IMG/VR virus record: IMGVR_UViG_3300037310_000051
Location: 1-59,443 of that record
Strand: one strand, 5' to 3'
DNA length: 59,443 bases
Origin: a virus
Lineage: Duplodnaviria > Caudoviricetes
Below the pieces are notes generated by a model, which ran no database searches, was not told the DNA's origin, and worked only from the letters and a program-made list of their open reading frames with translations. The translations under genes and the position numbers were made by a program. This document shows positions 1 to 59,443 of this stretch, one piece after another. How positions within the stretch are numbered: position 1 is the first letter of the stretch; the number at the start of each line of letters is the position of its first letter.

Positions 1-392
1 TCAGGGAGGTCGTAGTAGAATTCATGAATGGTGTCGGTGTCGGTGCGATAGCACCGGACGCCCTGATAATACCACCGATCGGTGGATATGTACCCCTGCG
101 GATCATCGAACCCATTGGCACCCACGGCCCATTTCGCCGGAGGCGCACCGCCGTGTGCGGACGACGGAATAATCGCTGCCGTATGATACTCCAGCCCGTC
201 GAACGCGGTATCTTTCCCGAACGAGTAGAGACACATGTAATCATCGGTCGTGACCAGGCCGAGCATGCGCACCGCCCAGGTCGCTGAAAACGGATATGGC
301 AACGGCAGACGGCGCCGGAGCGTATGGCCTTCCAGATCGGACAGCCCGATGGCCTGATGTACAAATGAGGTATGCCCGAATTGAATCGCCAT
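1..392 (-). CDS. 5' part of LamG/concanavalin-like virion protein (allelic copy of 58332-59219), truncated by window edge
   Basis: ATG at 392 (MAIQFGHT...) overlaps the stop of 392-886; same frame as the full copy at the right end. Confidence 0.7.
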   Translation of the reverse strand, partial: MAIQFGHTSFVHQAIGLSDLEGHTLRRRLPLPYPFSATWAVRMLGLVTTDDYMCLYSFGKDTAFDGLEYHTAAIIPSSAHGGAPPAKWAVGANGFDDPQGYISTDRWYYQGVRCYRTDTDTIHEFYYDLP

Positions 393-616
393 CAGGTAAT
401 CGTCTCGTAGACGCCTCGATATTTCACGGCATTGTTCGTGCCGGTCGCATGAAAGGCGGTGCCTGTTGAATTTTTCACGACGATGCCCCACTTCGGGGGC
501 AGTCGTCCACCAAACGCGGTGGCGATACTGAACGGTCCCCATTCCACATCATCGTTATCATCTGATGTATCCACCGCTGCCGTGCCCAGCGGAATCAGAT
601 CGTTATAACCATCGAC
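1..616. repeat. Left copy of terminal direct repeat (circular-genome overlap)
   Basis: Matches 58828-59443. First 127 bp are identical, then about 23 substitutions (manual count) and no indels. Confidence 0.95.
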
Positions 617-886
617 CCCGCCGGTCGTGCCCCAGGTAATCGTGGCATCCGAACCAGTTACGCCAGCCGTATAGCTGGTGCCATCCCATGACCCATAGGC
701 GTAGATTTCGATTTGCCCGTCTGCCGTGACGGCTCCGATTTGCGTGATGCCTCCGACAAACGCATCGAGATAGAGGTTGCTCGTATTGTCCACCGCCGTC
801 GATTCTCGGTATCCGGCAGATCCAAGGCTGGTCAACGTAATTGTGATGCTGGTTGCCGATCCATAGGCCAGTTTTCGATCAGCCAT
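392..886 (-). CDS. Putative virion structural protein (Thr/Ser/Gly-rich, beta-rich)
   Basis: 164 aa ORF with upstream SD (AGGGGG) in the neck/appendage block; C-terminus repeated at 59219-59443. Confidence 0.7.
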   Translation of the reverse strand: MADRKLAYGSATSITITLTSLGSAGYRESTAVDNTSNLYLDAFVGGITQIGAVTADGQIEIYAYGSWDGTSYTAGVTGSDATITWGTTGGVDGYNDLIPLGTAAVDTSDDNDDVEWGPFSIATAFGGRLPPKWGIVVKNSTGTAFHATGTNNAVKYRGVYETIT

Positions 887-922
887 CGGTTACGCCCCCT
901 GTAATCTGATTACGACCTACTC

Positions 923-1510
923 CTACCCCTCACACACCGCGCTGACGCCGTAGGGTTGATTCACCTGATTCACGAGCGGCACATCCAGCCACGTGTCATG
1001 TGTCCGTCCGATCTCAATCCATTTCCCGCTCACGAGCCGTGACACGATGTATTCCTGTTGGCATCGACCTGGTATCCATGACACCGTCGTCTGTTTGGCA
1101 TCCGGATTCGGCACGATGAAGAGCGCCACCGGCTGCGGAGACGACACGCTCGGATTGGCCGGACTGGCGGGGGCCACGGTATCGCGCACCGCATCAATAA
1201 AAGCCGGGCTACTCGCGTTCCCGGCCAGGTCAAATGCCACGACGTTAAACCGATAGCTCCCGTCCGCCGTCACGCCCAGTGCGGCGCACGTCGTGCTGGT
1301 TGGGTGACTCGTCGAGGTTTTCGAGAGTGTCACAATCGGGAGCGCCGTTGAGCCGCGCACGGCCCACGCGCGATAGCCCGCCAGATCGGACTCAGTGTTG
1401 GCATTCCAACTGAACGTACACGTCGCGCCGATGTACGGCGGCGTCTGCGCCTCAGCCCACCCGACGTAGACGAACAGACTGGCACACAACATCAACAGGA
1501 TTTGTTTCAT
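923..1510 (-). CDS. Secreted fibronectin type III-like protein
   Basis: N-terminal signal peptide (…WAEA|Q) and Fn3-type motifs FSWNANTESDLAGYR and YRFNVVAFDLAGNASSP; SD AAGGAG. Confidence 0.7.
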   Translation of the reverse strand: MKQILLMLCASLFVYVGWAEAQTPPYIGATCTFSWNANTESDLAGYRAWAVRGSTALPIVTLSKTSTSHPTSTTCAALGVTADGSYRFNVVAFDLAGNASSPAFIDAVRDTVAPASPANPSVSSPQPVALFIVPNPDAKQTTVSWIPGRCQQEYIVSRLVSGKWIEIGRTHDTWLDVPLVNQVNQPYGVSAVCEG

Positions 1511-1670
1511 GGTTGTCTCCTTGTTTGTTCATGCAGGATTCACATAAGGGATTCGCGGCCAACATTTTCAATGTTGAGGGCCACCCGCATCCCGCACAGC
1601 GCCCATGATACGGACTCAACGGCGGCCCGGGACCATCTGCGTGACATCGACATGTTGGACAGTGCTGCAT
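1452..1670 (-). CDS. Small Cys-rich (CxxC) hypothetical protein
   Basis: Three CxxC motifs; fills the gap between neighbouring genes. Confidence 0.4.
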   Translation of the reverse strand: MQHCPTCRCHADGPGPPLSPYHGRCAGCGWPSTLKMLAANPLCESCMNKQGDNHETNPVDVVCQSVRLRRVG

Positions 1671-1816
1671 AGGGCATGCTCTCTGTTTCGAAGAACCACC
1701 ATATCAAACCACTCCCCACAATTTACGCATCGCCAGGCGTCATGACTCCAGCCGTCCATCAGCCCATCGGGCTGCTGTCCCGATACCAGCAGCCCCGCAC
1801 AGCGACGACAGCGCAC
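1616..1816 (-). CDS. Small zinc-ribbon protein (CxRCxG...WRCVNCG, Nitrospira-like family)
   Basis: GTG at 1816 is coupled to the upstream TAG (TAGTG); MRCRRCAGLLV...AWRCVNCGEWFDMVVLRNR. Confidence 0.6.
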   Translation of the reverse strand: MRCRRCAGLLVSGQQPDGLMDGWSHDAWRCVNCGEWFDMVVLRNREHALCSTVQHVDVTQMVPGRR

Positions 1817-2211
1817 TAGGTGGTCAGCGTGTTGGTAACGGTCAGTTGCCATTGCTGCGTGTTCGCCTTCGTGCCGAGCGATTCTTGCATGCGTTGTAAC
1901 ATGAACACGTTCGCCGCTGTTGACGTTGCCGAGGCTGTTGAGTTCTTGACGCCCCACTCCTGCCACTCAAAGTTGGCTACGTTGGTCGCGTAGAGTCCAC
2001 GATAAGACAGGGCATTGACCGATCGCGAGGGGTAGCCGGATTCCATGGTGGCGGCGATGCTGGTGCCCTTCAGGTGGTTATCGGCGGCATCGTGTGCGCC
2101 CGTGCCAGATCCCACCCAGAGCACCGCGCCCGTTGCGGTCAGCAGTGGGGTGATGCTTTCCCCATTCAGCACGGCAGCAATGATGTTGCGCCCAGTTCGA
2201 TGTAACGGCAT
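1816..2211 (-). CDS. Putative virion structural protein
   Basis: 131 aa with strong SD (GAAGGAGGG); ANFEWQEWGV motif seen in phage virion proteins; lies in the structural block. Confidence 0.65.
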   Translation of the reverse strand: MPLHRTGRNIIAAVLNGESITPLLTATGAVLWVGSGTGAHDAADNHLKGTSIAATMESGYPSRSVNALSYRGLYATNVANFEWQEWGVKNSTASATSTAANVFMLQRMQESLGTKANTQQWQLTVTNTLTT

Positions 2212-2242
2212 GACGTGACCCTCCTTCTCTCACTGCTAGATG

Positions 2243-2419
2243 TTAGAACTTCTCGATCAAGATGCAGATGCCGTCACGCATGGTGCGCCGTTCGACAAGT
2301 TTCGGTTCATCGCCGCTCTTGTCGATCTTCTCAACGATCGCCACCTCACTGAGCTTCACATCGGACAGATCCAGATTACCACTGAGCAGATCGGCCAGAA
2401 TTGCTTCCTGTGTTCTCAT
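2243..2419 (-). CDS. Small hypothetical protein (58 aa, below ORF-track cutoff)
   Basis: ATGA coupling with 2416-3105; MRTQEAILADLLSGNLDLSDVKLSEV...EKF. Confidence 0.55.
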   Translation of the reverse strand: MRTQEAILADLLSGNLDLSDVKLSEVAIVEKIDKSGDEPKLVERRTMRDGICILIEKF

Positions 2420-3105
2420 GCCAGACTCCGGAGTGGGGCGAGAATCTCCAACACCGATTTCGGCATATCGCCCGCATCGGCAGAGTAGGTGATAGACAGA
2501 TCTCCCACACGCTCACTCTGCACGCCGACCTGTCGATCGCGCGAAAGATACATGCTGCGCGCCATCTCAATGCAAGCGTCCTGGTAATCCGCCGGGAGCG
2601 TCACGCCCGTCGAGGTCGTCCCGTCCCAGGTGCTCCCGCTGTCTTTCCCGCCAAGGAGAAGATAGCCCGCCGAAAACTCCACCAGATAGTGCGGGTATTC
2701 TTTTCCGGGTTCAGGCTCTAGCTCCGTAATGCTCGGCCCCTGCTGCCACGTCCACGGCCAGCCCTCGTCACGATTCAAGTGGCCACGCTCCCGATCCAGC
2801 CGGTACTCGGTCGAGAGAATCTCGGCGGCTGAGCCCGTATCGGTTCCGTCATAAAACCGCAGGATCTCGCGGACCGGATAGGCGGGCAGTTGCAGACACA
2901 CACCCCCATAGGCGGGCATCACGGCTTGATAGCGTTGCACGCCGAGTTCGCGCCCTAAGAAGCGCTGAATGCGTCGCGACGCGCGCCCGATAAACCGCTC
3001 CAGCGTGTTGTCGGCGGCGTTGTCGGTGAGGTCGAGGGTGTCCTTCACGTCGGCCACCGTGGTGAGTTTGTCGTCTGTAGCAGAGGTGAGAATCGTGACG
3101 ATCAT
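2416..3105 (-). CDS. Head-tail connector/adaptor (gp6/gp15-like)
   Basis: LTTVADVKDTL...LERFIGRASRRIQRFLGR and LPADYQDACIEMA...SERVGDLSITY motifs; downstream of the capsid gene. Confidence 0.8.
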   Translation of the reverse strand: MIVTILTSATDDKLTTVADVKDTLDLTDNAADNTLERFIGRASRRIQRFLGRELGVQRYQAVMPAYGGVCLQLPAYPVREILRFYDGTDTGSAAEILSTEYRLDRERGHLNRDEGWPWTWQQGPSITELEPEPGKEYPHYLVEFSAGYLLLGGKDSGSTWDGTTSTGVTLPADYQDACIEMARSMYLSRDRQVGVQSERVGDLSITYSADAGDMPKSVLEILAPLRSLA

Positions 3106-3106
3106 G

Positions 3107-4216
3107 TTAGTCTACGGTCCCTCCGCGCGACTTGAGTTCCAGGATGCAGTACATGCGGTTGGTTTCCTGAAACGCGCCCTCGTGCAGATACAGTTCGTTC
3201 AGCTTCGTGTCCAACTGCTTCCGCGCCTCGGCGAGGCGTTGCTCATACTCCGACTTCGCCGGTTCGCCCAGGTGTTGCAGCACCCATTCCATCTCGGTGA
3301 TGCCACCCTGTGCGAGCAAGACCGTGTCCTTGAGCGTCTTAACTTGCTTGGAGAGTTGTTCGGCGCGCGCCTTCAGCTTCTCTAGACCGAAAAAGCCGTA
3401 ATCCGGTCCTGGATCATAGCCATATCGATGCGACTGCCAGAGCAGGGCGCTGTTCTCCGGACGATGCACGGCGATGCCCCGCGCGTGCGCGATGCCCATG
3501 TAGAATTCGACGCAGGCCTTCTCGAAGAAGTACTCCCGCCCGATGATCAAGTCGATGCCATAGATGCCGATCTCTGTAAACCCCTCAGCAATGGCCAGCA
3601 TGAACATGAACGCGATCGAGCTGGTCGCATAGTCCAGCCCGTTGCGTGGACTGGGATCTGCCGGATCATATAGGCCCAGCTCTTGTCGCACACGATCGTA
3701 GGGATAGGTCACGCTGTTTGGCATGGCCGGATCGTGATCAATCATGTAGGTGGGAATCGGTGCCTCAGTAATCCACTTGCGCTGATCGGTGCCCGGCGCC
3801 CACTTCTTCGCGTTTGTCCAGTCGCGATGAATCTGAAAGTTGCGATCCATGCGCGGGATAAACCGATAGACTTGATTCACGCCCCAGATTTCACAATCCG
3901 GATCGTCGTACCACGCCAGGTGTCGCGAGTTCTCCGCGTAGCCCACGATGCAGACCTTCTTCCGCTTGCGTCCGTCAGCGGGACAGACGATGGCGTTGAC
4001 AGGATCGAGCACCGTCACGTGCGCCGAGCAGGGATGATCCCAGCGCACCGGCCCGCAGAGGTGTGCGGGAATACCGTCCACCTGCGGGAAGGTCTGTTCG
4101 GGTAGTACATCCTGCGTAGTGGGCATAATGGTGACGGCTTCGGCCACCTGCACAGCGTCGAGCGTCTGCATGACGGGATCAGCTTCGGTCACTACAATGT
4201 CGTTGAGTGATGACAT
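3107..4216 (-). CDS. CstII/GT42/Maf-like (sialyltransferase-fold) glycosyltransferase with C-terminal coiled coil
   Basis: KKVCIVG...EIWGVNQVY and TSSIAFMFMLAIAEGFTEIGIYGIDL resemble the CstII/Maf motifs (KKVIIAG...RCNQFY; TSGVY..A.AIALGYKEIYL.GIDF). Confidence 0.6.
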   Translation of the reverse strand: MSSLNDIVVTEADPVMQTLDAVQVAEAVTIMPTTQDVLPEQTFPQVDGIPAHLCGPVRWDHPCSAHVTVLDPVNAIVCPADGRKRKKVCIVGYAENSRHLAWYDDPDCEIWGVNQVYRFIPRMDRNFQIHRDWTNAKKWAPGTDQRKWITEAPIPTYMIDHDPAMPNSVTYPYDRVRQELGLYDPADPSPRNGLDYATSSIAFMFMLAIAEGFTEIGIYGIDLIIGREYFFEKACVEFYMGIAHARGIAVHRPENSALLWQSHRYGYDPGPDYGFFGLEKLKARAEQLSKQVKTLKDTVLLAQGGITEMEWVLQHLGEPAKSEYEQRLAEARKQLDTKLNELYLHEGAFQETNRMYCILELKSRGGTVD

Positions 4217-4261
4217 AATCGGATGCCGCCTTTCGTGTCGTGAGACTGCGTGACGATGCTG

Positions 4262-4513
4262 CTATTTCGTTTCTGCGTGAGTCACCATCTTATCCTTAAT
4301 GGGGCGAGCTGGGGCTTTCCCGTGAGCCGAATCTTCCTGCGTCGTAACCACGTGGCGGACGGCAGCGCCCGCAGCCACCAACACGTCAGCCTCAGCCGTG
4401 GGTACTCGCACCAGCTCGCCCGCGTTGTACTGCGGTCCGCAGCCCACACGATAGCTGTGAAACTTGTCGGTGAGTCGGACCGTCTCATATTCCGGTGTAT
4501 ATTCAAGACTCAT
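4262..4513 (-). CDS. Small head-associated hypothetical protein
   Basis: 83 aa with SD AAGGAGG; YNAGE..VP..EA..LV..G.A pattern typical of small genes after a capsid gene. Confidence 0.6.
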   Translation of the reverse strand: MSLEYTPEYETVRLTDKFHSYRVGCGPQYNAGELVRVPTAEADVLVAAGAAVRHVVTTQEDSAHGKAPARPIKDKMVTHAETK

Positions 4514-4564
4514 AAGGCCCTCCTTGGCGGTTGCCGCCGCCCGTCCAAAGTGAGAATGCCGACC

Positions 4565-5161
4565 TTAGGTGTTCGTCCCGGTCGTCGGCACGTAGAACCG
4601 CTTGTTGTAGGACCCGGACGGATTCACCGCCTTATCCCGGCCCGCATCCTCTTCCTGCGCACCAAGCAAGTTCAGGCCGAGGTGGCACGTGAACAGCTGC
4701 GCCGCCGCCGTCGAGGTGGCGATGCCGATGCGCGTGACTTGTCCGCTGGCTCGAATGTACCGCTTGGCACCCAAGAGCGGAATGGCCGCCGGAGAATACT
4801 GTGCGCGAATCGTCCCCGTGCTCCAGGACGGATGATCCGTGGACATGTCCGTGGCATAATAGCTCTGCACCGTGCTGGGAAGCTGATCGGTCGAGAACGC
4901 CACCGCATCCCCGCCCCCTGAACTATCTCCGTGCTTCAGTCGCACATCCAACTGCAAGCGGCTTCCGCCTGCGGTTGAGGTCGTACCCGGCAGCGTGCCG
5001 GCCAGCACCGGCTGCGCATGGGTGAAGCGCATCGGGAAGGCCTGCAAATCGATGACGTTACCATCGAAGATGCCGCCCGAGGTGGAATCCCCTCCGGTCG
5101 CGCAATCCAGCACGATGTGATTTTCCTTACCCTGCACATACACTGGCGTGATTCGAATCAT
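4565..5161 (-). CDS. Putative capsid decoration/cement protein
   Basis: Immediately downstream of the major capsid gene, SD GAGGAGG, beta-rich with a KRYIR motif; Ser/Thr-rich. Confidence 0.55.
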   Translation of the reverse strand: MIRITPVYVQGKENHIVLDCATGGDSTSGGIFDGNVIDLQAFPMRFTHAQPVLAGTLPGTTSTAGGSRLQLDVRLKHGDSSGGGDAVAFSTDQLPSTVQSYYATDMSTDHPSWSTGTIRAQYSPAAIPLLGAKRYIRASGQVTRIGIATSTAAAQLFTCHLGLNLLGAQEEDAGRDKAVNPSGSYNKRFYVPTTGTNT

Positions 5162-5223
5162 AGTACGGTCCTCCTCGTTTCTGTGGGCGCCAGGGCGCCG
5201 TGAATGCCGTTACCCTCCGTAAC

Positions 5224-6552
5224 TTACACGCCCCATCGCACGCCCGTGGCGACGGCAATGGCTTCCTCCCGTCGCGCCACCAGATCGTGCTCGCTGATCG
5301 CCCGCACGACGGTTTCGTCCCGGCTGTAGGCCGCCTTGACGGTGCCACCCTCTTCGTAGGCTGCGATGTCCGATGCGTCGATCATGAGACGCTCGCTATC
5401 ACCGATGACCAGCTCGCCTGCATCGACGAAATACAGCTCCGAGGTGTCACTGTTGGAGCCCTCGGTCAGCGTGTTTGGCACGGTGGTGGACACCGTGAAT
5501 GCATAGCCCCAGAGCGTCCCACGCATCATCTCGTCCCTGAACGCATAGGGTCCGTTGGTGGTCCGCACCGCCGTGAGGTTCATATAGGTGCGTGGTGACA
5601 TTACCCAGTGACAGTTCGCCATGGGGATGTTGTTCTCTAAGAGCTTCAAGATCAGCTTAGAGAGCGTGGTAGTCATGGCGGCCAGATTGGCGTCGCCGCC
5701 CACGCCGCCCGTGGCGACGATGACGTTGTTTGGTGACGCCCAGTATCGCAGCCCGCGCGGCGTGGAATCCGTACCGGGATCGCGCAGAAACGCTTGATCC
5801 TGGCGCACGGCGGTTTCCGAGACGATGTCGTTGCGAATCAACTGATCGGCGCCCGGCGAGGAGAAGCGGAATAGATCGTTCGAGACCGGCACCAGGGTCA
5901 TTTGTTTCTTGAAGCTCAGAAGCACGCTGCCGGTCTTGACATGCGAGGTCGTCGGCGACGTGGACTCGCCCACGTAGTAGGAGTTGGTGCCGCTCATCTT
6001 CTTTGGCAGACGGAAATTGCCGTTCGGCATGGGGAGCGTGATGGGATTCATGTTTCGCACGATGACCCGCGCGCGCAGCAGGTCGATGACCTCTGTGGAG
6101 ACGGCTTGCGGAATCAGCACTCCGCCCGTTTCCGGATCGCCCGCCGTCATGGCCTTCAGGACTTGATCACCGTAGAGCTTGGCGGTGTCCTCGAAGAGCT
6201 GGGCAATGTCGTCGTGCCCGTCCTTCTTCAAGTGATAGATCGTGGCCTCATAGTCGTTTTTGGCCCGCTTGGCCGCCCGCACGCAGGCGCCGAGGGCTTC
6301 GCCCTTCTGTCGCTCCCGCTTCTTGCCGGTGAATTCATGCAGGGCGGACTTCTCCTTGGCCTTCTCCTGCAGCGCCTTGGCGGTTTTCTCGATCTCCACC
6401 TGCTTGACGGTCTTACTCGGATCTTCCGCCGAGGGCGCCAGGCTGGTCTTCACGGACGCCTCAATGGCCTCCTTAACCAGCGGCCCGACTTCGGTTTTGA
6501 CCAGATCGAGCACGGTGTCCTTAATGTGCTGATTCAGCTCTTCGACTTTCAT
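5224..6552 (-). CDS. Major capsid protein, HK97 fold, with N-terminal delta/scaffold domain
   Basis: GGVLIP..VS.EVI.LLR, TPRGL, WVMSPRTY, RDETVVRAI..HD motifs; coiled-coil N-terminus. Confidence 0.95.
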   Translation of the reverse strand: MKVEELNQHIKDTVLDLVKTEVGPLVKEAIEASVKTSLAPSAEDPSKTVKQVEIEKTAKALQEKAKEKSALHEFTGKKRERQKGEALGACVRAAKRAKNDYEATIYHLKKDGHDDIAQLFEDTAKLYGDQVLKAMTAGDPETGGVLIPQAVSTEVIDLLRARVIVRNMNPITLPMPNGNFRLPKKMSGTNSYYVGESTSPTTSHVKTGSVLLSFKKQMTLVPVSNDLFRFSSPGADQLIRNDIVSETAVRQDQAFLRDPGTDSTPRGLRYWASPNNVIVATGGVGGDANLAAMTTTLSKLILKLLENNIPMANCHWVMSPRTYMNLTAVRTTNGPYAFRDEMMRGTLWGYAFTVSTTVPNTLTEGSNSDTSELYFVDAGELVIGDSERLMIDASDIAAYEEGGTVKAAYSRDETVVRAISEHDLVARREEAIAVATGVRWGV

Positions 6553-6597
6553 GCGCGCGCCCTCCTTGTGTATAGTCGCCGTCAGAATAATGCTGTG

Positions 6598-7578
6598 TTA
6601 ATCCGCTATGCGCCCTCGGGCATAGTCAATCTGTTGCTTGATGTGCATGGTGATGAGCCCCGTCAAGGCGCTCTTGGTCGCCTCGCGCACCGTCTTGGTT
6701 ACGGCCTTCAGATCCACCCCGAAGATGTACTGATCCTCATCCTCCAGCGTGAAGCCTGCGGGCGCTGCTTGCTGCTCGACTACGGGAGCAGCCTTCACCG
6801 CAGCCTCCTGCTCAGCCTTGAGCTGTGCCAAGACGTTGGCCTTAATGCGCTCGATCATGGCCTCCTCATCAATCGTGCTGGCTGATTCTGGGGTTGGTTC
6901 GTCTACGGATGCAGTAAGGTCCCCCGTCGCACTCTCCACCCACGTGCCCGCGCCCTTGCAGGCCGTAAGAAACTGCTCGCAGCCTTTGGCGAAGTCCGCC
7001 AACACCGCCGGGTCCAGCTCTGCCGAGAGCCGCACGAGACACTCGGGGTTTGCCGGAACCGGCACAATCGACCACTCCAACAGCTCGGCCTCTTCGATGT
7101 CGATGCCTCTTCGCTCTTCGTTGTACAGGTACTTGATAGGCTTGAAGCCCACGCTGGCCGCTCGTAGAAACCCTCCATCGACCATGCGGCGCACCGTATC
7201 GGCGAACGGGTAGATCTCCGCCGAGGCGAATTCCACGTCCGCCTCCAGAGCGTTTTTCTTGCCATCCAGCTTGGGACACTTCCCTACGGGGAGGCTGCGG
7301 TAGTCATGCCCGAACAGTACGACGGGATTCTTCTTGTAATTGTCGGTGTTCCACCCCGCGACGTTGACCACATCTTTGTCGCGATCAACTCCGTTCGTAG
7401 AAATGATAAAGCGATAGCGGGCGCTGCCATCCTTGGCTTTGATGGTCTTGACTTCAGCGGTGAACCCCTGGATGACGGCGAACTCGTCGCTGGGAAGCGA
7501 TTTCTCTTTCGCGCCGGTCACGAACTCCTCGGCGCTGAGAATCGGAAGGCCTGCTGGCGTCTTGGCTATGCGCGACAT
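6598..7578 (-). CDS. HK97-family prohead protease
   Basis: ISTNGVDRDKDVV, NPVVLFGHDY, ASVGF, ELLEWSIVPVPANPECL motifs. Confidence 0.93.
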   Translation of the reverse strand: MSRIAKTPAGLPILSAEEFVTGAKEKSLPSDEFAVIQGFTAEVKTIKAKDGSARYRFIISTNGVDRDKDVVNVAGWNTDNYKKNPVVLFGHDYRSLPVGKCPKLDGKKNALEADVEFASAEIYPFADTVRRMVDGGFLRAASVGFKPIKYLYNEERRGIDIEEAELLEWSIVPVPANPECLVRLSAELDPAVLADFAKGCEQFLTACKGAGTWVESATGDLTASVDEPTPESASTIDEEAMIERIKANVLAQLKAEQEAAVKAAPVVEQQAAPAGFTLEDEDQYIFGVDLKAVTKTVREATKSALTGLITMHIKQQIDYARGRIAD

Positions 7579-7602
7579 GGCGTCGTCCCTCGCAAGTGGT
7601 CC

Positions 7603-7654
7603 AAAAATAGAAAAGCCTGGCCGGGCACCTCTTGGAGAGGAACCCGACCAGGCT
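7603..7654 (-). terminator. Long hairpin plus U-tract in the leader of the protease/capsid operon
   Basis: Minus strand AGCCTGGTCGGG-TT-CCTCT-CCA-AGAGG-TG-CCCGGCCAGGCT followed by TTTCTATTTTT. Confidence 0.65.
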
Positions 7655-7695
7655 CGTCGTCTGCCCTGGCGCAGGAATCTATCTAGTGACCGTAT

Positions 7696-7720
7696 ACTAT
7701 ACTTGCGTACCTAAAGTAAA
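7696..7720 (-). promoter_or_regulatory. Promoter-like motif TTTACT-N13-TATAGT
   Basis: Same hexamers as the 17-bp-spaced promoters elsewhere in the genome, but with a shorter spacer. Confidence 0.45.
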
Positions 7721-7736
7721 GCCTTTTCTATTCCGC

Positions 7737-7859
7737 CTATTCGTCGAGCTTCTGATTCAGTTTGAGCCAGAGCCTGTCGGCGGCTGGCGACCAGTACCAC
7801 CAGCCAATGATGATGCCACCAATGATGCCTAACACGTAGTCCCACTCGCAATTACTCAT
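7737..7859 (-). CDS. Small single-TM membrane protein (40 aa)
   Basis: ATGA-coupled to 7856-8164; MSNCEWDYVLGIIGGIIIGWWYWSP... Confidence 0.5.
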   Translation of the reverse strand: MSNCEWDYVLGIIGGIIIGWWYWSPAADRLWLKLNQKLDE

Positions 7860-8164
7860 CTGCCCTCGCGATTCTCCGGCTTCAGCTTCTCCAGCTGCGC
7901 CACGCGCTCATGAATGGCCTTCGCCACTTGCGTCAGTTTGTCGATCGACTGCGTAGAAATGCTCAGCGTCTCCGTGGTGGTGCCCTGCATGGTGGTAAGC
8001 GTCTGAATCGCCCTATCTATGTCCTCGCGCATGGTCTTGATCAGATCTTCGAGAAAGGCCGCGTGTGCCTTCGCCTCGGCCTGCACCTGCGCAATGGCTT
8101 GCGTCATGAGATCGTTGCCGGTCTTGTGTCGCAGACTCTCCAATGGGGTGATAAACTCAGCCAT
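7856..8164 (-). CDS. Coiled-coil hypothetical protein
   Basis: 102 aa, SD GAGGAG, heptad-like helical sequence. Confidence 0.65.
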   Translation of the reverse strand: MAEFITPLESLRHKTGNDLMTQAIAQVQAEAKAHAAFLEDLIKTMREDIDRAIQTLTTMQGTTTETLSISTQSIDKLTQVAKAIHERVAQLEKLKPENREGR

Positions 8165-8188
8165 ACAAACGGTTCTCCTCTGTAGTGG

Positions 8189-8389
8189 TTAGGAATTCAT
8201 CTCATAGCGTTCCACGGGCACCCGCCCGCGCACGGTGAACTCGTGCTCGGCAAACACAATCACCTTGCAGGGAAGCCCCTCATCGGTGAACTTGATATCC
8301 ACGCGCACGCTCTTGGCGCCCTGCACGGTGGCGCTGCGTCGATCGAGGGCTTCGCAGATCGCCGTCTTGACGTGCTGCATAGAGGTCAT
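8189..8389 (-). CDS. Hypothetical protein
   Basis: ATGA-coupled in the operon. Confidence 0.55.
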   Translation of the reverse strand: MTSMQHVKTAICEALDRRSATVQGAKSVRVDIKFTDEGLPCKVIVFAEHEFTVRGRVPVERYEMNS

Positions 8390-9021
8390 AGCAGAGTGTC
8401 CTCGGTGTCCAGAATCGCGCCGACCTCTTTATAGGTAAGACACTCCACGACAGAGACCGCCATGATCTGCTCCACCGCCTCCTTCTCCTTCGTGTAGTCG
8501 AAGCCGTAGCGCGCGGGATGCGTCAATAACGTCGAGGACGCCGGGATCACGATGTTGTATTCCATGCCGCGCAACAGACCGATCCAAAACTCCAGATTGG
8601 CCCGCTCGCAGAGGCGCTCGCGCCCGTAGCTCAGGTTAACACCGTCCAGACGAATCTCGTCAAAGCCCAGCATGGCCGCGTAGGTCAGCATGTAGGCGAA
8701 CGAAGAACAGAAGTACTCGTGACCGAAGTAGGCGACGACATCATCAATGGGATACACCCGCGCACGAGGATTGCTCGTAAACTGGTCCGTCAGGTAGATT
8801 GGAATCGGGCACTGATCGATCCAGATCATGTCCAGATCGGATTGCGCATGGCGCTGGTGCAGGTCAAACCACCGATCGGCGCGAAACCGCCCCCGGCTAT
8901 CCACCATGAAACCCAGACGATTGGCGTGGTTCAAGCCCCAGATCTCATAGGCCGGATCATCCATGGGGGCAGTGGGCACAAGAGCCTGCTCGAAGCCCAC
9001 AATGGAGACCTTGCGCTTCAT
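8386..9021 (-). CDS. Second CstII/GT42/Maf-like glycosyltransferase (paralog of 3107-4216)
   Basis: KRKVSIVG...DDPAYEIWGLN...SSFAYMLTYAAMLGFDEIRLDGVNL..GRE...EFWIG...RYGFD aligns motif by motif with 3107-4216. Confidence 0.6.
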   Translation of the reverse strand: MKRKVSIVGFEQALVPTAPMDDPAYEIWGLNHANRLGFMVDSRGRFRADRWFDLHQRHAQSDLDMIWIDQCPIPIYLTDQFTSNPRARVYPIDDVVAYFGHEYFCSSFAYMLTYAAMLGFDEIRLDGVNLSYGRERLCERANLEFWIGLLRGMEYNIVIPASSTLLTHPARYGFDYTKEKEAVEQIMAVSVVECLTYKEVGAILDTEDTLL

Positions 9022-9215
9022 GATTGATGCTCAATCCGCGTCAGTGCCGCACGGTCCAGCTGTGCGCTCTCCTTGCGCCACTCTTCCTTCGTGGTGAAGT
9101 TGTATCCGCGCACGACGCCCGCCGTCATCTTCACCGGCTCGCCGCAATACCAATACCAGCCATCAGGAAGGGGTGCTGGTGTAACAACGTCATGCTGTCC
9201 GATAGTCGTTTTCAT
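9018..9215 (-). CDS. Hypothetical protein
   Basis: Coupled to both neighbours, SD GGAGG. Confidence 0.55.
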   Translation of the reverse strand: MKTTIGQHDVVTPAPLPDGWYWYCGEPVKMTAGVVRGYNFTTKEEWRKESAQLDRAALTRIEHQS

Positions 9216-9931
9216 GTCACATCCTCCAAGGTATCCTCCAATGCTGCTTTGATGGTGCGGGCTTGCCCCAAGTAATCCCCACCCGTAAACGACGGACAGC
9301 CCTTCTTGAACTGCGGATGCGCCGCCAGCACACGGTCAAGATCGTCCGTATTGATCAATTCGCCGTGCTCCCAGAAATAAAACGTGTAGCGGCGCAGGGC
9401 GACCGACATGGCGATGCCGCTGGAGACATGGCGATAGACGGCGGCCATGACGCCATCGGACGGCGCCCGCACCCAGGCGTGCGCATCGTCGGCATTCCCC
9501 TGCACAACGGTCAGATCATCATACCAGAGGCCCCAGCTGAGTCGCGGCTCCCCCTCTTGGGCGGCGCGCGTGCCGGCCACCACACCACCCTTGCGCGCCC
9601 CTTCATCGGTGAGCATCTTCGGATCGGTCGTGACGCATCGTAGGGCTTCATCCCAGGCCCCGTTAAAGATGTCGGTCCTGGCCCAGCGTCCGAACTTCAC
9701 CGTGCCCATGCGCCGCAGATAGAGTGTCGGGTCCCACACACGAATCACATAGTTCTCTTCCTGAAGATAGTACGGTGTGCCTAGTTCAACGCGCACGGGC
9801 GAGTCTCCACATTGATGCACAACGGCTACGATGCCCGTGCTCGGTGCCTGCACCCACGTCATCGCGCAACTGCTCACTGTGCTCCCGTCGAGATAGTGAA
9901 TGCGCCACCGTAGCGATGCCGCCTGATCCAT
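9212..9931 (-). CDS. Hypothetical protein with two tandem homologous domains
   Basis: Likely start ATG 9931 (MDQAASLRW) after SD AAAGGAG; W.I.Y.D...W..APS.G..A.V occurs twice. Confidence 0.65.
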   Translation of the reverse strand: MDQAASLRWRIHYLDGSTVSSCAMTWVQAPSTGIVAVVHQCGDSPVRVELGTPYYLQEENYVIRVWDPTLYLRRMGTVKFGRWARTDIFNGAWDEALRCVTTDPKMLTDEGARKGGVVAGTRAAQEGEPRLSWGLWYDDLTVVQGNADDAHAWVRAPSDGVMAAVYRHVSSGIAMSVALRRYTFYFWEHGELINTDDLDRVLAAHPQFKKGCPSFTGGDYLGQARTIKAALEDTLEDVT

Positions 9932-9953
9932 GCCGTCTCTCCTTTGTGTAAAC

Positions 9954-10027
9954 TGGTTGCGGGGGCTGGGATCGAACCAGCGACTACGGCGTATGAGACC
10001 GTCGAGCTTCCGCTGCTCTACCCCGCA
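9954..10027 (-). tRNA. tRNA with CAT anticodon, initiator (fMet)-like body, encoded CCA
   Basis: TGCGGGG TA GAGC AGCGGAA GCTC G ACGGT CTCATAC GCCGT AGTC GCTGG TTCGATC CCAGC CCCCGCA A CCA folds as a full cloverleaf. Confidence 0.9.
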
Positions 10028-10974
10028 TCTTTCGTCAAGACCATGCTGCACCGACAATTCGGATGCAGTGTGGGCGCCATCGCCCGAGTGCCGTCTGCAC
10101 TGACAAACTCCTCGTGCAAGTCCGCCGTGACGCCGTCCAGGGCTTCGCACTCCGGACAGAGCAGTTCGTCGGGCGTCGTGACCCATTGCTTGCGGTACTC
10201 GCGGCCCAGCACACCTTGCCGCTTGGCCTCGCGCCACGTCTCTAGCTGCCCGTGATTGGCTGCGGTCAAGACTTCTGTGCGGGCAATCAATTCGCCGCGC
10301 TGTCTGGCCAGAGCGTCAGCATATCGGGCCACCTTGCGTTCGATCTGCTCCTCGGTGTGCGTCCCGCGCAGTGTGATGCGCTCACGATAGTTCAGAAGTG
10401 CCCGCACTTGATCGTCGCGTAAGCCTACAACCGTGCGAATGTCCCTGGCGATGTCCTGCACCGTGCGACCGTTGGAGACCGAGGTTTCGATCAGGTTGCG
10501 CACCGCCTCGCGCTGCCCCTCGGTGATCTGCGTGATGAGCTGGCCGGACTGCGTGCGGGCATACTGGGCAGCGTGCGGATTCATGGCGTCGAAGCGGATG
10601 CGCACCTGCGCTTGTGTCCTCAGCGTGCGTTCACCTTCTCGTGCTCCGCGTAGATAGCCCTGCTCCAGAGTGTTTCTGACCGTGGAGTCCAGCACCTGCC
10701 CCAGATCATTGACCCGCGCCGCCTCTAACGCGGTGCGCATGGCTGCTGCCGATTGCGTCGTGGCGCGGAGCTCGCGCTCCAGCGCAGCCAGCTCGATGCG
10801 GGCGCGCACGGTCGCAATGGCTCGCTGATAACCGTAGCGCAGCTGCAGTGCCAAGAACTCCGTGCGAGAGACAATCTCGGCCACATCGCCAGGGATGTCG
10901 GTCTTGCACACGATGAAGTCGGGATCGAGCCCGCGACGGAGTAGCTCGGCTTCTATAATGGCGAGGGATTTCAT
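10018..10974 (-). CDS. Minor head protein, MuF/SPP1 gp7 family
   Basis: RGELIARTE, KQWVT..D...CPEC..LDG, PTLHPNCRC motifs; follows the portal. Confidence 0.9.
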   Translation of the reverse strand: MKSLAIIEAELLRRGLDPDFIVCKTDIPGDVAEIVSRTEFLALQLRYGYQRAIATVRARIELAALERELRATTQSAAAMRTALEAARVNDLGQVLDSTVRNTLEQGYLRGAREGERTLRTQAQVRIRFDAMNPHAAQYARTQSGQLITQITEGQREAVRNLIETSVSNGRTVQDIARDIRTVVGLRDDQVRALLNYRERITLRGTHTEEQIERKVARYADALARQRGELIARTEVLTAANHGQLETWREAKRQGVLGREYRKQWVTTPDELLCPECEALDGVTADLHEEFVSADGTRAMAPTLHPNCRCSMVLTKDAG

Positions 10975-12398
10975 CGCGCCAAGAGTTTCCGGTTGATCAG
11001 ATAGTAGGCCGCCGCCTCTTCGTCATTCAGCTGATCCAGGTTATCGGCGGCGGGTGTATCGTTCTCATCGCCAGCGGCCACTTCAGTGTCCGCTTCCGGT
11101 GCGGTACTCGTTGATCCACTGGCGTACTGCCCCTCTAGCTTCTCGTCTTCCGGCAGTCCGGCCAGCTCGCGAAACTCGTTCAACACGAAGGCGCTCGGCT
11201 GCGCCTGCATCACTTTGAGTCGGAATTCCTTATCCTCCGGCACGGGAGAGGTATAGTCAAGAATCAATCGCTCGTCGTACTCCGGCACGAGGCGCTCTTG
11301 ATAGAACGCGCGCTCCCGCTCCACCCGTGGCACGATGCAGTACTTCGTAAAGATAAACGGCGCTTGATCGATGGTCGAGCGATTGGAGGATGTCACCACA
11401 CCGAACATCTCCGGTGGAATCCCCCACACCTGCATGATGGTATCGCGCTCATGCTGGCGCAATTCCGTAAACTGCAAGTTACGGAAGTTCTGTTCCAGGG
11501 TTTTCACTTCCACGGGGGTATGCAGAAACAACGGTTTAAATGACCGCCAGAAGCCTTGGAGCTTGTCGTTCCACCACTGCTCGAAGCGATCGCGCTCGAC
11601 TTTGTCAAACTGCCCCTCCTTCGGCATGATGAGCAGATCGGGGCGCGCCGAGTTCTTAAAGAACTTCAGCGTGTGCTTAGTGGCATACTCGTCCGTGGCT
11701 ACTTCATCGTCCACGCTCTTGGCCAGCCCCACACCCCGCTGATACGGCTCGACAGCGTTCGGTTGCTTCAGCCAGAGCATCTCCCGCTCGGGCACATCGG
11801 CTTGAAAGGCTTGCCACTGTAGGCGATAGGCGGGGCGCTTGGGCGTCGGCGTTTCGGCGACCCAGTGCGGGGGGACGATCCAAAACTTTACGGGCGCCCC
11901 GACGGGATTGCGCTGAATCAGAAAGAACGCCTCTCCGTTCATGTCGAGATAGACGCTCTTCAGCCAGCTTGTATCCCATCCCGTCAATGCTGAGGAGCCG
12001 GTGCGCAACGCCGTCAACATAATGTGATCAGTGATCTCGGTGAGTTCGCCCGCGCGCTGAATGTCTTTGAGAATCGTCCGCCGCACATCGTGAGGCGCCT
12101 TCTGCGCATACTGAATATCACGCGCCGCGGCGGTGCTGCCGTTGCGCTTCGCTGTGTAGAGCTTCCAGTAGGTGCTGGCTTTGGCGTCGGCGACGCGCCC
12201 CGCGCACGCGCGAATCCAGGGCGAATCGTTCACCATCTGCAGCAACTGAATGGCATTGCGGGCGGGTGCCGGTCCCGTCGAGGCCGGAAAGATGCCCGCC
12301 AGCATCTGTTGCGCATACTGGGCCGATCCGGCATCGAACTGCGAGACGAGGGCTTTCCAGGCCAAGGCCAATCGTTGCGTCAGGGGTAGACCGTGCAT
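10971..12398 (-). CDS. Portal protein (HK97 family)
   Basis: LDMNGEAF, FFKNSARP, QFTELR...IMQVWGIPP.MFG, LNEFRELAGLP motifs; likely start ATG 12398 after SD AAAGGAG. Confidence 0.92.
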   Translation of the reverse strand: MHGLPLTQRLALAWKALVSQFDAGSAQYAQQMLAGIFPASTGPAPARNAIQLLQMVNDSPWIRACAGRVADAKASTYWKLYTAKRNGSTAAARDIQYAQKAPHDVRRTILKDIQRAGELTEITDHIMLTALRTGSSALTGWDTSWLKSVYLDMNGEAFFLIQRNPVGAPVKFWIVPPHWVAETPTPKRPAYRLQWQAFQADVPEREMLWLKQPNAVEPYQRGVGLAKSVDDEVATDEYATKHTLKFFKNSARPDLLIMPKEGQFDKVERDRFEQWWNDKLQGFWRSFKPLFLHTPVEVKTLEQNFRNLQFTELRQHERDTIMQVWGIPPEMFGVVTSSNRSTIDQAPFIFTKYCIVPRVERERAFYQERLVPEYDERLILDYTSPVPEDKEFRLKVMQAQPSAFVLNEFRELAGLPEDEKLEGQYASGSTSTAPEADTEVAAGDENDTPAADNLDQLNDEEAAAYYLINRKLLAR

Positions 12399-12491
12399 GG
12401 TGGTGTGCTCCTTTGCCGCAGAAAGAGCCGTCACGTCTCGCCAAGTATAACTCCATCGCCCGTCAAATACTACTCCGCACACGCAGAGCAC

Positions 12492-12528
12492 GATAGTACG
12501 TGTTAGTTTAGTACGTGTTAGTACTATC
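12492..12528. promoter_or_regulatory. Direct repeat (TAGTACGTGTTAGT x2) inside an inverted repeat (GATAGTAC...GTACTATC) upstream of the portal gene
   Basis: Copies at 12494-12507 and 12509-12522; intergenic; a protein-binding role is inferred. Confidence 0.5.
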
Positions 12529-12536
12529 CGACCCGT

Positions 12537-12842
12537 TTAGGAAACGGGGGCTGCGTCATCGCCTTCGATTAGTAGCAATTCACGTTTCCCCTGGCCATAT
12601 CGCGTACCATACTTCTGTTCAAGTTCAACGGTCTTAAGAATTTTCGATGTGGCGCTACAAATAGCATTGCCTGTTCCAACGGTGATACGACCCGCTGCAA
12701 GATCTGACATCAGTGCGCTCATGGCTAATTTCAGGTCAGCCGAGCGTTTAACTCCTCGCTCAAGAATCTCTAAACACTTAGCAGATTCTGATTGTTCAAC
12801 TGAAACTTGCCCGTTCTCGTTAGATTGTTCATGATTCGACAT
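12537..12842 (-). CDS. Hypothetical protein
   Basis: Start MSNHEQ after SD AAAGGAG; helical. Confidence 0.6.
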   Translation of the reverse strand: MSNHEQSNENGQVSVEQSESAKCLEILERGVKRSADLKLAMSALMSDLAAGRITVGTGNAICSATSKILKTVELEQKYGTRYGQGKRELLLIEGDDAAPVS

Positions 12843-13593
12843 GGCCGTCATCTCCTTTAGGTGAATGTTGTAAAGCGCGACGAACATCCTTAAGAGCATT
12901 AGCGGCCTCGCGCCAACCGCGTCGCTCATCCCGTAGCTCCTCGCGAAGAATGCGCTCCCGTTGCATACGTGCGATGTGGGCGTTGCGAAGTTGATCAATC
13001 TTTATGGGCGTCTGCGTGTCGCACTTGCAGCGCGGACATCCAATGATCCATGCGCCAGGTGTGCGATCGTGCACGACGACCTTTCGTCTCTTAACCGTGC
13101 GCCCACATATCTCGCATGTAATAATGCGCGACAGATGGTTATGCTGACGAAGCAGGTCGCGCAGGCAGAGAATTTTGCGTTCATGTATGGCGAGACGATT
13201 GCCAACTAGATTATTGATATTCACAATACCGTTTTTCTCGACACAGGTCTTAAGCAATCGATGCCAGTGCGCAGCAGAGACAAATCGCCACCCTGTAATC
13301 TCTGAGGCCCAGAGAGAAAAATCTCGAATTCTCCAATACTCATCTTCAGACATGAAATGAATATATGCGCGCTTTTGCAGCTCAATAACAACGGCGTAGC
13401 GACTCGTTGAGTAATCTCCAATGATGGCGGGTAATTCGTTCGTGATCGATGTTGATGCTGCCTGATCAGCGTCCTCACGAAGCACGACGCGCAAGTTGAA
13501 GTGCGTGTGCAACAGCACAATCTCAGGGGCTGAAATATCATGCAAATCATAGATATGTCCATTAAGTAATTTAATTATTCGTTGCGCCTTCAC
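12829..13593 (-). CDS. Hypothetical protein with CxxC...CxxC zinc motif
   Basis: 254 aa, AT-richer than its flanks; CEICG...GCPRC. Confidence 0.55.
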   Translation of the reverse strand: MKAQRIIKLLNGHIYDLHDISAPEIVLLHTHFNLRVVLREDADQAASTSITNELPAIIGDYSTSRYAVVIELQKRAYIHFMSEDEYWRIRDFSLWASEITGWRFVSAAHWHRLLKTCVEKNGIVNINNLVGNRLAIHERKILCLRDLLRQHNHLSRIITCEICGRTVKRRKVVVHDRTPGAWIIGCPRCKCDTQTPIKIDQLRNAHIARMQRERILREELRDERRGWREAANALKDVRRALQHSPKGDDGHVES

Positions 13594-13597
13594 AATG

Positions 13598-13891
13598 TTA
13601 GCCTTTCACCCTCACAATCCCCTGCTCGAACCACTGGGCCACGGTGCGCAGATAGGCCGTCGTCCACAGATCATAACGCTCCTGCTTGGTGAGTCGTCCG
13701 GTGCGTCCGTCGATCTCATCATGGCAGGCTCGACAGAGCCAGGCGACATAGTAGTCCGGGGCCTTGATGCCTGTCCCCTTGCCGAGCGCCACGCTGTTGG
13801 CGTGGGCCGAGATGGTCGTGCCGACCGAGCCGCACAAGGCGCAGGGCTGATCGCGTGCCGAGGCGAGGAGCTTCTTGCTTCTATAGCTCAC
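13598..13891 (-). CDS. DUF1364/YbcO-like (HNH-related) nuclease-domain protein
   Basis: KLLASARDQPCALCG...AHAN...GKGTGIKAPD...AWLCRACHDEIDG. Confidence 0.75.
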   Translation of the reverse strand: MSYRSKKLLASARDQPCALCGSVGTTISAHANSVALGKGTGIKAPDYYVAWLCRACHDEIDGRTGRLTKQERYDLWTTAYLRTVAQWFEQGIVRVKG

Positions 13892-14014
13892 AGATGCTAC
13901 CACACCAGATATGCCCCCGCCGTGCCTATCGCGGCGAGCAGGGCCAGGATCGCCATGGCGCCCCAGAACACCTGGCGCGTGATGTCTTTCTCTTGATACG
14001 AGCGTGGCATAGGC

Positions 14015-14368
14015 TTACTCCTCATCTATTCGTGCCGTGTAGTGCTCATGCGGCATCTGCATTTTGAGTCTTACATCACGCCGAAAATCCGCCACCGCAT
14101 TCTGCACGATGTCCCGTAACAGAAAGGCGACCGGCATGTGACGCTTCTCGGCCATCGAGGCGAGCGTCTGTGCCGTCGCCTCATCAACGGAGAAGCGTGG
14201 CACCATGCCTGCCCGCGGAAGATGTAGACGTTTCTTACGAGGGGCATCCGCAGGAGACGCCTCGGCGGTCACAACGGAATCTTGTGCGTGCACACCAGGC
14301 GGACTATGTTCGTAGCAGTAGGCGCCCCTGGTATACGAGCGGCAGCCGTGATATTGACAGAGACTCAT
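14015..14368 (-). CDS. Hypothetical protein, N-terminal Cys/His motif and possible ribbon-helix-helix C-terminus
   Basis: CQYHGC...YCYEH; PRFSVDEATAQTLASMAEKRHMPVAFLLRDIV; SD GAGGAGG. Confidence 0.5.
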   Translation of the reverse strand: MSLCQYHGCRSYTRGAYCYEHSPPGVHAQDSVVTAEASPADAPRKKRLHLPRAGMVPRFSVDEATAQTLASMAEKRHMPVAFLLRDIVQNAVADFRRDVRLKMQMPHEHYTARIDEE

Positions 14369-14559
14369 GGATGGATACCCTCCTCTACTTGGGTTTAAAG
14401 AGATGCTGACAATAGGTGAGCGCCGTGTCGATGTCACGCCCCCTGAGAAGGCGCCGTCGCCATCGCTCGAACCCTTCATTGGCAATGCAGGCAAGCAGTA
14501 TCCCCGTCACCATCATGACGGTCGCAATGCCGAGAATCTTCATGCAAGACCTCCTTCTT

Positions 14560-15330
14560 CTAGAATACTCCGAGTGGCATCCGCACCTGAAACGTCGTCA
14601 ACACCGGCCCACCGAGCCCATCATTCACCAGCGGATTGGCACTGTGAGCAAATGGGAGAAACTTTTCCACGTCTCCGCATAAGGCTGCGCCTTTATATAC
14701 CGTACCACAAACTCCGCCGCCGATGACGCCCGCGAGCATCATACCGTCCCAATTCTGGCCCATGTTCCGCTCTGGGAAACTGGCGACCCAATGCGGATGG
14801 AGCCACATCGCTTTCAGGCTCCCTGAATGTTGGTGATTGAATCCAGCAAGCCCGCCTGTGGTGTACATCGTCAGCCACTCCCACGCCGTGATTCCATACT
14901 TCGCCACGAGTTCCCCGCCGAGATAGCTATTGTGGAGGTTCATTGTGTAAAGCTTCTCGCAGTGCTTATAGCATCGCCCGCGCTTGTCGTAGCTGTCGTC
15001 ACTGTTGAACCACGATTCGACCATTTCTGGCGAACCGAGCGAGATCGCGCCAAGCTCCAGGCTCATGCCATGAGAGAACGGCACCGAGCCGAGTGTGCCC
15101 AACGTGCCCAACGGGAAGCGAGAGCCAAGGCCGGTGCGAAAGCCCATCGTCTTGCCATCATATTCGTAGGGCTGCCCGTCGTGCTTCCACAACCCGCGCT
15201 TATCGGTGACGGCGGAGCTGGCCTGCCCGATACCCCCATACAGATACAATTCAGCGGCCTTTGATTGGCTCAAGAACAGCGAAAAAAAGAGCGTCAGAAG
15301 CAAGATGATAATCACTCCTAGTGTTTTCAT
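14560..15330 (-). CDS. Signal-peptide protein resembling an OmpA-like outer-membrane beta-barrel
   Basis: Cleavable signal (SKA|A), YLYGGIGQA, GFRTGLG, SLELGAISLG, alternating beta pattern and terminal Phe. Confidence 0.55.
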   Translation of the reverse strand: MKTLGVIIILLLTLFFSLFLSQSKAAELYLYGGIGQASSAVTDKRGLWKHDGQPYEYDGKTMGFRTGLGSRFPLGTLGTLGSVPFSHGMSLELGAISLGSPEMVESWFNSDDSYDKRGRCYKHCEKLYTMNLHNSYLGGELVAKYGITAWEWLTMYTTGGLAGFNHQHSGSLKAMWLHPHWVASFPERNMGQNWDGMMLAGVIGGGVCGTVYKGAALCGDVEKFLPFAHSANPLVNDGLGGPVLTTFQVRMPLGVF

Positions 15331-15464
15331 GCGAACCTCCTTGTGATTGTAGGCGCGGGCGTAGGAATTGAACCTACTCATCATTGGCACAAGAGGTTAG
15401 CAACCTCAAGCAATGTGGTTTATCCATGCCAATCTTGGCTTCTCAGCCGCCCGCGCCATTGGCT

Positions 15465-15650
15465 TCACCGCCTTCTCATCTCAAGCACAGCCGATTCATA
15501 ACAGTCCCCACACGTCGTGACAATTTTTCGACCCAGGCTTGTTGCTGTACAGTCATCAATTATGTACAGCACGAGTCCATACGTCGGACTGCCGAGCTGC
15601 GTGAAACAGATCCAATCGCCCACTTGCACTTTGTTATCTACGGTTTCCAC
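15465..15650 (-). CDS. Hypothetical protein
   Basis: 61 aa with SD GGGAGG. Confidence 0.45.
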   Translation of the reverse strand: METVDNKVQVGDWICFTQLGSPTYGLVLYIIDDCTATSLGRKIVTTCGDCYESAVLEMRRR

Positions 15651-15755
15651 TCAGGCCTCCCTTCTCTTCGGCATTCCCCGCCAGTGGCTCGTCTGCCTCG
15701 TGCCCCACCGGCGGGGTCCGCATCGCCAGCCCGCTCAAACCGGCGATCCCAACGC

Positions 15756-16076
15756 TCAAGCGTCGGGCGTGGGTATTCCCTTTTCCGCCAACATAGCAAC
15801 GCAACACGGAGACGTATCCATTGAACATCCTTCACAGACGATGATTGTCATCGGCTCCATCAGGTTGCGCGCCATTTCTTCTTCTGTGCTGAACGCCTGC
15901 GCGAGTCCGACATGGCCGTCTAACAACCCCTCCAGCCCGGCTTGCCTGCGAACGGCCTGTAGATCGACGGCGAACCGTTCGATCTTGAGTCGATAAAATA
16001 CAGGCAAGCCCCACCGGCCTATCTTCTTGTGACACATCGAACACGTTGCGCACTCTCTTAGCTCTTTCTCTTTCAT
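15756..16076 (-). CDS. Cys-rich hypothetical protein
   Basis: Start MKEKELRECATCSMC after SD AAAAGGAG; CxxC pairs. Confidence 0.6.
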   Translation of the reverse strand: MKEKELRECATCSMCHKKIGRWGLPVFYRLKIERFAVDLQAVRRQAGLEGLLDGHVGLAQAFSTEEEMARNLMEPMTIIVCEGCSMDTSPCCVAMLAEKGIPTPDA

Positions 16077-16128
16077 GAATCTCCTTTTGGCGATCCCACC
16101 CCTCAAGGGGCGGGCGTGATATAGACTG

Positions 16129-16356
16129 CTAGCCATAGCCACCGCCACCGCCATCGCCAGCGCCATAGCCATCGCCATCGCCAGCGCCATAGCCACCGCC
16201 AGCGCCAGCGCCATCGCCACCGCCATAGCCACCGCCAGCGCCAGCGCCATCGCCATAGCCCGCGCCATAGCCAGCGCCATCGCCACGGCCATCGCCAGCG
16301 CCAGCGCCAGCGCCATAGCCATAGCCACGGCCATCGCCAGCGCCTATCGCTTCCAT
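16129..16356 (-). CDS. Gly-rich (GxG) repeat peptide
   Basis: GDG/GYG/GAG repeats encoded by a 6-bp tandem array; typical partner of the upstream gene family. Confidence 0.5.
   Translation of the reverse strand: MEAIGAGDGRGYGYGAGAGAGDGRGDGAGYGAGYGDGAGAGGGYGGGDGAGAGGGYGAGDGDGYGAGDGGGGGYG
16131..16343. repeat. Degenerate hexamer tandem repeat (GCCATC/GCCAGC/GCCATA/GCCACC)n
   Basis: Directly visible; opens low-complexity ORFs in three frames. Confidence 0.9.
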
Positions 16357-16634
16357 ACAGGCACCCCGTCAATAGATTTCTTCGCCGTTGCGCTTACCGG
16401 TAGACACTCAATCAGTTCTGTCAGCAACACTCGTGGGACAGCCATGGGGAATTTACAATTCTGTGGTGCCGTGACCCCTTCCTGCGAGAGTTGCGACAGC
16501 GAGGCTGCGCCATCCCAATACCACAGCCGCCGAGCCTCACGGAGGACAATCTCCATGCCCTTCCGAGAGACGATCTGCCCCATAAACACGCCTGCCGAGC
16601 GCGTACGCGCAATGACCCACTTTCCTTTTGTCAT
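16344..16634 (-). CDS. DUF6948-like phage protein
   Basis: VIARTRSAGVFMG...ARRLWYWDGAASLSQL..EG motif. Confidence 0.7.
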   Translation of the reverse strand: MTKGKWVIARTRSAGVFMGQIVSRKGMEIVLREARRLWYWDGAASLSQLSQEGVTAPQNCKFPMAVPRVLLTELIECLPVSATAKKSIDGVPVWKR

Positions 16635-16694
16635 AGCCCCTCCTATTTATTTTGTTAGATTCCACCCATCAACCCCTCAAGAGACGGGCGTGAT

Positions 16695-16961
16695 TTATTT
16701 CTCTCTCGCCGTGAGCTTGGCAAGGATGTCGTCACAGGCTACGACGTAACCGTGTGTGTAATCATCAATTTCCAGGTGCAGGTATTGTTCTTTCGCCACC
16801 ATCCGCTTGACCGCCGCGTGCTCACGACGAAGCAGTGCCACCACCTCATCCGGCGTGAACAGGCAATGCGGAGCTTCTCTTGGATCGCGTCGATCCATCC
16901 GCTGGAGCGCCTGCAATACGAGGCGTTCAAACCTGTCGCGGCACCGATCTGGTTTTGTCAT
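16695..16961 (-). CDS. Hypothetical protein
   Basis: ATGA-coupled small-gene array. Confidence 0.5.
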   Translation of the reverse strand: MTKPDRCRDRFERLVLQALQRMDRRDPREAPHCLFTPDEVVALLRREHAAVKRMVAKEQYLHLEIDDYTHGYVVACDDILAKLTAREK

Positions 16962-17173
16962 GGGACACTCCGCTCTAGCAACAGCCGCACGGAATCGTGC
17001 AGATAGTCAATTCTGTCCTTAATTCCACGCGCGGCATTCTTGCCCACTTCCTGTTCGTAGCTCCCAGGCTTTCCCAGGAGTTCCACCAGTGCAGACACCG
17101 CAAATTTCAGCGCGTCTAATTCGTGGAGCGCCTGCTCCTGGCTATAAAATTGTGTCGCGTTCGTTTTGTTCAT
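16958..17173 (-). CDS. Hypothetical protein
   Basis: Start MNKTNAT, coupled, SD GAGG. Confidence 0.5.
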   Translation of the reverse strand: MNKTNATQFYSQEQALHELDALKFAVSALVELLGKPGSYEQEVGKNAARGIKDRIDYLHDSVRLLLERSVP

Positions 17174-17355
17174 GGCGACCTCGTGAATCCACGCTTGGCC
17201 CATTCGGCGTCATACAACCGCTGCAAGTCAGAGAATTGATATGCAACGCCATGCCCTGGATGCCACGCTGTGCTGCGTACCGTAACGTATTCTGGTCTCA
17301 GAATACCCACGACATCACTCAGACATGCTGCTCGCAAACACGGGTTGTCGATCAT
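17170..17355 (-). CDS. Hypothetical protein
   Basis: ATGA-coupled, SD AAGGAGG. Confidence 0.45.
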   Translation of the reverse strand: MIDNPCLRAACLSDVVGILRPEYVTVRSTAWHPGHGVAYQFSDLQRLYDAEWAKRGFTRSP

Positions 17356-17594
17356 GGCTCCTCCTTCGCCTCATAGAGAGCGCCGCGCATGCCGCACGCC
17401 CCTATAGGCCAGCGCTTCTTTCTCTCTTCAATGCAACTTGTTCCTGTACCTCTTCTATCACCATCACTCGCGTTCCATGACAGAGCATGGGGATCACGCA
17501 CGTTGACGACAGGATTGAAACACCGATTGCTCCATGCAGCGCCGCGTTCTGGCGCTGACCACTTGCAGTTTTGGCACAATTTTAGGCCGATCAT
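17352..17594 (-). CDS. Cys-rich hypothetical protein
   Basis: CQNCKW...C..P...C..ER...CG.RG pattern; SD GGAGGAG. Confidence 0.6.
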   Translation of the reverse strand: MIGLKLCQNCKWSAPERGAAWSNRCFNPVVNVRDPHALSWNASDGDRRGTGTSCIEERKKRWPIGACGMRGALYEAKEEP

Positions 17595-17598
17595 GGGC

Positions 17599-17841
17599 TT
17601 ACTCCTCCTTCGCGTACTGGTCGATGACGGCTTGGGCTACTTGGTAGTCAATATCTGACGGGATGTAGCGCAGGCGGATACGGTTCTGTTCTCCCATGCG
17701 AACAATTATGCTGGCCATCTCTACCGCCTGAATCTCTGCCTCCTTTCTCGCCTCACAGCACTCGGCGAGTTGGGCTTCCAAATCTGAGATGCGCTGACTT
17801 TGCACGGCAATCAATTCGGCATGTGCTTCCTGTGGCGTCAC
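17599..17841 (-). CDS. Coiled-coil hypothetical protein
   Basis: 80 aa in the small-gene array. Confidence 0.5.
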   Translation of the reverse strand: MTPQEAHAELIAVQSQRISDLEAQLAECCEARKEAEIQAVEMASIIVRMGEQNRIRLRYIPSDIDYQVAQAVIDQYAKEE

Positions 17842-17844
17842 CCC

Positions 17845-18108
17845 TCACCCCCTTGTCGCCCGCATGACCTTCTTTTCGTCTATTCGCCCACGACAGTACG
17901 GACAAAATACGAATCTGTTTCGGCTTGGCGTACCGGTGATAAAGATGTGTTTTTGATTGCACCCAGTATCCCAGTTGCCATCCTCGTCCTCGTCCCATCG
18001 GCACCGGACAACTTTTGCCGCCGCCAACTCTTGCTCCAGCTCAGCTATGCGCTGACGGTAGGCGGCGTCTCTGTGCGCTTCATCCATGCCGTCATAGTGT
18101 GCCATCAA
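17845..18108 (-). CDS. Zinc-ribbon hypothetical protein
   Basis: CRW...WDTGC...FVFCPYCRGRI, a common phage motif; SD AAGGAGG. Confidence 0.65.
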   Translation of the reverse strand: MMAHYDGMDEAHRDAAYRQRIAELEQELAAAKVVRCRWDEDEDGNWDTGCNQKHIFITGTPSRNRFVFCPYCRGRIDEKKVMRATRG

Positions 18109-18424
18109 TTACCTCCTTCACCCTATGAAACCGATGCAAATACACGATCGTGTCCGGGCGGTACGGTTTCCGTGGGTGAATCGAGTTCCAGACCTCAATG
18201 AAATGCTCACGACTTTTGCACCCCTCGCTCTGCCAACACTCTGCCACGTAGGCCAGGCATTCTTCCGTGACGCGATCAACCTCAAACCAGGCCCCAAAGA
18301 CGAAAAAGCGATCGCCCACGTCTGCCATGCGCTTCGACCGTGCCGTGCACGTCTTGATGTCGGCCAGCATGTCCTCGCGAAAGGATGGACGAAATGGGAT
18401 TGAGACAACGCTCATGCCTACCAC
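18092..18424 (-). CDS. ASCH/PUA-like domain protein
   Basis: IPF...MLADIKTCTAR...GD.F...EG..S..HF...W..IH...VYLHRF matches the ASCH pattern. Confidence 0.6.
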   Translation of the reverse strand: MVGMSVVSIPFRPSFREDMLADIKTCTARSKRMADVGDRFFVFGAWFEVDRVTEECLAYVAECWQSEGCKSREHFIEVWNSIHPRKPYRPDTIVYLHRFHRVKEVIDGTL

Positions 18425-18445
18425 CCCTCTTGTATCAGCTAATCA

Positions 18446-18643
18446 CTATCTTCCCGGCGCCTCGTTATGCGCTAACTGAAATGCCCATTTTCTTGCGTGA
18501 AATTTGTTGACCGTGATACATGATTCTGTTGATCCGTTCGTAGCTATGTAGTGACCTGAATCTAACTGAATCACGTGCCACCCATTAGGCAATGGTGGAA
18601 GGGTACCAAAGCGAATTATACGTTCATCGGCTATTAGCGTCAT
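18446..18643 (-). CDS. Hypothetical protein
   Basis: 65 aa with SD AGGAGGAG. Confidence 0.5.
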   Translation of the reverse strand: MTLIADERIIRFGTLPPLPNGWHVIQLDSGHYIATNGSTESCITVNKFHARKWAFQLAHNEAPGR

Positions 18644-18828
18644 CGGCTACTCCTCCTAACTGTTCCGCTCGCCCAGCATCTCGGCAGCACTACCACCCCT
18701 CTTGGATCAGCTTCTTCAGCCGACTCTGTGCCAGCTTGGTCCCTACCGCGATCAACCCCGATCGCTTGCGCTGCTTCGTCGTCGGCTGGCGCGTCAGGAT
18801 CTCCTTGGACTTACGGATCAGGCGGCTG

Positions 18829-19095
18829 TCATCGGCTCTTGGCGTTAGACTCCCCATGGTCCCACTCTCCATGTTTTCCGCAGGTGCGCCGATACCCTGC
18901 CGGACTCAGCCAGCCGCAATGAGCAATATCGGTGCAGCCAGGCTCGTCGCACAAGAGGTCAAACCCCTCGCAGCTTTTACAGCTACCACACGCAATCAAT
19001 TCCTCGTCGCTCCGAAACGGAGACGGGGCATGCAGTAAATCCATTGCGGCATTGAGCATCCCGCATTGGCGGCAGCGCCATTGTCCGACCATCAT
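18829..19095 (-). CDS. Cys-rich zinc-finger-like protein
   Basis: WRCRQCG...CGSC...CDEPGC...C...TCGKH; SD AGGAG. Confidence 0.55.
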   Translation of the reverse strand: MMVGQWRCRQCGMLNAAMDLLHAPSPFRSDEELIACGSCKSCEGFDLLCDEPGCTDIAHCGWLSPAGYRRTCGKHGEWDHGESNAKSR

Positions 19096-19598
19096 CGCTC
19101 TCTCCTAATCATGCGGTCGCGTCGCCCTGGCCAGCAGCAGGCGCAGGTCGATAAGATCGACAAATCCACGGTGCCAACCGTGCTGGTCAGCCATGCGTAA
19201 TTTATCCCGTATCCGTTCAATCGCCTTTAGTTCCTCGTCGTCGGATGTCATTTCATCACCAACATTTTTACCGCCAGCATCACCTGCCGCGCCTCGTGGT
19301 TCGGTAACGGCTTCAGGGTGGTGCCGACCTTAACTAAGGTTTTGCCTAATTTCACGAGTCGTCAGCCGGTCGCTCACACTCGGTGTTGAGGATCTCCATG
19401 ATTTTTGCTACAACATCTGCCCGGTGCATCATCGCCTCCCTTTCTGGTTCTGCGCCAGCATCGCCTTGCGGAGAATCGACTCGATGTCGAGGCGGTCCAG
19501 CCGGTACAGTGCAACCAAGTTCGCCACACTCAACCCGCCCGCAAACTCCCGCACGATCTCCCGTTCAATCTTCGTGAGTACGGCCCTCATAATTCCGC

Positions 19599-19982
19599 TT
19601 AGCCACTCGTGCTCTGCTCACGCCAATGCTCCAATCGCTCAAATCGCCTCCGACACGTGCGACAGTGATACCGATATTGCTGTCTTGCGCGATGATTACA
19701 CTCGATGCACAGTTGTTTTGCGCTGCATTCTCGGCCAGCTATATCCGATTGCAACCCAGCCTGCTCGCACAGATAGCGCCATCCCCACTTGCGCTGAAGC
19801 GTGCGCGCGCAAAACGATCCATGCTGATCATAGAGCCGCCGTGACAGGCGCGTCACGTTGATCCGTTGCGCCACGGTGCGCAGATTCTCCACGGCCATAT
19901 CGAGCGTAATCTCAAACTTCGGCCCGCGCCGCACTATATTGTTTTTGTGTGAATCAATAACTATCGAGGAGGAGGACCGCAT
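19599..19982 (-). CDS. Protein with homing-endonuclease-associated repeat-like domain and C-terminal zinc finger
   Basis: NLRTVAQRI...YDQHGSFCARTLQRKWGW..LCEQAGL; CIEC...CRTC. Confidence 0.55.
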   Translation of the reverse strand: MRSSSSIVIDSHKNNIVRRGPKFEITLDMAVENLRTVAQRINVTRLSRRLYDQHGSFCARTLQRKWGWRYLCEQAGLQSDIAGRECSAKQLCIECNHRARQQYRYHCRTCRRRFERLEHWREQSTSG

Positions 19983-20011
19983 GTGACCCTCATAGCGTGT
20001 TGGGTGTTGAT

Positions 20012-20040
20012 ACTATAGCCCGATTAGGTCGGAAAGTAAA
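20012..20040 (-). promoter_or_regulatory. Sigma70-like promoter TTTACT-N17-TATAGT
   Basis: Exact 17-bp spacer; overlaps the TerL 3' end and points into the accessory array. Confidence 0.65.
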
Positions 20041-21508
20041 GCCCATTTTTTCGTATTTCCTCAACGAGGCCAGAATCAATGTATTGACCGCTTGGGATCT
20101 GCTCGGGCGCAGGCACAATAAGATCGACCTCTCCGGCCACGGAAGCACCGAACTGAATCACATCGGTCAGCAGCTCCGTAAAGCCCCAGACGTAGGCGTC
20201 CAAGCGATCGGGCGACTTTGCCCCAGGAATAAACGTCGTGAGCTGATCCTCCAGCTGCGCAAACACGCCATGATGGTCGATCAATCGCCGTTCATGAAGT
20301 AAGGCGATGGGCTCGGCACGGGTGTACTTTCCGCGCGATGCCGATACCAGTTTCACAGGAATGTTTCTCGCGCCGGGCACGGACTGAATCGTCAAGCGCA
20401 CGAGTTCACCGCCATTGTTCTTCTCGGCTACGATGTAGTCGGCACCCCACTCACGATAGGCGTCCACGGCGGCTTGCGCCCAGGCCGTGGGGTGCCCATA
20501 CACGGAGCGATCATCCAGCAAATGCCCGCGATTCGTGCGACGTCCGCAGACCATGATGCCCGTCTCGGCGTTCTGCTCGGTCGTGATATCCGGAATCGTG
20601 CCGTCGCCTACGCTGGGATCCACAGCCACCACGATGCGCTCCATGGATTTTTGAAGCTCGCTATTGATATTTCCGTCATCGTCTTGCGCGTGCTCGTCAC
20701 TGTAAGATCGCTGAATCATCTCAATCGTCCAGAGCGCCCCTTGCACTTCACTTAAGAGCGCCGCCTCTAACTCCTGCCTGCCAAGTCGTGTGCCTTCATA
20801 CTTGTTGATGATGCGCGAAAACCATGACGCCGCCAGGTTCTCACGGTTCTCATAGGTCGAGCCGTAGGTGATGACCGTTGGGCTGTTGGGCTGCCGACTC
20901 TCTTTCACGAGATCTTTGATAATCTTGATTGGCCTCGGCGTGCCCGTCAGGACAGCCTGCGGATTTTCTCCCAAGCGCAGCCCAAACATCAGCTGATCGT
21001 AATTGCCGGGATACTGCCACTTCGCCGGTTCATCACCCCAGGCTTTTTCATGCTGCGGTCCGCGCAGCCCTGACTTATCTTCATGCTTGTGGGCAGAGTA
21101 GATCGTGGCGACCGCGCCGTTCTCCCAGACAACACGTCGAAGTGACGGCTGATATTTAGGGCGTTCACGTTCAGGATAGATGTTTACGATGCCGGATTCC
21201 CCGTTGATCATAACGTCCCGCGCATCGGCGGGCGTGGCGGCCACAAGTGCTAGGCGACGATAGCCCTGTGTCACCCACTCACGAATGGCTTCAGCCCCCG
21301 TTCTTGTCTTTCCGTACCCGCGCCCCGCAATCACCGCCCACACCGTCCACAGTCCCGGAGGAAGCAGTTGGTTCGGCCTGGCCCAGAGTTTCCAGCTCCA
21401 CAACAACGTCTCCAGATCCGTTGACGACAATCGGCTGAGATCCTGGCGGATCTTTTTTTTCAGTCGCGAGTTTGGCAAACCGATCGCAGAGTCGTTCGAT
21501 GAGTTCAT
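20024..21508 (-). CDS. terL: Terminase large subunit
   Basis: WARPNQ..PPG, Walker A AGRGYGKT, LRGPQ...WGDE, TGTP, RuvC-like VVAVDP, EKNNGG, SPDRLDA; start ATG 21508 has SD GGAG. Confidence 0.95.
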   Translation of the reverse strand: MNSSNDSAIGLPNSRLKKKIRQDLSRLSSTDLETLLWSWKLWARPNQLLPPGLWTVWAVIAGRGYGKTRTGAEAIREWVTQGYRRLALVAATPADARDVMINGESGIVNIYPERERPKYQPSLRRVVWENGAVATIYSAHKHEDKSGLRGPQHEKAWGDEPAKWQYPGNYDQLMFGLRLGENPQAVLTGTPRPIKIIKDLVKESRQPNSPTVITYGSTYENRENLAASWFSRIINKYEGTRLGRQELEAALLSEVQGALWTIEMIQRSYSDEHAQDDDGNINSELQKSMERIVVAVDPSVGDGTIPDITTEQNAETGIMVCGRRTNRGHLLDDRSVYGHPTAWAQAAVDAYREWGADYIVAEKNNGGELVRLTIQSVPGARNIPVKLVSASRGKYTRAEPIALLHERRLIDHHGVFAQLEDQLTTFIPGAKSPDRLDAYVWGFTELLTDVIQFGASVAGEVDLIVPAPEQIPSGQYIDSGLVEEIRKNGLYFPT

Positions 21509-21845
21509 CGCGTCGCTCCGTTCCCCCTCCATCTGTCCGCTCATCATCGATGATCAGCTTATCAGGCGGTTTCCCATAGCCGTAGCCGAGCAAGAGCGCC
21601 ACGATGGCTGGATGCTCTTTGCCGCGCAGAATCCTATCGCGCAGCGCTGCGAGATATTTCGGATCTTTAAACAGCCCGCCGAAGAGTTTGCGCGAGAAGT
21701 CGCGAATGATGATTGTGCTCTTGTTTGGACTGCCAAGCGGCCTGCCTTTCCCCACAGCGAAGCGATTACCAGGCTTGAACCGCGTCGCCACATCGCGACG
21801 TAACGGCCTGGATTCGCCCGATCCGTTTTCGTGCTGCTCGCTCAT
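21291..21845 (-). CDS. Probable terminase small subunit
   Basis: Start MSEQHEN (ATGA-coupled); TRFKPGN...GRPLGSPNK and YGYGKP motifs; directly upstream of and overlapping terL. Confidence 0.7.
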   Translation of the reverse strand: MSEQHENGSGESRPLRRDVATRFKPGNRFAVGKGRPLGSPNKSTIIIRDFSRKLFGGLFKDPKYLAALRDRILRGKEHPAIVALLLGYGYGKPPDKLIIDDERTDGGGTERRDELIERLCDRFAKLATEKKDPPGSQPIVVNGSGDVVVELETLGQAEPTASSGTVDGVGGDCGARVRKDKNGG

Positions 21846-22039
21846 AGCCGACGCTTCGTGAAGACCACGATCAATTCCCGCTCGCGATACTCGGACATCA
21901 ACTGCTTCATAGCATCTAATTCCGACGGTGGCACGGTTAATTTGATCTGTCCCGCTCCATCCCCGTCCATCTTGAAGGCCGTTGGCCCTTCGATGGAACA
22001 CGTGAGTGTTACAGCATTCTCGCGTCTTGATCTAGGCAT
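21842..22039 (-). CDS. Hypothetical protein
   Basis: 65 aa, coupled. Confidence 0.5.
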   Translation of the reverse strand: MPRSRRENAVTLTCSIEGPTAFKMDGDGAGQIKLTVPPSELDAMKQLMSEYRERELIVVFTKRRL

Positions 22040-22042
22040 TGA

Positions 22043-22336
22043 TTATATACGCTTTTCAGTCCATATATAAATCGAGCATAATGCACCACTGCTTGACGTA
22101 CGCTTCATCTCAAGCTTGCGTGCTTGACCAAACATGCGAATTTCAGAGAGTGCGGACTGTGCCTGTTGACGATCGATACGACAAACAATACTAGCCTCTT
22201 CGGCTGTAAGACCATTAGCTCCAGATTCCTGTAATGCCAGTGCAACACTCTTCACGATATATGCATCGGCGTTGACTCGTGTTGCGTGATGTGACTTCGG
22301 CGGTGCACCGCTAAATATATCGTATTGATTTGCCAT
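22043..22336 (-). CDS. Probable winged-helix DNA-binding protein
   Basis: GLTAEE...SALSEIR...RTSSSG...IYIW, a pattern of phage wHTH proteins. Confidence 0.5.
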   Translation of the reverse strand: MANQYDIFSGAPPKSHHATRVNADAYIVKSVALALQESGANGLTAEEASIVCRIDRQQAQSALSEIRMFGQARKLEMKRTSSSGALCSIYIWTEKRI

Positions 22337-22340
22337 CGCG

Positions 22341-23276
22341 TCATTCTTCCGTCGTGAGTGTTCGTAGTAAGCCCTCTTCGAGCATAATTAAAGGCTCCCA
22401 TCCAAGCAGTGTGCGCGCCTTGGCGATGTCTGGACATCGTTGAAGTGGGTCGTCCTGAGGAAGCTGATGATACTCATATGTAGGCTCGATGTTCATGATG
22501 CACGCGATGTGCTGCGCAATCTCAAGCACAGTATGCTCGCGCGGCATGCCTAAATTTACAACTTCTCCAGACACAAATTCTTTCTTTGCTGTAAGCATCG
22601 CAATCAATCCTATAACAAGATCATCAATATAGCATAAGCTGCGAGTTTGCAAGCCATCACCAAAAATTGTAAACGGCTTTTTATTGCGTATGCATTTTAT
22701 AAATGATGGCACGATGCGTCCATCGTCAATCTGCATGCCTGGTCCGTAGGTGTTAAAAATGCGCACGATGCGCACATCAACTCCATACTCACGATGATAA
22801 AGCATCGCGAGTGATTCAGCAAATCGTTTTGATTCATTATATATACTGCGCGGGCTCAGTGTATTGATACGACCAATATAGGATTCTGCCTGCGGTGACC
22901 GATCGGGATCTCCGTAGACCTCTGACGTGCTGGCAATCAATGCAATACAGCGATGACGTTGTGCATAATCGAGCACGCGATATGTACCAATACTATTCGC
23001 TAACATAGTAGTAAGTGGGTGCGCCAGATATCGTATCGGACTTGCTGGTGATGCAAGATGTACAATTGCATCGTAGTCTTGAAAGGGAAGACTTGACGCA
23101 CATACATCACGATGAAAAAACTTGAATTGCTCGCCGTATCGTTGCAATGGTGTAATATTCTCAATGTGACTCGTCACGAGTGAGTCGAGTGCGTCAACGT
23201 AATGATCTAATTTGAGTAACGCCTCACATAGATGTCGTCCAATAAATCCTGCGCCGCCGGTAACGAGAATTCTCAT
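22341..23276 (-). CDS. UDP-glucuronate decarboxylase (UDP-xylose synthase)-like extended SDR
   Basis: ILVTGGAGFIG, HLASPASP..Y, ASTSEVYGDP, YNESKR, RIFNTYGP, DGR, DDP..RCPDI are UXS-family motifs. Confidence 0.88.
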   Translation of the reverse strand: MRILVTGGAGFIGRHLCEALLKLDHYVDALDSLVTSHIENITPLQRYGEQFKFFHRDVCASSLPFQDYDAIVHLASPASPIRYLAHPLTTMLANSIGTYRVLDYAQRHRCIALIASTSEVYGDPDRSPQAESYIGRINTLSPRSIYNESKRFAESLAMLYHREYGVDVRIVRIFNTYGPGMQIDDGRIVPSFIKCIRNKKPFTIFGDGLQTRSLCYIDDLVIGLIAMLTAKKEFVSGEVVNLGMPREHTVLEIAQHIACIMNIEPTYEYHQLPQDDPLQRCPDIAKARTLLGWEPLIMLEEGLLRTLTTEE

Positions 23277-23767
23277 TTACTTCTCCGTTGAGTTGATCTT
23301 TGCATAACGATGTGCTTCCACGCACGATGCATGAATCGCTGCGCCTTTGCGCGGTTGACTTTGCTATTCCACCAGCGATTCACGCCACTGGGATGTGGTA
23401 GTATCGCGCCTTGAAATTGCTCACCATTGATACGTCCCGTTGCATAGTTGCGCCACATCATGATCTTTTCGGTTATGCCAAACGCCTTCGCTGTACCCAC
23501 GCCAACAAATAGCACCGCGCAATTTCCAAGTGAAAATCTGATGCGACAGGCATTCATCCGTGCGATAACAATTGGAAATTTGTCGCCCTTCTTAGAATGA
23601 CCAGGCCAGTACTCGAACACGTTTAATCGCTGCGTGTAGCGCAAGTACTCGTTATGCTCACAGCCAAACAGTGCGCTAATGCGACGCCCGACACCTTCCG
23701 AAAGAGGCGCATCATGCCATCCTTTACGCGCCGCAGGTGCCTGACCAATAAGAATGAATGCTCCCAT
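23273..23767 (-). CDS. Uracil-DNA glycosylase superfamily-like protein
   Basis: ILIGQAP near the N-terminus and LPHPSGVNRWWN near the C-terminus. Confidence 0.65.
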   Translation of the reverse strand: MGAFILIGQAPAARKGWHDAPLSEGVGRRISALFGCEHNEYLRYTQRLNVFEYWPGHSKKGDKFPIVIARMNACRIRFSLGNCAVLFVGVGTAKAFGITEKIMMWRNYATGRINGEQFQGAILPHPSGVNRWWNSKVNRAKAQRFMHRAWKHIVMQRSTQRRSK

Positions 23768-23773
23768 AAATTA

Positions 23774-24055
23774 TCATGTAATTGCTGATTTTGGCGCCGG
23801 CTTGAACTTGCTGAACTTTTTAGAGGCAGCAGCGACAATGCGTGTGTTTTTAATCGATGCGCCTTGCTTCGATGATTGCTCTTGGGTACTATCGGGTACA
23901 AGCTTGAATTGCTTACATCGCTTGATCTGATCGTCAATCGTGCCCGCCTTCAAGCCATGCTTCTCCATCGCTGCACGTAGCTCGATCTCGCAACCCGCAG
24001 AGCTGACGGCCAACTCTTCAACCCACTTCATCGGGCGTTTTCTATCTCGTCGCAT
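23774..24055 (-). CDS. Hypothetical protein
   Basis: Basic 85-93 aa ORF in the operon; start uncertain. Confidence 0.45.
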   Translation of the reverse strand: MRRDRKRPMKWVEELAVSSAGCEIELRAAMEKHGLKAGTIDDQIKRCKQFKLVPDSTQEQSSKQGASIKNTRIVAAASKKFSKFKPAPKSAIT

Positions 24056-24960
24056 TGCTCATTCCCCTTATTAGATTCATTTGCGATACTAATATATTGC
24101 TGCTCATCTTGCTCGATCTCGCATTGTAATTCTTGTGAGAGCTTACGCAACACCATGTTGTAATTATTGATGCCCTGCTTGATCTCAATACCTGACTTTC
24201 TGCGCAGCTTGTTCGACTTAAAACCGCTATAATTAACTTGGTGCTGCCAACGTCCCCATTTCCACACGATCTTTGTGATGTCTGGATGCTGATCGACAAG
24301 AGACTGCGCCATCTTCAATCGCCCATCATCTTGGTAGAGAGCCTCCGTATTACCTCCTTTCATTGTCATTGTGGCAATCTTGTCGGCTAAAAATGCATAA
24401 AAAAGTATCGTACACCAGCCGTCTTTTAAAACGCGAATTGATAAATCCGTATCTTCATTATAACGTCCGCGCCAGCGATAATCAATATCATTGCGAAGTA
24501 AAATGCAAGAATAGATGCGTGTATTTAGCACGAATGACGGCCATTTTACACCGTCTTGCGCAAACATTTTATACTGCATTCCAGCAATGGCGACATTCTC
24601 ATAGCGATCAACGAAGTCCTCAATCGCGAGAAATGTTGAGCCCGTAAGCACATAATCACGTGTACTATGATTTAGTCTCATAAAATAACGTATATTGTCA
24701 TCAAGAATCCAATGACGATGCGCACCTGTCGCAGTTGCGTGATCCCAAACCCAGTTACGTGCCGGAATCGAGCCTTGTCCTAAATTGCTAAACGGCAGCA
24801 CGAGAATTTTTTTCTGATCAATTACCGCGGCATATTGATCATACTCCTGAGGCTCAATCACGATTAAATAGGGTACACCCATGCGCTCAAGTGCTTTCGA
24901 CGTAAGACGTGACTCCCATCGACCTTTGGAAATAATATATACTGGATATCGTGGGTTCAT
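24028..24960 (-). CDS. GREB1-like / TET-associated (TAGT) GT-A glycosyltransferase
   Basis: YPVYIISKGR, IEPQEY..Y, ARNWVWDH, HWILDDNI, NTRIYSCIL, WRGRYNEDTDLS, KGGNT, RWQH.VNY. Confidence 0.8.
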   Translation of the reverse strand: MNPRYPVYIISKGRWESRLTSKALERMGVPYLIVIEPQEYDQYAAVIDQKKILVLPFSNLGQGSIPARNWVWDHATATGAHRHWILDDNIRYFMRLNHSTRDYVLTGSTFLAIEDFVDRYENVAIAGMQYKMFAQDGVKWPSFVLNTRIYSCILLRNDIDYRWRGRYNEDTDLSIRVLKDGWCTILFYAFLADKIATMTMKGGNTEALYQDDGRLKMAQSLVDQHPDITKIVWKWGRWQHQVNYSGFKSNKLRRKSGIEIKQGINNYNMVLRKLSQELQCEIEQDEQQYISIANESNKGNEQCDEIENAR

Positions 24961-24969
24961 AATCGTTCC

Positions 24970-25389
24970 TTACTCTTCATCGACATATGCATAATAGCGA
25001 GATTCTCGTCGCTTCTTTTCCGGAAACCAGATTGACTTTGTTAAAGTAGTGATGCGTTGTTCAATCAACTTCATAAAGCTATCAACATCATCCTGCACGC
25101 GAAAATGTACGATGAGCGATTTATGCGGCATTGCATCTTGCTGTATAAACTCTGGCATATCTTGCCATTCGATTTTCCACCACTCATCAGCATCGATAAA
25201 CGCGAGCTGATCTTCATTCAGACGGTCCGCAATGATGGTGATGGGTTGATGATCAATCTCATTAGAAACAACTTGATCGAGTAATGTAGATGTCTCGTAA
25301 TCATGCTCAGGTTGCACAACTTTTTCTCGTTGCTCACTGATCTCAAGCTCTGGAAATAAGTATCCATCTTGAAAGTCTTGAAAGTTCAT
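24970..25389 (-). CDS. Conserved partner of phage GREB1-like glycosyltransferases
   Basis: EWQDMPEF.Q...LIVHF...F..LIEQ.IT..TKSIWFP motif, which I recall beside such GTs; start MNFQDF. Confidence 0.55.
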   Translation of the reverse strand: MNFQDFQDGYLFPELEISEQREKVVQPEHDYETSTLLDQVVSNEIDHQPITIIADRLNEDQLAFIDADEWWKIEWQDMPEFIQQDAMPHKSLIVHFRVQDDVDSFMKLIEQRITTLTKSIWFPEKKRRESRYYAYVDEE

Positions 25390-26078
25390 AGGACATCTCC
25401 ATAGATGCGCATCGTCTCCCGCCAACTATAATTCTCTACGCGCTCCAAGATCCATCGCACGCGCTGAAAATCCTCATCTGTGTCTACAGAGAGCTTCGCA
25501 CCGCCGACTTTGTTGGTATGACTCACGTCTATGCGCAGCTTGTTCCGATAAAGCCACGGCGTCACGTGCTCGCGATCGTAATTCTCCACTGCCAGCCTCT
25601 GCGCATCGATCAGTGCCGAGCGATCAAAGACCTCCGTATCAAATCCGTCCACATCGGGACGCACGTTTGAGGCGATCAGCCCGTTGAAATAACCCTTCTC
25701 GTGTTTTCCCGTGCAGTAGGCCTCAATAACTTCCCACCCCAGCAGCGGGCACCAGAGCGGACAGTCCGCCGTCACGCGCATAATGATGTTATTGTTCGCG
25801 AACTGTGAGGCATAGTAAAACCGTCCCAGCACATCGTTCTTACCGTTCGACAGTTTGCAATTCCATGGGTAACAGGTGACATCGTGCGCACAGCACCAGT
25901 TCACAATCTCCAGGTCTTCGGCAAAGTCCGTCGTGGCCACGATGACCTGCGAGACGCCTTGACAGGCATGCACCCGCTCAACAACATGCTGGAGCAGCGG
26001 CTTACCCGCCGCCAGGCGCATAACCTTGCCTGGTAGGCGCGTGCTCCCCATGCGCGCCTGAATGATTGCCGTAATCAC
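25386..26078 (-). CDS. SpsF/PseF-like CMP-nonulosonate cytidylyltransferase
   Basis: IIQARMGSTRLPGKV, VIVATT, DVLGRF, RVTADCP, REHVTP, LSVDT.ED; likely GTG start at 26078. Confidence 0.9.
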   Translation of the reverse strand: MITAIIQARMGSTRLPGKVMRLAAGKPLLQHVVERVHACQGVSQVIVATTDFAEDLEIVNWCCAHDVTCYPWNCKLSNGKNDVLGRFYYASQFANNNIIMRVTADCPLWCPLLGWEVIEAYCTGKHEKGYFNGLIASNVRPDVDGFDTEVFDRSALIDAQRLAVENYDREHVTPWLYRNKLRIDVSHTNKVGGAKLSVDTDEDFQRVRWILERVENYSWRETMRIYGDVL

Positions 26079-27112
26079 GCCGCCCCTCCGGTCTGATGGG
26101 TTGAGAATATGCGCGTGATGCACTTTACCGGCACATCATATCCGCCGAATCCACGCTTAAAGAATTCGATATTCCGGCCTTTCTCGTCGATCGCCCGCCC
26201 GCTCCAGCCAAGCTCAGCATACTGTACACGAGACTTGTCGAGTTCATTCATGGAATCCCACACGGCATAGTGCGCCAGATTCCCCTCCATGAATACCCCA
26301 CTGGCGTAGTAGGCGACATCTTTGTAGATATACCAGAGCACGGCGGCCACGCGTTGGTCGGCGTCATCGACATAAATAAACGGTCTAGCGATACCCTCGT
26401 CGACCAAGCAAGACTGTAGCCGATAGGTATCTTCCGTGCGCACGTATCCATACTTGGCGCGATGTAGATCGCGATAGATCTGCATGTATTCGTATGGCGA
26501 TGAAAACCACTCTTTCCGCAGGTGCATTCCGCCTTGACGAATCAACTGCTTGTAGCTCTTGCGCACGTCTTTCCAGCGCACGTCTTCTGAGAGGCTCAGA
26601 TCTACAATGCGCGTCGTGAAATCCTTTGCAAGATGACGATCGTCATCTTGCGGTTCATTATCTATGGCACGATCATCACAGGCCGGACGAAACGGCATCA
26701 TCATATCCCCCGATGCAACGCCGCACGTCAAGGCAATCGTTTCAATCATTAAGGCCGCCAAGGTCGAGAGTAGCTGTGCGTGAGACTGATTCTGCGTCGC
26801 GAGAATACCAGGTGTAAGCGGATTGCCACCGCATGCAAATTCCCGCCCCTCAATCATGAGGGGAAAGATAGCCAGAATCTTTCCATCATTGCGATCCCGC
26901 GCTGCAATGGAGCAGTCGATCCCTTGACGATATGCCAAACAATAGTCCAGCCAGGTTGAGCGAGCCCAGAACGTCCCGACAGGGTGGCTATCTACAAATG
27001 CGTCCCACGCCTGCTTTCCCGCAATCTGACGTGATACGATCTCTATCGGTAGAGTAGCTCTCTGTATGTTGACATTGATAGTCTGCAATATATTTAGCAA
27101 CAGATGCGTCAT
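26075..27112 (-). CDS. FemAB-like double-GNAT acyltransferase
   Basis: WDAFV, TRIVDLSLSE..W..VRKSYKQLI, AYYASG, NIEFFKRGFGG. Confidence 0.75.
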   Translation of the reverse strand: MTHLLLNILQTINVNIQRATLPIEIVSRQIAGKQAWDAFVDSHPVGTFWARSTWLDYCLAYRQGIDCSIAARDRNDGKILAIFPLMIEGREFACGGNPLTPGILATQNQSHAQLLSTLAALMIETIALTCGVASGDMMMPFRPACDDRAIDNEPQDDDRHLAKDFTTRIVDLSLSEDVRWKDVRKSYKQLIRQGGMHLRKEWFSSPYEYMQIYRDLHRAKYGYVRTEDTYRLQSCLVDEGIARPFIYVDDADQRVAAVLWYIYKDVAYYASGVFMEGNLAHYAVWDSMNELDKSRVQYAELGWSGRAIDEKGRNIEFFKRGFGGYDVPVKCITRIFSTHQTGGAA

Positions 27113-28464
27113 GCGCCACCTCGCACAAACTGCAATGGCTGGATCGGCTTTCCGTACAATGCGGACCAGTCGCCTGTTTCCATGGCGTGCTTCACAACGA
27201 TAAAGGCCCTCTCGCACACATCGATCGCCATATCAATATCACCCGTTGTCATAGCCGCCGAGATATTCCCGCCCGCCGGATGCCAGAGCACGCCCCACTC
27301 GGCTAACTCCTGCACAAACAGTGACATGGCAAGTATGGCTATCTGTTGATCTTGCACCATGAATCGAATACGCGGCTTGACTGGGTAGCCGTCGCAGACT
27401 GCCAACCCGTCGAGCAGGGTATTGTCAATCACTCTACGTATGCCGTTTTGAAACTGCTCGCCGCGCTGCCAGAGTGTTTGTACGATTGGACGCTCTTTGT
27501 AAATATCAAGTACGGCGTTGCACGCGGCCAAGCCGATGCAATCCCCACCGAACGTCCCGCTAACGACGTCGGCATGCCGCATAATGTCACGGCGTCCACA
27601 TAAAAAGGCCAGTGGGTAGCCGTTCGCACAGGCCTTCCCAAATGTCGCCAGGTCTGGAATCACGTTGCAGTATTCTTGCGCCCCGCCGTTTGCCCAGCGA
27701 AAGCCCGTCACCATCTCATCGAAGATCAGCAGCGCGCCATACTTGTGACACAGCCTCTTTACGCCTTCAAGGAATCCAGGCTGCGGTGCTTCATAATGGC
27801 ACGGCTCTAAAATCACGGCGGCGACCTCTGGCTTATCGATCGCGATAAACTTATCGAACGCCATGCTTAATGAGTCCAGATCGTTATAAACAAACGATCG
27901 AATCAGTTGCTCATATTCTCTCGGCACGCCAGGATGTTCAGGCTTAACGGCCTGAAACCAGGAGTGCCACGAATGATACCCGGCCCCGACGGTGAGGATC
28001 GCATCTCTCCCCGTTGCCTTCCTCGCCACACGAATCGCCGCCTCGGTCGCCTCACTCCCGCTCTTGACGAATCGCACCATCTCGGCGCATGGGATCATTG
28101 TGCAGATCTTCTCGGCGACTTCGGCTTCGAGTTCCGTCGCAAGCGAGAAGGCGTAACCAATTGCTATTTGCTCGATCACTGACATTGAAACTTTATCAGC
28201 TGGCCATCCGTCATTGCATTGATCAATGAATGGCGCAAATTCATTCGATGGATAGCCCAATGTCATCGAGGCTAGTCCGCAGACCATGTCGAGATAGGTG
28301 TTATTGTCCACATCGGTTACAAACTGACTAGTTCCCGACTGGAGTGCAACGGGAAATGCCCCTTCAGGAAATCGCTCCGCCCGCTTCGAAAGTGTTTGCG
28401 CCCCGCCAGGCGTCACGCAACGCAGGCGCTGTAATATCGCTTGGCTCTTCTGATAGTTTTTCAT
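27109..28464 (-). CDS. Class III PLP aminotransferase (GSA-aminomutase-like, sugar pathway)
   Basis: PGGAQTLSK, DVDNN.YLD, KSGSEA, GYHSW, LIFDEMVTGFR, PDLATFGKA.ANG.P, SGTFGG. Confidence 0.88.
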   Translation of the reverse strand: MKNYQKSQAILQRLRCVTPGGAQTLSKRAERFPEGAFPVALQSGTSQFVTDVDNNTYLDMVCGLASMTLGYPSNEFAPFIDQCNDGWPADKVSMSVIEQIAIGYAFSLATELEAEVAEKICTMIPCAEMVRFVKSGSEATEAAIRVARKATGRDAILTVGAGYHSWHSWFQAVKPEHPGVPREYEQLIRSFVYNDLDSLSMAFDKFIAIDKPEVAAVILEPCHYEAPQPGFLEGVKRLCHKYGALLIFDEMVTGFRWANGGAQEYCNVIPDLATFGKACANGYPLAFLCGRRDIMRHADVVSGTFGGDCIGLAACNAVLDIYKERPIVQTLWQRGEQFQNGIRRVIDNTLLDGLAVCDGYPVKPRIRFMVQDQQIAILAMSLFVQELAEWGVLWHPAGGNISAAMTTGDIDMAIDVCERAFIVVKHAMETGDWSALYGKPIQPLQFVRGGA

Positions 28465-29303
28465 AGCCGCACTACCTTGCACAACATAGCCGATTCCTTG
28501 CAGGCCTCCACGATCTGCATGACATGTGTCGCTTGCGCCAACGTGCAGAGTCGATCGTCTGCCGGTTCGCCCGTTTCGACATGATGCAGGAAGGCGTCTA
28601 GCTCTTGCTTATAGGCCTGGTCATTCTTTTCGCGCGAGAACTCCCACAGTGTTTCCCCATTCGACGTGGCCTCGCGCACGTAGTCTTTCGCGTAGGGGTT
28701 AAGCAGAATCTCGCTTAGACCGTTAAGATGCCGTAACCAAATCTCCCAGCCGTTCACATACTCGCGCGCCGAAACCTTCTCGACCGGTCCAAACATATAT
28801 ACGGCTGCGTCAATCTCGTGCGAGAATTCCAGCAGCACGTCTTTCTGATACGTGCTCGGCCACTGGCGTATATCCTGCGAGCACTCCCAGGTGATGCACC
28901 GCACGGGCGGTGTCAACATATCGTCCAGCTGCCAGCGAAGCTGATATCCGATGAAGCAGGCTTTTCGTATGCCCGTGGTACGCTCGCGAATGATAACCCG
29001 CGTGTCCGCTATCCCTAACGACAGTGGCTTTTCCGTGAAGCAATGCACGCCCTCCTCCATCGCACGGCATATTAAGCTCGCATGCGCAACTGGCGGCGCG
29101 CAAATAAGTGCCACGTCTGGTTTCCAGCTCCACGCCAGATCGGCGGTATCTGTCGCCTGAATCGGCGCAAACGATAACCCTGATTCGCCCACACGCGGAT
29201 CGACACCGAGAATGCTGTCCGGTGAAACGCCTAGCTCGATTAGGTTATGAACATGCCGTAGGCCGATACTGCCGAGACCAAAGACGGCGATCTTGAGGCT
29301 CAT
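28461..29303 (-). CDS. Gfo/Idh/MocA NAD-dependent oxidoreductase
   Basis: VFGLGSIG.RH, ICAPP..H, FTEKPL, IGYQLR, SHEID; start MSLKI after SD GGAGG. Confidence 0.88.
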   Translation of the reverse strand: MSLKIAVFGLGSIGLRHVHNLIELGVSPDSILGVDPRVGESGLSFAPIQATDTADLAWSWKPDVALICAPPVAHASLICRAMEEGVHCFTEKPLSLGIADTRVIIRERTTGIRKACFIGYQLRWQLDDMLTPPVRCITWECSQDIRQWPSTYQKDVLLEFSHEIDAAVYMFGPVEKVSAREYVNGWEIWLRHLNGLSEILLNPYAKDYVREATSNGETLWEFSREKNDQAYKQELDAFLHHVETGEPADDRLCTLAQATHVMQIVEACKESAMLCKVVRL

Positions 29304-29794
29304 GATTTCCTCCGTGTTGGGTAGGCTACTTGTACGAAGCCCTTTTTCTTGAGTACGTAGCCATTGGTGATGAACAGTCGCAAACTTGCGGCGTTCGCGG
29401 CCTGAATTACCGCGCCCAGCGGAGGGAGATGATATTTCTCCGCCTCGGCCTTCAAGAGTCGCAGTGCGGCTGTTCCTACACCGTGTCTGCGCCAGCTGAC
29501 TTCCACGGCTAACGAAACCTCGGTCCATGAACGTCGATCATCTAGGCGTGCAATGCCGATCGGATGCACGTCATTGTTGACCCGCGTCACGATGAAATAC
29601 AGGCGGCGCGTGCGTGACACAGCCGACTCGGCCCACCAGGCGCGATGCTCTTCGATCTTGATCCGTTTGCGCGTGCGCGAGACAACCCTCACGGAATCGT
29701 CATTCCGGATTTCGTGCCACCGTTCGGCATGCTGCGGATTCGTGAAATTCACCGGCAGCAACGAGATTGCGGGCAATGCGGGCGTCGGCATCAT
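29300..29794 (-). CDS. PseH-like GNAT N-acetyltransferase
   Basis: IRNDD.VR..S...I..EEH..W, IGIARLD, EVSLAV...RRHGVG, N.AS.RLF...GY. Confidence 0.8.
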   Translation of the reverse strand: MMPTPALPAISLLPVNFTNPQHAERWHEIRNDDSVRVVSRTRKRIKIEEHRAWWAESAVSRTRRLYFIVTRVNNDVHPIGIARLDDRRSWTEVSLAVEVSWRRHGVGTAALRLLKAEAEKYHLPPLGAVIQAANAASLRLFITNGYVLKKKGFVQVAYPTRRKS

Positions 29795-30048
29795 TGCTCC
29801 TCAATCGGCTGCCAGCCCTTATGCTGTAAGCACTCCTGCATTTCAGAACGTGCATTGATGCCGTAGTAGATGTTGTTGAGCGGATCGGCGCGAAACGCGA
29901 TGCCCTGCGAGCTGCGCTCCCACTGTTGCCGACACTCGTAGATATCATACTGTAATTCCGGATTACCTGCACCGTCCTTCGCAAAGCGCACGGGACCGCC
30001 ACAGCCAAAGAGCATTATACAGAGTCCGATGATTGCCAGTATGCGCAT
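29791..30048 (-). CDS. Small lipoprotein
   Basis: MRILAIIGLCIMLFG|C lipobox; D.YEC...CLQ.KGW motif; own SD AAGGAGG. Confidence 0.65.
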   Translation of the reverse strand: MRILAIIGLCIMLFGCGGPVRFAKDGAGNPELQYDIYECRQQWERSSQGIAFRADPLNNIYYGINARSEMQECLQHKGWQPIEEQ

Positions 30049-30050
30049 GA

Positions 30051-30878
30051 CTAATCCTCCTTGTGTTGGGTTGTTGTGCGCACTTTGAAGGCAGCGCACG
30101 GCGCCTCGCAGTCGAGCTTCTCCGTCTTGGGTTCACCGATCGCCTTCTTGGTCAAGATCACCAGCCGCACGTACTCGAACAACTGCGCGATGTCAAGGCT
30201 GTGCGGATAGTCGGGATTCTCCGGCGGCGTCGAGTTCGCCCGCACGTGGACTTCGAGAATCGTGGCGCCTTGCGAGACGGCCAACGCGCCGGTGAGCGTA
30301 TGGCGCGAATGATCAGAAAAGCCATCCAGGCGATACTCGCGGATGGTTGACAGATGCAGATCGGCAATGCTGGTCGGGTACGCACTGACGCAATGCAGAA
30401 TCTTGATGTGTTTATCGATCAGCTTTAGAGCCGTGCGCAGCGTGCGGAGTTCCTCACCGCTGGTCATGCCGGTAGATACTACGACAGGCTTACCCGTTCG
30501 CGTGCAGGCTTCGACGAGCACAAGATCATCCGCCTCGAATGAGGAGATCTTCAGCGCATCGGCATAGTTGCCAACGGCTGCCAAATCTGACTGATCGAAC
30601 ACGGACAGCACCAGCGCAATATCAAGGCTGTGCGCCTGGTGCGCGAGATCCCGGAGCCATTCGTGCGGAACCTGATACCGCGCATACATGGCGCAATGCT
30701 GCTCGGCGTGACGGCGCGTGGCCAGACGAGCGGCCTCGTAGCATTGAAACTTCACGGCGTCGGCGCCTGCGGCGGCGCACTGACGAATGAGTGTAAGCGC
30801 CTTCGAGAAACTGCTATCGTGACAGGCACCGATTTCTGCGATGATGTAAGGGTTTGTGCGAAAGAACGAATCCGTCAT
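30051..30878 (-). CDS. NeuB/PseI-family nonulosonic acid synthase (no C-terminal SAF/AFP domain)
   Basis: IIAEIG..HD, GADAVKFQ, SVFD, KISSFE, KPVVVSTGM, LHCVSAYP, GFSDHS, GA..LEVHV. Confidence 0.92.
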   Translation of the reverse strand: MTDSFFRTNPYIIAEIGACHDSSFSKALTLIRQCAAAGADAVKFQCYEAARLATRRHAEQHCAMYARYQVPHEWLRDLAHQAHSLDIALVLSVFDQSDLAAVGNYADALKISSFEADDLVLVEACTRTGKPVVVSTGMTSGEELRTLRTALKLIDKHIKILHCVSAYPTSIADLHLSTIREYRLDGFSDHSRHTLTGALAVSQGATILEVHVRANSTPPENPDYPHSLDIAQLFEYVRLVILTKKAIGEPKTEKLDCEAPCAAFKVRTTTQHKED

Positions 30879-30898
30879 GATCCTCTTCCTCCCGTGGG

Positions 30899-31894
30899 TT
30901 AGTCGTTAGGCGGCCTGTTGGGAACGGCCTGTAACATGTTCATCAGCTCCGGCACGGTAAACCGTTCAACTGCGTCGGAAGTATAACCCGTTCCATCCGG
31001 AAAAGCTAGTGCAATGTTTTTCCGGTCTGGCGCGTGTTTCCAGGTCGAATGACTGGGCTTGACAACGTAGTACTCGCCGGACCGATACGTGCGATGCAGC
31101 TCCTCGTGTGAGAGCAAACTCTCGTGCAGCTTCTCCCCACCAGGGCGTAGTCCGGTATCGACCACGGGAAATTCTTGGCGCTGAGCTTCACGCTTGATCG
31201 CATCCGCCACATCGACCATGCGCGCCGCCCGCAACTGCGGAACGATAATGTCGCCCGCTTCAAAGTACGGCTGAATCGCGTCATCGATGAGCTTGGTTGC
31301 TTGATCCAGTGTAACGATGAAGCGCGTCATGCGGCGATCCGTCACGGTTAGACGTGTGCCGTGTGCGACTTGATCGCGCCAGATATGCACAACCGAGCCG
31401 CGCGAGCCGAGCACGTTGCCGTATCGCACGACGAGAATGCTGGTGCCCTTCGGATAGGCGAACGCATTCTCCTGCACGGCTAGGCACTCGGCGCAGAACT
31501 TCGAGGCGCCGTAGAGATTCGTCGCCTCTACGGCCTTATCGCTGCTGACGACGATGACGCGCCGGGCGCCGATCCGCTGCGCCACCTCCAACACGTGCTG
31601 CGTTCCCGTGATGTTGGTCTTTACCACTTCACCCGTCGCGTAGACCGATCCCGAAATGCGCTTCAATGCTGCGGCGTGAATAATCACTTGGCAGCCGTCA
31701 AAGGCCTTGCGCATCGCCGTCAGATCATCCAGCCCCGCCGCCACCACCATGCAGCGCACGTTCTCGCGCCCCGCCATGATCTTCTCAGCCTTGAGTTCGT
31801 CGCGCGTGATGCCCACGATGACGTGCTCATGCTGAAATCGTTCTACCAATGCCGTACCGAGACTGCCGGAAATTCCGGTGATGCCAATTCTCAT
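30899..31894 (-). CDS. PseB/FlaA1-like UDP-GlcNAc 4,6-dehydratase
   Basis: ITG.SGSLG, RDELK, IHAAALK, VSSDKA...NLYGASK, VRYGNVLGSRGSV, TD.RMTRF, GLRPG.EKLHE. Confidence 0.9.
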   Translation of the reverse strand: MRIGITGISGSLGTALVERFQHEHVIVGITRDELKAEKIMAGRENVRCMVVAAGLDDLTAMRKAFDGCQVIIHAAALKRISGSVYATGEVVKTNITGTQHVLEVAQRIGARRVIVVSSDKAVEATNLYGASKFCAECLAVQENAFAYPKGTSILVVRYGNVLGSRGSVVHIWRDQVAHGTRLTVTDRRMTRFIVTLDQATKLIDDAIQPYFEAGDIIVPQLRAARMVDVADAIKREAQRQEFPVVDTGLRPGGEKLHESLLSHEELHRTYRSGEYYVVKPSHSTWKHAPDRKNIALAFPDGTGYTSDAVERFTVPELMNMLQAVPNRPPND

Positions 31895-32106
31895 TTCGTG
31901 TATCTCCCCCGCCCGTTTCGATACCGCCAGTGCGTGGTACGCTTTGCAATGCAGGCTCCGCAGGTGGTTCCGTTCACGGGGATGTTGGTGCATCCCGCCA
32001 CGCGACACGTTACCGCCGTTGCGATGGTGTCACGATAGCCGCAATTTAGGCAATGCACGTCGCCGTAGTTATCGACGATGAGCCCCTGACAGCGCACACA
32101 CGTCAT
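31891..32106 (-). CDS. Small zinc-ribbon protein (MxCxRCxG...CLNCG)
   Basis: ATGA-coupled; related motif to 1616-1816. Confidence 0.55.
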   Translation of the reverse strand: MTCVRCQGLIVDNYGDVHCLNCGYRDTIATAVTCRVAGCTNIPVNGTTCGACIAKRTTHWRYRNGRGRYTK

Positions 32107-32489
32107 GACGGCTCCTTCTTGCGCGGTCTGCCCGTTAGCTCCACAAACACGCCAGGCCGATCCATTGCGTACATGAATTCATCACTCAGGCTGCCGACGT
32201 AGTCGATCGAATCATCCAGTAAGACCCCTTCGGCTACCAACGAGTCCAAAACAAACTTGGCGCCAAATCGGATGTTGTCTGGGTCGCGTTGATTGCGTCC
32301 GGTCTTGGCCTTCTCGTACCACCGGAAGATGATGTGTGCGGAATCCATCGGGCGCAGCTTCGCGCGTCGAATCGCCACGCGCACCAGCATGCCATAGTCA
32401 CGCTTCATGCGACTGTAGACCTGCGGATGAATGCGCAGCACATCGTTTGCGCCTGGCAGCACCGTGTCAATGAAGAAGCTCTGCGTCAT
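32103..32489 (-). CDS. RusA-like Holliday junction resolvase
   Basis: LPGAND, RDPDNI..GAKFVLDSLV..GVL.DD motif; follows the helicase. Confidence 0.8.
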   Translation of the reverse strand: MTQSFFIDTVLPGANDVLRIHPQVYSRMKRDYGMLVRVAIRRAKLRPMDSAHIIFRWYEKAKTGRNQRDPDNIRFGAKFVLDSLVAEGVLLDDSIDYVGSLSDEFMYAMDRPGVFVELTGRPRKKEPS

Positions 32490-34204
32490 CACCGCACCTC
32501 CCGCGTCGCCGTTGGTGCATAGCGTCCGCAGATCGGGTCCCACTGAAACGCACACGTGCCGATGTGCCCGTTCTGTTTCCAGCGCACCTTGGTGACATGC
32601 ACCTCCGAGTAGTGAATATCCTCCTGCGTATTGCGCCAGACCGTGAGGCAGTTGTCGCTCTTGTTGCGCCAGTGCGCCGAGCCCGCCACGTCGTACGGCG
32701 TCGGCACGGGATACTGGCCGTTATCCATGCGTGAGAGTTTTGTGGGATGTGCCACCACGAACACATGCACCCCACGTGTGCGTCCAAATCGCTTCAGCTG
32801 GCTGATGGCTTGCGAGATGTATTCCGTCTCCGTGAGGCCACGATAGCCAGAGTGGTCGATTTCGTTCCACGGATCAACGATCAAGTGCGTGATGCCTTTT
32901 TGTAAGACTAGTGCTTCGGCCTTCTGTAGCAGCTCATCGACCGTCAGTGGCGACGGCGAGTCGATCATGTACAGGTGCGGATACAAAAACTCCATCGCAT
33001 GGACGGTCTGTAACTGCGTCATGCGTGGGTGTGGCCCATCGAAAAACGGCAATCCCTCGATCTTCTCGGCGAGCTTAGCCAGATGATGCGCGATCGGCTG
33101 ATTCTCTGGCGAGTAGACGGCAAACACACAGCCGTGCTGTGCGATGAGGTTAACCATGAGCTGATCAAGAAACTCCGATTTTCCATGACTGGGAATTCCC
33201 GTCACCATCGTGAACTGCCCCGGCGAGATGGTGAAGAGTTCGTCCAGCGTCTCATAGCCGGTTGAAAGTCCACGTTGACGACCGTCGCGCCAGTAGGTGA
33301 GGACGGCATCGGATAGATCATTGATCGTAAGCACATGCTCAATCGGCGATGGTTGGGCGGTAAGAAGCAGGTGATGCAAGGCCTCAGCCCCGCGTTCCAG
33401 CAGCAGTTGGTTGGCATCCTTAATGCCGTCAGGCCAGATGACACGCCAGCAGCGTTCCGGCCCGAGACGGCGCATGAGTTCACTTTCAAGCGCTTTACCA
33501 GGTCCATCGTTGTCGGTCGCAAGAATAATCTTCGTCACGTGGTCGCCGACGTACTCGGCGCAGTTCTCCAGATACTCGAACTTCTTGGCGCTGGGCTTGG
33601 CATTCTCTGCTGGTGCGCCGTCCGGCACCGATACAACGTGCGCAATACCGACCTGCGCGAAGGCGAGCTTGTCGAATTCTCCCTCCACAAACACGATTTC
33701 CGTCTGCCCGGTGATGTCGTCGAGGCCGTACAGAATCTTCTCGGCGTCGGCTACTTGTCGAAAGGCTTTCTGTGTGAACGCGCGCGACTTGATGTTGATG
33801 ACCTGTCCGTTGCGCAGATACGGAAACTGCAACACCGGCACCCGCTCTTCCAGTTGCGGCATCCACTCCATGCCGGTTGAGATGCGGTAGCGCGCCACCA
33901 CCTCCGGTGAGATGCCACGCTCACCACAGAAAGCGATCGCCTGTTGATTGGGAATGGCGACGTAGGTGGGACGCGCATACTCCTGTGGCTTCCAACGATC
34001 GACACGCGGCTTATCGCGCACACCGTCTCTCAGTGTCCCTTTCCACCCACAGTGATGACAGATCCAGATTTCCTTCTCGACGTTTACACTAAGGCACTTC
34101 GCGTTCTTCTTCTTGCGTGTCGGGGAGCACTCCGGACAGGTGGTGAAGCGCTCGGTGCCGCCGGTGAGGGGAAGTTCGATTTTAAAGTCCGACCAGGTTT
34201 TCAT
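32489..34204 (-). CDS. Bifunctional primase-helicase (T7 gp4/Twinkle type)
   Basis: Zn finger CPEC...CHHCGW, TOPRIM VEGEFD/ATDND/KDAN, SF4 helicase TGIPSHGKS, IVDPWN, VAHPTK. Confidence 0.92.
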   Translation of the reverse strand: MKTWSDFKIELPLTGGTERFTTCPECSPTRKKKNAKCLSVNVEKEIWICHHCGWKGTLRDGVRDKPRVDRWKPQEYARPTYVAIPNQQAIAFCGERGISPEVVARYRISTGMEWMPQLEERVPVLQFPYLRNGQVINIKSRAFTQKAFRQVADAEKILYGLDDITGQTEIVFVEGEFDKLAFAQVGIAHVVSVPDGAPAENAKPSAKKFEYLENCAEYVGDHVTKIILATDNDGPGKALESELMRRLGPERCWRVIWPDGIKDANQLLLERGAEALHHLLLTAQPSPIEHVLTINDLSDAVLTYWRDGRQRGLSTGYETLDELFTISPGQFTMVTGIPSHGKSEFLDQLMVNLIAQHGCVFAVYSPENQPIAHHLAKLAEKIEGLPFFDGPHPRMTQLQTVHAMEFLYPHLYMIDSPSPLTVDELLQKAEALVLQKGITHLIVDPWNEIDHSGYRGLTETEYISQAISQLKRFGRTRGVHVFVVAHPTKLSRMDNGQYPVPTPYDVAGSAHWRNKSDNCLTVWRNTQEDIHYSEVHVTKVRWKQNGHIGTCAFQWDPICGRYAPTATREVR

Positions 34205-34962
34205 GTGTAGATAATCCGCTTCTTAGGTGCGGGAGGTGATTGTGGCTCATCGGTCCAGCGACCTTGGTTTAACCATGTTGATGGATGCGGGATATACTGC
34301 CCATTGTCCCTTATCCACTGCTCAGACTGTTTTAATTTTTCAATCACTGCCAGAATCTGCTCGATTGGTGGGCGATCTTTCGCCTTCATCCATGCCTTAT
34401 GTGCGAACTTCTTTCCACCAGACTTTCGTGGGTACGTAGTCCAGAATTGTTCAAACTCAGTATCGTACTGCAAAGTGGGTATGGGGTCATTATTTTCGGT
34501 CGGTGCCAGCGCCGTCATTTGGGGCGCTGGAGAAGTCTTATTCTTATTCTTTATAGGTACGGTATGGTACGGTACGGTACGGAGGGGGTGTTCATCGGCG
34601 CCCTGGTCGGGCGTCAATAGATTATTTTTACGCCCCCGTGTTTTGTTATACTTCAACCAGTTACGTCCGTTTAGAACCAGTGGCGAACCATCCGGCGCTG
34701 ATTCGCCAACCAGTAGCCACTCCTTCGCGACTAGCCAGCGAATCTGTCGCGAACAGTTCGCCACTGATTGACGAGTAGTTCGCGACAGAACCGCCAACCA
34801 TTCTCCAGCCAGTCTCCACTGGTTGTCGGATCGCTCTAAATAGATCAGAATTTGCAGCCATGTTCTTAGGGCTCGATCACCAAACTCAGAGGTAAATTCC
34901 CAGACTTCAGGGTCGGCGATAATTTCCTGTGAGCAGTGGAAATATCGTTTGGGGATTGGCAT
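34201..34962 (-). CDS. Phage replication initiator/organiser protein
   Basis: FEQFW..YPRK..K..A.KAW.K and YIPHP.TWLN..RW.DE C-terminal motif; upstream of the helicase. Confidence 0.75.
   Translation of the reverse strand: MPIPKRYFHCSQEIIADPEVWEFTSEFGDRALRTWLQILIYLERSDNQWRLAGEWLAVLSRTTRQSVANCSRQIRWLVAKEWLLVGESAPDGSPLVLNGRNWLKYNKTRGRKNNLLTPDQGADEHPLRTVPYHTVPIKNKNKTSPAPQMTALAPTENNDPIPTLQYDTEFEQFWTTYPRKSGGKKFAHKAWMKAKDRPPIEQILAVIEKLKQSEQWIRDNGQYIPHPSTWLNQGRWTDEPQSPPAPKKRIIYT
34556..34582. repeat. (GGTAC)5-like pentamer repeat inside the initiator gene; possible origin
   Basis: GGTAC GGTAT GGTAC GGTAC GGTAC GG next to the AT-rich tract TTATTCTTATTCTTTATA. Confidence 0.55.
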
Positions 34963-34964
34963 GT

Positions 34965-35156
34965 CTATCGAGATGGCCGAGAAATAAAGTGTGTAATGAA
35001 CGGATACCGTTGCTTTAGCAACGATTTGTCTTTTCTTTTCAGTGCATCACACATGACGAGTATTTCTATGCCGACATCTTTTAGCGGTCTTCGCCTCGAC
35101 CATCGTAGAAATTTTTTAGCGTCGATGGCTATACCTAATTCACGCGCTACTTTCAT
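34965..35156 (-). CDS. Small basic hypothetical protein
   Basis: 63 aa, SD AGGAG. Confidence 0.5.
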   Translation of the reverse strand: MKVARELGIAIDAKKFLRWSRRRPLKDVGIEILVMCDALKRKDKSLLKQRYPFITHFISRPSR

Positions 35157-35170
35157 TAAACTCTCCTAGT

Positions 35171-35217
35171 AAAAAGGCGACCCACCTGAGCACTTACGTG
35201 CCAAATGGATCGCCTTT
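35171..35217 (-). terminator. Hairpin plus U-tract in the leader of the replication operon
   Basis: Minus strand AAAGGCGATCCA...TGGGTCGCCTTTTT, immediately before the SD of 35156. Confidence 0.6.
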
Positions 35218-35318
35218 CACTGCGCGTCGGCTGTGACCCCGACGGACAATTAGTATACGCTTGCGCTGTCACAGAAGCGCGAGTTTTCATAGATCAATCT
35301 CCAGATAAGACGCCTTAT

Positions 35319-35342
35319 ACTATAGCCCATTGGAAAAGTAAA
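35319..35342 (-). promoter_or_regulatory. Promoter-like motif TTTACT-N12-TATAGT
   Basis: Same hexamers as the other promoters with a short spacer; directly after the recT stop. Confidence 0.45.
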
Positions 35343-36446
35343 CTACTTTCCGCCAGTCAACTTGATCGCCGCTTCCAACTTATCCAAGTAGAACTCCCAC
35401 TGCTCCTGCGGAAGCACGTCGATCGGCTTCTGTTGGCCGGAGAGCCGCACCTTCATGGCGCCAAGAAGTTTCCCAAACTCTCTTACTCCAGCCTGCGTGC
35501 TTTTCAGTTTCGCCTCAGCCCCACTGATCGCCGTGGCCAGCATGGCGCGATCAGTCTCTACCCGCTGCTCCGGCTGTGGTTCGGTCTGTTGTGAGGCGGG
35601 CGGCTCTTGTGTGGTATCTTCTATAGGCGCTACACTCTCGTTGGTGTCTGTTGTTGGTTGCTCCGTAGGAATCTGCGCTGTCGGTACTGATCGCTCACCT
35701 GCGACCTGTTGCAACGCAGTGGCGACCTGTTTTCCCTTAGTCTCAGGCTGGGACTTCTCGGCGATGATCTCCGTGACGGTCGGGGGCTGGTGTGCGTCAA
35801 GATCTTGTGCCTCTTCGTACAGCGGGAGACCCTTTAGCACATCACCGAAGTTATCCCGAAGATTCCACCCCCTGGCTCGCCACATGAGCATGCGCCCTGG
35901 TGATGTGCACCACGGCGTCTCGAAGTTGTTATAGCCCTTCTTGAGCCAGAGCTTCATGCTCTTGGCATCACCCACACCAAAGAATGTCGTTCTGGCAGCC
36001 ATACCCCGTCGCTTCGAGCGGCAGTAGGCGATGATTTCCTTTCCAGCCTTTTCGGCGGCGAATACGTCTACGGCCTTGTCTTGCCGTACCCCGTCCACTT
36101 CCATCCATTCGTCGAACTCCTCCAGTAGACCAGAGCTGCGAACGAGGGCTAGCCCCGCATCACCGTAGATGCTCGGCGTCCCATTGACCACAGCGATGGA
36201 CTGCAAACTCTGAAGCCACTTAAGGCCGATCTCCGCGCCAAACTGCACCGCCACCATAATGTCGGCGGGTTGACCTTTATAGCCCTTCGGGACGATGTTT
36301 GAGCGCGATACCATATCGCACCAACGCCAGACCTCGTCGAAGTTCTTGAACGACGGCATAAAGCCGCCCGCCTGTGTATTGATCGCCTCAAGCCCGGACG
36401 GTTTCTGTGGCGCCGTGACTGCTGTTGCTGCTTGTGCGTCTGCCAT
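35343..36446 (-). CDS. RecT-like single-strand annealing protein
   Basis: VPKGYKGQPADIMVAVQFGAEIGL..LQSLQSIAVVNG.PS.YGD...PW...P.RML.WRA....LRD.F.DVL.GL; follows YqaJ. Confidence 0.85.
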   Translation of the reverse strand: MADAQAATAVTAPQKPSGLEAINTQAGGFMPSFKNFDEVWRWCDMVSRSNIVPKGYKGQPADIMVAVQFGAEIGLKWLQSLQSIAVVNGTPSIYGDAGLALVRSSGLLEEFDEWMEVDGVRQDKAVDVFAAEKAGKEIIAYCRSKRRGMAARTTFFGVGDAKSMKLWLKKGYNNFETPWCTSPGRMLMWRARGWNLRDNFGDVLKGLPLYEEAQDLDAHQPPTVTEIIAEKSQPETKGKQVATALQQVAGERSVPTAQIPTEQPTTDTNESVAPIEDTTQEPPASQQTEPQPEQRVETDRAMLATAISGAEAKLKSTQAGVREFGKLLGAMKVRLSGQQKPIDVLPQEQWEFYLDKLEAAIKLTGGK

Positions 36447-36484
36447 GATAGATCCTCCTTGGTTGGTTGATGATTGCGTACTGT

Positions 36485-37486
36485 TTACTCCAGTTCAATC
36501 TGTCGCACGCCTGCGGTGATGATCATTTCGTCAAGACGATCTTCCGGCGCAGCTTCGCCGAGATTATCCGTTAATGCCGTCGATCTGAATGTGCGCGTCG
36601 GCGTGTCCCTGGTCAGTGCCGTGGCAATGGCCGGATACTCGCGCTTCAACCGATCGAGGTCCACGGACTTCCGCGCGCCATTCTTCCAGGTGAACTTCGC
36701 CACGCCAGGCAATAGTGCCGTTTCCGCGTCGGCCATCTGCAACTTGATCCAGGTTTCCAGATCAGTGATGCGTGTACCAATCTCCGCTTCTTGGTCGCAG
36801 AGCCGAAGATAGCGCCGGATCTTCGCCTCAGCCTCAGCACCCGCAAAGAGATGTGCTTTGCTCGGCGTCGCCTGTTGGTGCATGCGCTTGATCAGCTTGG
36901 CCCCGGCCTCACCGAAGGCAAAGTCCGGTGGATTGCCAGTCCGAACGCGCTCCCAGAAATCGATTTCTAACGGGAGGAGCATCGCGATCGTTGTCTCGTC
37001 CCGCTCGACATCAAAGGCGTGAAACTCGTTCCCACCAAACAGGACACCGAACGTCCCGAACGTGCAACCCGTTACCAAGAGGTAGTGTTGGAGCTGTAAA
37101 TAATAGGCCTCCGGGACGCCACCCTCCAGCCACAGCTTGCGCTGCAGCCAGTTGGCGTTCTTGCCTTCGTACACGCCCCGAATCCCATCGCGCTCTTGCC
37201 AGCGGTCGATATTGGCGAGTAGAAACTTGTGCTCAGAATGGCGCAGCGTGCGCCGCTGGCGCCAGATCTTGCGACCTGTGCGAAAAGCAAACTCGTCGGC
37301 GATGGGCTTCTCCAGTCGCCTGCCGAAGCGCAGGATTTCCGAATCCTGATCATCACCGACAATCTCGCCGCGCTTTTCCAGATAGAGCTGGTAGGCGGTT
37401 TTATACTTACTGAGCCCGCAGAGGGCGGCCACGTCGGAGCCGCCGATCCCTTTGGAGCGCTTGATTGTGCCGGGAGGTGTGCTCAT
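36485..37486 (-). CDS. YqaJ-like viral exonuclease
   Basis: GIGGSD, TAYQLYLEK, G..LE, LANIDR, YEGK, VP..Y..QLQHYL.VTG. Confidence 0.92.
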   Translation of the reverse strand: MSTPPGTIKRSKGIGGSDVAALCGLSKYKTAYQLYLEKRGEIVGDDQDSEILRFGRRLEKPIADEFAFRTGRKIWRQRRTLRHSEHKFLLANIDRWQERDGIRGVYEGKNANWLQRKLWLEGGVPEAYYLQLQHYLLVTGCTFGTFGVLFGGNEFHAFDVERDETTIAMLLPLEIDFWERVRTGNPPDFAFGEAGAKLIKRMHQQATPSKAHLFAGAEAEAKIRRYLRLCDQEAEIGTRITDLETWIKLQMADAETALLPGVAKFTWKNGARKSVDLDRLKREYPAIATALTRDTPTRTFRSTALTDNLGEAAPEDRLDEMIITAGVRQIELE

Positions 37487-37730
37487 AGAGACCCTCTCTT
37501 GTTGTTGGGTTTAGAATGCGCCGAAACGAACTGCCCATTGAGCCGCTTGCGCGCATAAATCTCCAGACGAACGGCTTTCAGCGTTAACCAGTAGCTCGCC
37601 TGCTCCATCAGGCGCGACAGAAACAGCAGGCTTTTGCAGAAATACGGAAGCAGTTTATACATAGATCCTCCTCTATTAACGTCGGGTTTCGGTACCTTAC
37701 TAGAGGCTCATAATAAAGTAAAGCGAATTC

Positions 37731-37925
37731 TTACACCGCCTTCTCGATCGTGAACGTCACGCGCTGGTGCCGATACCGCTTGACATGGCGACGGCGCATG
37801 ATGCTCTGACTGGCTAACCGAATCGCCAGACGCATGTTGCGCGCACGGCCCTTCCAGGATTCCATGCGACGCACAATCTCCCCCCGCTCAAATGTGGCGC
37901 GTACAATATAGATGTTGTTGGTCAC
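37731..37925 (-). CDS. Small basic hypothetical protein
   Basis: GTG start with SD GGGAGGG. Confidence 0.45.
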   Translation of the reverse strand: MTNNIYIVRATFERGEIVRRMESWKGRARNMRLAIRLASQSIMRRRHVKRYRHQRVTFTIEKAV

Positions 37926-38021
37926 TTTACTTTCCCTCCCTAAAGCTATATAGTTATTTTTTGATCCTCTCAGTTGGGTTCAACGGGCGCCTGTACTCTC
38001 CCGAGTCGGCGCCCGTTGTGT

Positions 38022-38342
38022 TTACGCCTTACGCATCTTGTCCAGCCGTGAGTAGACCTGCACCGCTTGCGGTACGCAGTCGTGCCGCTCCTGAAACTCG
38101 ATTGCGCCCGCACAGACGCGATCGCCAGGCGTCCGCTTGCAGTAGTAGCCGCCCGCATGTTCTTCATCGGTGTACCGTGCGTGCTTATGGCAGAAGAAGA
38201 TCTCTTCGTTAAGCAGCGCACGCTTGATTTCGGCAAATCGGCCAGGCGCCAGACTGTCGCGCAGCTGACGTCCTGGCCCAGTCTCATGGAACGGGCAGGT
38301 ATCGCACTTGTCTGGCATGCGCCAGCGTGAGTTCTTCGCCAT
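38022..38342 (-). CDS. Cys/His-rich hypothetical protein
   Basis: CDTCPF...FFCHK...CAGA motif; SD GGAGGAG. Confidence 0.65.
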   Translation of the reverse strand: MAKNSRWRMPDKCDTCPFHETGPGRQLRDSLAPGRFAEIKRALLNEEIFFCHKHARYTDEEHAGGYYCKRTPGDRVCAGAIEFQERHDCVPQAVQVYSRLDKMRKA

Positions 38343-38346
38343 AACT

Positions 38347-39288
38347 CTACTCCTCCGTCAGGTCAATTGCACGCAGTGGGCGATCGATCAATGCGGCATC
38401 GAGCGTGCTGGTGATGTTCGCAAAGTCGGTGGCCAGCTCAGCCCGCAGCGTATCGCTATCGCGAATAGTGTCAGGATGAATGCCGGTGATCAGCTGCCGT
38501 GCGCGTTCGACCGTTTCCACCAGCGTCTGATCATCGGTTAGGTTGCGTGACTTGAACAGCTCTAGCCAGGTGGTCAGGTTCGTCACCGTCGTGTCGCGAA
38601 ACACTTTGGGCTTGCCGTTCTCACCTGGCTGAAGTTTCTCGGCAACGTGCGCCGTGAGCTTGCGGAACTCCTGCAAGAGCACCGTGGTGACTTGGTGGCT
38701 AGCCTCGCCCCACATGTTCTGCAGCTTGGTCAGTTCGCGTTGATACAGCTCACGGTTGATGGCCTGCAACTGTCCCGGCGCCGAGAGTTCCCACATCTGA
38801 AACTCGAACGTGAATGCCTCCCGCACCAAGTCTATTGACGGGTAATCATTCTCGTCATAGCCCGCGCCGAGCTTGATCTGCGCCTCCTGCTTGCGCTGTG
38901 CGTACATCTCGATGAACCGATCGATCAACGGCCCACGGTCGCGCCGTGAGGCTTCAACCTCTTCGGCCACTTCCTGGATTAGCCTAACGGGCAGGATCAA
39001 GATACCCTTGCCCTTGAACGGCGACGGGAGGCACCGCGCCCGCACCCACGTTTTAATGGCGGTGTCGTGCTCGGCGATTGCCTTGAGTTCTGGCGATTCC
39101 AGAATGTCCTTCGACACATGGAGCAACTGCGGATCGATCTCCGTCTCCACCAGGGAGCCGTTCTCCTCCTGACCCTTCTTCGTGATCTTGCTTCCGGCGA
39201 TCTTGCGCCTAGTGCGCAGGCGCCCCATCGACAGATACAACATGACTGAGTCGTTTTGAATTCTCTGTGTGGGCATAATGTTTGGCAT
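38347..39288 (-). CDS. DUF3150-like protein associated with AAA/DUF1257 modules
   Basis: SK.IL, LPSP..G...LP, LG..YD..DYP, GKPKVFRD..V.NL...F...NL.DD..L; start MPNIMP after SD AAAGGAG. Confidence 0.6.
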   Translation of the reverse strand: MPNIMPTQRIQNDSVMLYLSMGRLRTRRKIAGSKITKKGQEENGSLVETEIDPQLLHVSKDILESPELKAIAEHDTAIKTWVRARCLPSPFKGKGILILPVRLIQEVAEEVEASRRDRGPLIDRFIEMYAQRKQEAQIKLGAGYDENDYPSIDLVREAFTFEFQMWELSAPGQLQAINRELYQRELTKLQNMWGEASHQVTTVLLQEFRKLTAHVAEKLQPGENGKPKVFRDTTVTNLTTWLELFKSRNLTDDQTLVETVERARQLITGIHPDTIRDSDTLRAELATDFANITSTLDAALIDRPLRAIDLTEE

Positions 39289-39308
39289 GATGATTCTCCT
39301 TTGTTGGG

Positions 39309-39548
39309 TTACAGCACGTGCTGGTTTAGCCACTCGACCTCTGCATCGAGGGCTGCTTGTCTCATCTCGTACGGCCCGAGCACCGGCCCGTTGATCGGCG
39401 AAAGATCCGCCGTCCACCGTCCATCGGCAGTCGGTTCAACGTGGCTGACCCGCTTGATCTCCACTCGCCCATCTTGCAGGAGACCACGTAGGTCGTCGCA
39501 GTAGATTAGCTTGATCGTCCCGTTAGGTTCAACGACGATGGTTGACAT
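39309..39548 (-). CDS. Conserved small protein of the AAA/DUF1257 module
   Basis: R.SHVEPT.DG.WTADLSP..GPVLGPY..R..AL.AEV.WL motif. Confidence 0.7.
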   Translation of the reverse strand: MSTIVVEPNGTIKLIYCDDLRGLLQDGRVEIKRVSHVEPTADGRWTADLSPINGPVLGPYEMRQAALDAEVEWLNQHVL

Positions 39549-39708
39549 GGCCTTCCCTCATTTCTCTCGTGGGTTCGTCTTTGACGGTCCTGCCCAGCGC
39601 CCGCTCGATCTCCTTCGTGGCGTCCTTGCAGGCCGTTCCCTTGACGCACTCAACACCGACGGTCGTACTACCGTCAGGATTCACGATGATGGTAACTGTG
39701 TCCGGCAT
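39529..39708 (-). CDS. DUF2997-family protein (59 aa, not in ORF track)
   Basis: MPDTVTIIVNPDGSTTVGVECVKGTACKDATKEIERALG...PT.E; SD AGGAGGAG. Confidence 0.8.
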   Translation of the reverse strand: MPDTVTIIVNPDGSTTVGVECVKGTACKDATKEIERALGRTVKDEPTREMREGHVNHRR

Positions 39709-39857
39709 GGCTCCTCCTGTTGGTGATAGCGAATAGGTATCACGGCGTCACACGCGCCGCAGGCGCGATACGTGACGCCCCAGAGATTGAATTGCACAGT
39801 GCGATGGCCGCATGCACGACAGCGCCCCTCCATATGGACGCCCGTTGCGCCGATCAT
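39681..39857 (-). CDS. Small zinc-ribbon protein (58 aa, not in ORF track)
   Basis: ATGA-coupled to the DUF1257 gene; CRACG...CGAC. Confidence 0.45.
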   Translation of the reverse strand: MIGATGVHMEGRCRACGHRTVQFNLWGVTYRACGACDAVIPIRYHQQEEPCRTQLPSS

Positions 39858-40333
39858 CGCTGCGTCACGATGGCTACGGAGCCATCCGTCCGCACGGTTT
39901 TCTTCACCACGCGAAAGCCCGCCCGTTTGGCCGCCCGCACGGCCACTTCAACGGCATACGCCTGTCTGAATTTCTCCAGGTTATCGCCTGCCAGCCTCTT
40001 CAGCTCGTCGGCGCCGGACAGGTCGCAGAGCAGTTGATAACCCGGCTTGCCGTCGCGTCGCCGCGCCACGCCGATCTCGTATTCGCTAACGTGGGCGCCC
40101 TTGACGCTAATGGCATGCTCACACTGGCCCATCTCCTCCAACTCCCACCCCTCAGGCATGAGGCGCTTACCGCTGGAGCGTTGATAGGATTCGAGTCGAT
40201 ACAGATCTTTTCCCGTGCCCCAGCAACGGTAGGTGGATTTGTTCTCATTGAACACAAGGCCCAGCTCGACGCACGCGGCGCGCAGGGCCTCAAGATCCTT
40301 TAGTTCAATCTCGATCGTAGCCACGTGGCTCAT
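39854..40333 (-). CDS. DUF1257 (Ycf35-like) protein
   Basis: MSH...I...KDL.AL..AC.ELG...YEIGV...Y.L..D...QAYA...A...GF. Confidence 0.8.
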   Translation of the reverse strand: MSHVATIEIELKDLEALRAACVELGLVFNENKSTYRCWGTGKDLYRLESYQRSSGKRLMPEGWELEEMGQCEHAISVKGAHVSEYEIGVARRRDGKPGYQLLCDLSGADELKRLAGDNLEKFRQAYAVEVAVRAAKRAGFRVVKKTVRTDGSVAIVTQR

Positions 40334-40359
40334 AATGTCCTCCTAGTTGGTAGCGGTTA

Positions 40360-40387
40360 GCATAGCCGAGTCAGACAACAGAGTAAA
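40360..40387 (-). promoter_or_regulatory. Sigma70-like promoter TTTACT-N17-TATGCT
   Basis: Exact 17-bp spacer, intergenic, upstream of the DUF1257 gene; boundaries +/-1. Confidence 0.6.
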
Positions 40388-40403
40388 GTACTATTTTGCT
40401 TAC

Positions 40404-41912
40404 TTACAAGCCGCCAATGGTGCGCCCCGTCGCGATCTCCTGCGAGGGACTTTGATATAGCCCTTCGTGGCTGGCCGACAAGAAGGCATTATGGGCCAGC
40501 TTGCGCAGCCGCTCGATGCTGTGCGGATCACTCTTGGCGACCGGTGTAATATAGGTTGCCGCCTTCTTCAGGCCGATCTTCAACCGATACGCCAGTGCAC
40601 ATGTATTTCTAATGTCGGCGCCCGTCCAATCACGATCGTCGGGCTGCGTGTCCGTCTCCTTGATGCTGTACTTTTTGCGCATGATCTTCCAGATGCTCGC
40701 CCGCTCATCTTCGCACGGCAGGTCGAAAAATCGAATGCCGTCCGTAAACCGTCGGCGCAGCTCCGGCGGGAGACTCTCCATGCGGTTGCAGGTGGCGATC
40801 CAGTAGGCGCCCTTACCCGCCACCGCCCGAATTACTTTCAGCGCGGCACGAATCTGCTGCTCCGATTGCCCGACCAGCGACCCTTTCATCGCGCCCAGAT
40901 CCAGGGCGATGCACGGCACGTCATGCTCGGCGGCCAGAGCTTGCGCGAAAAGTGACTTGGCCGTTCCGGGAGGGCCAGGAAGGATCATACCTGGCCACTT
41001 ATTCGCCTGCATCTCCTGGAGTAGCTGTCCCAGCTGATCCTGACTGGTCCCACTGGAATCACCGACCGACCCACTGCTCCCCGCCATGGCCTTTTCGATC
41101 TCGTCCACCCACACGATCGCCGAGGGCGGCTCGTTTCCGGCGAAGAGCAGACGTCCGAACTCCTTGATCGACTCTAGTCCGCCGATGTCGGCGAACGTCT
41201 CCCCGCCGGTCTGCACGCGCAAGCCCTTGGTTTGCTCGACCATCTTCCGCTTATGTTCCCACAACTGATCAGTATCGATGCCCTGTTTCGTAAGCGATAG
41301 GGCGATCGCCTGTTCTGCAGCAAACGCCGAAAGTCCGCGCGCCGCCTTAACGGTCTTGTCGCGCATGGTCTTGGGAAACTTCGTCGTCGTGCCGATGAGG
41401 GCATACAGATCATCGGCGATCTTGCCCAGGGCGGCATCGTCAGGTAACGGTTCATCGAACACCAGTACGTCGCGCTCCAGTTCGGCGGGCAACTGCATCG
41501 CCGCGCCGAGCAGAATCAACGTGCGCCCAGTACCTTTGAACGGATCGCGCAGATTCCAGACGGCTTGCGTCACGGATTCCTGTCGATAAAACAGGTGCGC
41601 GTTGAGCATAAACACGACGGCCTTCTGTGGGAGCTTCAGACAGAAGGCGAGCATCTCCGTGGCGTTGATCGTGGCATCCACCAAGGCGGCGCCATTCATG
41701 TTGAGTTGTCCGATCGCCTGCTCAGCCTCTTTGTTCAGGTATCGCATGCCGCCGACGATGTCCCAGGCAAAGAACGGCGGCGTGACTCCGTTGGTCATCG
41801 CCGACACGCTCAGCTGCATGGTCGCAGCCATATCGGGCGTTTCGATTCCGATTAGGGGCGTGCCAAACTTGCGAGCACGTGAGAGATTGGTCTTCAGTTG
41901 ATCGACGGTCAT
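40404..41912 (-). CDS. Ycf46-like AAA+ ATPase with permuted Walker B/Walker A order
   Basis: TFADIGGL, IVWVDEIEK, GPPGTAKS, GSLVGQSE, IATCN, LPPELRRR, FFDLP, WTGADI; start MTVDQL after SD AGGAGG. Confidence 0.85.
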   Translation of the reverse strand: MTVDQLKTNLSRARKFGTPLIGIETPDMAATMQLSVSAMTNGVTPPFFAWDIVGGMRYLNKEAEQAIGQLNMNGAALVDATINATEMLAFCLKLPQKAVVFMLNAHLFYRQESVTQAVWNLRDPFKGTGRTLILLGAAMQLPAELERDVLVFDEPLPDDAALGKIADDLYALIGTTTKFPKTMRDKTVKAARGLSAFAAEQAIALSLTKQGIDTDQLWEHKRKMVEQTKGLRVQTGGETFADIGGLESIKEFGRLLFAGNEPPSAIVWVDEIEKAMAGSSGSVGDSSGTSQDQLGQLLQEMQANKWPGMILPGPPGTAKSLFAQALAAEHDVPCIALDLGAMKGSLVGQSEQQIRAALKVIRAVAGKGAYWIATCNRMESLPPELRRRFTDGIRFFDLPCEDERASIWKIMRKKYSIKETDTQPDDRDWTGADIRNTCALAYRLKIGLKKAATYITPVAKSDPHSIERLRKLAHNAFLSASHEGLYQSPSQEIATGRTIGGL

Positions 41913-41931
41913 GATAGGCCCTCCTGTTGGG

Positions 41932-42207
41932 TTATGGATAACAGTTAAATAGTCGAAAGAATATCGCCTCGGCGGTCGCCAGGGCGCGCTCAACTTCGTC
42001 GCTCATCATGGTTAAGAGATGCTGGGGCGAGATACGTTTTTCGTCAACGAAAATCTCCTCTCGGTATACGCCTCGATTCCCATCGGCATCCGCGCCGTAG
42101 CTCTTGTCGATCTCGATGTGGTACTCCAGCTCGACCGGTACCGAGCGTCCGGTTGGCTCGCCGTCGATGGTTTCGATATCAATAAGTAGCACGACAGATT
42201 GGCTCAT
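41932..42207 (-). CDS. Hypothetical protein
   Basis: 91 aa, SD GGAGG; YGADADGNRG motif. Confidence 0.6.
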   Translation of the reverse strand: MSQSVVLLIDIETIDGEPTGRSVPVELEYHIEIDKSYGADADGNRGVYREEIFVDEKRISPQHLLTMMSDEVERALATAEAIFFRLFNCYP

Positions 42208-42222
42208 GATACCTCCATTTAG

Positions 42223-42996
42223 TTAGGCGTTCTGCTCATCGCGGATAACCTTGGGCGCCTCGTTGGCCAGGATATTTGCCAGCTCTTCGGCGGTGCAGCG
42301 CTGCGTCGTGGTGCGATGCACCTGATATTCACCCTCGCCTACGTTGACAATCAGCAGCCTCACGTTGTCCGTTTCAATTTCACCGCTCAAGCCGTATATT
42401 GTATTCGACACATAGGGCTTCAGAATTGCGTTCAATTCAGCATTCCGTCGCGTATGTGATGCATGTCTCTCTTGGCGCAGATTATAGATCTCCGTTTGCT
42501 CATTGACGAACGCAATGATCTTGTTCCAGGAGTACGTACCGTCTTTCTTCTGCGGAAACAGACGGGAGTCGATTCGCGAGATTACTTCCAAGGATGTGCC
42601 TACTAATTCCCCCCTCACTCCCCTTGAATAGCGGCGCATCATTCTAAGTGACGCACCGACATCGGTCTTGATCCGGCAGTCGCCGTACTGATCGGCGATA
42701 GGCTCAGCATGCCATTCGTCCGGCAGATGGTCGACAATCTGCTGCAATGAGGCCAGTGTCTTTGCTCTTGCAATCTCCGCCTCCGCATTGCGGTGAACAG
42801 TATTTTCATACTGTGCTAGCATGCGAGACCGATCATTCGACGCACGCTCGATGCCAGACTTAATACCGTCGGCTGCCAGCACTGCCCAGTTCTCATCTTT
42901 GCCGAGATGCTTCTCCAGTTCACTCGCCAATTCAATCAAGGCTGTCGACTGCCCGATCAATACGTTTTCGATTTCGCCATATCGTGTGCTGGTCAT
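42223..42996 (-). CDS. Hypothetical protein
   Basis: 257 aa, SD AGGAGG. Confidence 0.65.
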   Translation of the reverse strand: MTSTRYGEIENVLIGQSTALIELASELEKHLGKDENWAVLAADGIKSGIERASNDRSRMLAQYENTVHRNAEAEIARAKTLASLQQIVDHLPDEWHAEPIADQYGDCRIKTDVGASLRMMRRYSRGVRGELVGTSLEVISRIDSRLFPQKKDGTYSWNKIIAFVNEQTEIYNLRQERHASHTRRNAELNAILKPYVSNTIYGLSGEIETDNVRLLIVNVGEGEYQVHRTTTQRCTAEELANILANEAPKVIRDEQNA

Positions 42997-43057
42997 GATG
43001 TCCTCCTGGTCAGGTTAAATAGTTAGCTGATAATTAGTGTTGTGCGGTGGAGCCGCG

Positions 43058-43432
43058 TTATGCAACGCTGTCGTCGGCTGCTATCTCCGCGCAGATCTCC
43101 TCGCAATGCTCCATCACCCATTCGGCGGCCTCCTGCCGGATCTCCTCAAAATCTACCGTGGGCTGGCCGTCCTCATCGGTCGGCCATGGGTGTTTCGGGT
43201 CGAGACAGTGATGCTCACTGGTGGTCCGGCCCCAGCAGTCAAATATGATCTCGCTCGTATAGGGCTGCCAGGAGATAGAGGCATCGCCAGTTGCCGCTCG
43301 TGCGAGCTCATTGAATCTCTCAATCAGCGCGTCGCCTAGCTGTTTGGCCTCTCGATCCGTCACGTCTCCCCAATTGCTGTAGGTGCAGACCTGGCAAAAT
43401 GCGCAGCCTGGATGCATGGATGTGGTAGTCAT
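43058..43432 (-). CDS. Acidic hypothetical protein
   Basis: Start MTTTSM after SD GGGAGG. Confidence 0.6.
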   Translation of the reverse strand: MTTTSMHPGCAFCQVCTYSNWGDVTDREAKQLGDALIERFNELARAATGDASISWQPYTSEIIFDCWGRTTSEHHCLDPKHPWPTDEDGQPTVDFEEIRQEAAEWVMEHCEEICAEIAADDSVA

Positions 43433-43547
43433 GATGTTCCCTCCCTGTGTGCGGCAGTGCCGCGTGAATGTTAGCTGAGCCCCACTTCTGTTGTTTGGTT
43501 GCCTTCCATGAATCCGCCCTGTAAGAGGCTCGGATCGAGCAAGGCAC

Positions 43548-43739
43548 CTAACGGGCGTAGTTCTGAAAGCTGGCATCCGTAATAATCCAGCGTGTTCCAG
43601 TTAAGCAGTCTTTGCCCTTCTTGCCGACATAGATCGCATCGGCGCATTCCGTTGCCGTTGGATAGGTAAGGGAGCAGATCGCGGAGAGCCCGTTCAGGAT
43701 GCCGGAAGTGAATTTCTTGGTGAAGTAAATCGCGGTCAT
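43548..43739 (-). CDS. Hypothetical protein (first gene after the early promoter)
   Basis: Start MTAIYF after SD GGAGG. Confidence 0.6.
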
Positions 43740-43784
43740 GATGTCCTCCGTTTGGGTTTGTGTCGTCTCAATAACCATGATGTA

Positions 43785-43813
43785 AGTATAGCGCAGGCAA
43801 TCCAGAAAGTAAA
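43785..43813 (-). promoter_or_regulatory. Sigma70-like early promoter TTTACT-N17-TATACT
   Basis: Exact 17-bp spacer in the AT-rich divergent intergenic region. Confidence 0.7.
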
Positions 43814-43815
43814 GC

Positions 43816-43844
43816 TTTATTTTTACGTTTTATTATATTATAAT
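43816..43844 (+). promoter_or_regulatory. Divergent promoter TTTATT-N17-TATAAT for the HNH gene
   Basis: Perfect -10 at 43839-43844, back-to-back with the leftward promoter. Confidence 0.5.
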
Positions 43845-43868
43845 TACCAAAACCCTAAGGAGGCACCC

Positions 43869-44345
43869 ATGGGAAGACGCAAAATACAGTATACAAATCA
43901 ATCAGTTATAGACGAATTTCATCGGTCGTACTGCAAAAAAGATGGCAAGCTTGGATGTTTTGTCTGGTTACTATCTACGACTAACGAGGGATATGGGATT
44001 TTTCACACAAAACTGGCCCATCGATATGCCTACGCGCTTGTACATGGAGATAGAGCAATAGCCGGTCTATATGTCTGCCACAAATGCGATAACAGGGCAT
44101 GCGTGAATCCCGATCATTTATTCGCTGGAAGTCCTGCAGTCAATGTGCATGACATGATTGAAAAAGGCCGACGCAAACCGCGAAAGATGGAAATTGCCGA
44201 TGAGCTTCGCGAGAAAATTATAAACCTCTGGACTGCAAGGAAAACACGAAGAGGAATAACCTGCTACGGGGAAGCCGATAGGATAGCCGAATTGGTAGGT
44301 TTAAAAAGCGGTATGATTCGCTTGATAGTGAAGGGGAAACGATAG
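43869..44345 (+). CDS. HNH endonuclease
   Basis: CFVWL...GYG...AHRYAY...[17 protein letters not shown]....N..DM..KGR; SD AAGGAGG; the only convincing plus-strand gene. Confidence 0.9.
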
Positions 44346-44361
44346 CCAGCGCCTCGGCTAA

Positions 44362-44574
44362 CTAGGGATTCTTGCGGGCGTAGCAGGCGTCCAGGTCGGC
44401 GCTCAGGGCGTCGAGGTACTCCAGGTTGATCGCAGCGTATCCAGGCCGCACGTTGCCCGCGGCATCATACGCCCGCTCGACATGGCGCTCATACGGTTTT
44501 GTCGTCGTCGCGCAACTTGTCCAGCTCATCGCGCAGCACAGTCCGATCGCGATCGATAAGGGCGTCCGTCGCAT
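44362..44574 (-). CDS. Lipoprotein, possible o-spanin
   Basis: Signal ending in TSC lipobox; overlaps the upstream small gene; last gene of the lysis block. Confidence 0.5.
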   Translation of the reverse strand: MRRTPLSIAIGLCCAMSWTSCATTTKPYERHVERAYDAAGNVRPGYAAINLEYLDALSADLDACYARKNP

Positions 44575-44668
44575 GATCCTCCTCCTCTGTTTTTTTCTCG
44601 ACCCGGCCCATCACATAGTTACCCACGCGCACGGCCAGGTCGATTAGTGGGCCAAACCACACCGGCAT
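44489..44668 (-). CDS. Small protein, possible i-spanin (59 aa, not in ORF track)
   Basis: TAATG-coupled; hydrophobic N-terminus then a charged helix; overlapped by the lipoprotein gene. Confidence 0.4.
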   Translation of the reverse strand: MPVWFGPLIDLAVRVGNYVMGRVEKKTEEEDHATDALIDRDRTVLRDELDKLRDDDKTV

Positions 44669-45138
44669 TATTTCTGCTCCGAGGGCTTCACGATGTCTTT
44701 TGACGTGTTCTCCTCGGCCGCACCGCCCGTGATGGTGTCGTAGATCTTTCCGCCCGCGTCAATTGCGTCACTTGCCACTTGCTTGATCTTGTCGAGCGTA
44801 ACGCCACAGCCGGAGAGTGTGAGCGAGAGACCAATGATTACGATAAGTCCACTGATGGATTTCATGGTTGCATCTCCTTTGGTGAGGGTGATGAATTTGT
44901 CGCGCACATCTTTCAGATGACTACCCAGCGACGAGCCAAAATACCAGGTCAGAATGCCGGTCCAGGCCGTGCCCAAACTGCCGAGCATGACGAGCAGGAC
45001 TTCATGGGAGTCCTCCTGAATCTGTAGCATCATGAGGGCTGCGATTACCGCGAAGAAGCCGAACGTCACGATAACGGTGATGACCGCCATGACCCGCAGC
45101 TGGAAGAGTTGAATTCTGCCTTGAATGTCGTCGTCCAT
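44668..45138 (-). CDS. Holin-like membrane protein fused in frame to a lipoprotein-like C-terminus
   Basis: Two TM helices and a WYFGSS.GS motif; internal SD+ATG at 44865 begins MKSISGLIVIIGLSLTLSG|C. Confidence 0.6.
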   Translation of the reverse strand: MDDDIQGRIQLFQLRVMAVITVIVTFGFFAVIAALMMLQIQEDSHEVLLVMLGSLGTAWTGILTWYFGSSLGSHLKDVRDKFITLTKGDATMKSISGLIVIIGLSLTLSGCGVTLDKIKQVASDAIDAGGKIYDTITGGAAEENTSKDIVKPSEQK

Positions 45139-45151
45139 GGGAAAACCTCCT

Positions 45152-45469
45152 TTATTCGATCCGCCGGTGAGTATTTGTAATGGCGCCCTTCAACTCGCTC
45201 AGTAGGCGGATCAGCTCCGTGTTCTGCGCGCGTAGGGCGGATAATGCCTCATCGGTGCGTTCCTGAAAATCACGATTCGCGACCTGCTGCGCTTCCAGTG
45301 TGGCCAGATTGCGCCCGTGGTCGTCAATGCGCCCGTTCGTCTCATTAATCCGCTTGTGCAGCATCTGTACTTGTCCGTTCGCCCAGCCGAAGAAGCTCGC
45401 GATCCCCAGGATGATCCCCATGACCGCCCCGATGAACGAGTCGGCCCACTCCCACCTTGGCTCTGTCAC
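45152..45469 (-). CDS. TM plus coiled-coil protein (holin/antiholin-like)
   Basis: GTG start after SD AGGAGGAG; one TM helix then a coiled coil; next to the endolysin. Confidence 0.55.
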   Translation of the reverse strand: MTEPRWEWADSFIGAVMGIILGIASFFGWANGQVQMLHKRINETNGRIDDHGRNLATLEAQQVANRDFQERTDEALSALRAQNTELIRLLSELKGAITNTHRRIE

Positions 45470-45610
45470 TGGTCGCTCCTCCTTTCGGGCACTCATAGCA
45501 GGCGTGCCGATAGGCCTGATCGTGCGCATAGTCGGCCCCACACGCTGTACACTGGTAGAGATGCGGCCCAAGATATCCCTGCTCCCACTCGCCCGTGAAT
45601 CGCTCCGCCG

Positions 45611-46132
45611 TCATATTGTCGTGACATCCACCGGCAGCAATAATCCCAGTCCGTCTAGTTTCATGCGCCATGCAGGCTCTTCAAAATGTCCCAGATCGCC
45701 CTTTAGCATGGCGCCGATCTGATCGCCCAGCGGGTCCAGGCCGCACTTCCAGGCGATTTCATAGAGGCTATCCCAGAAGCGCATATCCACATCCCAGTCG
45801 AGCTTGCCAAATTCGTCGAACGGGACAACATCCAGCGCCAACGCTGCCGGATCGCCGCTGGTTCTCGTGATGATGTTATGTGGCGTGGTGCCCGGCTTGG
45901 CCTTAGTCTTGACCGCCGATGGGTCCGTAATCGTCCAGACGCCCGCCTCACGATCGAACGTCCGGCCCTCTTGATAGATGCGCATCTGATCCGGAAGCGA
46001 CCGCCAGGTCCAGACCACAAGGAGCACGCGCTTTAGTTGTCGCTCGCATCGAGTAATAAGTTCACGTGCGGGCTCACGAAGAAATGGCGCCAGGGCATTT
46101 AGACGGTCGAGCCGTTGATTGGCAATCGTCAT
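45611..46132 (-). CDS. Endolysin, M15-family (L-Ala-D-Glu) peptidase
   Basis: WRS..DQ..IY..GRT, T.AKPG.TPHN, ALDVVP, DLGHFE. Confidence 0.85.
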   Translation of the reverse strand: MTIANQRLDRLNALAPFLREPARELITRCERQLKRVLLVVWTWRSLPDQMRIYQEGRTFDREAGVWTITDPSAVKTKAKPGTTPHNIITRTSGDPAALALDVVPFDEFGKLDWDVDMRFWDSLYEIAWKCGLDPLGDQIGAMLKGDLGHFEEPAWRMKLDGLGLLLPVDVTTI

Positions 46133-46133
46133 C

Positions 46134-46487
46134 TCAGAGTCCTTTATAAATGGTCAGAATCTCTGCCCGTGTCGTAGCTAACGGGATGCCGAGCTTCTGC
46201 GCTGTCCAGATCGCCAGCGCCTTGAGCATCTTGGCCTCATTCACGTCGAACCGTGTTACGGCTTCCGCGTCCTTCCGCTCCGCATCGAAGTCCGCCAGCT
46301 CTTGCGCCGTGGCCAGCCGCTTCTTGTCCGACACCGTCGCGTCGTAGCGATGCAATCGCGTGTCCGGTCGATTCTGATGGGTATACTCCTGCACCGCTTC
46401 CGTCGCCGGGTCATAGTCCGGCTTGAGGCTCGCCAGCCCGCGCATGAACCGCCCGTCACTCAGTCGATAGACATACCACATCATCAC
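46134..46487 (-). CDS. Hypothetical protein after tail fibre (fibre chaperone-like)
   Basis: 117 aa, position after the fibre gene. Confidence 0.5.
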   Translation of the reverse strand: MMMWYVYRLSDGRFMRGLASLKPDYDPATEAVQEYTHQNRPDTRLHRYDATVSDKKRLATAQELADFDAERKDAEAVTRFDVNEAKMLKALAIWTAQKLGIPLATTRAEILTIYKGL

Positions 46488-46493
46488 AACACC

Positions 46494-48041
46494 TCACCAG
46501 ATAAAGCCGCGATAGTACAGATCGCTTCCCGGCCCGCCGTCAACCATCAGCGCACTATGATTCACCAACAATTCATCGAATGCACTGTAGAGTAGTTCGG
46601 CTGTGTACGCCACCGTCAACGTTAACGCCGCGTTCGACATGCCCGTTGAATCAAGATCGATTGCTGTAATCGGTCCAAGGACGGCATAATCCACCGCAGA
46701 GCCAGTCCCAGTCAGGCCTAGGATAATGGCACATAGATCAAGTGGTGGAATGCTTGCTCGCAGATCCAGAAGCGTCGTAGCCCCAGATAATTCATTGATG
46801 AGCAATCCATCGGTAGCTATTAAATCCAGCGTCCACAGGTGGTCTAACTGGGAAAACCTCACCAGATTGCTGCTCCCATTGTTGTAGGCCCAGCCGATGT
46901 GCGCATAGCGATAGCCGCTCGGCACGGTGGTCGAAAAGTCCACGTCGTTTTCCGTCACGTACACCCGCAGCCAGAGGTCGTCATCCGTGTCCGCCGTCCA
47001 GGTGCCGGTATCGGAATCGTACAACGCCTTGCTCCCGTTGGCGTAGGTCGCTGCCGATCCATCCATGCGCCAGCTGACATAATTCGTCGCGCTCACCGCC
47101 CAGTCGCCCTGTGCCACGATATGGTATTGCGTCGCCGCTGAAATTGACGCGGGCGTCGGGAATGGCACGCGCACTTGCGTCGCTGTGGTGGTCAGTCTCG
47201 ACACGTCCAGTTTTACACTTGTGGCGACCGGCGTATTATTCGGCACCCCACCGCTGTTGCCCTCGATGGTGAACCAGAGATAGCCGGTCGGCGTGCCCGT
47301 CTTGAGCAGCTTCACGTCGATAAACGGGACTGGCCCAGCGGTGCCCAACTGAAACCCTTGCGAGACTTTCACGGTCGAGTTATCGACCGCACTGCGAATC
47401 CCCTGGCTCGCATCCTCGCCCGCCGTAATGTCCTCATCGAGCAGAAAATCCTTCGCCCGATGAAAGCAGCCCCACTTCGTCGTGCCGTTGTAGATCGCAT
47501 AGATGGGGTACCAGGTCGAGGCTTGCTCCGTGCCGGTATCGAGCCCCCCCGCACCGGAGGCGGCCAGATTGACGACGATGTTGTCCCAGTCGGAGACCTC
47601 TTCCCCGTCTGACATGACGATCGCATCGGCTGAAAAGACCACGCGACTCGGCGCCAGATCGGCATCGTGATGCGTCTGTACGCGCAGACCACGGAAGGTC
47701 TGTGAGAGGGCATTGGAAAAGATCGAGTCCCACATGGCCTTCGTGATACCGAGCAACATCTTGTATGTTTTACCGCCAGTATTCTTGGTTGACGCGCCCG
47801 TGCTCTCGGCGTTCCGTGTAACGGTGAGCGTGTCTCCGCTGCGATTCGTCACTGTCACGATTTCTCGGTTGGGATCATCCGCGGGATCGGGGTAATCTGT
47901 GAAGTTCCACCAGGTGAGCGGATAGGGAAATGTGGACGGCAATCGCGAGCCGTGGCCGGTCGTCAACACAATGCTCGTCGCCGAGGCGTCATAGCCTGTT
48001 GAGACGGTCACTTTGCCAAAATTGGTGACTGGTGTACTCAT
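46494..48041 (-). CDS. Tail fibre/receptor-binding-like protein
   Basis: N-terminal EIV.VT.RSGDTLTV.R..E motif and GAGGLDTG.EQASTWY motif of phage tail proteins. Confidence 0.7.
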   Translation of the reverse strand: MSTPVTNFGKVTVSTGYDASATSIVLTTGHGSRLPSTFPYPLTWWNFTDYPDPADDPNREIVTVTNRSGDTLTVTRNAESTGASTKNTGGKTYKMLLGITKAMWDSIFSNALSQTFRGLRVQTHHDADLAPSRVVFSADAIVMSDGEEVSDWDNIVVNLAASGAGGLDTGTEQASTWYPIYAIYNGTTKWGCFHRAKDFLLDEDITAGEDASQGIRSAVDNSTVKVSQGFQLGTAGPVPFIDVKLLKTGTPTGYLWFTIEGNSGGVPNNTPVATSVKLDVSRLTTTATQVRVPFPTPASISAATQYHIVAQGDWAVSATNYVSWRMDGSAATYANGSKALYDSDTGTWTADTDDDLWLRVYVTENDVDFSTTVPSGYRYAHIGWAYNNGSSNLVRFSQLDHLWTLDLIATDGLLINELSGATTLLDLRASIPPLDLCAIILGLTGTGSAVDYAVLGPITAIDLDSTGMSNAALTLTVAYTAELLYSAFDELLVNHSALMVDGGPGSDLYYRGFIW

Positions 48042-48050
48042 TGTTAGTCC

Positions 48051-49688
48051 TCAGTATTGAATAGAAACAGAGCCATCTTGACCTGGCGATCCGTTCTGAT
48101 TGCCGGTATGTGTAGCAGGCGCCCCCGCACCGCCTGTTTTACCTCCACCGACCACAACGGCGCCGTTACTTCCACCACCTGGCGTGCCAACAGAGCCAAA
48201 GAATGTTCCGCCACCCCCGCCACCATTTGCCGTGGATAGATTGACGCCACCGCGATCGACCGTTGAGGCGGTGCCCGCCGTGCCCGTTCCAGTAGTGCCA
48301 ACCCCCTTAGCACCGACTACGATGTCAAGTGTATCGCCAATTGCAACGGTAACAGAGGATGTGGTCTTACCACTATTCCCCCCGCGTTTGCCTGCTAAAT
48401 CACCACCGGACAAGGATGCTCCGCCCCCGCCACTCCCACCCATCGTCACGATCGTAACAACGCCCGCAATGGGCGAGATCCATTGATGACTGCCCGTAGA
48501 GGTAAACGTCGCCGTGGAAAGGCCGGTCGTGCCCGGTAACTGCACCGAGATTTTTCCACTGTCCACAATATCCAGCCATGAATCGTAGGCGCGCCGCCGT
48601 AAGCTGCTCGGCATTAACTCTAGATCGTAGATAAGCCCGCGCCCGTCTTCGTCTCGCGTATTTACTCGGTGCAGAATCCACTCGCCTGCGATGCCAAGCA
48701 ACGCTATCTGCATCGAGGCGACTTGTCCTGCACGAAAGCCATAGCCGCGCACGCGACACTGCAAGAGCATGCGCGGCGTACCTGCCGTGGTAAGCTTGGC
48801 TTGGCCATAGCTGGAGGCGAGCAATTGCAATACGGCAACGTCGTTACTCGTTGGATGTATGATTTCGGCGTAATCTTCATACCGCCCATCCGTGCCGTCA
48901 ATCGCCGCACGTTCGGCGATCTGCTCAGTGCTCTCCTCAACGTGCAGCAATATCACCGGATCATCGCCTTCCATGATCGGGGTGCCCGTCACTTTGACGT
49001 GCTGCACGTTTCGATAATCGTCAAGATCCTCGGTATATGAGGCGGTTTCTACGGTTGCATCCGTGAGATCTTTCGGCGCCGTCCCGCTGGATGTGGCAAC
49101 ATACGAAATGCTTCTGTCATGACCAATGGAGAGGAGTTGCCCTACGGCAGCCCCCGCATCGCGTAGCACGTCATAGGCGCTTCCGCCCCGTGAATCGACC
49201 AGTGGCAGTGAGGCGTACTGCTCAATGGTGCCGATCTGAAAACCACAGCCCGTTAATTCATTGTCGATAAGTGAATCAATAAGATAGAGAAGATCAATGT
49301 TGGAAAAATTCCTCTGAATCTTATGGCGCGCCAGAATGTGCGAGGCGTCCTGGCAGGTACACTCGATATATTGCGCGGTGGCGGTATTATTGATCGAGTG
49401 ACGGAGGCCGGTGAGGATGCCCACGAAAAGAACTTCGTCATAATAGGTAATGCGCACGGATGAGCCTACCGACGGAATTGTAGCTTCGTTTACCAGGGTG
49501 AACTCGCACGTGGCCGAATCGCCGATGACATTGTCGATCGACAGGCTATTGACGAGCACCGCCGTCGAGACCACGCCGTCCAGCATAACGCGAATTGGTT
49601 GCGAGGCAAAGGCATCTACCGTCGCCGTTGAGAGCGGCGAGAGTGACGCCAGCGCGGAGTTGGCGATTGCTGATCCGGCAAACATCAT
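48051..49688 (-). CDS. Tail tip/hub protein with Gly-rich C-terminal domain
   Basis: Follows the tape measure gene; hub-like N-terminus; GGSGGGG...GAKG...G.DG.V.I.Y tail. Confidence 0.7.
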   Translation of the reverse strand: MMFAGSAIANSALASLSPLSTATVDAFASQPIRVMLDGVVSTAVLVNSLSIDNVIGDSATCEFTLVNEATIPSVGSSVRITYYDEVLFVGILTGLRHSINNTATAQYIECTCQDASHILARHKIQRNFSNIDLLYLIDSLIDNELTGCGFQIGTIEQYASLPLVDSRGGSAYDVLRDAGAAVGQLLSIGHDRSISYVATSSGTAPKDLTDATVETASYTEDLDDYRNVQHVKVTGTPIMEGDDPVILLHVEESTEQIAERAAIDGTDGRYEDYAEIIHPTSNDVAVLQLLASSYGQAKLTTAGTPRMLLQCRVRGYGFRAGQVASMQIALLGIAGEWILHRVNTRDEDGRGLIYDLELMPSSLRRRAYDSWLDIVDSGKISVQLPGTTGLSTATFTSTGSHQWISPIAGVVTIVTMGGSGGGGASLSGGDLAGKRGGNSGKTTSSVTVAIGDTLDIVVGAKGVGTTGTGTAGTASTVDRGGVNLSTANGGGGGGTFFGSVGTPGGGSNGAVVVGGGKTGGAGAPATHTGNQNGSPGQDGSVSIQY

Positions 49689-52378
49689 GCGGGCACCTGT
49701 CCTAATCGAAGCACGGATGGCATCTCACGTGAGACCGAGCGGGAAATCTCGCGCCCGTCTAATTGGATGATGATCGTTTGTGATGCCATCTCGCGCCCCT
49801 GTTTTCCACCTAAGCTTAACATCTCGGCCATGAACCCCGCACCCTGCTTGTTAAGCGGGATAATGGCTTCACTAGATCCCGCTTCACCAATCAGGCTCAG
49901 CGTGGGACTGGTCACGATTCCACCAGAGGCGAACGGAGACGCCAGCGCGGTCGTCGCGGCAACGATGGCCGTACCAAGCGCGGTGTTCAGCGTTGCGCCA
50001 GCGGCCACAATGGCGGCGTTTCCGGTAAACTCGGCCAGCGTCGCACCGACGATCAATGCGCCAGCAAGAGCCTGACCGACGATAGGCACTTCGGCCACGG
50101 CGGCTGCCACCGCATAGAGAAATCCCGCGATGCCTTGTAGTGCCACCTCAAGAACGGCGAGCGTGGCGTTCCCCACGGCGCCCATGGCCACGAGCGTCGT
50201 GGTCGTTGACGCTAGTAGGGCCTTGTTTGTTGCTGCGGCCACAGCAAGTCGCGCCGCCTCGCCTGATCCAAAGATCGCCGTCTTGGCCGCCTCAAAGGCT
50301 GCCGTCAGTGTCTCCATGGCGGTAAGTTTGAGCATATAGTTGGCCACCATCTGAATCAAACCATTTAGAAACGCCTGCACCACGGTAACTTGCAGCTGTT
50401 GCCAGAACTGCTGAAAGCCCTTGCCCGTCACGATCATCTGCGCCGTGGCGTTTGTAAATCCCGTGACGATCTGCGACATGGAAAACGTGTTGCTGGCGAC
50501 CAAGTCTTGCAGCTGCTTTTCAAAGAATGTCGGGAACTGTCGCGCCACGGCGATGCGCTCAGCCTCGGTGCGTCGATAGATCGCAAGTTTCTGTTCTTCC
50601 GTCAGCCCCACAGCCGCTAACTCCCGCGCCAACGAGGCTTCAATTGCGGCCATGCGCGCGGTGCGCAACTGCTCGGTACTGGCAAAGGTGCTCTGAAGGA
50701 TGCTTAGTTCGGCCTGGGCAATCGACTCGCGTGCGGCGAGCTGCGCCTGTGACGCGCGGATCTCGGCTTGCGATACGGCGGAGGCAGTTGCAACTTCTTG
50801 TGTGCGGCGTTGCTCGGTTAACAACAAGATCTTATTGTTAGCATCCGCCTCGGCGGCGATGTGCTGCTGAATCAGCTCGCGCTGCGCGTTGGCGTCGTTT
50901 GCAGCCAGCGTCAGTTTCTTATCGTAGAATGTCGTGAGGGCGGTCAGACGTTCTTGCTGTGCACGAATCTCTCGATCGATCGCCGCAAGAGCCGCCTCGC
51001 CGCTGCGCGACTCGAATTCGACCGGTGAGATGGCGCCGGAGGCCAGTGCCGCACGGGACATTGCTTCGGCGGTGGCCTGCTGTTGTGCTTCCATCGCCTT
51101 AAACTGCTCAATGTTGCGCGTCGTGGCCTCAAGATCGCTCTGCGCCCAGAGTTCACTGGCCTGCTGAAGATCTTTATAGGCCTGTACGCCTTGCGTGGCG
51201 ATGTATTCACCAAGGGCTTTCTGAGCTTTCCCGTAGGCATCGATCTCGCGCTGCACAATCTTCCAGCCCTCGTCCAGCTGCATCAGGCCCATTTTGGACT
51301 GGATCCAGGCGTCGGCTTGAGTCTTGGCTAGGGCCTGTGCTTTCTCATCGACCGTGCCGATCGTCTTGCCAAGCTCCTGGACGGCGACGCCTTGCTCACG
51401 AATGGCTTTGATCTGTGCCGCTGCCGCCTCGTCCCACTTACGGAAGATCTCCGGGACTTTCCCGATCTCGAAGATGGAGAGCGCGGCTTGCTCTTTCAGA
51501 AAGCCGAAGAGCGATTCCAGGCGCACATAGAGCGTGCGGGTGGCAATCGTGATGTCGTCGGTGATCGTGGCGGCCAGATTGTTTAGCGCAAGGCGTGCTT
51601 CGTTGACCCCTTTGACCATGGGCGCGAACAGCACGGCGAGGTGCTTATCCAGATTGTCCGACGCCAGCGCCAGCATGTCGAACGTGTCGTTGACGTCGAG
51701 CAACGCCTTGTTGGATTGCTCACTTAGCACGTTCGCCATCTTGGCGGCTTCGATGGCGGACTGGCGGAATCCTTCGGCGCCTTGATTGAGCGTGCTGGTG
51801 AGCTTGATGCCGGAGCGACCGAGCAGCTCCGTAACGAGTCGCGTTTTCTCAAACCCATCCGGGAGCTTACTGACGCGATCGGCGATGAGTGAGAGCACTT
51901 CGGAGGGTGATTCCAGCCCCGTCATAACTAAGCCGAGTTGCGCGAAGGCCTGTCCGGCTTGACTGGATGAGTCTCTAGCTTCGTGGATGTTGCGAGAGAG
52001 TGCGCGAAACAGCGTGCCCAGTTCTTCGGCGCGCACGCCGTTCTTGCGCATAACGGGCTCGAACTGTTGCAGTTCTCGCAGGGAGAGGCCGGTTGCTTCG
52101 GCGATCCGCTGCATACCCTCGACGGCGTCCGATGCTGACCGCGTCACCGAGAAGGCAAAGCCCGCCACAGCAACCGTGGCCTTTGCGATGCCCTTAACCA
52201 GATCAACGGCCAGGATACCGCTCGCGGTGCCGACGGCGACACCAAAGCCGGAGATGCCATTCGCCGCCACGCCCGCCGCGCGTGTGAGTTGGCCAAGGCC
52301 GCGCTCGGCGTCCTTCATGCCCTTGTCGTCGAAGTTGGCTTCGACGCCGAAGCTAACTTTCCCGATCTCGTCAGCCAT
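49685..52378 (-). CDS. Tape measure protein
   Basis: 897 aa Ala-rich helical protein; C-terminal FASGGIV..PT...IGEAG..EAIIPL and LDGREI motifs. Confidence 0.92.
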   Translation of the reverse strand: MADEIGKVSFGVEANFDDKGMKDAERGLGQLTRAAGVAANGISGFGVAVGTASGILAVDLVKGIAKATVAVAGFAFSVTRSASDAVEGMQRIAEATGLSLRELQQFEPVMRKNGVRAEELGTLFRALSRNIHEARDSSSQAGQAFAQLGLVMTGLESPSEVLSLIADRVSKLPDGFEKTRLVTELLGRSGIKLTSTLNQGAEGFRQSAIEAAKMANVLSEQSNKALLDVNDTFDMLALASDNLDKHLAVLFAPMVKGVNEARLALNNLAATITDDITIATRTLYVRLESLFGFLKEQAALSIFEIGKVPEIFRKWDEAAAAQIKAIREQGVAVQELGKTIGTVDEKAQALAKTQADAWIQSKMGLMQLDEGWKIVQREIDAYGKAQKALGEYIATQGVQAYKDLQQASELWAQSDLEATTRNIEQFKAMEAQQQATAEAMSRAALASGAISPVEFESRSGEAALAAIDREIRAQQERLTALTTFYDKKLTLAANDANAQRELIQQHIAAEADANNKILLLTEQRRTQEVATASAVSQAEIRASQAQLAARESIAQAELSILQSTFASTEQLRTARMAAIEASLARELAAVGLTEEQKLAIYRRTEAERIAVARQFPTFFEKQLQDLVASNTFSMSQIVTGFTNATAQMIVTGKGFQQFWQQLQVTVVQAFLNGLIQMVANYMLKLTAMETLTAAFEAAKTAIFGSGEAARLAVAAATNKALLASTTTTLVAMGAVGNATLAVLEVALQGIAGFLYAVAAAVAEVPIVGQALAGALIVGATLAEFTGNAAIVAAGATLNTALGTAIVAATTALASPFASGGIVTSPTLSLIGEAGSSEAIIPLNKQGAGFMAEMLSLGGKQGREMASQTIIIQLDGREISRSVSREMPSVLRLGQVPA

Positions 52379-52554
52379 TAGCGGCGTCTCCCCTTTGCGT
52401 CCTTCATGGCGCGCTGCTCCGCTTCATGCTTCCGCTGAAAGTACACCGCCCATCGCTGGTACTCCACTATGTCCATGCGCTCCAGATCCGATACGAAACA
52501 GCCCAACTCGTGCGCCAGAAAATACTGAAACTGCAAATCAGGCTGTAGGTCGAA
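52378..52554 (-). CDS. Frameshifted C-terminal part (gpT-like) of tail assembly chaperone
   Basis: +1 frame FDLQPD...FLAHELGCFVSDLERM...EYQRWAVYF, stop overlapping the TMP start; entered at TTT CGA (52550-52555). Confidence 0.75.
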   Translation of the reverse strand, partial: FDLQPDLQFQYFLAHELGCFVSDLERMDIVEYQRWAVYFQRKHEAEQRAMKDAKGRRR

Positions 52555-52873
52555 ACTGATCCGCTAACTCGGCTGCCCCCTTCTTCGACCAGCCGTTGAA
52601 CTCATTGATGCGCTGAATCAGCGTGTCCGACAGCACGGCGGGCAGTTGCTCGACCTCTTCCACCGTCATCGGCGGCACCACGCTGAGGGCGATAATCTCG
52701 GCGGTCAACCCCTGCACGTCCGCCTGTGGCGTGTCGATCTTATACGTGTGGTAGAGATGCTTGCGCTCCCCCACCGTGATGCGCCGAATGCGCACCGTCA
52801 CATCGAACTCCGGGATCGTGATCTCCTGTTCGCGCACGTCCGACTTGCTGCTGAGATACTCTTTCAGATTCAT
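52538..52873 (-). CDS. Tail assembly chaperone (gpG-like)
   Basis: Between tail tube and TMP; I.IPE...V.IR.IT..ER motif. Confidence 0.8.
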   Translation of the reverse strand: MNLKEYLSSKSDVREQEITIPEFDVTVRIRRITVGERKHLYHTYKIDTPQADVQGLTAEIIALSVVPPMTVEEVEQLPAVLSDTLIQRINEFNGWSKKGAAELADQFRPTA

Positions 52874-52929
52874 GATATGCCGTCGCCTCCCGTGAAATAA
52901 GGTTTGCCGCCTCGCCCATCCTTATGAAA

Positions 52930-53391
52930 TTAGGTCGTCGCGGTGGCCCTGGTGATGTCGCCCGCGCTCAAGAACGTGAGCGTGTTCCCCAGCGGATCGC
53001 CAACCTGTCCGTCGAAAATCGTCCGCTCGCCCATGACCGCCAGCATGCTGTACTCCGGATTCGTCGCCGTGCGGTTGGCCGAATACGGACGCATGCGCAC
53101 CAAGAACTTCAGCCCCGCCTGGCTTACCGTGCGCAGGTTCTCCACCAGTTGATCGATGTTTTCGCCCGCATCGCCCGTGTCGTAGGCCTGCATGACCTCG
53201 GCGGAGATATCGGCCTCGCCCAAGCCGATCGCGCGCACGCGCGTGGTGCTTCCCATCACGGTCACATCGTGGTCGTCGAACGATTCGTTCCACGTCAGCT
53301 TCTTAAGCCGATTGGAGATGTTTCGATCCGCGCTGGCCGTGCCGGTGCCAACAGCGAAGAACGCATTAGTGAGAATGATCGTATTAGGCAT
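52930..53391 (-). CDS. Major tail (tube) protein
   Basis: IILTNA...IS...DVT.MG....GL....NP.Y....G.VGD motifs; strong SD AAGGAGG; canonical position. Confidence 0.8.
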   Translation of the reverse strand: MPNTIILTNAFFAVGTGTASADRNISNRLKKLTWNESFDDHDVTVMGSTTRVRAIGLGEADISAEVMQAYDTGDAGENIDQLVENLRTVSQAGLKFLVRMRPYSANRTATNPEYSMLAVMGERTIFDGQVGDPLGNTLTFLSAGDITRATATT

Positions 53392-53436
53392 GTGAGCTCC
53401 CTCCTTCTGATGTGAAAAACAATCAACCGTCTCTCG

Positions 53437-53835
53437 TTACGTCGTCAATGATCGTGCAACCTCATAGTTGCAGGCAAACAGCGGTCTGGATTCATCGTCA
53501 ACCCCGATATAGTACGGCGTCGAAGCCCCCGTAATCCACTGATAGAGCCGCCCGTTCATGCCACGAGTTCGCATGCCGTCGAACAGGCTGTGCGCCGCGC
53601 TCATGATGGATTCCGCCGTGGCATAGTCCGTCGCCCGCGCGCGAAGCTGGCACCGCAAGAGTTCAACTGGTGCGGCTCCGGCACTCGTCCCGTATGCGTG
53701 CAGGCTGCCCAGCCCGGCGGTCTGCGTAATGCAGAGGGCTTGGTGCGGGCGCGCGGGAAGATCGCCCGTGAAGATGGCTGCCGCCGTAAAGCCCTGCGTG
53801 CTTAGCAGTCCCGATAGATCGTCAGCGAAGCCCAT
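53437..53835 (-). CDS. Tail terminator/completion protein
   Basis: Q.R.RA.DY..A, YIG.D...RP.F..NY; upstream of the tube gene. Confidence 0.75.
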   Translation of the reverse strand: MGFADDLSGLLSTQGFTAAAIFTGDLPARPHQALCITQTAGLGSLHAYGTSAGAAPVELLRCQLRARATDYATAESIMSAAHSLFDGMRTRGMNGRLYQWITGASTPYYIGVDDESRPLFACNYEVARSLTT

Positions 53836-54283
53836 GAACCACCTTGTCCAGTTCTATGCCCGCCTCGCGTGCGAACTCCGCTTGTTTGCTGGAGACCGCG
53901 ATGATCGCCGGAGTCTCCAAATATTTCCATTGCCCCACCCGCGCATAATGCTTGTAGCGTTTTCCGCTCGGGCTAAATCCGCCTGTGCGTCCCGATCGAG
54001 GATTCTCGTGCACCGCCCGCGCATAGGGCGCCGCCGCCCCTCCCGCCGAGACCGTCACGGAGGCGCCGCGCGCGGTGACTTCCGGCGGAAGGGTCTGAAT
54101 CGAGCTGCGCAACGCGCCGAACATCACCGGCACATAGTCCTCCTTGGCGGGTTTCTCGATCTGATCCTGCACGAATCGGAAGAGCGCGTTGCCGAGCGCC
54201 TCCGGCGCCTGCTCGCGCAACACACGCAGTTTGCGCACGACGTCCTCGACTCCTGTGATTGTCAAGCGTATCGGTTGCGGCAT
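53822..54283 (-). CDS. HK97 gp10-like neck protein
   Basis: VPV..GALRSS, APYA..VHE, GQWKYLE.P motifs. Confidence 0.8.
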   Translation of the reverse strand: MPQPIRLTITGVEDVVRKLRVLREQAPEALGNALFRFVQDQIEKPAKEDYVPVMFGALRSSIQTLPPEVTARGASVTVSAGGAAAPYARAVHENPRSGRTGGFSPSGKRYKHYARVGQWKYLETPAIIAVSSKQAEFAREAGIELDKVVHGLR

Positions 54284-54287
54284 TGCA

Positions 54288-54656
54288 TTATCCCATCCCA
54301 CACATCAGTACTGTTGCGACTGGTCCACGGCTATCGTTAAGATACTGCACGCTCACAATCTTGGTCGTCGGCGCCTCGAAGTCTCCGCTGTCGTTGCGTG
54401 TCCCGTACTCACTCGGCATGACCAAGCGATCGCGCGGGTCCACCTGAACGGCCTCCCCGATGATGATCTTGTAGAGGCCGGGCAGCGCTTGCGTCGTGCC
54501 GGTCGTCTGCGCCACCCCTTGCTGCACATGCGCGCGGTAGTCTGCTCCGCTTCCATACGTTGCCTCCCCGGCCGCATTCTGTCCCGTCCACGGATACAGC
54601 GTGACGGTCTGGCTGAAGAGCTTCGTCAATCGCTGGGCGATGCGCACGGCGCCCAT
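54288..54656 (-). CDS. Head closure/stopper protein
   Basis: QTVT...G...GE.TYG; canonical position before the gp10-like gene. Confidence 0.65.
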   Translation of the reverse strand: MGAVRIAQRLTKLFSQTVTLYPWTGQNAAGEATYGSGADYRAHVQQGVAQTTGTTQALPGLYKIIIGEAVQVDPRDRLVMPSEYGTRNDSGDFEAPTTKIVSVQYLNDSRGPVATVLMCGMG

Positions 54657-54661
54657 GGCTG

Positions 54662-54985
54662 CTACCTCCGCACGATTAGGCTGATCGGCTCATCGCTCGG
54701 AAAGAACACGGTCTGACTCGACCCATCCACCACCTTGAAGCGCAACTCGTACGGACTACCCGATTCCACAAAGTCTCCGGTGTCGGGCGTGAGCCGGACC
54801 TGTCCATCTGTGGCGCTTAAAATCGTGACATCGCTGGTTAGCGTGACCGCCTGCTTCAGCCGATTGAACGCCTGCCCCGTGACGGTCATGCTTGTAAGGT
54901 TTTGAATCGCACCGTCATTCAACAGCTCGAAGTCTAGCGGCCCAGACCACCCCTCCACGATGCCAACCTTCACCTGAGACATCAC
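54662..54985 (-). CDS. BppU N-terminal-like small virion protein
   Basis: NLT..TV...A.DGQV......D...G..Y...F.V.......FP pattern. Confidence 0.55.
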   Translation of the reverse strand: MMSQVKVGIVEGWSGPLDFELLNDGAIQNLTSMTVTGQAFNRLKQAVTLTSDVTILSATDGQVRLTPDTGDFVESGSPYELRFKVVDGSSQTVFFPSDEPISLIVRR

Positions 54986-56262
54986 AGCACCTCCACAGTG
55001 CGCGGACCACCAAGATGCCGCAGTGTCCTCATTAGCGATCGCGCACCGCGACGAACCGGCGACAGATGTTTCACCGTGGCGATCAGCACATTGCCAATGC
55101 GATTTAGAAACACTTCGATCGCACTGCCACTTTCTAGCGTGCCGATCATGACGGCGTCCGCACTCGTTATCCCCGCGCGCACGCTGCTCGCATCTACCGT
55201 GACGATGGCGGACAGATCTTCACGCTGAAGCACTGCGAGAATCCGCTCGACCACATCTGACAGCATCAAGGTGATTGTATCATCGGTGGACACACGGAGA
55301 AACGCACTCGTTGTCTCTTGTAAATTGACCGGCAGCTGATCGTCGCGCGTTAGCCCAGCAAAGATCTGACTCGACTCTGATACAATCAGGGCGACGGCAT
55401 CGGCGCCCGATACCGAGATAACGGGAAATGCTAACTCGGCAACGCCAATCGTCAGGCTATCGCCCGTAGCACTGATAGTGACCGCGATCACGCCGGAGTC
55501 ATCAATGCCGATGCGCGGTGCATCCTCGCGTTGCAGTATGGCTTGCAGTGATGCGCTCTCCTGCCAGGAGAGGGAGACGGTGTCATCTCGCTGAGAGGCT
55601 ACAAGGATCGATACGTAGGCGTCGATCAGTCCAATAACTAAAGCGTCGGACGATGATTTCGCGACCAGTCCGCCGTCCTCAAAAATATCGAGCGATGAGG
55701 AATCAACAATGATGATGGCCGGTAGATCCTCGCGGGCGATGACGGCGAGGATCGAACGATCTTCGATCAGACCCAGCGTGAGCGCATCCTCACGGGATAA
55801 GACCGCTGCGACGGTGCGATCCTCTGACAGGACCACCACCACGGCATCTTCGCGCGAGAATGCAATCAGTAGGGCTGCTGATTCGGCAATGCCAATAGTG
55901 AGCGACTCGTTGCTGGTAAAGGCTGCAAGCGTTGAGGAGATGTCGGCGATTACAGCGGCGAGACTCTCCTCGCGTTGTAGCTGAGCAAGAAGTGTGCGAT
56001 CTTCACTGATGAGAAGCTGTGGAGAATCATCTCGTAAGAGAGTGGCAAAGAGTGCGCGATCGTCCACAAGGCCCATTAACAGCGAGTCTGATCCCGCAAT
56101 AGGAGTTGGTCCTCCGGCAGCTTTCCCCGCAAAGCTCCCATACCGCCGCCCGCTGAACAGGTAGGGATGAAGCTGCGTGATCTTGCCGACCGTGCGCGGC
56201 TGATCCACCAGCAGCGCCGCCGCTCCAGGAGCCGTTGGGCTATGCCAGATAAACGCTCCCAT
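54982..56262 (-). CDS. Virion protein with about 20-aa tandem repeats (fibre/whisker-like)
   Basis: Repeating (R/S)(E/D)D..x.I.E.. units over most of its length. Confidence 0.65.
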   Translation of the reverse strand: MGAFIWHSPTAPGAAALLVDQPRTVGKITQLHPYLFSGRRYGSFAGKAAGGPTPIAGSDSLLMGLVDDRALFATLLRDDSPQLLISEDRTLLAQLQREESLAAVIADISSTLAAFTSNESLTIGIAESAALLIAFSREDAVVVVLSEDRTVAAVLSREDALTLGLIEDRSILAVIAREDLPAIIIVDSSSLDIFEDGGLVAKSSSDALVIGLIDAYVSILVASQRDDTVSLSWQESASLQAILQREDAPRIGIDDSGVIAVTISATGDSLTIGVAELAFPVISVSGADAVALIVSESSQIFAGLTRDDQLPVNLQETTSAFLRVSTDDTITLMLSDVVERILAVLQREDLSAIVTVDASSVRAGITSADAVMIGTLESGSAIEVFLNRIGNVLIATVKHLSPVRRGARSLMRTLRHLGGPRTVEVL

Positions 56263-56615
56263 CAGGCAATCTTCCGAATCGACGCATCAAAGGCGCGATC
56301 CGTCCCGGCGATTTTCTGTAGCGTCATATCCCAGCCATGCATGAGTATCAGACTAGGGGATACCCAGACTTCAGACTGTACGCCCTTTAGCGTCGCCGAA
56401 AACACCACTTTCTTCGTTCCACCAGTCGCCTCGACTTTCTCATATATTTTGATGCGGTATTCTTCGGTCTTGGTCATGTTGCCGCCATCGTCCACCCAGA
56501 GCTGATAAATTCCGTCGTCCGTGATGGTCTGAAGCGACGTGGTGCCGGACACAATGGAGAGTTCCGTCGCACCGACCGTCACGCCGTCGAGTTCATAAGG
56601 TTCCGTGATCGCCAT
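56262..56615 (-). CDS. Putative virion structural protein
   Basis: 117 aa beta-rich, SD AAGGAG. Confidence 0.6.
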   Translation of the reverse strand: MAITEPYELDGVTVGATELSIVSGTTSLQTITDDGIYQLWVDDGGNMTKTEEYRIKIYEKVEATGGTKKVVFSATLKGVQSEVWVSPSLILMHGWDMTLQKIAGTDRAFDASIRKIA

Positions 56616-56624
56616 AGAAACTCC

Positions 56625-57479
56625 TTAGCTCACCGCATGAATCGCACAATCCGGTTCGCCGGTGTCTGTGGCTCCGCTCATGGACAGCCGTGCCGTCAAG
56701 CGCGTACCGGACGGAACATCCTGGAACACCGGCCAGGAATTGAACGGCCCTTCGCAGAGCTCGCCAGATTCGTACCGAAACACAAAGGACTGCTGCACGC
56801 CAAGCATCAACTCTTCGGTGGCCGCTCCAACACCGAGGTCCATGAACACGTTTTTGACCGGTGTGAGCGTCGTGTCGCCGTCGGTCGGATGAAAGCTCGG
56901 CGCAAATGCGAAGTGATCTTCACTGGTGCTGGAGGTAATTTGCACCCAACTACCCTCTGCGCCGGAATAGCCCGCGGCGACATCCGTACCGGCCGGAACC
57001 GTCGTGATGCCGTAGGTCGTGACCTTGCGCCCAACACGAAAGGGGGGATACCCGTGCCCGCCGTACAGGACCACGGCGACGCGCATGGCGGTCGTCGTGC
57101 GGTCCCCTGCGACTTGCGCGGCAATGCGTGTGCCCGCCGGAATATAGAGCGGGAATTCCCAGACTTTCGGGCCAGCTCCCAACGTGGTGCCCACCGCTCC
57201 GCAGAAGCCCATCAGAAGATTGGGGATCAACACTTCTTCCGTCGCGGCCCCGACGAGAATATCAAGACAGCCCTGTGAGGTCGTGGCGGCCAACCCGTAC
57301 CCGGACGCAATGACCTTGATCCAGTAGGCATCAAAGCTGGTGCTGGCGATCAGTTCTGCCGGTGTGCCCTTGGTCGATGCCGCGGCTCCTGTCGTCACGC
57401 TCGTGCCAAGCGTCGTCGCACCGACATCGCCAAGGTTGTGCTGGACGCGCAGAATGCCCTTTTGTGGAACCCAGAGCAT
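56625..57479 (-). CDS. Putative virion protein with two homologous beta domains
   Basis: D(I/L).VGAATEE...(I/V)P(A/S)GTR(I/L).A occurs twice. Confidence 0.65.
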   Translation of the reverse strand: MLWVPQKGILRVQHNLGDVGATTLGTSVTTGAAASTKGTPAELIASTSFDAYWIKVIASGYGLAATTSQGCLDILVGAATEEVLIPNLLMGFCGAVGTTLGAGPKVWEFPLYIPAGTRIAAQVAGDRTTTAMRVAVVLYGGHGYPPFRVGRKVTTYGITTVPAGTDVAAGYSGAEGSWVQITSSTSEDHFAFAPSFHPTDGDTTLTPVKNVFMDLGVGAATEELMLGVQQSFVFRYESGELCEGPFNSWPVFQDVPSGTRLTARLSMSGATDTGEPDCAIHAVS

Positions 57480-57481
57480 GG

Positions 57482-58330
57482 TTAGATAATCCGAAACGTA
57501 TCTCCGCTTGCCGGTGCAGTACTCAACGCCGTGACGGTCAATGTCCCGCCCGATGAGCTCGCCGTAATGTCCGTGGCTTGCCCGCGCAGATTCGTGGTCG
57601 TCGTATCACGGTCAAAGACCACAATGCGGCCTTTGAACTGATCCGTCACCGCAGCCGCCGGTTCGAGGCTGCTGGTGGGAATGCTCGTCGTTGTCCCGCC
57701 CGTCGTACAGACCCCGCGCACGGACAATGAGGCAAACACGATATCGGCATACTTCGCGTAAGCCCCTTCCCAGTGTAGGATCTCAAACGTCGTCGTGTTG
57801 TCCGGTGCCGTCTCCCAGTTCGGTGTAACACTCGCCACCCGTGCGGAGGTATAGCCCGTGATGATTCGCGCCTGATTGTTCGCCCCACCCGTGCCCCCGC
57901 CACCCGTGCCGCCGGTTGTTTTCACGATGCAGCCAACTAGAATGTCTGGGACTGATGGGCAACTGCTTGGTAACGTGATCGAGCCGGAGGCGCCAGCCGT
58001 CGCAGTCCCGCTGAAAATCACAGGCAGGACACGCGGCATGACCGTGAGCAGCGTCGCCTTGGGTCCACTCGCCACTTTTGCCGCAAGCTGGACGATGGAG
58101 TAATTCGTCTCGGCACCGGTCAACGTGAGGTAGCCCGACCCGTTCGACCCGCTGATCGTCGTCACTTCCTCGGCACAGTCGGCAAACGCGCCGCCGTCGC
58201 CACTCACTTCTGTGTCGGGCGTGGTCGGATCTGTTGGGTCGCCGTCTGCATCGAGATAGGGCACAATAACCGTAAACCGCGCATTCTTGACGGGAAACGG
58301 CAGTGCCGCATGGGAAACGCTGTTCGCCAT
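57482..58330 (-). CDS. Thr/Ser/Gly-rich virion protein with repeated domain
   Basis: G..T.G....I...G.IV...QA..IT...V...TAP....F.I occurs twice. Confidence 0.65.
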   Translation of the reverse strand: MANSVSHAALPFPVKNARFTVIVPYLDADGDPTDPTTPDTEVSGDGGAFADCAEEVTTISGSNGSGYLTLTGAETNYSIVQLAAKVASGPKATLLTVMPRVLPVIFSGTATAGASGSITLPSSCPSVPDILVGCIVKTTGGTGGGGTGGANNQARIITGYTSARVASVTPNWETAPDNTTTFEILHWEGAYAKYADIVFASLSVRGVCTTGGTTTSIPTSSLEPAAAVTDQFKGRIVVFDRDTTTTNLRGQATDITASSSGGTLTVTALSTAPASGDTFRII

Positions 58331-58331
58331 C

Positions 58332-59219
58332 TCAGTTCACCCAGATTCCTTTTTGCCCCGATGGGCGCTGCGCCAACCGACGCAGACGAAGATTCCCGCC
58401 CGTGACTCCAGAGACGACATTCCCTACGTCGAGATTCTGGTACCACACCGGCCTCCGCACATGTCGCCAACGATCAGGGGTCACAGGGTAATTCGTAGGA
58501 GGGTTTGCCGTATCAATAATCTCAAATCGTCTCCCATTTTTCGTGCGGACACTGTGTCGTGACCCTTGTCGATCTTCCACGGTCGTCAGAGGCAAGCATT
58601 CCCACAGCGACAGGTAGTGGCGAGGCAACAACGGCCATGGCGAGCGAGCTTCATACGCCAATTCAAACGGGGCGAGATTGGCATTCCAGATTTTCACCCC
58701 GCACATGGCGCCGTCGAGATTTTCATTCTCCGCCCACGGCACATCTCCAATCCGAATCATGTGAGAGGTGCCGACGGTGTTGAAATAGGTGGTGTTGCCG
58801 GTACTGATCGTGGACACCAGCGACGTATCAGGGAGGTCGTAGTAGAATTCATGAATGGTGTCGGTGTCGGTGCGATAGCACCGGACGCCCTGATAATACC
58901 ACCGATCGGTGGATATGTACCCCTGCGGATCATCGAACCCATTGGCACCCACGGACCATTTCGCCGGAGGCGCACCGCCGTGTGCGGACGACGGAATAAT
59001 CGCTGCCGTATGATACTCCGTGCCGTCGAACGCGATATCCTTCCCGAACGAGTAGAGGCACATGTAATCATCGGTCGTGACCAGGCCGAGCATGCGCACC
59101 GCCCAGGTCGCTGAAAACGGATACGGCAACGGTAGCCTGCGCCGGAGCGTATGGTCTTCCAGATCGGACAGCCCGATGGCCTGATGTACGAATGCGGTAT
59201 GCCCGAATTGAATCGCCAT
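58332..59219 (-). CDS. LamG/concanavalin-A-like virion protein
   Basis: Start MAIQFGH; FSATWAV, WYYQGV, IRIG, LDG.MCGVKIWN..L motifs of LamG-like jelly rolls. Confidence 0.65.
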   Translation of the reverse strand: MAIQFGHTAFVHQAIGLSDLEDHTLRRRLPLPYPFSATWAVRMLGLVTTDDYMCLYSFGKDIAFDGTEYHTAAIIPSSAHGGAPPAKWSVGANGFDDPQGYISTDRWYYQGVRCYRTDTDTIHEFYYDLPDTSLVSTISTGNTTYFNTVGTSHMIRIGDVPWAENENLDGAMCGVKIWNANLAPFELAYEARSPWPLLPRHYLSLWECLPLTTVEDRQGSRHSVRTKNGRRFEIIDTANPPTNYPVTPDRWRHVRRPVWYQNLDVGNVVSGVTGGNLRLRRLAQRPSGQKGIWVN

Positions 59220-59443
59220 TAGGTAATCGTCTCGTAGACGCCTCGATATTTCACGGCATTGTTCGTGCCGGTCGTGTGAAAGGCGGTGCCCGTGGAATTT
59301 TTCACGACGATGCCCCACTTCGGGGGCAGCCGTCCACCGAACGCGGCGGCGATACTGAACGGTCCCCATTCCACATCATCGTTATCATCTGATGTATCCA
59401 CCGCTGCCGTGCCCAGCGGAATCAGATCGTTATACCCATCGAC
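58828..59443. repeat. Right copy of terminal direct repeat
   Basis: Matches 1-616. Confidence 0.95.
59219..59443 (-). CDS. 3' part of structural protein (allelic copy of 392-886), truncated by window edge
   Basis: ...DTSDDNDDVEWGPFSIA...YRGVYETIT; two residues differ from the left copy in the translated part. Confidence 0.75.
   Translation of the reverse strand, partial: VDGYNDLIPLGTAAVDTSDDNDDVEWGPFSIAAAFGGRLPPKWGIVVKNSTGTAFHTTGTNNAVKYRGVYETIT

What the first reader, a model, noticed from the sequence alone, without database searches (positions are those of the whole stretch)
40404..41912. AAA+ ATPase with Walker B encoded before Walker A (internal segment swap)
Seen: the order is TFADIGGL, then IVWVDEIEK plus GDSSGTS helix (about 41030-41125), then GPPGTAKS (about 40953-40976), LD...GSLVGQSE, sensor-1 IATCN and LPPELRRR. 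Established: classical AAA+ domains, including Ycf46, run Walker A, beta2/pore loop, Walker B, sensor 1. Here the beta3-alpha3 unit has moved ahead of beta1 while every catalytic motif is kept and the frame is intact. This is a topological rewiring, not a simple circular permutation.
Basis: partly seen in the sequence, partly recalled or inferred. Interest (0 to 1): 0.8.

Follow-up and report, generated by a model that had tools for sequence, protein, structure and literature searches.

The report
AAA+ ATPase with swapped core blocks
A phage gene encodes an AAA+ ATPase in which the chain segment carrying the Walker B motif has moved ahead of the segment carrying the Walker A motif, a rewiring conserved across a large phage protein family and apparently not described before.

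Summary
Window 40404-41912 (minus strand) encodes a 502-aa protein with the order GGL/alpha0, then IVWVDEIEK plus GDSSGTS (Walker B, beta3-alpha3), then GPPGTAKS (Walker A, beta1-alpha1-beta2-alpha2), then sensor-1 ATCN and RRR.

It is not a misassembly. All 270 aligned homologues and all 160 fetched loci keep the order, and an independent metagenome contig covers the gene without gaps.

An HMM of 114 canonical-order phage relatives hits the protein in four pieces. The Walker B block (hmm 353-393) lies before the Walker A block (hmm 294-351), with clean breakpoints.

AlphaFold gives a confident p97-like D1-D2 model (pLDDT 92). Residue coevolution places the moved strand between beta4 and beta2, as in normal AAA+ domains.

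On a 121-sequence tree the permuted proteins form one group (SH-aLRT 100) set apart from all canonical ones.

Catalytic residues are invariant (E271, K319, N376 and R388 in 270 of 270).

The gene sits in a phage genome. A DUF3150-like gene follows it in about 93% of loci, and a DUF1257 gene is often present too.

The target and function are unknown; activity and hexamer formation are inferred. Five literature searches found no description.

The parts
40404..41912 (-). Whole gene: 502-aa two-domain AAA ATPase (P0001), stop codon included
   Evidence: ORF and translation. Pfam AAA PF00004 at 60.1 bits against a cut-off of 21.2, in 3 stretches. Full-length homologues.
41223..41912 (-). Residues 1-230: degenerate D1-like alpha/beta domain plus helical lid, with no P-loop (IETPD follows the first strand)
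   Evidence: The AF2 model aligns to p97/Cdc48 D1-D2: 7lmz_C Z 18.6, 406 aligned, model 2..499 against chain 208..775. It is homologous to the N-domain of canonical phage relatives: hmm 52-272 matches residues 41-252, E 4e-14.
41127..41207 (-). Residues 236-262: FADIGGL motif and helix alpha0, which now leads into beta3 instead of beta1
   Evidence: Helix H247-258. G245 is G in 270 of 270.
40995..41126 (-). Residues 263-306: block B, the relocated beta3 (IVWVDE Walker B), the GDSSGTS loop (pore-loop-2 position) and alpha3 (LLQEMQ)
   Evidence: hmm 353-393 of the canonical profile matches residues 265-306, E 9.7e-8. E271 is E in 270 of 270; D270 is D in 254 and E in 16. Strand E265-269 has block pLDDT 96. 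It is coupled to beta4 and beta2.
40815..40994 (-). Residues 307-366: block A, made of beta1, the P-loop GPPGTAKS, alpha1, beta2, the pore-loop-1 region KGSLVG and alpha2
   Evidence: hmm 294-351 matches residues 308-365, E 6e-18. K319 and G316 are each invariant in 270 of 270.
40407..40814 (-). Residues 367-502: block C, made of beta4 with sensor-1 N376, arginine fingers R387/R388, beta5, the helical lid and a conserved C-terminal tail
   Evidence: hmm 395-441 matches residues 369-414. N376 and R388 are each invariant in 270 of 270; R387 in 268 of 270.
39854..40333 (-). Downstream gene, 159 aa, DUF1257 (Ycf35-type)
   Evidence: Pfam PF06868 E 1.3e-8, 35.4 bits against a cut-off of 22.2. Found near the ATPase in 33 of 80 viral loci by BLASTP and in 30 of 80 by tblastn.
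39309..39548 (-). 79-aa ORF between the DUF1257 gene and the partner gene
   Evidence: Present in 25 of 80 viral loci, always downstream on the same strand. No Pfam, PHROG or NCBIfam match.
38347..39288 (-). Conserved partner gene, 313 aa, DUF3150-like, mostly long helices
   Evidence: Found in 76 of 80 viral loci by BLASTP. Among loci with at least 3 kb of flank, tblastn finds it in 71 of 76 viral and 58 of 61 genome loci. Atlas lead: PF11348 in 12-18% of the members of the nearest clusters. AF2 pLDDT 91.3. No PDB fold match beyond generic helical bundles.

Best explanation
This is a genuine phage-encoded member of the classical AAA clade (the SpoVK/Ycf46/Vps4/Cdc48 kind). It has a p97-like two-tier layout: a degenerate, nucleotide-site-free D1 followed by a catalytic D2. 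In D2 two adjacent chain blocks have changed places. Block B (beta3 with Walker B, the pore-loop-2 GDxSG loop and alpha3) now precedes block A (beta1, P-loop, alpha1, beta2, pore loop 1 and alpha2). The three-dimensional fold is kept, with sheet order beta5-beta1-beta4-beta3-beta2; only three connections are rewired. Alpha0 now leads to beta3, alpha3 to beta1, and alpha2 to beta4. Each new connection reaches a strand one or two places from the old target in the sheet. The swap arose once inside a phage family whose other branches keep the normal order. The most economical route is a tandem duplication of the A-B segment (A-B-A-B) followed by loss of the first A and the last B. The protein most likely still binds and hydrolyses ATP as a ring-forming remodeller or unfoldase. 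It most likely works together with, or on, the DUF3150-like protein encoded just downstream, during the early/replication phase of infection. Shown: the order, its conservation, its homology to canonical blocks, its single grouping on the tree and the gene linkage. Inferred: the preserved 3D fold (from the model and coevolution), ATPase activity, ring formation, the duplication-deletion route and the partner relationship.
For: Order and homology. BLASTP against the canonical relative from Rhizobium phage L338C (P0122) gives E 6e-27. The reciprocal gaps fall exactly at the Walker B-alpha3 segment. The canonical profile hits P0001, and also the Tunturi_3 protein, in four pieces in the order N, B, A, C with abutting breakpoints.

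Conservation. In 270 aligned family members E271, K319, G316, N376 and R388 are each invariant in 270 of 270. D270 is D in 254 and E in 16. In 160 of 160 loci the best tblastn HSP spans residues 262-390 collinearly. Of 570 sequences with both blocks detected, 398 are B-A and 172 are A-B, and none carries extra copies.

Not an artefact. A 25,634-base contig from another study covers 39800-42236 with 50 substitutions and 0 gaps. Of the 32 changed codons listed inside the gene, 27 are synonymous.

Fold. The AF2 model has pLDDT 92.1 and pTM 0.84, with five strands in D2. p97 D2 (3cf0_A) aligns with Z 16.4, rmsd 2.4 and 203 residues aligned over model 229..477. That leaves about 46 residues unaligned, the size of block B. 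In mean-field DCA (Meff 221) the moved strand couples to beta4 (5 pairs in the top 200, best rank 7) and to beta2 (3 pairs). It has 0 pairs with beta1 and 0 with beta5. The unmoved pairs beta1-beta4 and beta1-beta5 are recovered with 3 pairs each. In random half-samples beta4 was the best partner in 12 of 12 and beta2 the second best in 11 of 12.

Single origin. In a tree of 121 sequences (79 permuted, 42 canonical) the permuted ones form one side of a branch with SH-aLRT 100, and the tree needs 1 change of state.

Module. The partner gene is conserved. It is also present downstream of canonical-order relatives such as L207, L212, L215, L185 and L198.

Inteins sit in the P-loop (P0134) or after sensor 1 (P0165) of some members, as expected for functionally critical sites.
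Against: The sheet order is therefore not read from the model, and the structural aligners used are sequence-order dependent.

The DCA positive control on the canonical family (161 sequences, Meff 76) did not recover the known sheet order. Beta1-beta3 had 3 top-200 pairs and beta3-beta4 only 1. The method is noisy at low depth, and the permuted-family result rests on its internal controls and resampling.

Coevolution and AlphaFold use the same signal, so they are not fully independent, and neither separates intra-chain from inter-chain contacts.

There are no biochemical data on ATP hydrolysis or oligomeric state.

The pore-loop-1 position is Leu in 211 of 270 members rather than aromatic, so substrate threading may differ from p97.

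Tree sampling came from the top hits of two queries, and the tree was a quick search with SH-aLRT only.

No duplication intermediates were found, so the route is conjecture.
Confidence: 0.85

Rival explanations
1. Assembly or gene-calling artefact: a chimeric contig or a local rearrangement in this one metagenome assembly produced the odd order.
For: The window is a metagenome-derived virus record.
Against: 270 of 270 homologues from independent assemblies and sources share the order, including a cultured isolate, Tunturiibacter phage Tunturi_3 gp103. So do 160 of 160 loci. A contig from a different study spans the gene with no gaps or joints at the block borders.
Confidence: 0.01
2. The upstream DEIEK segment is a relic, a linker or part of D1 and does not act as Walker B. 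The domain would be a pseudo-ATPase, or would use another acidic residue.
For: Pfam, NCBIfam and PDB sequence profiles align only residues of about 297-390 and skip the segment. D1 of this protein is itself degenerate.
Against: E271 is invariant in 270 of 270, and D270 is D or E in 270 of 270. E273, K274, D285 and G288 are also near-invariant. The segment is homologous to the canonical Walker B-alpha3 block, including the GDxSG and L..M motifs. No acidic motif exists between alpha2 and sensor 1. The strand coevolves with beta4 and beta2, and residue 273 couples with P-loop residue 315. The D2 structural match starts at residue 229-232.
Confidence: 0.05
3. Segment-swapped oligomer: with the new connectivity, beta3-alpha3 inserts into the neighbouring protomer's sheet, so Walker B acts in trans around the ring.
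For: Coevolution cannot tell intra-chain from inter-chain contacts. Block B now hangs on a short linker after alpha0, at the N-terminal edge of D2.
Against: The AF2 monomer model packs the strand with pLDDT about 96 and overall pTM 0.84. Alpha3 runs straight into beta1 with a median 3-residue gap between the blocks, which ties block B closely to its own P-loop strand.
Confidence: 0.04
4. Independent (convergent) origin of the B-A order in several lineages, or recombination between two different AAA genes, rather than one duplication-deletion event.
For: No A-B-A-B or B-A-B intermediates were seen among the 570 sequences in which both blocks were detected, so the route is unproven.
Against: The permuted sequences form one side of a branch with SH-aLRT 100 and need 1 change on the tree. 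The breakpoints are the same in the window protein and in the 37%-identical Tunturi_3 protein. Both blocks score against the profile of the same canonical family.
Confidence: 0.05

Closest known systems
Canonical-order phage two-domain AAA ATPases (e.g. Rhizobium phage vB_RleS_L338C gp050, AHC30467.1, 'AAA+ family ATPase'; JGI label 'SpoVK/Ycf46/Vps4 family')
   Same: It has a homologous N-terminal degenerate domain and the same GGL/alpha0. The Walker A, LVGQSE, DE(I/V)(E/D)K, GDSG(V/T)S, (A/S)xN and RR motifs are the same. It is phage-borne. More distant canonical branches also carry the DUF3150-like gene downstream, and L338C has a weak DUF1257-like neighbour (E 7e-5).
   Different: Blocks A and B are in the normal order there. 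A roughly 20-residue alpha0-to-beta1 linker (hmm 273-293) has no counterpart in the permuted proteins. No DUF3150-like gene lies within 5 kb in L338C itself.
p97/VCP/Cdc48, Rix7/NVL and Afg2/Drg1 (type II classical AAA unfoldases)
   Same: The two stacked AAA-like tiers match structurally. Foldseek gives E about 1e-13. VIA gives Z 18.6 over model 2..499, and the D2 match is Z 16.4, rmsd 2.4, 25% identity. They share classical-clade motifs and paired arginine fingers.
   Different: There is no N-domain. D1 has no nucleotide site. Pore loop 1 is Leu rather than aromatic in most members. The D2 chain order is B-A instead of A-B.
Circularly permuted GTPases (YlqF/YjeQ type; recalled from general knowledge, not from any call)
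   Same: They are another P-loop NTPase group in which the motif order along the chain is changed while the fold and catalysis are kept.
   Different: That case is a true circular permutation of the whole domain, with new termini. Here the domain termini are unchanged and two internal blocks are transposed.
Non-circular permutation of the HK97 fold in Bordetella phage BPP-1 capsid protein (PMC3863775; seen only as a listing and abstract)
   Same: It is a phage protein with a conserved fold and a non-circularly permuted chain order.
   Different: It is a structural protein, not an enzyme, and no catalytic motifs are reordered.

Membership tests
Classical AAA ATPase domain (Pfam PF00004) | Profile match above the curated threshold | tested here: met
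   60.1 bits against a cut-off of 21.2. The match is split into 3 stretches, the best being residues 309-363 on profile positions 1-55.
Classical AAA ATPase domain (Pfam PF00004) | Walker A GxxGxGK[ST] after beta1 | tested here: met
   GPPGTAKS at 313-320. K319 and G316 are each invariant in 270 of 270.
Classical AAA ATPase domain (Pfam PF00004) | Walker B hhhhDE present | tested here: met
   IVWVDE at 266-271. E271 is invariant in 270 of 270; D270 is D in 254 and E in 16.
Classical AAA ATPase domain (Pfam PF00004) | Chain order Walker A, pore loop 1, Walker B, sensor 1 (beta1-alpha1-beta2-alpha2-beta3-alpha3-beta4) | tested here: not met
   The order is Walker B, Walker A, pore loop 1, sensor 1. 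The canonical profile hits out of order (hmm 353-393 before hmm 294-351).
Classical AAA ATPase domain (Pfam PF00004) | Sensor-1 polar residue at the end of beta4, and second region of homology with arginine fingers | tested here: met
   N376 is invariant in 270 of 270, R387 in 268 of 270 and R388 in 270 of 270.
Classical AAA ATPase domain (Pfam PF00004) | Five-stranded parallel sheet in spatial order 5-1-4-3-2, plus a helical lid | tested here: inconclusive
   The AF2 model has five strands, and a p97 D2 match of Z 16.4, rmsd 2.4. DCA gives the adjacency 5-1-4-3*-2. However, coordinates were not readable and the canonical-family DCA control was uninformative.
Classical AAA ATPase domain (Pfam PF00004) | ATP hydrolysis and hexameric ring | not testable with these tools
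   No biochemical assay was possible. Oligomer prediction was not run, because the single complex job went to the partner question.
Phage L338C-type two-domain AAA family (canonical relatives) | Shared degenerate N-terminal domain | tested here: met
   hmm 52-272 matches residues 41-252, E 4e-14. The BLASTP alignment starts at residue 125.
Phage L338C-type two-domain AAA family (canonical relatives) | Collinear full-length alignment | tested here: not met
   There are four out-of-order pieces. On the tree the permuted proteins sit on the far side of a branch with SH-aLRT 100.
Type II AAA (p97/Cdc48-like D1-D2) | Two stacked AAA-fold tiers | tested here: met
   VIA: 7lmz_C Z 18.6, 406 residues aligned, model 2..499 against chain 208..775.
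Type II AAA (p97/Cdc48-like D1-D2) | Nucleotide-binding motifs in D1; curated CDC48 family score | tested here: not met
   D1 has IETPD where a P-loop would be. TIGR01243 scores 31 bits against a cut-off of 802.65.
Circular permutant of an AAA domain | Old termini joined, with new termini inside the domain | tested here: not met
   Alpha0 stays N-terminal, and beta4, beta5 and the lid stay C-terminal. Only the two internal blocks are exchanged.
Anti-phage ATPase IetA/IteA (PADLOC, NCBIfam NF042959) | Score above the family cut-off | tested here: not met
   NF042959 scores 35.3 bits against a cut-off of 510, over residues 297-356 only. The PADLOC IetA hit (E 3.8e-10) covers the same P-loop stretch. 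This is generic AAA similarity.

The most novel reading that the evidence does not exclude
The ASCE/AAA+ catalytic core, usually treated as topologically fixed, has undergone a natural, single-origin, non-circular block transposition that then spread through a large phage lineage with all catalytic residues intact. Helix alpha3 occupies the position of the inter-subunit signalling motif of classical AAA proteins (that equivalence is recalled, not tested). It now runs directly into the P-loop strand instead of the sensor-1 strand, so the rewiring may also have changed how nucleotide state is passed around the ring. If so, this family is a natural experiment in AAA+ folding and allostery, and part of an uncharacterised AAA/DUF1257/DUF3150 phage module.
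Probability: 0.3. Interest if true: 0.85.

Novelty: new variant of a known kind. Interest (0 to 1): 0.72.

Why it matters
P-loop NTPase cores are textbook examples of conserved chain topology, and the permutations usually cited are circular ones in GTPases. A conserved, catalytically intact AAA+ domain with Walker B ahead of Walker A shows that the core tolerates an internal block swap. It also gives a matched natural pair (canonical and permuted branches of one phage family) for studying folding pathways, allosteric wiring and evolution by duplication and deletion.

There is a practical consequence. Standard profiles see only the Walker A block: CDC48 TIGR01243 scores 31 bits here, against 127 bits for the canonical relative. 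Such proteins are therefore under-annotated and could be mistaken for truncated or degenerate ATPases.

A cultured phage-host pair encodes a member (Tunturi_3 on Tunturiibacter psychrotolerans), so the system can be tested. The tight linkage to a DUF3150-like gene and a DUF1257 (Ycf35-type) gene also offers a handle on two families of unknown function.

Tried and rejected

(2) Complex prediction of the ATPase with the DUF3150-like partner gave no verdict (score 0.00 against a mark of 0.32; controls were not run). It is not evidence either way.

(3) The partner's fold gave no lead. Foldseek against the PDB found nothing at E <= 0.001. VIA wide found only generic helical-bundle matches, best Z 9.8, over residues 172-303. 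Pfam, PHROGs, NCBIfam and PADLOC gave no hit for it.

(4) The DCA control on canonical relatives (Meff 76) did not recover the known strand order.

(5) The junction-only homologue search (residues 258-330) was limited by the word index: 47 hits among 255 candidates. All 47 cover at least 92% of the junction, but the number is not a family count.

(6) No RNA holder was listed among the sequencing runs, so nothing can be said about expression.

(7) Five literature searches found no description of an AAA+ domain with Walker B before Walker A. They were: 'AAA+/Walker B/permutation/Walker A' (12 papers, none relevant by title or abstract; one checked by passages); 'Ycf46 + phage' (4 papers, none relevant); 'permuted AAA' (0 papers); non-circular permutation terms (25 papers, none on AAA+); and six phrasings of 'Walker B precedes...' (0 papers). 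Subscription-only papers are not covered.

(8) The main text of the Tunturi phage paper has 0 occurrences of 'ATPase' or 'AAA' (PMC11924767, passages only). Its supplementary annotation table could not be opened and may name gp103 or gp96.

(9) The searches for DUF3150 (1 paper) and DUF1257 (5 papers) gave no functional information. One passage does equate DUF1257 with plastid ycf35 (PMC13060386).

(10) Model coordinates are not exposed in the script box, so no topology-independent superposition or contact read-out was possible.
Full report
**1. The observation**

The ORF at window 40404-41912 (minus strand) starts at an ATG with an AGGAGG six bases upstream and encodes 502 residues.
- FADIGGL at 240-246
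- IVWVDEIEK at 266-274
- GDSSGTS at 284-290
- GPPGTAKS at 313-320
- LDLGAMKGSLVGQSE at 337-351
- ATCN at 373-376
- PPELRRRF at 382-389

Converted to window coordinates, the Walker A octapeptide is at 40953-40976, exactly as stated, and the Walker B/GDSSGTS stretch is at 41043-41117. Pfam recognises an AAA domain (60.1 bits) but in three stretches, the best covering only residues 309-363. PDB sequence matches to VCP-like and Cdc48 proteins likewise cover residues of about 298-390 and 360-441 and skip the DEIEK region.

**2. It is a family trait, not an artefact**

A word-indexed search returned 2423 proteins at E <= 1e-3 among 7999 scored. The best 120 are about 500 aa long and 46-82% identical over nearly the full length.

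An exhaustive search of 1.84 billion 50%-identity representatives gave 6978 hits at E <= 1e-3, 3483 at <= 1e-10 and 1165 at <= 1e-30. The best 150 all score 370 bits or more. I could inspect only those 150.

I aligned 270 sequences with MAFFT: the window protein and its 119 listed relatives, the Tunturi_3 protein, and the 149 of the 150 representatives that were new (P0082 was already's list). The canonical P0122 was left out. All 270 align collinearly with the window protein:

| Position | Residue counts (of 270) |
|---|---|
| E271 | 270 E |
| D270 | 254 D, 16 E |
| K319 | 270 K |
| G316 | 270 G |
| N376 | 270 N |
| R387 | 268 R |
| R388 | 270 R |

In 160 of 160 the best tblastn HSP spans query residues 262-390 in one collinear piece.

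The window itself is a 59,443-base IMG/VR virus record that CheckV rates 91% complete. Three freshwater metagenome runs from three studies hold the gene. One of them, not the probable source, has a 25,634-base contig covering 39800-42236 with 50 substitutions and no gaps or joints. Of the 32 changed codons the tool listed inside the gene, 27 are synonymous (8 further differences in the stretch were not listed).

**3. What exactly moved**

Among deposited phage genomes, 12 records match. Tunturiibacter phage Tunturi_3 gp103 is 37% identical over the full length and has the same permuted order. The Rhizobium phage vB_RleS_L338C ATPase (P0122) has the ordinary order.

BLASTP of the two gives E 6e-27, in an alignment with two reciprocal gaps. 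P0122 has nothing opposite query residues AIVWVDEIEK...SQDQ. The query has nothing opposite P0122's PCVVMLDEVDK...QETHAP. A local alignment of query residues 260-306 against the whole of P0122 picks that very segment (score 64; shuffles 27.6 +/- 4.2; 0 of 2000 reach it).

I built a profile from 114 canonical-order relatives taken. It hits the window protein in four pieces:

| Profile positions | Query residues | E-value |
|---|---|---|
| 52-272 | 41-252 | 4e-14 |
| 353-393 | 265-306 | 9.7e-8 |
| 294-351 | 308-365 | 6e-18 |
| 395-441 | 369-414 | 6e-7 |

Tunturi_3 gives the same pattern. The breakpoints abut, so two adjacent blocks have simply been exchanged. Block A is beta1, P-loop, alpha1, beta2, pore loop 1 and alpha2. 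Block B is beta3 with Walker B, the GDxSG loop and alpha3. The canonical alpha0-to-beta1 linker of about 20 residues (profile 273-293) has no counterpart.

Alpha0 stays N-terminal, and beta4, beta5 and the lid stay C-terminal. This is therefore not a circular permutation of the domain. It is equivalent to a circular permutation of the internal beta1-to-alpha3 segment.

Of 570 sequences in hand with both blocks detectable, 398 are B-A and 172 are A-B, and none has extra block copies.

**4. Fold**

AlphaFold2 with a 65-sequence alignment gives pLDDT 92.1 and pTM 0.84. D2 shows five strands (265-269, 308-312, 334-337, 369-375, 393-395) and helices at 247-258, 272-280, 289-304, 319-329 and 347-365.

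Foldseek and VIA-align place the whole model on p97/Cdc48/Rix7/NVL D1-D2 (E about 1e-13). 7lmz_C aligns with Z 18.6, 406 residues, model 2..499 against chain 208..775. The C-terminal half falls on p97 D2: 3cf0_A, Z 16.4, rmsd 2.4 A, 203 aligned, model 229..477.

The N-terminal half is therefore a D1-like tier. It has no P-loop (IETPD follows its first strand). The roughly 46 model residues left unaligned in D2 match the size of block B, which is what a sequence-order-dependent aligner would leave out.

Coordinates are not exposed, so I tested the strand placement by residue coevolution instead. I ran mean-field DCA on the 270 sequences (Meff 221), counting pairs among the top 200:

| Strand pair | Top-200 pairs |
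|---|---|
| moved strand - beta4 | 5 (best rank 7; 269-371, 267-371, 270-374, 270-375...) |
| moved strand - beta2 | 3 |
| moved strand - beta1 | 0 |
| moved strand - beta5 | 0 |
| beta1 - beta4 (known neighbours) | 3 |
| beta1 - beta5 (known neighbours) | 3 |
| beta1 - beta2 | 0 |
| beta2 - beta4 | 0 |

This gives the order 5-1-4-3-2. In 12 random half-samples, beta4 was the best partner in 12 of 12 and beta2 the second best in 11 of 12. Alpha3 and the GDxSG loop couple to pore loop 1 and alpha2 (292-340, 292-351, 300-358, 304-362), and residue 273 couples to P-loop residue 315.

Against this, the same method on 161 canonical relatives (Meff 76) did not recover the known order. The evidence therefore rests on internal controls and resampling. 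It also shares its signal with AlphaFold.

**5. Origin**

I sampled canonical relatives at graded distance and classified them by block order. Blocks N, A, B and C were aligned separately and concatenated.

The IQ-TREE run (LG+G4, quick search, 121 sequences after removing those more than 97% identical, 498 columns) puts all 79 permuted sequences on one side of a branch. That branch has SH-aLRT 100 and length 0.66, and the tree needs one change of state. Shuffled labels need 34.8 changes on average, and 0 of 500 shuffles do as well. With midpoint rooting the permuted group is nested among canonical lineages.

This is consistent with a single event in a phage lineage. The duplication-deletion route (A-B-A-B, then loss of the outer A and B) is an inference; no intermediates were seen.

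**6. Context and likely function**

Nearly all genes of the window lie on the minus strand. PHROG matches are:
- tape measure at 49685-52378
- tail fibre proteins at 46494-49688
- RecE-like exonuclease at 36485-37486
- RecT-like protein at 35343-36446
- replication initiator at 34201-34962
- primase/helicase at 32489-34204
- large terminase at 20024-21547

The ATPase therefore lies between the tail-fibre genes and the recombination and replication genes.

Downstream on the same strand lie three genes. The first is a DUF1257 gene (PF06868, E 1.3e-8). One paper passage equates DUF1257 with plastid ycf35 (PMC13060386). The second is a 79-aa ORF. The third is a 313-aa gene at 38347-39288.

The 313-aa gene is found in 76 of 80 viral loci by BLASTP. 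Among loci with at least 3 kb of downstream flank, tblastn finds it in 71 of 76 viral and 58 of 61 genome loci. All tblastn hits are on the ATPase's strand; 70 of the 73 viral and all 67 genome hits lie downstream of it. Tunturi_3 gp96, annotated as an HNH endonuclease, is a homologue (E 1e-38).

The protein-language atlas puts the 313-aa protein next to viral clusters in which 12-18% of members carry DUF3150 (score 0.97). Its model (pLDDT 91.3) is mostly long helices with a small sheet and has no informative PDB match.

Canonical-order relatives such as L207, L212, L215, L185, L188, L194 and L198 carry the same partner gene downstream (hmmsearch E 4e-67 to 2e-7). The ATPase-partner module is therefore older than the permutation.

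By analogy with classical AAA proteins, the most likely activity is ATP-driven remodelling or unfolding by a ring, acting with or on the partner. The pore-loop-1 position is Leu in 211 of 270 members, as in the canonical relatives. This inference is untested and the target is unknown.

**7. Distribution**

Genome-contig hits come from MAGs labelled Nitrospirales, Acidobacteriota (Bryobacterales, Terriglobia), Planctomycetota, Armatimonadota, Myxococcales/Deltaproteobacteria, Gemmatimonadetes and others. These are presumably prophages or binned phage contigs. One isolate genome (Nitrospira calida) is named.

**8. Novelty**

Five full-text searches found no description of an AAA+ domain with Walker B before Walker A. 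The library omits most subscription journals. Non-circular permutations are known for other folds, for example the HK97 fold of phage BPP-1 (listing and abstract only).

Standard profiles see only block A. CDC48 TIGR01243 scores 31 bits over residues 307-363 here, against 127 bits over 253-492 in the canonical relative. That may explain why the feature has gone unnoticed.

I rate this a new topological variant of a known kind. It is real with high confidence, its 3D conservation is well supported but not proven, and its function is open.

Noticed in passing
Family members P0134, P0165, P0185, P0260, P0265 (810-912 aa): Some permuted-family proteins carry large insertions. P0134 has a Hint plus LAGLIDADG intein that splits the match at query residue 318, inside the P-loop. 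P0165 has an intein-splicing and homing-endonuclease insert after query residue 377, just past sensor 1. Canonical relatives also include intein-bearing members (Pfam PF05203 and PF14890; L197).
   Followed up: partly
window 38347-39288 (-) and locus L001 9687-10646: The conserved DUF3150-like partner of the ATPase has no PDB fold match. Its homologue in Tunturi_3 (gp96) is annotated 'HNH endonuclease', which the helical model and the absence of any HNH profile hit do not support.
   Followed up: partly
window 39854-40333 (-): A DUF1257 (plastid Ycf35-type) gene lies directly downstream of a Ycf46-like AAA gene in a phage. The canonical phage L338C has a weak DUF1257-like neighbour too (E 7e-5, L002 7190-7405). 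This hints at a conserved AAA-DUF1257 association.
   Followed up: partly
window 24028-32008 (-): A run of sugar- and amino-modifying genes: a nucleotide-sugar epimerase-like gene (30899-32008), an aminotransferase-like gene (27109-28482) and a beta-glucosyl-HMC-alpha-glucosyltransferase-like gene (24028-24960, E 2e-45). This could be a DNA hypermodification or glycosylation module.
   Followed up: no
P0001 residues 457-502 (window 40407-40543): The C-terminal tail is conserved beyond the AAA lid (P457, L469, R470, A473, A480, G484, Y486 and R497 are invariant or nearly so). It has the form ...FLSAS..G.Y... then GR.I near the end, and could be a docking motif.
   Followed up: no
Loci L103, L106, L109, L116: One Acidobacteriota MAG (the same isolate label) carries the permuted ATPase on four different contigs. 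This suggests several related prophages or phage contigs in one bin.
   Followed up: no
window 41932-42996 and 43058-43576 (-): The three genes upstream of the ATPase (91, 257 and 172 aa) have no Pfam, PHROG or PADLOC match. They are essentially absent from the 160 related loci: 1, 0 and 0 viral loci respectively.
   Followed up: partly
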